From positions 1 to 27,847 of the IMG/VR virus record IMGVR_UViG_3300005805_000368: 27,847 bases of DNA; one strand, given 5' to 3'. This document shows, in pieces, positions 1 through 27,847 of this stretch. This stretch comes from a virus (taxonomy: Duplodnaviria; Caudoviricetes). Under the pieces are notes generated by a model that saw nothing but the letters and a program-made list of their open reading frames with translations, had not been told where the DNA came from and made no database searches. Positions within the stretch are counted from its first letter, which is position 1; every line of letters starts with the position of its first letter. The position numbers and the translations under genes are program-made.

Positions 1-108
1 TTCTTCCCCTTCTTTCCGCCATTCTTCCCATCCTTCGGTGGTGACGCATGTGCTGGTTGTGGCGGCGGTGGTTTGTATGGTTGCTCTGGACCAATTTGCA
101 TGGGCTAA
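1..108 (+). CDS. 3' end of a Pro/Phe-repeat protein with 4-Cys tail (partial; paralog of 10288..10863)
   Basis: Not in the ORF track. Frame 1 reads FFPFFPPFFPSFGGDACAGCGGGGLYGCSGPICMG* with TAA at 106-108. Same PFFP repeats plus 4-Cys tail as 10288..10863, followed by the same two downstream gene types. Confidence 0.85.
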   Translation, partial: FFPFFPPFFPSFGGDACAGCGGGGLYGCSGPICMG

Positions 109-165
109 TCAGCGATGCTATGGTTTGACAGGCAAAAGTGACGAGCAACAAAAAGGACGATAAAC

Positions 166-519
166 ATGACAGATGAAGCAACAGAAACCGTTAGGTATAA
201 ATTTGCTTTTATTGTTGATGGTGACGTCGGAATGGTGACGCTTATCAATCAGCAGGAAGACCAGATGAAGTATGTGAACTGCCTAAGAAACAACCCCGAG
301 ATTGTGGAAGTAAAGCAAGACCATAAATTATTGCCCATCAGGTTTGATTTTGTAAATGATGGTGTCGTGAACCTATTCATGGAGTTTCCAAACGCTCCTT
401 CCCATGCGAGATTCATAGCGTGTCTCCGAAGCAATCCGACAATTATTGAGGTGGAACCTTCCAACCCTGTCAGGGCTGGGTGGACATATGACGGAACCAA
501 TTTCAATGCTCCAGAATGA
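166..519 (+). CDS. Hypothetical protein with internal duplication and C-terminal GWTYDGTNF motif (tail-fibre-assembly-like; paralog of 9854..10270)
   Basis: AAGGA RBS upstream; two related halves ending CLRNNPEIVEV and CLRSNPTIIEV; GWxYDGxxF motif; ATGA overlap with next gene. Confidence 0.75.
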   Translation: MTDEATETVRYKFAFIVDGDVGMVTLINQQEDQMKYVNCLRNNPEIVEVKQDHKLLPIRFDFVNDGVVNLFMEFPNAPSHARFIACLRSNPTIIEVEPSNPVRAGWTYDGTNFNAPE

Positions 520-743
520 GTGCTTGGAAACAATTCAAAGAGGCAATGGCATCTGAGGGAAAGCCCTGGGATTTACTTTACCCAACTAAATACGCCACCC
601 AAGAGGTTGCCTCGGCAAGATACGAAATTTGCTCGCAGTGTCCAGAGTTCATTGAACTCACAAAGCAATGCAAAAAATGTATGTGTTTTATGATTTTAAA
701 AACAAAAATAGAACATGTAAGGTGCCCACTTGATAAGTGGTAG
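516..743 (+). CDS. Small 6-Cys protein, DUF6171-like (paralog of 9633..9857)
   Basis: RYEICSQC-x9-CKKCMCFM..KTK...CPLDKW; ATGA-coupled to the upstream gene. Confidence 0.8.
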   Translation: MSAWKQFKEAMASEGKPWDLLYPTKYATQEVASARYEICSQCPEFIELTKQCKKCMCFMILKTKIEHVRCPLDKW

Positions 744-757
744 TCTCATAACAGTTT

Positions 758-1471
758 ATGAGCATCTACGACGAAAACGAGAATCCGTGGTTCACGAAAG
801 ATAGGTCGGAAACCGCGTCCAATAGGGTTCCAAGAGTTGTCACTGAAACAATTACAGCCGAAAATCCTGGACTGGGATTAAATATATACCAAAACACGTT
901 TTCCCTTGAAGATGCAAATAGGTATATCAATATCCTTGAGTCGAATTTGACTGGCAATAAAACATACAAATGGAATGATGCATGCGTGACGAACTCTCTC
1001 ACTCCGATAAAAAAGGCGAGGGATTGTTCTGATTTTAAATACAAGCCTCAAAACTTAGGACCGAGGAACGAGCACAACTCTCAACTTATTGACCTTCATC
1101 ACGAAATATACGAGAAACTCAAGTTTTGTATAGATGATTATGCTAAATACTGGGGGATTAATGTTGTTTATTACGAAGCGTTTAATTTTGTTAAATACGA
1201 AGGAGAAGGCAAGCACTTCAACATACACGCAGACCACGGACCCGCATACAACTGCACGGTTTCTGCCGTCATCTACATCAACGACGACTACGAAGGTGGA
1301 GAAATAGAATTCCCGAGACTTAACGGATACATTCACAAGCCCAAAGTCGGCGATATTGCAATTTTTCCTTCAAATTACATTTACGAGCACGCATCGCTCC
1401 CAATGAAGTCGGGAACAAAGTATTGTGTGGTTGTCATGACCGACATAAATGAACTGGGGCATAAACAATGA
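758..1471 (+). CDS. 2OG-Fe(II) oxygenase, prolyl-4-hydroxylase-like (#1)
   Basis: HAD, YINDDYEGGEIEF, FPSNYIYEH, SGTKY: HxD...H triad with Lys at H+10. Confidence 0.9.
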   Translation: MSIYDENENPWFTKDRSETASNRVPRVVTETITAENPGLGLNIYQNTFSLEDANRYINILESNLTGNKTYKWNDACVTNSLTPIKKARDCSDFKYKPQNLGPRNEHNSQLIDLHHEIYEKLKFCIDDYAKYWGINVVYYEAFNFVKYEGEGKHFNIHADHGPAYNCTVSAVIYINDDYEGGEIEFPRLNGYIHKPKVGDIAIFPSNYIYEHASLPMKSGTKYCVVVMTDINELGHKQ

Positions 1472-2244
1472 GCGACAAATATAACCTCGCAATATTTAGA
1501 CCGTTTAGACCGTGGCTACATAAAGACAGCAGATCTGCCCCAGCAACAGCGCAAAGCGCAACTCCTAAATGGTACAAAGATGCAGACATTTTTGCAAAAG
1601 ACCTAAATGGTGAATACTACAAAGCGCCGAAAGAAATGTGTCCATTCCCTAAAGAGGGAACCGTAGACGACTATGGGAAAATCCCGACATGGAAAGCCTG
1701 TCCTGCAATTTTGGATGCATTTTCGACTGGGTATGTACTTAGAACTCCGTGCGAATTGACATTCTTCAAAAATGCAGAGGGAATAATTGATGTCAAAGTC
1801 GAGAGTGAACAATTCAAAGATTTCTGTACGTCAAGACCACCGATGCCACAATTTGAACATCCACGTGGTTACTACGAACATCACTTTGCATGGTTCTGTG
1901 ACTGGGGCTTGGAATTACCAGAAGGCTACAGTGCCTTATTTATGACACCAATGAATAGGTTTGATCTTCCGTTCTTGAACACCACGGGGATTGTAGATTC
2001 GGACAAAGTTCATCTGCTTGGAAGTTTCCCATTTTTTATCGCCGAAGGCTGGGAGGGAGCGATACCTGCGGGTACCCCGTATCTTCAAATTCTCCCTTTC
2101 AAGAGAGAGGATTGGGAACACAAAGTGGAGATGTTGGAACCATCCGAAATGCAGTCCAGATACATGAACAACGCCAACTTTTACCGACAACCAGACGGCG
2201 GCGTGTATAAAAGTAAAGTTTGGTCAAGAAGAAAGTATAAATAG
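1468..2244 (+). CDS. Conserved phage hypothetical protein, distantly DUF6065-like
   Basis: TWKACPAILDAFSTGY, PEGYSALF..P.N, GIVDSD and GTPYLQILPFKRE resemble the layout of 2916..3626; ATGA-coupled. Confidence 0.6.
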   Translation: MSDKYNLAIFRPFRPWLHKDSRSAPATAQSATPKWYKDADIFAKDLNGEYYKAPKEMCPFPKEGTVDDYGKIPTWKACPAILDAFSTGYVLRTPCELTFFKNAEGIIDVKVESEQFKDFCTSRPPMPQFEHPRGYYEHHFAWFCDWGLELPEGYSALFMTPMNRFDLPFLNTTGIVDSDKVHLLGSFPFFIAEGWEGAIPAGTPYLQILPFKREDWEHKVEMLEPSEMQSRYMNNANFYRQPDGGVYKSKVWSRRKYK

Positions 2245-2253
2245 GGGCATCAG

Positions 2254-2919
2254 ATGCAAACATGGACGGAAAAAATTGATTTGGGTAACGGTATCAAGTG
2301 CTACAGGAACATAATCAAGCCTGAATTTGATGTCATCGGCAGACTTGAATCAAACCTTAAGCCGATTGGTGACAATACGGGGTACAGTTGGCAGCCAGCG
2401 TATGTTGGATATCAACAATTGATGCCCGAGTACAGGGATTGCGCCGACTTCAAGTTCAAAAAGTCTGATATTGAAAATGACAAAAGCCAAGTTAGTTTAA
2501 ATCTTCAGTCGCTATGGCAAGACATATATGATTCCGCTTTTCCTGCCGTCGAAAACTACAGGGCTGAACACAACATAATGCCTTTGAAATACTGGGAGGC
2601 AATGAACTTTATTAAGTACAACCCAGGTCAACACTTCATGGAACACTCTGACCATGGATTTTCCTATAACTGCACCGTTTCTTTGGTGGGGTATGTTAAC
2701 GATGATTATGAAGGCGGGGAGTTGTTTTTTAGATTACAGAATCTAAAAATAAAAGCACTTGCTGGAGACCTCTATGTCTTTCCCTCAAATTTTATGTACC
2801 CACATCAAGCCATGCCAGTAATCTCTGGCACAAAATATTCAATCGTTACCATGCTCGATTACAGCAAAAAATATCACACACCAGACATGTATGACCCGAA
2901 ATGGAACGATGAACAATGA
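2254..2919 (+). CDS. 2OG-Fe(II) oxygenase, prolyl-4-hydroxylase-like (#2; closest paralog of #1)
   Basis: HSDHG..YNCTVS, YVNDDYEGGELFF, FPSNFMYPH, SGTKY. Shares RDCxDFK and EAxNFxKY with 758..1471. Confidence 0.9.
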   Translation: MQTWTEKIDLGNGIKCYRNIIKPEFDVIGRLESNLKPIGDNTGYSWQPAYVGYQQLMPEYRDCADFKFKKSDIENDKSQVSLNLQSLWQDIYDSAFPAVENYRAEHNIMPLKYWEAMNFIKYNPGQHFMEHSDHGFSYNCTVSLVGYVNDDYEGGELFFRLQNLKIKALAGDLYVFPSNFMYPHQAMPVISGTKYSIVTMLDYSKKYHTPDMYDPKWNDEQ

Positions 2920-3626
2920 TTGAAATATCTGTAGAAAAAACAAATGATTCAATTTTTGAAATTTCACAGATGTCCGTAAAAAGGAACTGGATGGACGAAA
3001 CATCCGAAAGGCACGCATACAGGTGCTTTCCAGTTACGCAGGCAAATGTTGTCGGGTGGAGCCTTTCCTGCACGAAAGACATAATTTTTACATGGGACGG
3101 CATTAATGACCAGACACCAGATCATCTGATAATTACTAGCCCTACGGGGGCGTATGCAGGCAGGGGTCAGTCATCCGTAAGTTTTAGCACTGGATTAATC
3201 TTCAGAACCACCAATAACGTGAGTATTTTGACAATTAATCCAGTCAACTACTTCAACGATGATTTTGAAACAATGTCAAATTTGATTAGTACTTCATTTT
3301 ATGACAGTCCACTTCCGCTGGCAATAAAAGCAAAAAAAGCCAACGTGGAGACACGAATAGTCGCTGGAACACCTATTGCCACGATAATCCCCATTTCCCT
3401 GACCGAACTGAATCATTCGTCAATCAGTATTACTGAATACTCAGACCCAGAAAATCTGCGACGAAAAGCAAGTACCGAATACGGAGAAGCCGCTCAAAAG
3501 TTGAATATTTCGGGGAAATTTACCGACTGGTATAGGGACGCTGTAAACGAGAAAAATGAGCCCTTGGGGGAGCATGAGGTAAAAGTGTTAAGATTGTATG
3601 TCCACAACACAACAAAACCAAAGTAA
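2916..3626 (+). CDS. DUF6065-family protein
   Basis: RNWMDET..HAYRCFPVTQANVVGWSL is the N-terminal motif I recognise for DUF6065; GTPIATIIPI; ATGA-coupled. Confidence 0.7.
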   Translation: MIEISVEKTNDSIFEISQMSVKRNWMDETSERHAYRCFPVTQANVVGWSLSCTKDIIFTWDGINDQTPDHLIITSPTGAYAGRGQSSVSFSTGLIFRTTNNVSILTINPVNYFNDDFETMSNLISTSFYDSPLPLAIKAKKANVETRIVAGTPIATIIPISLTELNHSSISITEYSDPENLRRKASTEYGEAAQKLNISGKFTDWYRDAVNEKNEPLGEHEVKVLRLYVHNTTKPK

Positions 3627-3662
3627 ATATGGGTTTTAAGAGTATGCAGGGAGAATAATTTC

Positions 3663-4460
3663 ATGGGAATCAAGCCGTTATATGACATTGGTTTACACTC
3701 AGCCGACGGGCAACCTAATTTTTTGCATCAGTTCAAAAATAAAGTGACGCTAGTTGTGAATACTACAGTCGGGTGTGGTAACGCCAATCAGTTGGAGATT
3801 CTCCAAATACTTCAAGACACATACGGCGGAGATGATTTTCAGGTAGTTGCCATTCCAACCAATGACTACTGTGGTGTCGGCATTACCAAGGGCAAATGGT
3901 CGCAAGGCATTACTTGTGGAGCGGACTCAAAAGCATACGGCGAAGATGTCTATGGAACCACTTTTCAATACTCTGAAATGGTTACGTCAAATCCAAACGA
4001 GGGCGCCAATGACCTGAGCGAGCATAAAGGTGATAGTTCTGTAAATGGGTTGGGTCAACCGAGACAGGAAACTCATGAACTGTATCGTGAAATTGAAAAT
4101 CAAATATATGCCTATTTTGCAAAACAAAAAGAACTAGGCATTCCAGATAGAAACGGCTATTTGTCACCTTGGCTAAATCAACCTATTTTTAACGGTTCCG
4201 AGCAGGGCGGGAACTTTGAAAAGTATCTCGTTGATAGAGATGGGTATGTAGCAAATTGGTTCCCGTGCACGACATTAAATTACGATATTGAAAGAACCCT
4301 GAAAGAAGCCCTCATAGAAGAAGGAATTACTTTCGGCATGGGTGAAGGCAGAACCCCAGAAGTATTTGAAGAGGAATTTGCTGTGGTTCGCCAAAATATT
4401 GAAGAGATGATGATGGGGGGTATGTCAATTATAAACCCAAAGAATAACCAAATTCCATGA
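3663..4460 (+). CDS. Divergent glutathione-peroxidase-like (thioredoxin-fold) protein
   Basis: KVTLVVNTTVGCG (Cys38, TGT codon), FQVVAIPTNDY (cf. FPCNQF), GNFEKYLVDRDG (cf. WNFEKFLV); GGAG RBS. Confidence 0.75.
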   Translation: MGIKPLYDIGLHSADGQPNFLHQFKNKVTLVVNTTVGCGNANQLEILQILQDTYGGDDFQVVAIPTNDYCGVGITKGKWSQGITCGADSKAYGEDVYGTTFQYSEMVTSNPNEGANDLSEHKGDSSVNGLGQPRQETHELYREIENQIYAYFAKQKELGIPDRNGYLSPWLNQPIFNGSEQGGNFEKYLVDRDGYVANWFPCTTLNYDIERTLKEALIEEGITFGMGEGRTPEVFEEEFAVVRQNIEEMMMGGMSIINPKNNQIP

Positions 4461-5134
4461 TGGTTCCAGAACAAGCATCGGTGGTTTTTAGAAAGCCGTC
4501 GATAACTCCTTCTGGTTTTTTTGGTGATGGGGCAGAAAATATTGTTGAATTAGAAAACTTCATGACGCAAGAAGAGATGGAGTTTTTGGAAAAAGCCGCA
4601 AAATCTTTGACAATATGGGACGTAACGCAAAGCCATGTGAATGAAAACGGCACAGTCGTATACGATTCTGACTACTGGAAAGACAGGGTCGCAACACAGC
4701 CAACTTTGGATAAAAACGATCCGACAATATCTCCAGTGATTAGTGGTTTATTTCAAAGACTAAAACCAATTGTTGAGGAATTTTATAAAGTTAAAGTAAT
4801 TCCAACTGGCACAACTATTGTTAGATGGCTTCCTGGACAATTTCAAAAACCTCACGCCGATAAAGAACTACACGAAGGTCCAGATGCAGGACTTCCAAAT
4901 GATTTTCCAAATTATGACCTGTCAAGTCTTTTCTATCTAAACGAAGATTATGAAGGGGGGGAACTATATTTTCCAAATCAAGGAGTCAAGTTCAAACCCA
5001 AAAAAGGCGCTGCGTATTTCTTCCCTGGGGATATGAGATATATACATGGCGTAACAGAGGTGATTAGTGGCATCAGATTTACTTGCCCATTTTTTTGGGA
5101 GATAGTAGAGCACACAGGGGAAAGAAAACCGTGA
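4457..5134 (+). CDS. 2OG-Fe(II) oxygenase, prolyl-4-hydroxylase-like (#3)
   Basis: PHAD, FYLNEDYEGGELYF, FFPGD..YIHGVTEVISGIRFT (Arg at H+10). Confidence 0.9.
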   Translation: MMVPEQASVVFRKPSITPSGFFGDGAENIVELENFMTQEEMEFLEKAAKSLTIWDVTQSHVNENGTVVYDSDYWKDRVATQPTLDKNDPTISPVISGLFQRLKPIVEEFYKVKVIPTGTTIVRWLPGQFQKPHADKELHEGPDAGLPNDFPNYDLSSLFYLNEDYEGGELYFPNQGVKFKPKKGAAYFFPGDMRYIHGVTEVISGIRFTCPFFWEIVEHTGERKP

Positions 5135-5166
5135 CGGGGGGATAGTCCCAAGTTTAGGAAACTCAA

Positions 5167-5826
5167 ATGTGGAATAAAAATATATATCAAACATATGAGT
5201 GCGATTTTGACGAACTACATGAGTCTTTCAAAAAATGTTGTGACCTATGGAAAAGCACATATTCGGATTGGGATTATCATTTTAGAAATTCTGAAGAAAG
5301 ACGAGAAGATGTAATAGACATTTTGTGCCTTTCTCCAGATGAGACCAAAATATATGACGGCTATACGGGGGTAATTCAAGCGGACATTTGGAGATATGCG
5401 GTGACTTCTGCCAATGGGGGCATGTATGCGGATTTGGATTCCATTCCAGTATCAAACATAGAGCCCATTCTTTGCGAACTGGATATAAATATAGAATTGG
5501 TCGCATTGCCAGACGGATATCAGATTGGAGGACATCCTGGCTCAAATAACTGTAACTTCATTTTGAAAGCAGAAAGCGAAATAGCCATGAGTCTGCTGTC
5601 TGATATGAAAAAATATTTTTGTATAAATGCTGAACGACTTAACAGTAATTTAGAAATTAGAAAATTAAAAACTGCTGAATTATTTGCGGATACAACCGTA
5701 TATTACAGATCAAAAGTGGCGCAAATATTAGATTCAAAATATGTGCTTCACGGTGAAGGATTTAAACCGCCACAGGAATATAGGACCAGATATGAAAAAA
5801 CAGTACTTGATAACATGTTTAAATAA
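5167..5826 (+). CDS. Glycosyltransferase, GT32/OCH1-like with DxD motif
   Basis: KNIYQTY, QADIWRY, GGMYADLDS signature; AGGA RBS. Confidence 0.8.
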   Translation: MWNKNIYQTYECDFDELHESFKKCCDLWKSTYSDWDYHFRNSEERREDVIDILCLSPDETKIYDGYTGVIQADIWRYAVTSANGGMYADLDSIPVSNIEPILCELDINIELVALPDGYQIGGHPGSNNCNFILKAESEIAMSLLSDMKKYFCINAERLNSNLEIRKLKTAELFADTTVYYRSKVAQILDSKYVLHGEGFKPPQEYRTRYEKTVLDNMFK

Positions 5827-5895
5827 CAGGTTTATAGCAATATTTGCTATCATTCACACGTATTTAATAAAGTATGATTTGTCAGGAAGCACCAA

Positions 5896-6651
5896 ATGAA
5901 CCTCAACAACCAAAAACGACTAACCAAAGACATCGTTGTTTACGAGAACTTCATTGATGATGAAACTGCCTCAAAATTAATAAGAGTTCTAGACAGGCAT
6001 GCCGAATTGGGAAAACTCGAGTGGACCCCAATATCTTTTTATGAGTCCTATTCGTCTACGCTTCCACAAGATGATGACGAAATTGTCATAGATGAAGGTC
6101 TTCCACCAACGATATTTTCCGAAATCAAGACGGGCATCATTAATGCGGTCGCATCAGTCCACAATCTTGATGTATCAACAATAAACCAAATTGGTTACCA
6201 CACACAAAAATGGGAACCAGGCGCATACGCCAGAATTCATTCGGACAACACAGACGAAAAAGGAAACTCAGGCGCGTTCACCAGAAGTCGGTATGCCGCG
6301 TTTCTGTATCTTAACGACGACTTCAAGGGTGGGCTTTTACGATTTCCGAGTCAGCAAATAAGTATTGAGCCAAGGACTGGCATGCTCGCCGCTTTTGACG
6401 GTGGTTTTAACAACATGCATGAAGTGACGCTCATTTCCGACGGCGTCAGATACACATTGGGTTCGTTTTGGGACGACCGAGACGAAAGCGCCTACCCGCA
6501 GGAATTGCGTGACGCTTGGGCTAAAGAAATGGAGCAGACGAGGGAGTTTCAAGCAAAAGAAAAAGCCGAATGGCAAGAACTTTTGAAACAGGGATACAAA
6601 TTAGACCAAGACGGCAATAAGTACAAAGTCAAGGACGGCGCAAATGATTAA
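5896..6651 (+). CDS. 2OG-Fe(II) oxygenase, prolyl-4-hydroxylase-like (#4)
   Basis: IHSD, FLYLNDDFKGGLLRF, NMHEVTLISDGVRYT. Confidence 0.9.
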   Translation: MNLNNQKRLTKDIVVYENFIDDETASKLIRVLDRHAELGKLEWTPISFYESYSSTLPQDDDEIVIDEGLPPTIFSEIKTGIINAVASVHNLDVSTINQIGYHTQKWEPGAYARIHSDNTDEKGNSGAFTRSRYAAFLYLNDDFKGGLLRFPSQQISIEPRTGMLAAFDGGFNNMHEVTLISDGVRYTLGSFWDDRDESAYPQELRDAWAKEMEQTREFQAKEKAEWQELLKQGYKLDQDGNKYKVKDGAND

Positions 6652-7303
6652 CGATTTTTTAATTCAACTTAAGACAAATGGGTTGGAATTTGAGCAAGTT
6701 ACCGACGAACTAATATGGGTCAAAAACTTCATAACACAAGATGAGTTGGATGAAGTAAAACAATTCATAGGGCAGACTACGCAAAAAGATTGGGAAACCC
6801 ACTATATGTCCAGTGTTGTTTCTTTTTGTATGCTCAAGTTTGGGCGAAGCGATATTGACAATTTGGTCGCAGAAGGCAAATTTGAGATTACTCAAGGCTG
6901 GGCAGATAAAACGATAAGCATTCAACAAACGAAAGTTCATCGAACGGTTTATGATCGTCTTTCTTCCATGCTCTTCAAATGTGACAAATCACTGGAGTTA
7001 ACTGGCTTATCCACCGTGCAGCGATTACCATCGGGAACAGAATTGAAATCCCATGTTGACCAAGACACAGACCCTTCAATTAGGTATGCATCAGTAATAT
7101 ACCTAAACGACGATTATGCTTCTGGGGAAATATTCTTTAAAAATCTTGATGTTTCCCTGAGACCAAAACCAAGAGACCTTTTATTTTTTCCTGGCAACAG
7201 CAAGTACGAGCATGGGGTGAAGCCAGTTTCCGATGGTCCAACCAGATATGTCATAGTTGGTTTTGTAAAAGAAATAGGTTTTTATGATAGAAACAGATAT
7301 TAG
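6644..7303 (+). CDS. 2OG-Fe(II) oxygenase, prolyl-4-hydroxylase-like (#5)
   Basis: SHVD, IYLNDDYASGEIFF, FFPG..YEHGVKPVSDGPTRY. Confidence 0.9.
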   Translation: MINDFLIQLKTNGLEFEQVTDELIWVKNFITQDELDEVKQFIGQTTQKDWETHYMSSVVSFCMLKFGRSDIDNLVAEGKFEITQGWADKTISIQQTKVHRTVYDRLSSMLFKCDKSLELTGLSTVQRLPSGTELKSHVDQDTDPSIRYASVIYLNDDYASGEIFFKNLDVSLRPKPRDLLFFPGNSKYEHGVKPVSDGPTRYVIVGFVKEIGFYDRNRY

Positions 7304-7314
7304 GGAGAACTAAA

Positions 7315-8040
7315 GTGGAAAAAACAATTTTAGGAGAAAAAACTTACTACTACACCAACGCCATAGACAACTTTGACTTCTTTATGAAAACCCTCAAGGA
7401 ACTTGATTTAGATGAATACGTCGGGGAAGGCGGTGTCAATTTGTGGGAAACATGGACGTCATCCAACGACAATAATTTCATATATGGACAGACCAAGGTT
7501 TTTTCTATTGAGGCTATTGAAAATGCAAAAACTGAAACAAAAACTAAAAGCAAGTATATCTATGATGCTGTCATGAATACATTTTACAATGTTTGCAAAG
7601 ATTACGCATCATCAATTGGTGACCACGACGAGCCAAACCTTTTTCCAACATTTAACATCAAAAAGTACAATTCTGGATTGTCGATGGGGTCACACTTTGA
7701 CCAATTAGACGGTGACAATACGCTTAGGTATTCATTGGTCATGTATCTAAATGACGACTATGAGGGAGGGGAAATATCTTTTCAACTAAAAGATTACGAA
7801 GGTGGATGGACATCAAAAGACGGATGGACTCACGGAGCACCAGCAGTAAATTTGGATTACGAAACCGCTATAAAAGACAAATCCATAGATTTTGGGGTGA
7901 AACCAAAAGCCAATAGCGTCGTCATTTTTCCTTCTTCGGCTCCATATTTTCACACAGCGCACACCATAAAATCTGGATTTAAATATATGGTTCCAGGACA
8001 CTGGATTCATAATGACATGGATTTCAACAGGAATTCTTAA
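7315..8040 (+). CDS. 2OG-Fe(II) oxygenase, prolyl-4-hydroxylase-like (#6)
   Basis: GTG start after GGAG; SHFD, MYLNDDYEGGEISF, FPSSAPYFHTAHTIKSGFKY; ~35-aa insertion after GGEISF relative to its paralogs. Confidence 0.9.
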   Translation: MEKTILGEKTYYYTNAIDNFDFFMKTLKELDLDEYVGEGGVNLWETWTSSNDNNFIYGQTKVFSIEAIENAKTETKTKSKYIYDAVMNTFYNVCKDYASSIGDHDEPNLFPTFNIKKYNSGLSMGSHFDQLDGDNTLRYSLVMYLNDDYEGGEISFQLKDYEGGWTSKDGWTHGAPAVNLDYETAIKDKSIDFGVKPKANSVVIFPSSAPYFHTAHTIKSGFKYMVPGHWIHNDMDFNRNS

Positions 8041-8706
8041 ATGAAAACAGCAATAGTGACTGGGGCGAGCAAAGGCGTCGGACATCAAACGTGCAAAACC
8101 CTGTCGCAAAACGGATACCGAGTGATAGCAGTTTCACGAAATTTAGAAAGAATGAAATCGCTGCTGTCTGAAAACGTAGAAATTTACAAGATGGACATAA
8201 CAAATTTTGCGGAGATAAAAACATTTTTTGAACAATATAAAGACATCAGTTTGGATTTATTGGTAAACAATGCAGGAGGGGGGAGTAGCCCGACCCAAAT
8301 AATTGACGAATCTCCAGAAAATTTTAATTATGCATACAGTTTGAATGTCAGCGGACCGATGTATTTGTCAAAACTCTTTACGGTCAATCTTTCGAAATCG
8401 GAAAATCCCACCATTATTTTCGTCTCCTCAATTGGCGGAAAAGTTGCTTACGCTGGAGGGGGCAATTACACCAATGCGAAACGGGCTATTGGTGGCTTGG
8501 TTGACTCAATGCGTTTGGAATACCCTGCCTACGGAATCAAGATAACTGAAATATGCCCTGGCACAATTGACACCGTAGATGGTGAGCGGAGAGATATTGC
8601 GCTGACAGCAGAAGACATGGCTTGTGCCATAGCCTGGGTTGCGGAATTACCAAAACATGTGAACATCAATTATTTGGAAATGAATCACGTATTGAGCCGT
8701 AGGTAA
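8041..8706 (+). CDS. Short-chain dehydrogenase/reductase (classical SDR)
   Basis: VTGASKGVG, LVNNAG, SSIGG, YTNAK (YxxxK), ICPG. Confidence 0.92.
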   Translation: MKTAIVTGASKGVGHQTCKTLSQNGYRVIAVSRNLERMKSLLSENVEIYKMDITNFAEIKTFFEQYKDISLDLLVNNAGGGSSPTQIIDESPENFNYAYSLNVSGPMYLSKLFTVNLSKSENPTIIFVSSIGGKVAYAGGGNYTNAKRAIGGLVDSMRLEYPAYGIKITEICPGTIDTVDGERRDIALTAEDMACAIAWVAELPKHVNINYLEMNHVLSRR

Positions 8707-8726
8707 TCCAAGTAAAAACTATTTTA

Positions 8727-9632
8727 CTATAAACATATTTTTCCAGTTCTAAAATTCAAACCAGAAAACTCTTCGTAATCGTCTAGGGTTCTCGCCGTGC
8801 CAAGTGCTCCTTCGCCGACTATTCGTTCACTGAATATCCTTCTGTATTCTTCTTTTGATTCCTTGTCTTTGACTTGCCAAATGTCTGGATGGTCTATCCA
8901 GACATGGTGGCGTCGTACTTTGGCAAAAGGTTGTAGCGAATGATATAGATGCCAAACGCTGTGGGCGAATGGCATTACCAGGTCAAACCCATGGGTGAAA
9001 GCACGCGCTGCGATAAGTGGCTCTTCACCCCAGAAAGCAATCTTGGGATTTGGTTTAATGTGAGCAAACTCCCCAAGGGTGAAGATGTTGCCTCCTGATA
9101 CGGATTTGATGAAGCCGCAATCGTTTGAAAGCATTTTTGCGGTCTGTGTTGGAATCAATGTTTCTTCAAACTCTTTTATGTTTTCGCCAAACCAGATTCC
9201 CGTTTGATAAAAAGAGTGTTCGGCATATTGTTCTTTGCCGTTGTCATCGTAGATGTAATTAGCAGGGTATTGAGTAATGAGGGGTTTGGCTAAACCCATG
9301 TCTTGATATTTGGTGACAGCCTGAATACATATTTCATCCCAATTCTTTTCAAATCGCATATGTGCGTCAATTTGGAAGTAGTAATCTTCCCCGTCATAAA
9401 ACTCGTTGGCTATGTGTCTTGCTTTCTGTAGACCTATGTTTTCGGGGGCGATACTGGTCTTGATTGACACATTGGGTTTCTTGGCGACCACAACTTCGCC
9501 TTCGAATGCGACACAGTTGTGCACTCCGAAACGAATAGTGTTGTTTCCGCTTGACTGTTTGATGCAGTCTTTTATCGTCTTGGGGAGTTCAAAATCTCTG
9601 TAAGAGGGTATTTGAACGAATATTGATGACAT
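8727..9632 (-). CDS. GT60-like glycosyltransferase (Skp1-hydroxyproline / polypeptide GlcNAc-transferase, Gnt1-like)
   Basis: SIFVQIPSYRD, KARHIANEFYDGEDYYFQIDAHMRFEKNWD (DxH), FWGEE...RAFTHGFD, WHLY, GTARTLDDYEEFSG match the Gnt1/GT60 motifs as I recall them. Confidence 0.85.
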   Translation of the reverse strand: MSSIFVQIPSYRDFELPKTIKDCIKQSSGNNTIRFGVHNCVAFEGEVVVAKKPNVSIKTSIAPENIGLQKARHIANEFYDGEDYYFQIDAHMRFEKNWDEICIQAVTKYQDMGLAKPLITQYPANYIYDDNGKEQYAEHSFYQTGIWFGENIKEFEETLIPTQTAKMLSNDCGFIKSVSGGNIFTLGEFAHIKPNPKIAFWGEEPLIAARAFTHGFDLVMPFAHSVWHLYHSLQPFAKVRRHHVWIDHPDIWQVKDKESKEEYRRIFSERIVGEGALGTARTLDDYEEFSGLNFRTGKICL

Positions 9633-9857
9633 TCACCATTTGCCTATTGGACAGACGGCATTGGCAATTTTTGTTTTGAGAGCCATGAAGCATCCGCATT
9701 CCCTGCATTGTTTGGTGGCTCGTATAAGTCGTGGACAAGCATCACATATTTCCATGCGTTTGTGAGCAATGTCCCCGTCGGTGTGTTTTGCTGAATTAAG
9801 GGCATCCCATGGTCTTGTGTCGCCCAATTTCTTTTTGTATTCTTCCCATTTACTCAT
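9633..9857 (-). CDS. Small 6-Cys protein, DUF6171-like (paralog of 516..743)
   Basis: Start moved to ATG 9857 (ATGA overlap with the upstream stop). MSKWEEYKKK..PWD...RMEICDAC...TKQCRECGCFMALKTK...CPIGKW aligns end to end with 516..743. Confidence 0.85.
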   Translation of the reverse strand: MSKWEEYKKKLGDTRPWDALNSAKHTDGDIAHKRMEICDACPRLIRATKQCRECGCFMALKTKIANAVCPIGKW

Positions 9858-10270
9858 TGGTAAAACTTCTCTCCGTCCCATAACCATCCTGGGGTTTGCA
9901 CTGAAAGACAATTGTTTGTGCAATCGGGGGTCTGTTCAATGATGATTGGATTACTGGCGAGTATCGCATAATGGTCTTCATCGGATTCTTCAAAAACTAT
10001 TGTCTCGTATGATTCGCCAGAGCCAACGCCGACCGTGAGGTTGTTCAAATCAACTATGTTCCCCTGACCGCCAAGAAGCAAATCAGCGTAAGGAGAATAA
10101 ACGATGTCTATGAATTCGACCGTGTTGCCAATGATGAACAACAAAACCCTGCCTTTGTTATCTTGGAATTCAGGACTGTGGAGTGCGTACTCGCTTTCGC
10201 CTACAGACACCCACCTATAGCCGCGCTCCACACCGTGATTGAGAATCATGCCACTAGTTGAAGTAATCAT
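9854..10270 (-). CDS. Hypothetical protein with SNPIIIE and GWLWDGEKF motifs (paralog of 166..519)
   Basis: C-terminus ILASNPIIIE...PGWLWDGEKF versus CLRSNPTIIE...AGWTYDGTNF; same position in the cassette; AGGA RBS. Confidence 0.75.
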   Translation of the reverse strand: MITSTSGMILNHGVERGYRWVSVGESEYALHSPEFQDNKGRVLLFIIGNTVEFIDIVYSPYADLLLGGQGNIVDLNNLTVGVGSGESYETIVFEESDEDHYAILASNPIIIEQTPDCTNNCLSVQTPGWLWDGEKFYQ

Positions 10271-10287
10271 TGGACTATCCTACATCC

Positions 10288-10863
10288 TTAGCATTGTGTG
10301 TTGAAGGCTTGGAAAGTCGCCACGCAACCTGTGTTCACCTGATATTCCGCACAGGCGCCGTTTGCCGCTGCCAACGCAGTACATGTGAAAGTTGGAGGCG
10401 GAGCGGCGGTGGTGGTCGTAGTAGTGAACTCTGGGAAGAATGGGAAGAACGGTGGTGTCGTGAATTCTGGGAAGAATGGGAAGAACGGGAAGAACGGTGG
10501 TGTCGTGAATTCTGGGAAGAACGGGAAAAACGGTGGAGTCGTGAACGTCGGGAAAAATGGTGGTGCGACTGGCGTTACCGCATTTGAAGCACTAGAAACC
10601 GCACTTACTCCGTAGCCACTAATTGTCGTAACCGTAAAAGTGTAAGAAGTGCCGTTACTCAATCCCGTGATAGTCAAGGGGGAACTTGCGCCCGATGCGG
10701 TTAGTCCGCTTGGGCTAGAAGTTGCCACATAGGTTGCAACACCTTTGCCGTCATGGGCAGGAAGCGTAAAAGTAACTGTTGCTTGAGCGTTACCAGCCGA
10801 AGCACTGACCGATGTAGGTGGGTCGACGTACTTTCCTTGACTAGATGTATTGCCTGGAATCAC
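10288..10863 (-). CDS. Fibronectin type III domain + (TT)PPFFPFFP(EF) repeats + Thr/Pro linker + 4-Cys tail; probable tail-associated protein
   Basis: PPTSVSASAGNAQATVTF..P...TITGLSNGTSYTFTV is an Fn3 pattern; repeats at aa 101-146; GTG start overlaps the stop of the tail-fibre-like gene (GTGA). Confidence 0.85.
   Translation of the reverse strand: MIPGNTSSQGKYVDPPTSVSASAGNAQATVTFTLPAHDGKGVATYVATSSPSGLTASGASSPLTITGLSNGTSYTFTVTTISGYGVSAVSSASNAVTPVAPPFFPTFTTPPFFPFFPEFTTPPFFPFFPFFPEFTTPPFFPFFPEFTTTTTTAAPPPTFTCTALAAANGACAEYQVNTGCVATFQAFNTQC
10426..10563 (-). repeat. Coding tandem repeats: 9-nt PFF unit nested in 27-45-nt (TT)PPFF(PFF)nP(E/T)F units
   Basis: The + strand shows repeated gggaagaa(c/t) and ggtggtgtcgtgaattctgggaagaa; four units carry 1, 2, 3 and 2 PFF copies in protein order. 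Confidence 0.95.
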
Positions 10864-11744
10864 GAGGCACTCAAATCACCCATCAGCATCCAAATGTTCG
10901 TGTCACACTTAAGGAGCGTCGCCGACGAGTATTGCGCCCGTAAGTAAGCGCCAGGGGTCGCATAAATAGTTACAGTTCCTGAAACGGGAATCACTTGTGT
11001 TTTTCCTGTTCCGTATTGAATGATATGAATTTGTGACCCAACAGGGAAGGCAACAGAAGCGTTCGTGGGAACCGTAACAGTATTGGCTGTTGATGTTACA
11101 TTCATTTTAATAAACTTGTTTTTATCGGTCAAAGCAAGCGTGTAAGACGAACTTTTTTCGTCAATTGTTGCGTCTGCCAGTTTTCCCAAGTCAATAGCAG
11201 CAGAATCATTGATATCGGCGTTAACGATAACGCCAGAACCAATAGCGGTTACTCCAGCACCTGTAATTGTTACATCGCCAGAAATTGTCGTGGCGGTAAC
11301 AACACCAGTAGTAGTCGTTCCAAGCAGAACCTGTCCTGCTGTTGCATTGGCAAGTTTGCTGTGGGCAATTGCCGCCGACGAATTAATGTCCGCATTAACG
11401 ATTGTTCCGTCAGCAATTTTGGCTGAAGTAACAGCATCATCGGCAAGTTTTGCTGTGGTGACCGCAAGTGAGGCAATTTTGGCTGTAGTAATTTCGCCGT
11501 CTTCTACCTGTGCGCCAATTTCAACCCAATTGTTTGTGTTGTCGTATAAATAAAGTTTGTTGTCGGAAAAAAGGTAGGCGAGACGACCCGCGCTCAAAGA
11601 CGGTTCGCCAGCACCCCCAAAAGCAGCATCGCGGGCAGCGCTGTCCGCGAAATATGCGACAACCTGATCCATTAAGTATGTGTTTACTTCGGTTGCGGTT
11701 AATTGGCTACCAGCAGTAAACAGTTTGACGCCTGCGCCAGCCAT
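10860..11744 (-). CDS. Tail fibre / minor tail protein-like
   Basis: 10-aa repeats (DGEITTAKIA, SLAVTTAKLA, DDAVTSAKIA, DGTIVNADIN); C-terminal YTLALTD...VTVPTNASVAFPVG...LRAQYSSATL...GDL domain of a type I recognise from phage tail proteins; GAGG RBS. Confidence 0.7.
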   Translation of the reverse strand: MAGAGVKLFTAGSQLTATEVNTYLMDQVVAYFADSAARDAAFGGAGEPSLSAGRLAYLFSDNKLYLYDNTNNWVEIGAQVEDGEITTAKIASLAVTTAKLADDAVTSAKIADGTIVNADINSSAAIAHSKLANATAGQVLLGTTTTGVVTATTISGDVTITGAGVTAIGSGVIVNADINDSAAIDLGKLADATIDEKSSSYTLALTDKNKFIKMNVTSTANTVTVPTNASVAFPVGSQIHIIQYGTGKTQVIPVSGTVTIYATPGAYLRAQYSSATLLKCDTNIWMLMGDLSAS

Positions 11745-11778
11745 TCAAACCTCTATTTCTTTCTGTGAAGTTATTTAG

Positions 11779-11829
11779 ATTATACATCAAAAACACCTAG
11801 TTTTTAATGAGTGCTTAATGTTGTAAAAT
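11779..11829. promoter_or_regulatory. Back-to-back putative promoters (TGATGTATAAT on - at 11779-11789; TGTTGTAAAAT on + at 11819-11829)
   Basis: -10-like hexamers preceded by TGNTG in a divergent intergenic gap; same motif at 15939 and 19295. Confidence 0.55.
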
Positions 11830-11847
11830 TATCCTCGGGGTTCTTCA

Positions 11848-14800
11848 TTGCTTCATCGGTTATTTTCTCTTAAGCGCTTCTTCGCGTGCATCATCCCTTT
11901 GTCTCTGCTCGCACTTTTTATCCCTTTTGCTTCCCCAGCCCAAGCAGTGAGTAACTGCGATACTGCCTACTCTGCCTCCAACTTCACCCTCGGGGGAGTT
12001 GCCTCTGACTCCTCTGGAACCGTGACCTTGACACCCAATGCTGGTAGTCAATTTGGCGCTATTTGGAACAAATCCAGAGTAAACCTTTCTAGCGATTTTT
12101 GTGTTATTGCAGATGTTTATCTTGGCGCCGACGACTACGGTGCTGATGGTCTTGCATTTGTGATGCAACCAAACTCGGTTGCCGCTGGAAGCACTGGTGG
12201 CGGTCTTGGCTATGCAGGCATAACTCCGTCCTTTGCGGTTGAATACGACACTTATTACAACGGTGGAGATTTATACAACGACCATGTTGCGCTAATGAAA
12301 AATGGCAATGTAGTCTCTCACAACTTATGGGGTGTAAATGCCGTTGATGTAGGGAACATTGAAGATAACCAGTGGCATAAAACTAAAATTTATTGGGACT
12401 CGGTAGATAACAAAGTTTCAGTTTGGCTTGATAAAAATGCTGACGGTGACACCGACGATTTTGGGGAAACTCTGTTCGACGCCATATCTGCAAACCTTGA
12501 GGCAAACTTTAGTGGCGAGGTGTATTGGGGTTTTACCGCCGCAACTGGTGGAGCAGTCAATCTTCAACAAGTAAGAAATATCACCTACACGGGCGTTGCT
12601 CGCACCAATGCTCCCCCCACAGCAAGCACGGAACCAGTACTTAATGATTCAGTTATTATCGGTCAAGCGACTGTAATCCCGTTTGTTGTCGCTGACGACG
12701 AAACAACACAAGCCCAATGGTCTTTTACTAAGACATCTTCAAACACAACTGTTGTTCCACTCAATGCAATTTCTATTTCTATGTCGAGCGCGACTAATGG
12801 AACTATAAGTATTACGCCAGCCTCAGCAGGTAGTTCAACTGTAGTAATAGGTATTCAAGATGCTGATGGCTCTGCGCTTTCCTACACCCTAAGCGTTACG
12901 GCAACTCCACCCTCACTGCAAGTTACAAGTCTTCTTGATGACGGTTCAAGCGGAACTCTTCGTTGGGCAATTACTCAAGCCAATGCAACTTCTGGTGGAA
13001 TCTATGATGCAATATCTTTTGATGCCGATGGCGTCATCACGCTGACTAGCGCTCTACCGCAGATAACACAAAGTCTCACGGTCACTGGAAACGGCAGAAC
13101 ACAAACCGTGATTGATGGCAACAACCTATACCGACCGTTCAATGTCGCATCGGGAAGAACATTGACAATATCCAACATGACCCTCAAACAGGGTCAAGCG
13201 ACTAATGGCGGTTTAATATTCAACGGTCAAGGAACAGTTAGCGCAACCAATATTCGTTTCACAGGAATGAATGGCGGCTCTGCCGTGTTTAACAACAACG
13301 GAGTAAGCACGGCGACGTACACAAACTGTACTTTTGATTATCTCAATGTTGGTATTGCTGGCGACTACGGTTCAACTCCACAACTCGCTGCTGGTGTCAC
13401 GACTTGGGCAAATGAACAAGACTCAGTGTTTCAAAACAAGACCTATGTAGTCAACAGCGTATTCACAAACAACACTTACGGCATCAATAACTATCGTTTT
13501 ACCAAAATTCAAAACTCGCAATTTACGAACAATAGTTATGGAGCCAATGTCACTGGCTTGAATCGCACTCAAATACTTAATTCAACTTTTACGAGTAACG
13601 GCATTGGTATTTACCACAACTCTTGGATTCCAACTACATTCAACATGGGGACAGACAATCGTCTGATAACTGGTAACACATTTACCAACAACAGCATTTC
13701 AATATATCTAGACGACACATACAACAACGGTCAAAAAAATCAGTCGTGGTCAACAATAACTGGCAACACCTGGGATGCACTCGGCGTCTGGGTTCGTTAC
13801 TACCAGTGGAACGGAACAACCAACGCAATTGGAACTGCTCGCCCCTACACCACTGGAACCGTGTTTGCGCAGAGTTCAAATACGTTTCCAAACACCATCG
13901 GTGAGCCAACTAATTTGACGGTTACCAAAAGCAACTCAAATATTATTCTTGATTGGGATGCGCCCAGTGAAGGCGGGTATCTTCCAGAGCGTTATGCAAT
14001 CTTTTTTACGACAGGCGACCTTGCTGGTTGGGGTGTGGCAACTGGAAATGTCGGTGACGCCAATGCCCTAAATACCGAATACACATTTACTGAATCTTTC
14101 TTTAATGGATTTGGTGTTGAGTCTGGCTCAACTTGGCGATTCAAAATCCGTTCAGACAACGACACCTACAGTAAATATTCTGCTTTTACTAGTGAAGCAT
14201 CAATTCCAATTGGAACTCCGCCACCAACTACTACAAGTAGCACCACGACCACTACTAGCACCACGACCACTACTAGCACCACAACTACGACTGTTTATGT
14301 TCCGCCAGTTGATTCTGGTGGAAGCGAGGAGGACGACTCGTCACCAACAGGTACCACTTTGCCACCAGAGCCCACGCCAGAGCCTGAACCAGAAGCCACT
14401 TTGCCGACGCTCCCAGAAGAAACAGAGCCTGAAGACGAAGGAACAACCATAACAGTTCCAGTATTTCCCGTAATACCAGAAGAGGAAGAAGAAGCAAGTC
14501 CAGTAACCACATACCCTGATTCTAACGACGGTCCAGACGATAATGACTCAAACACAATCCTTTTACCAAATAACCCTGACCCCGATGACATTGCAGATGC
14601 GATTGAGGAAGTTGACTTTACGGAAATTTCAGACAGCGACTTTGACAAAACGATTGATGCCGTATTTGACAACATAGAAAACCCCGAAGACGTAGCCGAT
14701 GTGATTGGCTCGTTCCTTGAAGCAGATATTTCTGACGAGCAATTTGAAGCGGTGCTTGACAAAGTATTTGAAGATATTTCAGACACAGAAAAAGCAACTG

Positions 14801-15924
14801 CAGTTATTACATCTTTGCTATCTGAAAACTTAAGCGACGAAGAACTTGGTTCGGTTATGGAAGCAGTATTCAACGAGGAAGCAACCGTCGACGAGATGGC
14901 TGCGGTTGTGGGCGACCTTCTTGACAAAGACCTAGATGTTCAAGAACTTGACGCAATGTTTGAAGCAGTGTTTGATGAAGAACTTTCAGACAAAGAAACA
15001 ATTGACCTCATTGTGGATGTGTTGGCGGAAGACCTCACCGCAGAAGCACTTGGTTCTGCTTTGAATGCGGTGTTTGACGAAGAAGTAAGCAACGAAGTTT
15101 TGGTTGCAACTTTCACTGCTGTTCTGGGTAACGAACTTGACGGGGATTCCGTCGAGATAATCGTAGAAGTCCTTGAATCTGACTCGATTTCTGGAGAACA
15201 AGTAGCAACGGTTGTCACATTAATCATCGAACAAGAGGGTGGTGTTGATGCGGAACAAGCAACGGAATTGGCAACAAGCGCAAAAGTGCTGGAAAGCATC
15301 AGTGGAGAACAGGCAACGGAAGTGTTTGATGCGATCGCTGTTGCCGAGGTCTCGGAAGAAGAGGGTGTTGAAATTGCCGAGGCACTTGCGGAAGCGCCTA
15401 ATGATGTAAAAGAGGCGTTTGAAGAAGAAATCAATGTGTTCGCAGGTGTGTTTGACACCTATATTGCTTTGGGTTCAAATATTGATGTTGGCGACCGTCG
15501 AACTGTAATCGCCGTAGGAGCCGCTGTGAGCCTCGCAGGCGCTGCCGTGGCGATTGGTGGGGTAAGTCCGTCATCTGGTGGTGGAGCACCACCAGGAGGC
15601 TCTGGAAGCCCTTCAGGGCATAACAATGATGTCGCTCGCAAGCCAGAAGAAGAAGAGATGAACGGAGAACTCGCTTGGGACGGTGTGGAGTGGATAAAGC
15701 AGTTAAGTATTTTCAGGTATAATAATGGGGTTAAAATTTTAGATTGGGGTCTTTTTATGAAGAAATTTACATTTGGTCTTATGAATTTGGGTTTCACTAT
15801 TTCGGGGTCGCTGGTTGTCTACTTGACGCTTTCGGGGACTATCCAAAGAATTGCTGGAATCTCATCCGTTCTTGCGCTTGTCGGCGCAATGTATCTACAC
15901 ATGCGAGAACCTGACAACAATTAA
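11848..15924 (+). CDS. Large secreted, membrane-anchored protein: signal peptide, L-type lectin-like domain, Ig-like domain, parallel beta-helix, Fn3-like domain, Thr/Pro/Glu stalk, acidic helical repeats, C-terminal hydrophobic segments
   Basis: Hydrophobic leader ending AQA; GADGLAFVMQ, FAVEYDTY, VYWGFTAATGG (legume lectin); GTLRWAI and FTNN repeats; PTNLTV..LDWDAP; AVF-D/N-E repeats at ~34-aa spacing; hydrophobic C-terminal segments. The TTG start is uncertain. Confidence 0.8.
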   Translation: MLHRLFSLKRFFACIIPLSLLALFIPFASPAQAVSNCDTAYSASNFTLGGVASDSSGTVTLTPNAGSQFGAIWNKSRVNLSSDFCVIADVYLGADDYGADGLAFVMQPNSVAAGSTGGGLGYAGITPSFAVEYDTYYNGGDLYNDHVALMKNGNVVSHNLWGVNAVDVGNIEDNQWHKTKIYWDSVDNKVSVWLDKNADGDTDDFGETLFDAISANLEANFSGEVYWGFTAATGGAVNLQQVRNITYTGVARTNAPPTASTEPVLNDSVIIGQATVIPFVVADDETTQAQWSFTKTSSNTTVVPLNAISISMSSATNGTISITPASAGSSTVVIGIQDADGSALSYTLSVTATPPSLQVTSLLDDGSSGTLRWAITQANATSGGIYDAISFDADGVITLTSALPQITQSLTVTGNGRTQTVIDGNNLYRPFNVASGRTLTISNMTLKQGQATNGGLIFNGQGTVSATNIRFTGMNGGSAVFNNNGVSTATYTNCTFDYLNVGIAGDYGSTPQLAAGVTTWANEQDSVFQNKTYVVNSVFTNNTYGINNYRFTKIQNSQFTNNSYGANVTGLNRTQILNSTFTSNGIGIYHNSWIPTTFNMGTDNRLITGNTFTNNSISIYLDDTYNNGQKNQSWSTITGNTWDALGVWVRYYQWNGTTNAIGTARPYTTGTVFAQSSNTFPNTIGEPTNLTVTKSNSNIILDWDAPSEGGYLPERYAIFFTTGDLAGWGVATGNVGDANALNTEYTFTESFFNGFGVESGSTWRFKIRSDNDTYSKYSAFTSEASIPIGTPPPTTTSSTTTTTSTTTTTSTTTTTVYVPPVDSGGSEEDDSSPTGTTLPPEPTPEPEPEATLPTLPEETEPEDEGTTITVPVFPVIPEEEEEASPVTTYPDSNDGPDDNDSNTILLPNNPDPDDIADAIEEVDFTEISDSDFDKTIDAVFDNIENPEDVADVIGSFLEADISDEQFEAVLDKVFEDISDTEKATAVITSLLSENLSDEELGSVMEAVFNEEATVDEMAAVVGDLLDKDLDVQELDAMFEAVFDEELSDKETIDLIVDVLAEDLTAEALGSALNAVFDEEVSNEVLVATFTAVLGNELDGDSVEIIVEVLESDSISGEQVATVVTLIIEQEGGVDAEQATELATSAKVLESISGEQATEVFDAIAVAEVSEEEGVEIAEALAEAPNDVKEAFEEEINVFAGVFDTYIALGSNIDVGDRRTVIAVGAAVSLAGAAVAIGGVSPSSGGGAPPGGSGSPSGHNNDVARKPEEEEMNGELAWDGVEWIKQLSIFRYNNGVKILDWGLFMKKFTFGLMNLGFTISGSLVVYLTLSGTIQRIAGISSVLALVGAMYLHMREPDNN
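14238..14282 (+). repeat. 18-bp tandem repeat (tagcaccacgaccactac x2.5) encoding STTTTT
   Basis: Units start at 14238, 14256 and 14274 (partial). Confidence 0.9.
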
Positions 15925-15938
15925 TGTAATATATCTTA

Positions 15939-15949
15939 TGGTGTATAAT
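15939..15949 (+). promoter_or_regulatory. Putative promoter TGGTGTATAAT upstream of the lysis cassette
   Basis: Perfect TATAAT with TGNTG prefix, 37 nt before the endolysin ATG. Confidence 0.6.
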
Positions 15950-15986
15950 ATTTGAGTTGTACCCATAAAGATAAAGGTTTTTTAAC

Positions 15987-16754
15987 ATGGCAAAAGTCGC
16001 TTGGGACTACATTGTTCCCGTAAAAATGCCCAAAGATTTGAAGGGCATTGAACCTGGCAAACTCCCTGACTCACTCCTGCGCCCAATCAAAGGTGGCGGA
16101 AAACTTCATTGGCTTGCCGCAAACGCATGGAATGCGATGGTCGCAAAAGCGAACGCAGACGGACTTGAATTAAAACCGACTTCGTCGGGCGACCTATATC
16201 GAGATTACGAGAGCCAGAAAAAAGGTTTTCTTACCCGCTATCAACTTGAACCAATCAAAGGGTCAAGCACTAAAGAATTTGAAGGCAAAACTTGGTACCT
16301 CAAAAAGGGTATGGCGATGCTTGCGACCCCAGGTAAATCGATGCATAACCTCGGAATTGCCGTTGATGTTCATTCGGCTGGTGAACCCAAGCGTCTCAAT
16401 TGGTTGATTGCCAATGTTAAAGATTTTGGATTTTCATGGGAAGTGGTTCCAAGCGAACCCTGGCATTTGCGCTATGTGTGCGGTGATACCCCACCACCAG
16501 CGGTAGTTGCGTTCGGCGGAGAAGCCGCACCAGAGCCATCTACGAAGGTTTCAAAACCTGCTTCAGCGCCAGCAGACGAAAACCATGCCATTCAGCAAGC
16601 GTTGAAAGATAAGGGATTTTACAACGGAGCGATTGACGGGAACATCGCTAGCGCGGACTTCCAGCAAGCGCTAAAAAGTTTCAAACAAAAGAATGGTTTG
16701 AATCCAGATTTTGTTATCGGCGGAAAAGTCAAAGCATTGTTGGGTTTGTCATGA
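15987..16754 (+). CDS. Endolysin: M15 (VanY-like) zinc peptidase + C-terminal peptidoglycan-binding domain
   Basis: YRDYESQ, ATPGKSMHNLGIAVD (SxHxxGxAxD), EPWH; Pro/Ala linker; IQQALKDKGFYNGAIDG...FKQKNGLNPDFVIG. Confidence 0.88.
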   Translation: MAKVAWDYIVPVKMPKDLKGIEPGKLPDSLLRPIKGGGKLHWLAANAWNAMVAKANADGLELKPTSSGDLYRDYESQKKGFLTRYQLEPIKGSSTKEFEGKTWYLKKGMAMLATPGKSMHNLGIAVDVHSAGEPKRLNWLIANVKDFGFSWEVVPSEPWHLRYVCGDTPPPAVVAFGGEAAPEPSTKVSKPASAPADENHAIQQALKDKGFYNGAIDGNIASADFQQALKSFKQKNGLNPDFVIGGKVKALLGLS

Positions 16755-16885
16755 GCAAGTATGCGCAAGGAGTGGGCACGGTAAAAGAGGTTCGCAACGA
16801 GGCATTCCTTTCTTCCGTCGTTACCGAAGTTGACGCAAAGCCATCCAAGAAAAGTTCTAAGAAAAAGAAATCAACAAAGGAGTAA
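16751..16885 (+). CDS. Small basic protein (44 aa)
   Basis: Not in the track. ATGA overlap with the endolysin stop; MSKYAQGVGTVKEVRNEAFLSSVVTEVDAKPSKKSSKKKKSTKE*; fills the gap to the next gene. Confidence 0.6.
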   Translation: MSKYAQGVGTVKEVRNEAFLSSVVTEVDAKPSKKSSKKKKSTKE

Positions 16886-16892
16886 TCTTGTC

Positions 16893-17117
16893 ATGGACGC
16901 TACATGGGCTGCTGTTGTAACTGGTTCTTTTGCTCTTTTGATGATGTTGGTTGAAAAAGGCAGACGAGAGAACGTTCGTGACCACGGATATGTGAAAGAA
17001 CGCCTAGAAGATTTAAAAGCGGACATTAAGGATATTGACCAAGATATTGCCGTTGTTGAACACAAAATTGATGCCCATCTAAACGACCCGAAGGTTCATA
17101 GTGGGAAAAAGAAATGA
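16893..17117 (+). CDS. Small membrane protein with coiled coil (lysis cassette)
   Basis: Start moved to ATG 16893 (AAGGAG RBS); N-terminal hydrophobic segment then heptads LEDLKADIKDIDQDIAVVEHKID. Confidence 0.7.
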   Translation: MDATWAAVVTGSFALLMMLVEKGRRENVRDHGYVKERLEDLKADIKDIDQDIAVVEHKIDAHLNDPKVHSGKKK

Positions 17118-17392
17118 ACAACAAAAAAGACTTGTTCGTAAATGTGGTTCTTAGAATTCTTGCTACTTTCGCAGCATCTGGTCTTGGCGTTATCGGCGCA
17201 GGAACGATTGCTGGTGTTCCAGTACTCAAAGCCGTCTTTATGGCTGGAATTGCAGGGGTTGCAGTAGTTGTAGAAGGTTTGTCTCGTGCCTTTCTTGAAG
17301 ACGGGAAATTGTCACACGCAGAAATAAATGAAGTGTTCAACAAAGTGGACAAGAAATCGCCAGCGAAGGCTAAGGCGAATGAAAAAGTTTAG
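17114..17392 (+). CDS. Holin-like membrane protein
   Basis: Two hydrophobic segments and a basic C-terminal tail; lies just downstream of the endolysin; ATGA-coupled. Confidence 0.6.
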   Translation: MNNKKDLFVNVVLRILATFAASGLGVIGAGTIAGVPVLKAVFMAGIAGVAVVVEGLSRAFLEDGKLSHAEINEVFNKVDKKSPAKAKANEKV

Positions 17393-17603
17393 TATTGGGT
17401 TGGTTATTGCTTTTTTACTTGCTGGTTGCGGGTACGAAGGTAAATACAGATACGAATGTCAGATTCCAGAAAACTGGGAAAACGAAGAATGTAATCCCCC
17501 GCTTTGTGTGGCAAGCGGAGAGTGCACGAAAGATTTGCTTGGTTTCGACCCAACAGAAACAACTTTAACAATTACACAAAGCACAGGAGATTCAAATGGC
17601 TGA
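17379..17603 (+). CDS. Small 4-Cys lipoprotein
   Basis: Start moved to ATG 17379; MKKFSIGLVIAFLLAG|C lipobox; YRYECQ.PENW..EECNPPLCVASGEC. Confidence 0.8.
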   Translation: MKKFSIGLVIAFLLAGCGYEGKYRYECQIPENWENEECNPPLCVASGECTKDLLGFDPTETTLTITQSTGDSNG

Positions 17604-18414
17604 GAAAAATGGTGACGGAATTGTTTATCATCGCTCGGACTGTAGCCCTGGCTATGTAAGGTCTTATGGCGCAGGCGGAGATTGGCCGGGTTCAATCTGT
17701 GGAACTTGGGGACTTAGTGAAGCCGCATTGCAGTACATCCATGACCACCCTGAAATAAATCACAGATTTGAAGACATGGTTGCTTTTACGCTTGAGAAAG
17801 AAGTTGGACCAGCAATTGAGGATTGGGGTGACGACCTAATCGGCGACATAGGAGGCGTTCTGGCTCCAATATTTACCGACCCAATTTCGGTCATAGAGCC
17901 AATCTTGGACCCCATAGTGGACATAGGCGAAAAGATAGGAGAAGGAGTACAACAAGGCTACGAAATAGTAAAAGACGGCGTGGTGGAAGGTGCGATAGAG
18001 GCTTATCACTGGGTAGATGAGAATGGTTGCAATCTTGCGGTAACTGGGCTAATTGGTGCGGCAATTACTGCTGCGTTTGCGCCAGCACAACCAGAAGGTC
18101 TTGCGGCATCAACTTCTCTGTCAATAATGGCACAAGGCATAGAAATGGCAGAAAAAGCAGTCGTTGTGAAAGCGATGACCGAAGTTATTGCTGATGTATT
18201 TTTGGCGATACCAGAAGTTAGCGACAGCGTTGACCACACCCTTTTGAAAAACATTATTTCAAACTGCTTGGCTAAAAGTCTAGAAAATCCAGAACTATGG
18301 GGAACGGCAGCAGGTGTCTTTGCGGCACTTGCGGCGGCATTCGCACCTGTTATCGCAGATTTGATTTGCAAGAAAACATGCCCTGAGGGGTTCACTAAGG
18401 CATTTGGAGCATAA
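17596..18414 (+). CDS. Hypothetical protein (272 aa, acidic, hydrophobic segments, 6 Cys)
   Basis: AGGAG RBS, long ORF packed between its neighbours; no family recognised. Confidence 0.7.
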   Translation: MAEKNGDGIVYHRSDCSPGYVRSYGAGGDWPGSICGTWGLSEAALQYIHDHPEINHRFEDMVAFTLEKEVGPAIEDWGDDLIGDIGGVLAPIFTDPISVIEPILDPIVDIGEKIGEGVQQGYEIVKDGVVEGAIEAYHWVDENGCNLAVTGLIGAAITAAFAPAQPEGLAASTSLSIMAQGIEMAEKAVVVKAMTEVIADVFLAIPEVSDSVDHTLLKNIISNCLAKSLENPELWGTAAGVFAALAAAFAPVIADLICKKTCPEGFTKAFGA

Positions 18415-18714
18415 ATGATAAACAAATCCAACAATCGCCCCAGACTAACTCCAGTAGAACTCGACGCACGACTGAAGTTTCTTATCGGCTGTGTTCTTGG
18501 GGTAGTGCTTTTGGCAACCACCCTCGGAGTGCTGTACGCCCTCATATTTGTTTCACAGCCAATCGGAGCACAAGCAGAGAATGACAAGATGTTCTTCACC
18601 GTGCTTTCCTCGGTTGCGACTTTCATTACTGGAACTTTGGCTGGCTTGATGATTTCGTCAAACAAAAATACAGAAGATAAAAACAACAACAGCGCATCAG
18701 GTGATGAGGAATAA
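18415..18714 (+). CDS. Two-TM membrane protein
   Basis: ELDARLKF followed by two hydrophobic segments around QPIGAQAEND; GGAG RBS. Confidence 0.75.
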   Translation: MINKSNNRPRLTPVELDARLKFLIGCVLGVVLLATTLGVLYALIFVSQPIGAQAENDKMFFTVLSSVATFITGTLAGLMISSNKNTEDKNNNSASGDEE

Positions 18715-18716
18715 TC

Positions 18717-19040
18717 ATGCCGCCGCCATCAAGAAAAAAAAGACGAGAAGAAACTAAAACCGTTGAAGAACTAAGGTTGATTTCAGCAATGAATGCTGAA
18801 TCAAATACGATGATTCCGATGGTCAATGCCGCTTATGTACGTGTGCGAAATCCCCTGACAGGACTTGACCCACACTTTAAAACTGATTCAGATTCTTTTC
18901 GCGAATTAATTAACCAGTTATGCGATAAAGGTTTGCGAGCCAAACTTGACAAAGAATTTGACGAATTTGCGGTGAAGTATGATTCCAAGTGGGCTTTGGT
19001 AAAACAATTTGCGATGCCGCCAATTGTAGAAAATCAATAG
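18717..19040 (+). CDS. Hypothetical protein
   Basis: GAGGA RBS; tiles between its neighbours. Confidence 0.65.
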   Translation: MPPPSRKKRREETKTVEELRLISAMNAESNTMIPMVNAAYVRVRNPLTGLDPHFKTDSDSFRELINQLCDKGLRAKLDKEFDEFAVKYDSKWALVKQFAMPPIVENQ

Positions 19041-19044
19041 TTGA

Positions 19045-19293
19045 GTGAAAGTCTGGATTGATCAAGACCTGTGTACTGGCGATGGGCTGTGCGCAGAGAT
19101 AGCACCAGATGTTTTCATCATGCTGGAGGACGGGTTAGCGTACGTTCAGGAGGGTGGGAAGGTCTTCGCCAAATCCAGAGGGAACCCAGAGGGCGCCGCT
19201 GGTGTCGCTTCTTTTGCGGACGACAGACTTGATGATGTCATAAGCGCGGCTGAGGATTGTCCAGGAGAGTGCATTTTTATAGAGGCAGACTAA
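19045..19293 (+). CDS. Single-cluster ferredoxin (CxxDxxC...CP)
   Basis: KVWIDQDLCTGDGLCAEIAPDVF...AAEDCPGECI; GTG start. Confidence 0.92.
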   Translation: MKVWIDQDLCTGDGLCAEIAPDVFIMLEDGLAYVQEGGKVFAKSRGNPEGAAGVASFADDRLDDVISAAEDCPGECIFIEAD

Positions 19294-19294
19294 G

Positions 19295-19305
19295 TGGTGT
19301 AGAAT
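19295..19305 (+). promoter_or_regulatory. Putative promoter TGGTGTAGAAT
   Basis: 10 of 11 identical to the 15939 motif; intergenic. Confidence 0.5.
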
Positions 19306-19385
19306 AGATATAAGGAAAAGGAGCCCTGCCACCTCTACGTGTGGGGGTGCGGATGCCTGATTTTGTAGTTTAAACAAGATAGTCT

Positions 19386-19730
19386 TTGCCTATGGTAGAA
19401 ACCGACCAAGAGATTAGATGGCACAACGACGGTCACATTGTTACCCTTTCGCTGAATAAAGACAAACTTGAAATTATTGATGTCTATTGTTCAAACAAAG
19501 AGAAAGATGATTCGCCCTGCCAGCATGATGATGTTCCATGTGTAGTCGAATATTTTTTAAACCTGTATGGGATTGAATGCAATGTTGGTGTTGCCCCACC
19601 TAACGCCAAAATGCCGATTGCTTGGGCTTTCGTTGGGGACAGACACAAAGATTTGGGTTCCTGTCAAGTGTGGGTTATCCCAACAGAGGACGAAGCCTTT
19701 TCTGCTTGGATTGCATCACAAGGCGTATAA
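19386..19730 (+). CDS. Hypothetical Cys-containing protein
   Basis: 114-aa ORF with 5 Cys; start may be ATG 19392. Confidence 0.65.
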   Translation: MPMVETDQEIRWHNDGHIVTLSLNKDKLEIIDVYCSNKEKDDSPCQHDDVPCVVEYFLNLYGIECNVGVAPPNAKMPIAWAFVGDRHKDLGSCQVWVIPTEDEAFSAWIASQGV

Positions 19731-19736
19731 ATATTT

Positions 19737-19835
19737 TTAGTCGTCTTCTTCTACGCCTCTGTCACCACATTCAGGATTTTGTGGGATTGGTTGCTTGCAT
19801 GGGCATTTATAACTTCTTGCGCCAATGACCGTCAT
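19737..19835 (-). CDS. Small protein (32 aa, CPC...C)
   Basis: Not in the track. TAATG overlap with the upstream stop; MTVIGARSYKCPCKQPIPQNPECGDRGVEEDD*. Confidence 0.5.
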   Translation of the reverse strand: MTVIGARSYKCPCKQPIPQNPECGDRGVEEDD

Positions 19836-20302
19836 TATTCACTTGCCTTACATTTTTCGTATCCAAGGATTTCACCAAGCGTCGGATCTAGCGTTTTGTA
19901 CCAACCGTCTTTTTTCATGAGCACACCATAAACTCCACTTATTTCACATGTTTTGATTGACATGCGTTCATATTTGTTGATAACCCTATAAAAAGATTCT
20001 TGGTGTTTTGAGTGTGAAGGTTCACAGTAATAGCGAAGGGTGCCAAATTTTTCTTTAATCTGATGAATTTTGTAGTTTCTGTCAATGGACATAAGTTCGC
20101 TATGACATTCAGCGATGATATCAATCCAGCCATCGTCGCACCTAATCGTCTTTTCCCAACCTTTATCAAAAAATTGATAGAGATTATTTTTTATTGTGTC
20201 AACCTCAAAGTGGCGGGTTGAAACATCTTCATCTTTGTCATGCCACGAGATAGGTGTCTGATTGACAAAACCTCTAAAAAATTTTTCAATTATGTTAAAC
20301 AC
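19835..20302 (-). CDS. Conserved phage hypothetical protein (QIKEKFGTLRYY family)
   Basis: GWIDII, QIKEKFGTLRYY, SIKTCEISG, GWYKTL; start moved to GTG 20302, just after the upstream stop. Confidence 0.7.
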   Translation of the reverse strand: MFNIIEKFFRGFVNQTPISWHDKDEDVSTRHFEVDTIKNNLYQFFDKGWEKTIRCDDGWIDIIAECHSELMSIDRNYKIHQIKEKFGTLRYYCEPSHSKHQESFYRVINKYERMSIKTCEISGVYGVLMKKDGWYKTLDPTLGEILGYEKCKASE

Positions 20303-20307
20303 GTAAC

Positions 20308-21078
20308 CTATATTTCTGTAATGACCACCATATGGTCGTCGTAGGTGTATTGAGTATCGGGGGGCATTTTGTCTAGAACGAGAATACGCAAAAGCCATCT
20401 ATCGGTTCCGTCGTATCGTGCTTTGAACGACCTCCTTCCATGAACTAGTTTTCGGTTGTCAAGAACAATAACATCACCTGTTCGCAAAACTATATCTTTG
20501 GTGTTTTGTTTTATTGACTCAAGAAGTTTGTCTAATGCTTCTTGTGCTTGGAATGTTTTGCCTCGCATATAGAACTCGTCAAAACAGATTGATAGCCCGT
20601 CTGGTGTTTCTGTAAGGATTGGCAAAAGTATGTTTTTGTTTTGTTCTCCTTGTGTGCGGAAACTTTCATCAATTGCTGTTACAAACAATGGTTCTTTCAA
20701 GTAGGAGATTGTTTCTTCATCCAATGATGCGACTATGTCTTTGAGTGAAGCGTAGGTTGTCGCGGCATTCAGGTCTTCTCGTAGGCACATCAGTATCACA
20801 TGCGATGGTGCGTAAGGGTGGAATGCTGATTCGGTATGTAGTTGTAAATCTATTTTTGAAGAAGAGGAGATTTGAAGAGTTTCTCTTTGTTTTATGGGGA
20901 ATATATTTTGAATAAGTCTGCCGTTTTGTTCCTGCTTGTAGGCTGCTGGTATGCCGTGTTCGTAGGCAATCTTTTTTAAAATGGTCTGAGCCTGTGGTGT
21001 CTCGGGGATTTCGTCTAGCGACGTGGGCGTAGGGGGTATTTCCCCTATGTCTACGGCTTTCAATAGTGTCCAACTCAT
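20308..21078 (-). CDS. Clavaminate synthase/AsnO/VioC-like (TauD/TfdA superfamily) 2OG-Fe(II) oxygenase
   Basis: EQNGRLIQNIFP, SSSS..L.LHTESAFHP (HxE), GDVIVLDNRKLVHGRRSFKARYDGTDRWLLR. Confidence 0.88.
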   Translation of the reverse strand: MSWTLLKAVDIGEIPPTPTSLDEIPETPQAQTILKKIAYEHGIPAAYKQEQNGRLIQNIFPIKQRETLQISSSSKIDLQLHTESAFHPYAPSHVILMCLREDLNAATTYASLKDIVASLDEETISYLKEPLFVTAIDESFRTQGEQNKNILLPILTETPDGLSICFDEFYMRGKTFQAQEALDKLLESIKQNTKDIVLRTGDVIVLDNRKLVHGRRSFKARYDGTDRWLLRILVLDKMPPDTQYTYDDHMVVITEI

Positions 21079-21518
21079 GGCGATATCACGTTAGACGAAG
21101 GCAAAGCCTCAAAAAGTGTCCTTATTAGTCTGCGTAAGTCTGGATGATATACAGCGTTATTTAGGTTTATCCGATATTCGTAGCGTCCCTTGACTTTTGT
21201 TCTTGCTACCAACTTGTTTTTACTCAATAAAGATATGGCTTTGATAACCGAGGTATTGGTTACGCCAAGTGTGGTGGCTAACTCTCGGACGGTCAAGCCT
21301 GGTGTTTGTATGAGATAAAGCAAAACCCGTCCAGGTGGGGTTAAAAGATTGACGTTGCTTTTCGGGGTATAGGCGATGATGTTCTGTTCGTCCAACTCTT
21401 CAAGGATTGATTCAACGATTTCTTTAGCGGAAAGGTTTTTTGCTTGGGCGTTTTTCACCACTTTTTCTAGTGGTCCTCGTATGGCGTGGTCTCTTCTGTT
21501 GTCGTGATTGCCAGCCAT
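21075..21518 (-). CDS. Winged helix-turn-helix DNA-binding protein (MarR-like)
   Basis: RVLLYLIQTPGLTVRELATTLGVTNTSVIKAISLLSKNKLVARTKVKGRYEYRI; ATGA-coupled to the oxygenase. Confidence 0.8.
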   Translation of the reverse strand: MAGNHDNRRDHAIRGPLEKVVKNAQAKNLSAKEIVESILEELDEQNIIAYTPKSNVNLLTPPGRVLLYLIQTPGLTVRELATTLGVTNTSVIKAISLLSKNKLVARTKVKGRYEYRINLNNAVYHPDLRRLIRTLFEALPSSNVISP

Positions 21519-21673
21519 TTTTTCAGATTATCACAGTGATAGCAGAAAGTTTTTTTGAAAAACATCATAAATGTTTTATATCTTTACTTTTGTATTTGCT
21601 GCACTTGAATAACAGTGCTTGACACAAGAGAAATAATGTAGTTGTATGTCATACTAGAAAGACAGGAGAACGC

Positions 21674-21970
21674 ATGACTAGTCCAGATAAGTCAAAGAAA
21701 GACCTGCTTAGCAAACTCTCGCAGATGTCAAAAACCGTTAGCGCACCGTGTCCAATCGGGAAGATACACAAACAACTAGACCCCGAAACACAAGTGGCGT
21801 TAATGAACGCACTTCAATCACCAGCCTCAAACTCACAAATCCATAGAGCCCTGATAGATGAAGGATTCTCAATATCACGAACAACCATCAACCAAAAACG
21901 AGGATGTTTCAGGGAGGGTGGGCATCAAGAATGCCAATGCTTCCCTAGCAACCTAGGAGGCTCAAAGTGA
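21674..21970 (+). CDS. Hypothetical protein (possible small HTH/Cys protein)
   Basis: AGGAG RBS; GTGA overlap with the next gene; SNSQIHRALIDEGFSISRTTI; C-terminal CxC. Confidence 0.7.
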   Translation: MTSPDKSKKDLLSKLSQMSKTVSAPCPIGKIHKQLDPETQVALMNALQSPASNSQIHRALIDEGFSISRTTINQKRGCFREGGHQECQCFPSNLGGSK

Positions 21971-23175
21971 GCAAACTAAAAAATACATTGACTGATATCG
22001 CCCTAGATGCTGACGGTCACCCCAATGGGGACAAAGCATGGGCGACAGTCTCCCCAGAAGGCGGAGAGTTATCCACAGGGGCGATGCCTGCAGAACTTGG
22101 CTCGGATTGGGACACCGTCCTCAAGGGTTTCGGTTTAGATCCAAACATCTTTGAGATAGTTGACGACACCGTCAAAATGTCCAAATGGCAATCATCCAAA
22201 CGCCTAGAGAACGGCGACCGTGACTTGATATGGCTTTACTCGTACAAGGCTCGATTCCGACGAAAAAGTCTTACAGGTTTAAATGAAGAACAAGTCAATG
22301 AGATTCGTAACTATGTACAGAAATGGAAACCTGTCAATAAACCTACAGTTCCTGCCTCCAAAGAGGCGGGCGCAACAATGGTTGTCTGTTGGGCTGACCA
22401 ACAGTTAGGTAAATCTGCTGGTGGCGGGGTAGACGCAACAGTTGAAAGAATCTTGGAAAGTTATACGGCAACGATTGAACGAGTTAAAGAACTTCGCAAG
22501 ATTGGGCGCAACATAGAGAAGATAGCCATCGTGAATATGGGTGACCCCGTGGAAGGGTGCGATGGACAGTATTCAAGCCAATTGTTTACAGTTGAACTTA
22601 CTCAACGGGAACAACTCCTTTTGGCGATAGACCTTTGGTCTCAAGGGTTACGCCAGTTAGCGCCGCTGGCACCTGAAGCAGAGTTCATTTCGGTTCACTG
22701 CAACCACGGTGAATGGATGCGCCGTAACGGTAAACAAGTAACTAGTGACTCTGACAATGTGGGTGGCTTTCTTGCTGACACTGTGAAACGGATAGTAGAG
22801 GACAGACCAGAGTTAGATAAACTACAATGGAAAATACCGCACGACGAGATGGTTATCACCTCGGTGTTATCAGGTATCAAAGTTGCGTTTCATCACGGTC
22901 ACAAAATCAGTGGCAAAGAAGTGGAATGGCTTCGCGGGCAGTCAATCAAAATCCTTCGTGAAGAAGGTCGTGAACCCGATATTTGGGTAACAGCACACAG
23001 ACATCATCTTCAAGTCCAAGACTTCGGACCTTGGTACAGGTTCCAATGCCCATCAAATGATGGTGGTTCCAAATGGTATACCGATATGACAGGTAACTGG
23101 TCTACACCAGGAACTCTTACTTTCCTTGTGGGTAAACATGACCCTAAAGGTTGGTCAGATATGGCGGTGCTGTGA
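21967..23175 (+). CDS. Calcineurin-like metallophosphoesterase / nuclease
   Basis: WADQQLGK, MGDPVEG, HCNHGE, FHHGH, AHRHH motifs; AGGAGG RBS. Confidence 0.8.
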   Translation: MSKLKNTLTDIALDADGHPNGDKAWATVSPEGGELSTGAMPAELGSDWDTVLKGFGLDPNIFEIVDDTVKMSKWQSSKRLENGDRDLIWLYSYKARFRRKSLTGLNEEQVNEIRNYVQKWKPVNKPTVPASKEAGATMVVCWADQQLGKSAGGGVDATVERILESYTATIERVKELRKIGRNIEKIAIVNMGDPVEGCDGQYSSQLFTVELTQREQLLLAIDLWSQGLRQLAPLAPEAEFISVHCNHGEWMRRNGKQVTSDSDNVGGFLADTVKRIVEDRPELDKLQWKIPHDEMVITSVLSGIKVAFHHGHKISGKEVEWLRGQSIKILREEGREPDIWVTAHRHHLQVQDFGPWYRFQCPSNDGGSKWYTDMTGNWSTPGTLTFLVGKHDPKGWSDMAVL

Positions 23176-24461
23176 TATCGGTTCAGGTATTGCACGGTGA
23201 TTGTCGTAGTGAACTGGAACTTCTTCCCGATAACAGCGTTGATTCGATAGTTACTGACCCACCGTATGAACTTGGTTTCATGGGCAAATCTTGGGATGCT
23301 TCAGGTATCGCCTATGACCAAAGGGTGTGGGTTCAATGTTTACGGGTGTTGAAACCTGGCGGTCATATGCTCGCTTTTTCTGGTTCTCGCACATATCACC
23401 GTATGGCTTGCGCTATTGAGGATGCGGGGTTTCAGATTCGTGACCAGATTATGTGGGTGTACGGTTCGGGATTCCCGAAGTCTTTGAACATCAGTAAATC
23501 CATTGAGGGGCTACTGACAACAGGTTCAGCAAATAAAACAGCGTTCAAAAACCTATCTGGTGAGCAGGTAGGTCGCGGTAATTGGGGGATTGCCAAACAA
23601 CAGTTCACACACGGTCAGCGTGACACCAACTATGACGAAACTGCTGGTGAGCAACGGTTAGGGAAACTTGAACCAACTACCGATGAGGCTAAACAGTGGG
23701 ATGGTTGGGGAACAGCACTCAAACCTGCGCATGAACCTATTGTTATGGCACGCAAACCACTTGACGGAACTGTGGCAAACAATGTTCTTGTTCACGGTGT
23801 AGGAGGCATCAACATTGACGGGTGCAGAGTGCGTCGTGCTGATGGTGATGACTCTTATGCTGGCAACCGAACAGCAACATTTGGAACACAGGACACGCTA
23901 AGTGGTGGAGATGGTTCTGGGGGTTGGTCACAAAACGAGGAAGGTCGTTTCCCAGCAAACTTTATTCATGATGGCTCAGACGAAGTCTTAGAACTATTCC
24001 CTGATAGCAAAGCAGGCAAACCCCGTGAAGACAGAGGGACAGGAGGTATCTGGTCGGAAAGCATGGGTATTCCTTGCGGACCGCAATACGGGGATGACGG
24101 CTCAGCGGCACGGTTCTTCTATTGTGCGAAAGCCAACAAGAAAGACCGCAACGAAGGCTTAGAAGGGTTTGATTCAAAGCGTGAAGCAGATCGAATTATT
24201 GATGATGGTGTTGGTGGAGACAATCCTCGCAACAGAAGCAATACAGCAAAACTCAACCATCATCCGACAGTTAAACCGACAGACCTCATGCGCTACCTAT
24301 GTCGCCTCGTAACCCCACCAAACGGCACAGTCTTAGACCCGTTCACGGGCTCAGGTTCCACAGGTAAAGCAGCCGTATTAGAAGGCTTCAACTTCATTGG
24401 CATAGAACAATCCGCCGAATATGTGGAGATAGCCAAAGCACGAATAAGGAAAGTCCAATGA
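23172..24461 (+). CDS. Amino-DNA methyltransferase (N6A/N4C, beta class)
   Basis: VTDPPY, RVLKPGG, HPTVKP, VLDPFTGSGSTG; start moved to GTG 23172 (GTGA overlap). No cognate restriction enzyme seen. Confidence 0.93.
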   Translation: MISVQVLHGDCRSELELLPDNSVDSIVTDPPYELGFMGKSWDASGIAYDQRVWVQCLRVLKPGGHMLAFSGSRTYHRMACAIEDAGFQIRDQIMWVYGSGFPKSLNISKSIEGLLTTGSANKTAFKNLSGEQVGRGNWGIAKQQFTHGQRDTNYDETAGEQRLGKLEPTTDEAKQWDGWGTALKPAHEPIVMARKPLDGTVANNVLVHGVGGINIDGCRVRRADGDDSYAGNRTATFGTQDTLSGGDGSGGWSQNEEGRFPANFIHDGSDEVLELFPDSKAGKPREDRGTGGIWSESMGIPCGPQYGDDGSAARFFYCAKANKKDRNEGLEGFDSKREADRIIDDGVGGDNPRNRSNTAKLNHHPTVKPTDLMRYLCRLVTPPNGTVLDPFTGSGSTGKAAVLEGFNFIGIEQSAEYVEIAKARIRKVQ

Positions 24462-24745
24462 AAGTATTTGTTCCCAACTACACCCGAGATGACATCCAAA
24501 CCTATTTAGAGCACCAAGACGAAACCGTCCTATTAGCAGACGGCTTTGAACATGCTTTCCTAGGAACAACACAACGGATAAACGAACCACCCATAGCCGT
24601 CTACTCCTATCCGCTAATGGTAGAAACCCTGACACTCCGAGACGGGATGACCTATCTAGAAGCCGAAGAATACATTGATTTCAATGTCGCAGGTGCATGG
24701 GTCGGGGAACAAACCCCAATCATCGTCCACCCCATAAACCTTTAA
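24458..24745 (+). CDS. Conserved phage hypothetical protein
   Basis: ADGFEHAFLG, AVYS, GMTYLEAEEYIDFNVAGAWVGEQTP; ATGA-coupled. Confidence 0.7.
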   Translation: MKVFVPNYTRDDIQTYLEHQDETVLLADGFEHAFLGTTQRINEPPIAVYSYPLMVETLTLRDGMTYLEAEEYIDFNVAGAWVGEQTPIIVHPINL

Positions 24746-24790
24746 CCACGCGGCGCCATAGATAAACCCAAACAACAAGGAACTTTAATT

Positions 24791-25411
24791 ATGACAACAA
24801 TCGTAGGAATACAAGGAGACGGATACTGCCTACTGGCAGCAGACACCCGCATCACCTCAACAGACAGCGCGGGCGTCCCATACCAAATCATGACCCTCAA
24901 ATCCGAAACATCCAAAATAGCCGTCAACGGTAAATACCTAATAGCAACGGCAGGAGACCTCAGAGCCATCAACCTCCTCACCCACACCCTCAACCCACCC
25001 ATCTGCCCACCAAACCTCAAAGGCAAAAAACTAGACGAATTCGTCACCAACAAACTCATCCCCGCCATCAAAGAAATGTTTGAAAAGAACGGATACACAA
25101 CAAACGAAACAACAGTAGCCACCAAAGCCGAACACGACTCCGAACTCCTCATCGCAATCAACCAAACCCTCTACCACATAGACGGCGACTACTCCTGGTT
25201 CACAGACCAAACAGGCATCTACACCCTAGGAACAGGAGCACCCTACGCACTAGGCGCACTACACAACATGCCCACCCCCAAAAACTCTCAACAAGCCAAA
25301 AGACAAGCCATCAAAGCACTCGCCACAGCATCCAAATACGACCCAAACACAGGAAGCCCATACCACACCAACATCCAACAAACACAACAGAAAACAGATA
25401 AACCTAAATGA
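24791..25411 (+). CDS. Proteasome beta-subunit/HslV-like threonine peptidase (Ntn hydrolase)
   Basis: M-TTIVGI (Thr1), AADTRIT (Asp17), SKI, AGD, LGTGAPYALGAL, YDPNTG. Confidence 0.85.
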   Translation: MTTIVGIQGDGYCLLAADTRITSTDSAGVPYQIMTLKSETSKIAVNGKYLIATAGDLRAINLLTHTLNPPICPPNLKGKKLDEFVTNKLIPAIKEMFEKNGYTTNETTVATKAEHDSELLIAINQTLYHIDGDYSWFTDQTGIYTLGTGAPYALGALHNMPTPKNSQQAKRQAIKALATASKYDPNTGSPYHTNIQQTQQKTDKPK

Positions 25412-25722
25412 AACAACAACACCACAACAACCCAGACGATACACAAACAAAACGCTGGCAAACCATGGCAGCCTGCCGAGGAAAAACACACCTCATGTTC
25501 CCCCAACACCACAAAGACATCACCTACATCCTAGAAGCCAGAAACATCTGCGCCCACTGCACCGTCCGACCACAATGCCTCAAAGAAGCCCTCGAATACC
25601 ACCCAATAGACATGCACGGAGTATGGGCAGGCTTAACATCACGACAACTCGCCGCCGAACAAAAACGCAGAGGCATCAAACCCATCCGACCATCAATCAG
25701 CCAAATGTGGGAACTAGGCTAA
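25408..25722 (+). CDS. whiB: WhiB-family Fe-S transcription factor
   Basis: WQTMAAC, ICAHCTVRPQC, HGVWAGLT (4 Cys + GVWxG), basic tail. Confidence 0.93.
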   Translation: MKQQHHNNPDDTQTKRWQTMAACRGKTHLMFPQHHKDITYILEARNICAHCTVRPQCLKEALEYHPIDMHGVWAGLTSRQLAAEQKRRGIKPIRPSISQMWELG

Positions 25723-26049
25723 ACAAACCCCACAGGTATCACAAAAACTAGACCCCAAAACCTCAACAGGCTTCTTCTCACAAGACAGCAAACCACAAGG
25801 CTCCAACCTTCTCTCACCCCGCAAATAAGCCAACACCCCAAACAAAGGCTCAACAGGCTCAGACAACTCCAACAAAGGCAAACCCTCAGCATCACGCAAA
25901 CCATTCACCAACAACAAACCCACAAGTTTCTGAAACGACAACTCCCGAACCACAGCCAAATCCACCAAACCATTCTTCAACCAACCAGGAACAGGAACAG
26001 TCACATACACCGTATCGTCATCATTAGCACGCCTCGGTTTAAACCCCAT
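25714..26049 (-). CDS. Hypothetical protein with ribbon-helix-helix-like N-terminus and Cys-rich C-terminus
   Basis: Start moved to ATG 26049; VYVTVPVPGWLKNGLVDLAVVRELSFQKLVGLLL; PCG..C...CDTCGVC. Confidence 0.55.
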   Translation of the reverse strand: MGFKPRRANDDDTVYVTVPVPGWLKNGLVDLAVVRELSFQKLVGLLLVNGLRDAEGLPLLELSEPVEPLFGVLAYLRGERRLEPCGLLSCEKKPVEVLGSSFCDTCGVCLA

Positions 26050-26224
26050 CAACACCACCCGAATCCCGAACAACCAACATCCCCAAATACTCACCAATAG
26101 ACAAATCAAAAGCATCAGCCTGATCGACCATCAAATTCTTGATGTCTGCGTCAATTTTTATGGTGAGGGTTGTTTTTGTATTTGCTTGTGCTTTGTGTGG
26201 GGGTCTGCCGTGTCGTTTTTTCAT
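26039..26224 (-). CDS. Ribbon-helix-helix-like DNA-binding protein
   Basis: GRPP...TTLTIKIDADIKNLMVDQADAFDLSIGEYLGMLV pattern. Confidence 0.65.
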   Translation of the reverse strand: MKKRHGRPPHKAQANTKTTLTIKIDADIKNLMVDQADAFDLSIGEYLGMLVVRDSGGVDGV

Positions 26225-26230
26225 TTGGGT

Positions 26231-26317
26231 TTATCTGTTCTTGTGTCGGGTGAGGAGTAGTCCGATGAGGATTCCGTGTGGGAGTCCTATGAGTATTCCG
26301 AAGATGTATTGTCTCAT
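26231..26317 (-). CDS. Small hydrophobic peptide (28 aa)
   Basis: Not in the track. MRQYIFGILIGLPHGILIGLLLTRHKNR*; fills the gap between neighbours; AAGG upstream. Confidence 0.5.
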   Translation of the reverse strand: MRQYIFGILIGLPHGILIGLLLTRHKNR

Positions 26318-26321
26318 TATG

Positions 26322-26768
26322 TTACCTTAGTGTTGTATGTTGGTTGTATGTGTGTTTGAAGTGTTCTCGGTCTGCTCCTGAGGTGAGGTTGAGTCCGACT
26401 ATTTTGATTACTTGTTTTAGTTTTTCTGTGATGTGTTGGTCGGGTTGTGCGGTGCCTGAGTTGATGGTGTCTCGGAGGTGGCAGTAGGTGTTCCATGCTT
26501 GTGCGGCGGTGGGTTCTGCGTCTGGTTGGGTTTGTTGCCAGTGTTCGTATATGGTGCCTGGGGTGGGGAGGTAGCGTTCTGTTTTGTTGAGTTTGACGAG
26601 GATGGCTTCTATTTCTTCGTAGGGGCATCCTTTTAGGACGAGATGCCATGCTCTGTAGATGGCTTTGTTTTGGTCGGGGTTATTGGGGAGTTCTTTGTTC
26701 CACAGTATGTAGGCGAGGTCTACGATTTTTGTGGTGTTTGCTTTGAGGGGGTCTTTGGGTTCACTCAT
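26322..26768 (-). CDS. Hypothetical protein, possibly helicase loader/inhibitor (G39P-like)
   Basis: AWHLVL...YEEIEAIL...RYLPTPGTI...PTAAQAW pattern; lies downstream of the replication-like gene. ORF is clear, function tentative. Confidence 0.45.
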   Translation of the reverse strand: MSEPKDPLKANTTKIVDLAYILWNKELPNNPDQNKAIYRAWHLVLKGCPYEEIEAILVKLNKTERYLPTPGTIYEHWQQTQPDAEPTAAQAWNTYCHLRDTINSGTAQPDQHITEKLKQVIKIVGLNLTSGADREHFKHTYNQHTTLR

Positions 26769-27135
26769 CTAGGAACTCTTGTCGTGCGTCACGCTTTTTG
26801 GTGCGTTGAATGAAACCTTCTATTTTGTCTGCGTCTCTAAATATGAGGTCGATACTATTGTATTTCTTTTGTTGGGGGTTGTCGCCCATATGGAATTTGG
26901 ACATGGCGCATCCGTTGATTGCGTCGCATGATGCTTCTATCCCGTAGTCGTGGATTGATGCCGCGATTTTGACTCGTCGTTTATGGTCAAGTACGGCTCG
27001 TTCGGAACCCATAACGGTGAGCCAGTGTTTCCATACGATTTGGACTGCTTCGTCGGATATGCCTTTGGCTTTTTCGTTTTGTTGTTTGGTAGCAATTCTA
27101 GGGCGTTTAGGTTTATTTGACTTCAGTTCGGTCAT
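26761..27135 (-). CDS. Hypothetical protein resembling the C-terminal domain of phage replication initiators
   Basis: VWKHW...KRRVKI...AINGCAMSKFHMGDN..KKYNSIDLIFRDADKIEGFI. ORF is clear, function tentative. Confidence 0.5.
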   Translation of the reverse strand: MTELKSNKPKRPRIATKQQNEKAKGISDEAVQIVWKHWLTVMGSERAVLDHKRRVKIAASIHDYGIEASCDAINGCAMSKFHMGDNPQQKKYNSIDLIFRDADKIEGFIQRTKKRDARQEFLDE

Positions 27136-27679
27136 AAAACCAGACTACACCCTTTTACTTAAAAGGTCAAGTGAACGTCGCCAAATCAATAAATATCTTT
27201 TGCGGCCGGATCAATCACAGGGAATTGGATTAGTGGTATCAACGTTGCCCTAAGAAAGAGGCAAAGAACCTCTGTCGTAAAAAACTTTGGAAAGTCTGAA
27301 AACCTTTAGCCGACGTTTTTTGGCGCGAGAGCAGCCAGTGCCATATCCACGATTTTTTGACAATCGCAGATTCAGGTTCGACTATTTATCGTTAACGAAA
27401 GGTTATATACGCCACCGTGCCTCTTTTGAAGGAAGACCGTGATTACTATTTCATTCGCCACAGTCCCGTGGTGGTTGTACAAGATAGCAGATGATCCATC
27501 GTCCCGCACGCACGTTTCAAAACAAATCCACTAGTAACGTAATTTAGTGTCTGACAGTCCCGTGTACCCGCTGGTAACCACAACCTGTGGGGGTTGCTGG
27601 TTTGGGATGGCGGGACTTGCTAGCGTGTGGATTATCGACGGGGCTGTGAAGACCCCCTCTCCAAGACTCGTCGTGGTAG

Positions 27680-27718
27680 CAAGCGGGGCTAGTAATCCTT
27701 TGTGCTAGTCCCCGCTTG
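27680..27718. terminator. GC-rich hairpin, possible intrinsic terminator
   Basis: caagcggggctag ... ctag(t)ccccgcttg: 13-bp stem with one bulge and a 12-nt loop; U-tract is weak. Confidence 0.5.
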
Positions 27719-27828
27719 TTACTAATTTAAGAGATGGCGGTTTGTAAGTCGGATGGTTCCGCATCGACCGCGCAAGTTCGTTGTTTCCGCCACCGTTCAG
27801 TTTGTATAACCGTGTGGTCGTCTTCTTC

Positions 27829-27847
27829 TTAGAACGGTTCTTCATCG
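27829..27847 (-). CDS. Possible 3' end of a single-stranded DNA-binding protein (partial)
   Basis: Minus strand reads ...DEEPF* at the window edge, like the acidic-PF SSB tail; only 5 codons are visible. Confidence 0.35.

Follow-up and report, generated by a model that had tools for sequence, protein, structure and literature searches.

The Skp1 pathway of Dictyostelium and Toxoplasma couples PhyA to a GT60 pp-alphaGlcNAc-transferase that acts after it in a cytoplasmic setting; in the available text of PMC8724618 the order is obligatory and one Pro of one folded protein is modified. Besides this Hyp-specific enzyme, GT60 includes Thr-specific mucin initiators (PMC9472816, PMC8724618, in the parts available) such as TcOGNT1 of T. 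cruzi, a Golgi enzyme making GlcNAc-alpha-O-Thr on surface mucins (PMC9472816). Among viruses, the P4H of chlorovirus PBCV-1 works on Pro peptides in vitro (Eriksson et al. 1999, cited in PMC7019647), and hydroxyproline was not found in PBCV-1 virion proteins according to the accessible part of PMC7019647. Iyer et al. 2010 described tandem dioxygenase arrays in cyanophages, 10 genes long in Syn9, and predicted for bacterial operons that collagen-like or tail-collar proteins are hydroxylated (PMC2938197, in the excerpts available). Finally, virions of mycobacteriophage Che8 are glycosylated (PMC11256854, citing Freeman et al. 2023).

The window analysed here is a stretch of 27,847 nucleotides (IMG/VR record IMGVR_UViG_3300005805_000368) from an uncultured freshwater phage. 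With the Skp1 pathway it has in common the P4H-like and GT60 enzyme types and the cytoplasmic setting, but its GT60 clade is distributed independently of P4H-like enzymes. As in PBCV-1, the P4H-type enzymes are small and virus-encoded; however, PBCV-1 is a eukaryotic virus with one enzyme, whereas in this bacteriophage a Pro/Phe repeat is followed by six subfamilies and DUF6065, arranged in a fixed order. The systems of Iyer et al. share phage arrays of unrelated 2OG-Fe(II) oxygenases and the notion that a low-complexity or tail protein encoded alongside is the substrate, yet the cyanophage arrays were interpreted as metabolite pathways with halogenases, and Pro/Phe repeats, DUF6065 and swapping matched to the repeat are absent from the available text of that paper. 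Like TcOGNT1, the window's GT60 belongs to PF11397 with DxH, and it has a Thr-rich tract in a neighbouring gene, but it is a soluble phage protein with putative donor and acceptor. Che8, an actinobacterial phage, offers a parallel in that its own glycosyltransferases decorate virion proteins; there the glycans are on the capsid, and hydroxylases or a repeat substrate go unmentioned in the accessible part of PMC11256854. Our literature search, in the parts of the sources available, found no description of the repeat-plus-enzyme arrangement.

With slightly better than even confidence, we read the window as two modules that travel independently and adjoin a block of phage tail genes, a single pathway being disfavoured. 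Its genes are real and intact, except for the left repeat gene. The features are:

1..108, plus strand: PP/FF-repeat gene, 3' stub of 35 codons with Cys/Gly-rich tip, cut by the contig end; the position heads the oxygenase cassette, as in most related loci
166..519, plus strand: small 117-aa protein, phrog_14370 (unknown), of a kind found after repeat genes
516..743, plus strand: CxxC...CxxC protein, 75 aa, DUF6171-like, phrog_13558; accessory, 14/81 cassettes
758..1471, plus strand: O1a, P4H-like 2OG-Fe(II) oxygenase, H157-A-D159...H211; core, O1 in 81/81 cassettes
1468..2244, plus strand: D1, DUF6065-like, predicted dUTPase-like fold, invariant W35/C78/G88
2254..2919, plus strand: O1b, oxygenase, H131-S-D133...H184; usually immediately 5' of D2
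2916..3626, plus strand: D2, DUF6065, PF19541, E 2.7e-26
3663..4460, plus strand: glutathione-peroxidase-like protein (GSHPx); accessory, 15/81 cassettes; profile match to the first 68 positions only
4457..5134, plus strand: O2, oxygenase, H133-A-D135...H197; conservation highest of all members (median identity 84% across 64 kin)
5167..5826, plus strand: GT32-like glycosyltransferase, PF04488, DLD 89-91; rare insertion, 2/81 cassettes
5896..6651, plus strand: O3, oxygenase, 64/81 cassettes
6644..7303, plus strand: O5, oxygenase, 31/81 cassettes
7315..8040, plus strand: O4, oxygenase, 39/81 cassettes
8041..8706, plus strand: short-chain dehydrogenase (SDR, adh_short), final cassette gene, 22/81 cassettes
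8727..9632, minus strand: predicted GT60-type polypeptide HexNAc-transferase, PF11397, Thr-tract-associated clade
9633..9857, minus strand: second CxxC...CxxC protein, DUF6171, phrog_13558 (profile matches)
9854..10270, minus strand: small 138-aa protein, without family in profile searches
10288..10863, minus strand: 191-aa protein with FN3 domain (14-93), 47-residue Pro/Phe/Thr repeat, Thr run and Cys-rich tip; candidate substrate of both modules
10860..11744, minus strand: tail-fibre/minor-tail-like protein, 294 aa, phrog_8780, phrog_892; 4-nt overlap with the repeat gene

The GT60 run and the oxygenase cassette are on different strands and converge. Contigs from 4/4 sequencing runs, of four studies, bridge the SDR/GT60 junction; mis-assembly, and thus a chimera at this point, is therefore ruled out. 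Promoter and terminator scans of the window gave chance-level counts (30 vs 24.6 +/- 5.2 and 9 vs 11.4 +/- 3.4).

The preliminary description of this DNA had listed six P4H-like oxygenases with intact triads, and indeed all six ORFs pass Pfam 2OG-FeII_Oxy_3 (PF13640; 35.6-46.5 bits vs a cut-off of 27) and carry HxD...H together with K/R in the 2OG-binding strand. Its GT60-like, GT32-like, SDR and GPx-like genes were likewise recovered as PF11397, PF04488, adh_short and, in part, GSHPx. Among solved structures, O1b is best matched in profile comparison by prolyl 4-hydroxylases (E 8e-5), with PiuC at E 0.009; for O2, PKHD and P4H are level at E 0.002, and PDB 5c5t, a prolyl 4-hydroxylase, is a weak match (E 0.0024). 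The P4H likeness is weak and common to PKHD/PiuC enzymes. Two of the oxygenases also show faint Tet_JBP matches, far under the cut-off. In cultured phages O2 has distant relatives only (14 records, the best 28% identical over 81%), so that a cultured test system for the cassette was not found.

In the 191-aa protein the Pro/Phe repeat forms a continuous tract between FN3 domain and tip; residues 100-146 comprise 20 F, 16 P, 7 T, 3 E and 1 A, with Thr pairs inside the repeat and a Thr run after it. No comparable tract arose in 200 base-shuffled windows. As proposed earlier, the gene is coupled to the tail-fibre-like gene by a 4-nt overlap and lies in one run with the GT60 (gaps -4, 17, -4, 0); from this coupling, the repeat protein is probably a virion appendage. 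The earlier statement that genes with PPFFPFFP repeats flank the enzymes needs correcting on the left, where only the 35-codon stub is present, from which a literal PPFFPFFP is absent. Contigs of 3/4 sequencing runs carry further repeat-like letters beyond position 1, and an exact-match scan of metagenome contigs for extending the left repeat gene returned 0 stretches.

The repeat recurs together with the cassette. With counts limited to the first 80 loci per pattern scan (later loci had incomplete flanks), oxygenases were present in 67 and DUF6065 in 65 of 79 repeat-pattern loci. Cassette gene order is near-fixed and the genes form orthologous subfamilies. Conversely, in a six-frame tract search, which takes in FFxPPx tracts and ORFs without a start and not PFFP alone, loci anchored on O2 have a tract in 61/80 cases, and in 55/56 when a tail or FN3 gene lies inside. 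A control anchored on one tail-gene family, with the 50 of 80 loci kept that have at least 7 kb downstream, gave both in 30, repeat only in 1, cassette only in 0 and neither in 19; mapping these labels on the tail-gene tree requires 9-10 changes. Repeat genes and the oxygenase/DUF6065 cassette are not independently distributed, so the idea of their co-occurrence survives for the oxygenases; for the GT60 (2/81 cassettes) it does not. Single loci depart from the pattern: at L224 the 4.2 kb upstream of the cassette contain no tract, and at L340 a repeat stands without a cassette in the locus.

Such an association could also stem from linkage only, with repeat genes and oxygenase morons co-moving in a hypervariable tail island in no substrate relation. 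Being neighbours, the two would be carried along together by recombination; in the phylogenetically corrected test on 5 independent pairs the cassette follows in 4-5 (p 0.0625-0.125, not significant). Against this, several repeat classes each come with their own enzyme set, orthologues are highly conserved (O2 median 84% identity) across cassette-bearing loci spanning 31-50% GC, and there are 0/50 cassette-only loci; we regard linkage as the sole cause as very unlikely. In a single FN3 gene family (65 distinct proteins that had sufficient room; repeat classes are regex-based and 2/5 'FGA' rows are probably FGVF-type), O1 stands behind 37/37 PP/FF genes and 0/28 other-repeat genes, and 15/15 FGVF/FGF genes are followed by a 2OG-FeII_Oxy_5-like oxygenase of another family. 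Of the 36 FGA-repeat genes that lie in a tail context and have room, 36 are accompanied by DUF6065 and none by any of the profiled oxygenases. Because sister genes with FGVF, FGA and YSFTP repeats carry other enzyme sets, the repeat itself is likely to act as oxygenase substrate, with the caveat that co-transfer of adjacent genes would also give repeat-enzyme matching.

The GT60 follows another distribution. It scores 116 bits against PF11397 (cut-off 21, E 3.4e-33), contains D89-A-H91 as its DxH motif and matches ppGalNAc-T faintly (E 0.17). Since the family holds both Thr- and Hyp-specific enzymes, membership alone leaves the acceptor undecided. GT60 and GT32 each occur in 2/81 complete cassettes. 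In 80 fetched loci of the window's GT60 clade, most of them distant (30-35% identity) and belonging to different groups of phages, a Thr tract is present in 68, a PP/FF tract in none and O1 within 2.5 kb in none; under the same criterion, a second GT60 clade has a Thr tract in 5/80. Each of the four nearest relatives (70, 52, 44 and 44% identity) comes two to three genes after a poly-Thr protein, and among 164 repeat genes a GT60 is directly downstream of 3/7 with a Thr run vs 5/157 without. The prevalence of Thr tracts (68/80, vs 0/80 for PP/FF) thus makes Thr glycosylation likelier than a Skp1-like Hyp relay, and the window's GT60 appears more likely to act on Thr than on hydroxyproline. Counter-examples occur among the 12 genes most closely related to the 191-aa gene: L644 (PPVT) and L649 (PT) have Thr tracts and no GT60 within 6 kb, and L646/L650 carry PP/FF and lack a Thr tract, with a GT60 of the second clade at a distance of four genes.

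The same counts tell against the relay put forward earlier as the logic of the locus, in which the oxygenases make Hyp, the GT60 adds GlcNAc to it and the GT32 extends it. Every enzyme type for it is present and intact, the GT60 shares a gene run with a repeat gene, and of the 8 repeat genes immediately followed by a GT60, 5 lack a Thr run. Furthermore, second-clade GT60 genes have O1 within 2.5 kb in 11/16 distinct sequences among the 23 best loci, several of the 16 being query seeds or near-copies; at one locus (L733) the GT60 stands behind a Thr-free PNF repeat. However, this clade is only 24-26% identical to the window's GT60, and we consider a Skp1-like relay at the window's locus unlikely. 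Given that the second clade adjoins P4H-like genes in other phages, a Hyp relay may exist there.

The claim of two DUF6065-like genes was borne out: D1 and D2 both match phrog_7084 and have invariant W, C and G in common, D2 also matching Pfam DUF6065, which D1 does not at E<=0.01. A model of D1 (pLDDT 72) weakly resembles trimeric dUTPase (Foldseek E 1.8e-4, TM 0.26 by query and 0.44 by target); neither protein matches Pfam dUTPase at E<=0.01. In 74/81 cassettes, O1 is present in as many copies as DUF6065. DUF6065 fusions were found in 0/1504 longer candidate proteins at E<=0.001, which is weak evidence, and our literature search found no paper on DUF6065. In haloviruses, DUF6065-like genes sit beside Gly-rich adhesins without Phe repeats, and strict Phe specificity of the family was rejected on this ground.

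The dUTPase-like fold predicted for D1, together with the SDR and GPx-like genes, the sub-cut-off Tet_JBP matches and the interpretation of cyanophage dioxygenase arrays as secondary-metabolite genes in the available text of Iyer et al. (PMC2938197), would fit a cassette that makes or modifies something other than the repeat: small molecules, nucleotides, a receptor on the host that matches the fibre tip, or components of translation on which PP/FF-rich mRNA depends. Yet in one orthologous gene a different repeat sequence goes with a different enzyme set, which a diffusible product leaves unexplained, SDR and GPx are dispensable (22/81 and 15/81), and profile searches identified no precursor synthetase, transporter or kinase gene in the window's cassette. 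Such a role is improbable in our view.

We thus propose, with somewhat more belief than doubt in the reading as a whole, that the cassette hydroxylates the Pro/Phe repeat and the GT60 places HexNAc on Thr. The six oxygenases and two DUF6065 proteins would modify the repeat of the adjacent tail-region proteins, each oxygenase subfamily presumably serving its own repeat position, most likely at Pro C4 or C3 and possibly at the Phe beta-carbon. DUF6065 may hold or assemble the low-complexity chain and present it to O1, with GPx, SDR and GT32 as putative optional helpers. In the 191-aa protein, the GT60 would glycosylate Thr, both in the pairs and in the run, rather than hydroxyproline. The result would be a spacer, stiffened and glycosylated in part, leading from an FN3 base to a variable Cys-rich tip.

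Broader, and to us doubtful though possible, is the view that freshwater phages practise programmable RiPP-like tailoring of a tail appendage: one hypervariable slot would receive periodic aromatic peptides (PPFF, FFxPPx, FGVF, FGA, YSFTP, PNF), each with matched enzymes, DUF6065 would use a dUTPase scaffold for a new Cys-dependent activity, as a peptide-modifying enzyme or a foldase, the two GT60 clades would split Thr and hydroxyproline between them, and the PP/FF form would be a natural Hyp-Phe-Phe polymer. In the literature, the Hyp-Phe-Phe motif was found only as a synthetic tripeptide fibre. The likeness to RiPP biosynthesis is confined to a precursor adjoining tailoring enzymes; unlike in RiPP leader-core release, profile searches of the cassette genes gave no protease family.

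To our knowledge, aquatic phages commonly carry P4H-like oxygenase arrays, and no substrate has been assigned to these. The repeat family offers a candidate that is short and synthesisable, with sister repeats as built-in negative controls. If the proposal is true, bacteriophages tailor their own tail appendages by hydroxylation, DUF6065 gains a first function, and site-selective peptide hydroxylases become available. For a GT60 adjoining P4H-like genes, a Skp1-type reading needs a clade check first.

The PP/FF repeat is present in about 1000 viral stretches. In bacterial data it has 5 matches in 185,579 genomes, all on MAG contigs of 1.8-17 kb that carry the same phage genes, and a bacterial origin of the repeat was rejected for this reason.

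We consider the best explanation of this locus, by a slight margin over even odds, to be two modules, in which an oxygenase cassette would hydroxylate a Pro/Phe repeat and a GT60 glycosyltransferase would put HexNAc on Thr. What is directly observed comprises genes, motifs, gene order and co-occurrence. The genes concerned are:

758-8706: oxygenase cassette, including P4H-like 2OG-Fe(II) oxygenases O1a, O1b and O2-O5 and DUF6065 genes D1 and D2
8727-9632 (-): GT60 (PF11397)
10288-10863 (-): 191-aa repeat gene
10860-11744 (-): tail-fibre-like gene
11848-15924 (+): 1358-aa protein; legume-lectin domain (PF18483), C-terminal half acidic

Profile searches recovered all enzyme and other genes listed in the preliminary description, with motifs intact. 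Of its two repeat genes, the 191-aa gene is complete, whereas the left one is only a 35-codon stub. The 191-aa protein consists of FN3, a 47-residue Pro/Phe/Thr repeat, a Thr run and a Cys-rich tip; its gene is indeed coupled (4 nt) to the tail-fibre-like gene and forms one gene run with GT60. This run lies on the opposite strand to the oxygenase cassette, the two facing each other, and contigs span their junction in 4/4 runs examined. None of 200 shuffled windows contained a PP/FF tract by chance. At 10431-10500 the repeat varies by sample, with a 45-base unit skipped in one run and small in-frame insertions in others, which reflects either real variation or assembler collapse. Altogether, the earlier observation is confirmed and its interpretation partly supported.

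The PPFFPFFP-coding pattern occurs in an estimated ~1000 stored viral stretches. Among the 79 pattern loci with flanks, 78 contain a repeat ORF, 67 oxygenases, 65 DUF6065 and 19 SDR; GT60 is found in 4, GT32 in 4 and GPx in 2. The cassette oxygenases fall into orthologous subfamilies, usually ordered O1a-D1-O1b-D2-O2-(O6)-O3-O5-O4-(SDR), where O6 is a further subfamily; the window follows it apart from the insertion of GPx and GT32. Of 81 complete cassettes, dereplicated and selected for having O2 and the repeat, all contain O1, 64 O3, 22 SDR, 15 GPx, 2 GT60 and 2 GT32, and the copy number of O1 equals that of DUF6065 in 74. A longer repeat pattern gave five matches in 185,579 prokaryote genomes, each on a short MAG contig that also carries these phage genes. 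In many repeat genes (L005, L006, L019, L225, L257, L267, L319 and others) the Cys-rich tip is replaced by ends that presumably resemble Hint-type self-cleaving domains. In five further loci (L204 ~3740(-), L258 ~11280(-), L271 ~10740(-), L363 and L738) the PP/FF-repeat gene behind the tail gene starts in one frame and continues in the +1 frame for its body; the five sequences are distinct and share an identical CGG-AA junction, a candidate conserved +1 frameshift. In L234, repeat gene and cassette both seem broken into frameshifted pieces, by sequencing error or joint decay.

Co-occurrence of PP/FF repeat and oxygenase/DUF6065 cassette in viral metagenomes was borne out in both scan directions (oxygenases in 67/79 loci from the repeat, a tract in 61/80 from the cassette). 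In the latter, anchored on an O2 motif, the 61 loci carry a PP/FF or FFxPPx tract, as do 55 of the 56 in which a tail or FN3 gene falls within the locus; most loci without a tract stop inside the cassette, and L224 is a candidate true exception. When the scan was anchored instead on a C-terminal motif of the tail gene, 50 of the 80 loci had 7 kb or more downstream and were kept; among these we found both features in 30, the repeat only in 1, the cassette only in 0 and neither in 19. On the tail-domain tree these labels require 9-10 changes, and supported branches give only five independent pairs, with the cassette following in 4-5 (p 0.0625-0.125). The association is strong, but not significant after kinship correction.

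In several of the loci with neither feature, a different aromatic repeat occupies the slot (PFGFT, FGA, FGVF, GFNP, FGHYSN). An FN3-family scan covered 80 loci and 70 distinct proteins, of which 65 had room downstream; in it, O1 lies downstream of 37/37 PP/FF genes versus 0/28 genes with other repeats. FGVF/FGF genes are followed in 15/15 cases by a different oxygenase family, placed with 2OG-FeII_Oxy_5 by Atlas (score 0.96), and YSFTP genes by DUF6065 in 5/6. In an FGA-pattern scan, 40/80 loci had a tail/FN3 context, 36 of them with room, and DUF6065 was the sole profiled gene downstream in 36/36. The enzyme set changes with the class of repeat, which makes the repeat the probable substrate; this matching is our best evidence for that role, and co-transfer of neighbours could produce it too.

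GT60 appears to be a module separate from the oxygenase cassette. The preliminary description had proposed a relay in which hydroxyproline made by the oxygenases receives GlcNAc from GT60. The 80 loci fetched with the window GT60 argue against this here: 68 hold a Thr tract, 2 an O1 gene and none a PP/FF tract. Its four nearest relatives (70, 52, 44 and 44% identity) come after poly-Thr proteins, via the same small genes; of the 12 genes most closely related to the 191-aa gene, only those of L647/L648 show this arrangement, and their repeat has contracted to roughly one unit and a Thr run. Two counter-examples tell against the GT60-Thr reading: L644 and L649 each carry a Thr tract and no GT60 within 6 kb. 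A second GT60 clade, 24-26% identical to the window enzyme, gave a Thr tract in 5, PP/FF in 15 and O1 in 18 of 80 loci; its best 23 loci comprise 16 distinct sequences, with query seeds among them, and 11 of the 16 have O1 no more than 2.5 kb away. In the literature, GT60 spans a mucin initiator specific for Thr (PMC9472816) and the Skp1 enzyme, which is specific for Hyp (PMC8724618). On this evidence, Thr in the 191-aa protein is the likelier acceptor for the window GT60, and a Hyp relay seems more plausible in phages with the second clade. In L721, L722, L726, L727, L729, L733 and L740 a second-clade GT60 directly adjoins O1, in some behind PPTFT or PNF repeats; if phages do run a hydroxyproline-GlcNAc relay, these loci are its strongest candidates. 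GT32 is inserted only rarely: of 9 distinct sequences, 3 lie near O2 and 3 near GT60. The 1358-aa protein has a Thr/Pro-rich linker (~14230-14290), a second Thr-rich candidate acceptor for GT60.

Under the two-module explanation, the repeat protein would be built onto the tail, DUF6065 would present the repeat, O1, O2, O3, O4 and O5 would each hydroxylate different positions and GT60 would add HexNAc to Thr, yielding a stiff decorated spacer that carries a variable tip. Solved-structure searches of the cassette oxygenases favoured P4H only weakly. DUF6065 may act as a helper for tail appendages, binding or assembling their extended low-complexity chains. Three residues, W, C and G, never vary among 300 DUF6065 sequences (W35, C78 and G88 in D1), and the predicted D1 structure (pLDDT 72, pTM 0.66) weakly matches trimeric dUTPases (E 1.8e-4, TM 0.26/0.44). 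Cultured haloviruses, among them HF2 and HRTV-8/17, encode homologues (24-30% identity) three genes away from an adhesin that is rich in Gly and has no Phe repeats. HRTV-8, HRTV-17 and HF2 offer a tractable system for the family; their DUF6065-like genes (L796:4857-5693, L797:4857-5687 and L798:4857-5741) converge on the tail fibre/adhesin block.

Systems for protein hydroxylation and glycosylation are already known from viruses. Iyer et al. 2010 (PMC2938197) covered cyanophage dioxygenase arrays and also predicted that collagen-like or tail-collar proteins encoded alongside such enzymes are hydroxylated. In other work, no hydroxyproline was detected in virions of the precedent PBCV-1 (PMC7019647), virion glycosylation is known in mycobacteriophages (PMC11256854), and pelagimyophage tail-island glycosyltransferases were interpreted as host-surface enzymes (PMC7029224). 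In full-text literature, where subscription journals are largely absent, neither the Pro/Phe repeat cassette nor DUF6065 nor a phage GT60 was found to have been described.

The window, an entire viral record of 27,847 bases, is ~20% complete by CheckV. Profile searches identified WhiB, a VanY-type endolysin, a holin-like gene and tail genes, which suggests a tailed phage, probably of actinobacteria. Twenty runs from 7 studies, mostly river, lake and other aquatic metagenomes, each contain 88-98% of the words sampled from 700-10600; 4 of the 20 may be the source sample. Further genes in the window are:

19045-19293 (+): 4Fe-4S ferredoxin
20308-21078 (-): seventh oxygenase, TauD/CsiD type, adjoining a MarR-like regulator and distant from the cassette
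24791-25411 (+): HslV/proteasome-like peptidase

Follow-up and report, generated by a model that had tools for sequence, protein, structure and literature searches.

Two cassettes in the genome of an uncultured phage, whose host likely belongs to the actinobacteria, each probably encode a tail-fibre tip module, in which a fibre trimer bears an Fn3 protein with a Pro stalk and a likely disulfide-tied tip, served by a GW chaperone and a six-Cys pairing helper; gene order, coupling and co-occurrence are the parts of this reading that we observed directly. The window that we analyzed is the whole 27,847-nt contig, whose first base is base 1 and on which no terminal repeat was found. All six open reading frames named in the original prediction were present. 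That prediction had described a three-gene unit, and the order of the three does recur widely in other genomes, but the unit has four genes: a tail fibre, an Fn3 protein (Pro/Phe/Thr stalk and Cys tip), a GW protein and a six-Cys DUF6171 protein.

In the left cassette (plus strand), frame 1 reads without interruption up to a stop at 106–108, starting at base 1, and encodes the 3' end of the adhesin gene (1..108), with a PFFP-repeat stalk and a 4-Cys tip. Because the contig starts at base 1, the 5' part of this gene can be read only in relatives; in the closest ones (L001/L002 and L143) Fn3 and fibre genes lie upstream, as had been anticipated, and L143 has a near-identical tip. The two-unit GW gene (166..519; phrog_14370) and the six-Cys gene (516..743; phrog_13558, E 2e-14; DUF6171 at 21.6 bits, below the Pfam cut-off of 27) follow. 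The right cassette (minus strand) comprises the tail fibre (10860..11744), which overlaps the start of the Fn3 gene (GTGA) and thus places the tip gene right after the fibre gene; the adhesin (10288..10863), with a docking peptide (about residues 1–12), Fn3 (E 4e-7), a Pro/Phe/Thr stalk and a 4-Cys tip; the insertion-form GW protein (9854..10270), closest to that of L025; and the six-Cys protein (9633..9857; DUF6171 at 34.3 bits, above the cut-off). GW and six-Cys genes overlap by ATGA in both cassettes (left, 516–519). The two six-Cys proteins share 45% identity across 75 aa (E 1e-26); for the GW pair, alignment was confined to 35 C-terminal residues (E 2e-4), but both proteins fit one alignment of 17 relatives. 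Each cassette runs into modifying enzymes, as claimed: an oxygenase gene begins at 758 on the left, and a PF11397 GlcNAc transferase (8727..9632, minus strand; E 3e-33; DAH motif), the last gene of the right operon, abuts the six-Cys gene on the right. A scan for promoters and terminators in 8500–12000 did no better than on shuffles, and we found no description of the cassette in the open-licence literature.

The tail fibre, with PHROG tail fibre and minor tail matches and a repeat that matches the fibre of cyanophage P-SCSP1u (E 9e-7), ends in a conserved C-terminal carrier domain predicted to form an adhesin-holding trimer; a sequence search gave this domain no solved relative. In a complex model, one Fn3 protein docked on the fibre trimer with an ipSAE of 0.69, as against 0.00 for the best of three controls; the ipSAE mark, which 116 of 157 solved pairs and 2 of 215 mismatched pairs reach, is only a rough guide for this model, with its own alignments and 3 + 1 chains. 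Contacts agreed by at least 92% between runs (partner pLDDT at least 91), and residues 1–12 of the Fn3 protein were modeled in contact with every chain of the fibre trimer, at the conserved positions P90, R95, S99 and G115–L117. The fibre, as a predicted trimer, would hold one Fn3 protein (3:1) by its N-terminal peptide. Binding of the tip protein to the end of the fibre trimer is a prediction, to which fusions elsewhere add: in L244, L258, L268 and L101 a single ORF holds fibre, stalk and Cys modules, and in the first three of these GW and six-Cys genes adjoin it. Fibre and Fn3 genes overlapped or lay within 33 nt of each other in all 66 listed pairs. The Fn3 part had no match among 50,697 phage records; in other phages the same Fn3 bears Gly-rich and other domains. 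The prediction for each cassette is a tail fibre whose end bears a stalked, fast-varying tip, and the variable Cys tip at the end of the stalk likely touches the host.

We then compared tails with and without cysteines. A six-Cys gene adjoined 26 of 28 Cys-rich tails versus 1 of 51 Cys-poor ones; when loci were selected through an enzyme instead, the figures were 22/25 and 0/17. Among Pro-rich tails only, the counts for Cys-rich versus Cys-poor were 19/20 versus 1/17 for the six-Cys gene and 14/20 versus 0/17 for GW. Fisher values overstate this linkage, since a kinship-aware independent-pairs test found 1 supported pair only and so had no power. Exceptions were a Cys-free tail with a six-Cys gene (L145) and four Cys tips without an adjacent one (L176, L292, L342 and L354; it lies further off in L176 and L354). 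Four of eight Cys-free PFFP loci (L167, L172, L188 and L200) have a six-Cys gene elsewhere on the opposite strand, and for 50 of 159 six-Cys genes neither of the two upstream ORFs has four or more Cys. Among 16 cultured phages examined, the gene adjoined a Cys-rich tail-region gene in 6 and stood alone in 10. The two small helper genes appear almost only beside such Cys-rich tips, and likely fold them.

Of 57 spacing patterns in the tips, 56 had an even number of Cys, as against 77 of 131 among control enzymes, and the right tip differs from that of L025 by two Cys gained together; three cultured phages have odd whole-protein counts (7, 11 and 13). Even tip counts point more to disulfide pairing than to metal binding, the role that the original prediction gave to the six-Cys protein, and the tip cysteines likely form disulfides, by which the tips would be tied. 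Sequence relationships also argue for GW as the partner of the tip, as had been proposed: the GW protein of the best tip match was among the top two in 37 of 43 cases (six-Cys protein: 27 of 43), and where the Fn3 could be scored, GW ranked with the best tip match in 14 of 17 cases versus 5 of 17 for Fn3. From this co-variation we suggest that GW binds its cognate tip and is likely the chaperone of its own tip. Fusions of GW to the six-Cys protein also occur (P0125, P0127 and P0130). The left GW protein is likely a Tfa-N-like tip chaperone, with weak leads to the Pam3 fibre chaperone: 7ypx_a was the top match of GW both by profile (E 1.8) and by Foldseek (E 0.31), both below significance, and the named Atlas clusters (0.80 and 0.77) are leads only. 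The GW model had a best Z of 2.1 in VIA, to unrelated chains, and profile A2 gave nothing significant against solved structures; the fold search gave no clear PDB match, which does not imply a new fold. The model of the single-unit form has one helix, at 26–36.

The six-Cys pattern occurs twice in the window and in none of 1,000 base shuffles, and C38, C41, C51, C54, C56 and C69 are invariant in 49 sequences, a set chosen partly by that pattern. The right copy belongs to DUF6171 (PF19668) by profile and the left one by its phrog_13558 match and its 45% identity to the right one; the family holds at least 2,233 protein clusters, and we found no open-licence paper under its name. A search of genome contigs returned 22 loci, nearly all on short MAG contigs. 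Stand-alone six-Cys genes are common, which counts against the tip-helper reading. The CxxC, CxxCxC and CP motifs fit a redox pair or a metal site equally. Foldseek matched no known redox fold in the PDB (thioredoxin, Erv or Mia40), the best Z in VIA was 2.3, no search returned an Erv/FAD or thioredoxin fold, and the profile gave only chance CxxC matches to L32 among solved structures. Since the model has no solved fold match, which does not show a new fold, we assign no catalytic type. In 14 fusions the six-Cys protein is joined to a domain that, on visual inspection, resembles thioredoxin. This is a lead only, as neither Pfam nor PDB supported it and its score against the S-IOM18 CPQC protein was just 5 bits, that protein itself falling below the cut-off for Thioredoxin_2 (E 0.0014). 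Disulfides do not normally form in the bacterial cytoplasm. The six-Cys protein would help to pair the cysteines of the tip there, and we propose tentatively, at somewhat less than even confidence, that it is a thiol catalyst or holdase. A bolder version strikes us as doubtful: DUF6171 would be the first phage-encoded disulfide-formation catalyst, tying, with a tip-specific chaperone, hypervariable conotoxin-sized Cys knots in the cytoplasm, so that aquatic phages would present an enzymatically tailored, RiPP-like library of fibre-tip peptides as a host-range system.

The neighboring enzymes follow the stalk type, in line with the prediction that each copy has its own tailoring enzymes: oxygenases accompany Pro-rich tails (28/37 versus 1/39), not Cys. 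The left array (758..8040, plus strand) shares its core order with L143, L292, L342 and L354. It contains six 2OG-Fe(II) oxygenases (758–1471, 2254–2919, 4457–5134, 5896–6651, 6644–7303 and 7315–8040), all with an intact HxD...H iron triad and a basic 2OG-binding residue (lysine in three, arginine in three); two phrog_7084 proteins (1468–2244 and 2916–3626, the latter DUF6065); a glutathione-peroxidase-like gene (3663–4460); and a DXD glycosyltransferase (5167–5826). A short-chain dehydrogenase (8041..8706, plus strand) ends the left operon. The nearest solved relative of the PF13640 oxygenases is a bacterial P4H (E 8e-4), and neither the phrog_7084 protein nor the GlcNAc transferase matched solved structures significantly. 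We slightly favor the view that the Pro-rich stalk is the substrate, hydroxylated and glycosylated by the oxygenases, the DUF6065-like proteins and the glycosyltransferases, the tie between these enzymes and the neighboring gene product being one of co-inheritance only. The glutathione-peroxidase-like gene was rejected as an oxidant partner, since it does not track with Cys tips (2/18 versus 0/9).

The same virion module could instead carry metal-binding tips (Zn or Fe), with DUF6171 as a metallochaperone that either supplies the metal or holds the tip thiols in reduced form up to lysis, after which they are oxidized by air. The six invariant cysteines do resemble a metal site, stand-alone copies lie near tRNA or oxygenase genes, and disulfides can arise spontaneously in air, according to PMC13576161; a match to the N-terminus of the metal-binding selenoprotein MbdU (E 0.004–0.009, far below cut-off) is too weak to rely on. 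We consider this reading unlikely, as the tip cysteines come in pairs and not in fours (6, 10, 14 or 18 Cys in 24 of 57 patterns), the tips differ in their Cys spacing and His is present in only 9 of 66 of them. Less probable again is that DUF6171 acts without a redox role, as an adaptor that, akin to a RiPP recognition element, recruits tailoring enzymes to its substrate, the tip. Fusions of the six-Cys protein to GNAT (P0121), GlcNAc transferase (P0126), glycosyltransferase (P0122), sulfotransferase (P0145 and P0211) and oxygenase (P0187) domains fit an adaptor as well, but may merely join neighbors; the same enzyme array is also found with Cys-free PFFP tails that have no six-Cys gene next to them, and L169 and L196 have a Cys tip and a six-Cys gene with no such enzyme within 4 kb. 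The original prediction had likened the cassettes to a RiPP cluster, and a conserved part followed by a hypervariable C-terminal core rich in Cys, with assorted tailoring enzymes alongside, would suit a Cys tail that is cut off and freed as a modified peptide against the host or competitors. In the strict sense the comparison is not supported: the complex model predicts that the supposed substrate docks on the fibre trimer, some phages have it fused to the fibre, the same Fn3 carries other domains elsewhere, and the cluster (genes 1–11744) has no leader, peptidase, exporter or cleavage motif, which makes a freed peptide very improbable.

Recurring order, upstream Fn3 and fibre genes, the match of GW to tip and of enzymes to stalk stand from the earlier interpretation; a RiPP cluster in the strict sense, a duplication and a special mirror layout are not supported. 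Sister pairing of the two six-Cys genes was rejected (AU p 0.006), and each is 74–75% identical to genes of other phages versus 45% to its counterpart. Nor is the layout special, as other loci with two six-Cys genes hold convergent, divergent and tandem pairs. By these comparisons the cassettes are two mosaic modules in convergent operons, without duplication; the mirror would exist because a forward tail operon meets an inverted fibre cassette acquired separately. The G segment of Mu is an invertible host-range switch, and such a switch, or an inverted duplication in place, might be suspected from two fibre-tip cassettes standing head-to-head and from 8 other contigs with convergent six-Cys pairs. 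Besides the rejected pairing, however, 1–12500 contains no long flanking inverted repeat beyond the PFFP codons, a recombinase is absent among the 39 proteins scanned, and in each of 5 contigs that we looked at, the other cassette of the pair has a different type of adhesin and lacks GW, so that this reading is largely refuted. For a Mu G-type switch, flanking inverted sites and an invertase were not found on this contig, which ends at base 1.

We know of no described phage machinery for folding disulfide-tied tips. The cassette makes the question testable: it supplies a candidate gene with a defined client, and sister phages that have or lack a Cys tip serve as natural controls. It also offers a candidate function for the DUF6171 family and a candidate substrate for the many 2OG-Fe(II) oxygenases of phages that are currently classed as metabolic genes. 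If the reading is true, protein production would gain from a helper able to fold varied disulfide-rich peptides in the cytoplasm of bacteria.

Among known systems, the cassette would be a variant of the fibre/adhesin/chaperone module, with a phage-encoded disulfide catalyst as its best, if uncertain, claim to novelty. In S16, one gp38 tip per fibre trimer is held by its N-terminus. The cassette resembles gp37 and gp38 of T-even phages and S16 in its separate tip-protein gene after the fibre gene and in the predicted single, N-terminally held tip per trimer, and in S-SRM01 a gene with the annotation 'gp37-gp38 adhesin tip complex' contains an insert rich in Cys and precedes a six-Cys gene. Unlike gp38, with its polyglycine sandwich, the tip here combines Fn3, a Pro stalk and a small Cys knot, and tailoring enzymes come after it; membership of the gp38 family proper was rejected, with no Pfam, PHROGs or NCBIfam match and a Pro/Phe/Thr/Cys tail lacking a glycine-rich sandwich. 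RiPP clusters have a leader/core precursor with a peptidase and an exporter; the conserved N-terminal part, hypervariable Cys core and exchangeable tailoring enzymes are shared, but the product here is predicted to remain on the virion and genes for leader removal or export are missing. Poxviruses use E10, A2.5 and G4 as a cytoplasmic disulfide pathway. Both poxviruses and mimiviruses are named as having such pathways in PMC13576161. A virus-encoded helper proposed to oxidize virion protein cysteines in the cytoplasm is the common point, but none of our searches showed an Erv/FAD or a thioredoxin fold in DUF6171, and its activity is a proposal. In the tail fibre assembly chaperones Mu Tfa and Pam3 gp25 (PDB 7YPX), the N-terminal beta domain varies with the bound fibre, as PMC9608196 describes. 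GW is likewise encoded by a small gene past the fibre tip and varies with the tip, but all similarity scores are below significance and it lacks the C-terminal helical trimerization domain, the single-unit form stopping just past the GW motif. Finally, the Dictyostelium Skp1 pathway pairs a prolyl 4-hydroxylase with a hydroxyproline GlcNAc transferase (PF11397). PF13640 oxygenases with intact iron motifs and a PF11397 transferase likewise stand near Pro/Thr-rich repeats here, but as six oxygenase paralogues whose substrate we infer to be a virion protein.

The two three-gene units lie where the original prediction had placed them, on the forward strand the tip gene (1–108), the GW gene (166–519) and the 6-Cys gene (516–743), and on the reverse strand the gene for an Fn3 domain, stalk and Cys tip (10863–10288), the GW gene (10270–9854) and the 6-Cys gene (9857–9633), with the ATGA coupling present. 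The two 6-Cys proteins share 45% identity (E 1e-26) and both match DUF6171/phrog_13558, and their six-Cys pattern arose in 0 of 1000 shuffles; the two GW proteins match each other weakly, yet belong to one common family. The left tip gene is truncated by the contig start. An almost identical tip occurs in the relative locus L143, where a fibre gene is followed by the Fn3-PFFP-tip, GW and 6-Cys genes and these in turn by oxygenase and DUF6065-like genes, and L001 and L002 concur; these loci answer the doubts that no gene might precede base 1 and that the order might not recur.

We consider it very likely that the cassette is a virion fibre-tip module. On the right, the tail fibre gene (11744–10860) overlaps the first bases of the Fn3 gene, and fibre and Fn3 genes overlap or lie at most 33 nt apart in 66 listed pairs; in L244, L258, L268 and L101 a single ORF joins the fibre C-terminal domain, a Pro/Thr stalk and Cys modules. 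Modeling three fibre C-terminal domains with Fn3-protein residues 1–104 gave an ipSAE of 0.69 (best control: 0.00); solved pairs attain this mark in 116 of 157 cases and mismatched pairs in 2 of 215, figures that apply to the present model only roughly. At least 92% of the contacts were shared between runs, the partner pLDDT was at least 91, and residues 1–12 of the modeled Fn3 protein contact all three fibre chains at conserved positions; the Fn3 protein is thus predicted to dock on the fibre trimer. A sequence search for solved relatives of the carrier domain (fibre C-terminal) returned none. Some Pro-rich fibre-tip proteins end in a Hint-like domain in place of the Cys knot (L172:9032–10906, L101:2900–4966, L331, L350; Hint_2 E 0.001–0.006, below the cut-off), which suggests self-cleavage or ligation at the tip, and the Cys-free PFFP tails of L293, L295, L297, L332, L160, L166, L355 and L358 terminate in short conserved sequences (RAT, ATRR or PGVQ, for example).

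The best 80 of 552 loci from an Fn3-alignment search yielded 79 distinct closed ORFs that had 1.5 kb of downstream sequence. Of the 28 tails with at least 4 Cys, 26 had a 6-Cys gene within 1.2 kb, vs. 1 of the 51 others. Under a stricter domain cut and with Pro-rich tails only, Cys-rich tails were followed by a 6-Cys gene in 19/20 cases vs. 1/17 and by a GW gene in 14/20 vs. 0/17; oxygenases were not linked to Cys tips (17/20 vs. 11/17) and tracked the Pro-richness of the tail (28/37 vs. 1/39). A second set, the best 80 of 157 loci found by searching with the enzyme at 1468–2244 (15 without a PFFP gene; 42 left after removal of duplicates), gave a 6-Cys gene next to 22/25 Cys tips vs. 0/17 others. 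In the reverse count, an ORF with at least 4 Cys was among the two upstream of 109 of 159 6-Cys genes (random ORFs: 31%), a pool biased upward by the Fn3-selected loci that it contains. Since these phages are kin and the kinship tree (82 columns) holds only one supported independent pair, the linkage p-values are not independent evidence.

Unrelated cultured lineages help the case. We inspected 16 cultured phages, drawn from sets of 79 and 83 records, and in 6 of them the 6-Cys gene neighbours a tail-region gene rich in Cys: S-LBS1, S-CBS2, PSS2 (56 Cys among the 1035 residues seen), S-SRM01 (the tail gene being annotated as a gp38-type adhesin), S-IOM18 (a gene for a CPQC thioredoxin-like protein separates the two) and a Leptospira phage (an unannotated 12-Cys ORF). 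The 6-Cys family also has roles outside the cassette, because the other 10 carry the gene without such a neighbour and four Cys-free PFFP phages have a nearby stand-alone copy on the opposite strand. The gene is unannotated or mis-called in several records of cultured phages (L280:3501–3635, S-LBS1; L121:4662–5219, Leptospira phage; L118, L288, L289, L290, L291), being labelled RNA polymerase in those of S-CBS2 and PSS2.

The tips are probably tied by disulfides. Among 66 distinct Pro-rich tails with at least 4 Cys and fewer than 220 residues, the Cys count was even in 56 of 57 spacing patterns, vs. 77 of 131 neighbouring enzymes with at least 4 Cys. Aligning the right tip with that of L025 sets two alanines opposite two cysteines, and the right tip is predicted to have an outer and an inner disulfide, to which the L025 tip would add a third; in six further homologous tip pairs the changes are too mixed with gaps for reading, and three cultured phages have odd whole-protein Cys counts. 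What DUF6171 does for the tip is graded here by judgement, as are the other mechanism steps. A thiol catalyst or holdase is our tentative choice. The original prediction took the protein to bind metal, and a metallochaperone seems unlikely; 24 of the 57 patterns have a Cys count that is not a multiple of four, and His is present in only 9 of the 66 tips. An enzyme adaptor appears less probable still, the remainder of our judgement going to other roles. The 6-Cys model (pLDDT 80) matched uncharacterised viral relatives only, and no match to solved folds was found. Fourteen 6-Cys fusions (P0158, P0164, P0171, P0178, some of P0181–P0198, P0205, P0214) carry an N-terminal domain in which two Cys are conserved and which resembles thioredoxin on visual inspection, a reading for which database support was not found. 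Several cassettes (L135:2072–2599, L031, L022, L176) have a GNAT acetyltransferase where GW would otherwise stand, and P0121 joins such an acetyltransferase to 6-Cys.

Slightly less firmly than the disulfides, we regard the GW protein as the likely cognate chaperone of the tip. A clear best tip match existed for 43 of 77 cassettes (reciprocal pairs counted twice), and comparison by GW placed the matching cassette among the top two in 37 of 43, vs. 27 of 43 by 6-Cys; where Fn3 was comparable, GW gave 14/17 vs. 5/17 by Fn3. The right GW and right tip of the window both match L025, whose 6-Cys ranks 45th. GW and 6-Cys are fused in 3 of 120 longer relatives listed. Three weak leads hint at a link between GW and Tfa-type chaperones, whose variable N-terminal domain binds the distal fibre according to PMC9608196.

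The iron triad is intact in all six oxygenases, and for one of them a bacterial prolyl 4-hydroxylase is the closest relative of solved structure. In post hoc tests on 53 tails, DUF6065-like genes accompanied PFF repeats (11/20 vs. 4/33) and the GlcNAc transferase accompanied Thr runs (4/6 vs. 9/47); two further enzyme-stalk pairings were not significant. The window agrees, with PFFP and two DUF6065-like genes on the left and a Thr run and the transferase (9632–8727) on the right. We infer that oxygenases and transferases modify the stalk, and lean modestly toward the enzymes acting on it. A GPx-like gene considered as partner of the Cys tip showed no linkage. A tryptophan halogenase gene in the fibre/adhesin region, annotated at L286:827–2284 (S-SRM01) and with a look-alike by eye at L053:14302–15801, is a candidate further tailoring enzyme.

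The mirror-image layout had been ascribed to duplication, a claim that did not hold: a sister constraint on the two 6-Cys genes was rejected (AU p 0.006; 68 of 127 rows, 70 columns). The left 6-Cys is 74% identical to that of L001 and the right 75% to that of L016. Across 283 loci with a 6-Cys gene, 8 contigs besides the window have convergent pairs, and 12 divergent and 20 tandem pairings were counted; the five convergent contigs inspected have a second cassette with a different adhesin and without GW. A repeat search of 1–12500 gave no long flanking inverted repeat beyond PFFP codons, and the 39 proteins scanned include no recombinase. Our preferred reading of the mirror is that a forward-running tail operon meets a fibre cassette in inverted orientation, and that each of the two is a unit of modular exchange.

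The window is the complete assembly, a single contig of 27,847 bases, and is a phage fragment encoding WhiB, an HslV-like peptidase, an exonuclease, a DNA methylase, an endolysin, a holin-like gene and tail proteins; because WhiB is encoded, the host is presumably actinobacterial. Divergent from the right cassette, a 1358-aa gene (11848–15924) encodes an L-type lectin domain, a Pro/Thr linker, long acidic helical repeats and a hydrophobic C-terminus, an arrangement also found, with a variable N-terminus, in L017, L018, L020, L023, L053, L060 and L082. The holin is followed by a small Cys-rich lipoprotein-like ORF (17382–17603); this ORF and an orphan of 272 aa that contains several Cys (17596–18414) are possible lysis or membrane genes. 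Outside the cassette cluster lie a single-cluster ferredoxin (Fer4_15; 19045–19293) and a TauD-family oxygenase (20308–21078), and GC and AT skew swing strongly at convergent/divergent gene blocks near the right end (24500–27000).

Searches of the open-licence literature turned up no description of a tailored proline stalk that bears a small disulfide knot and comes with its own cysteine helper, and PMC13576161 presents thiol-oxidoreductase machinery as undescribed in phages. The fibre, adhesin and chaperone logic of the cassette is already known.
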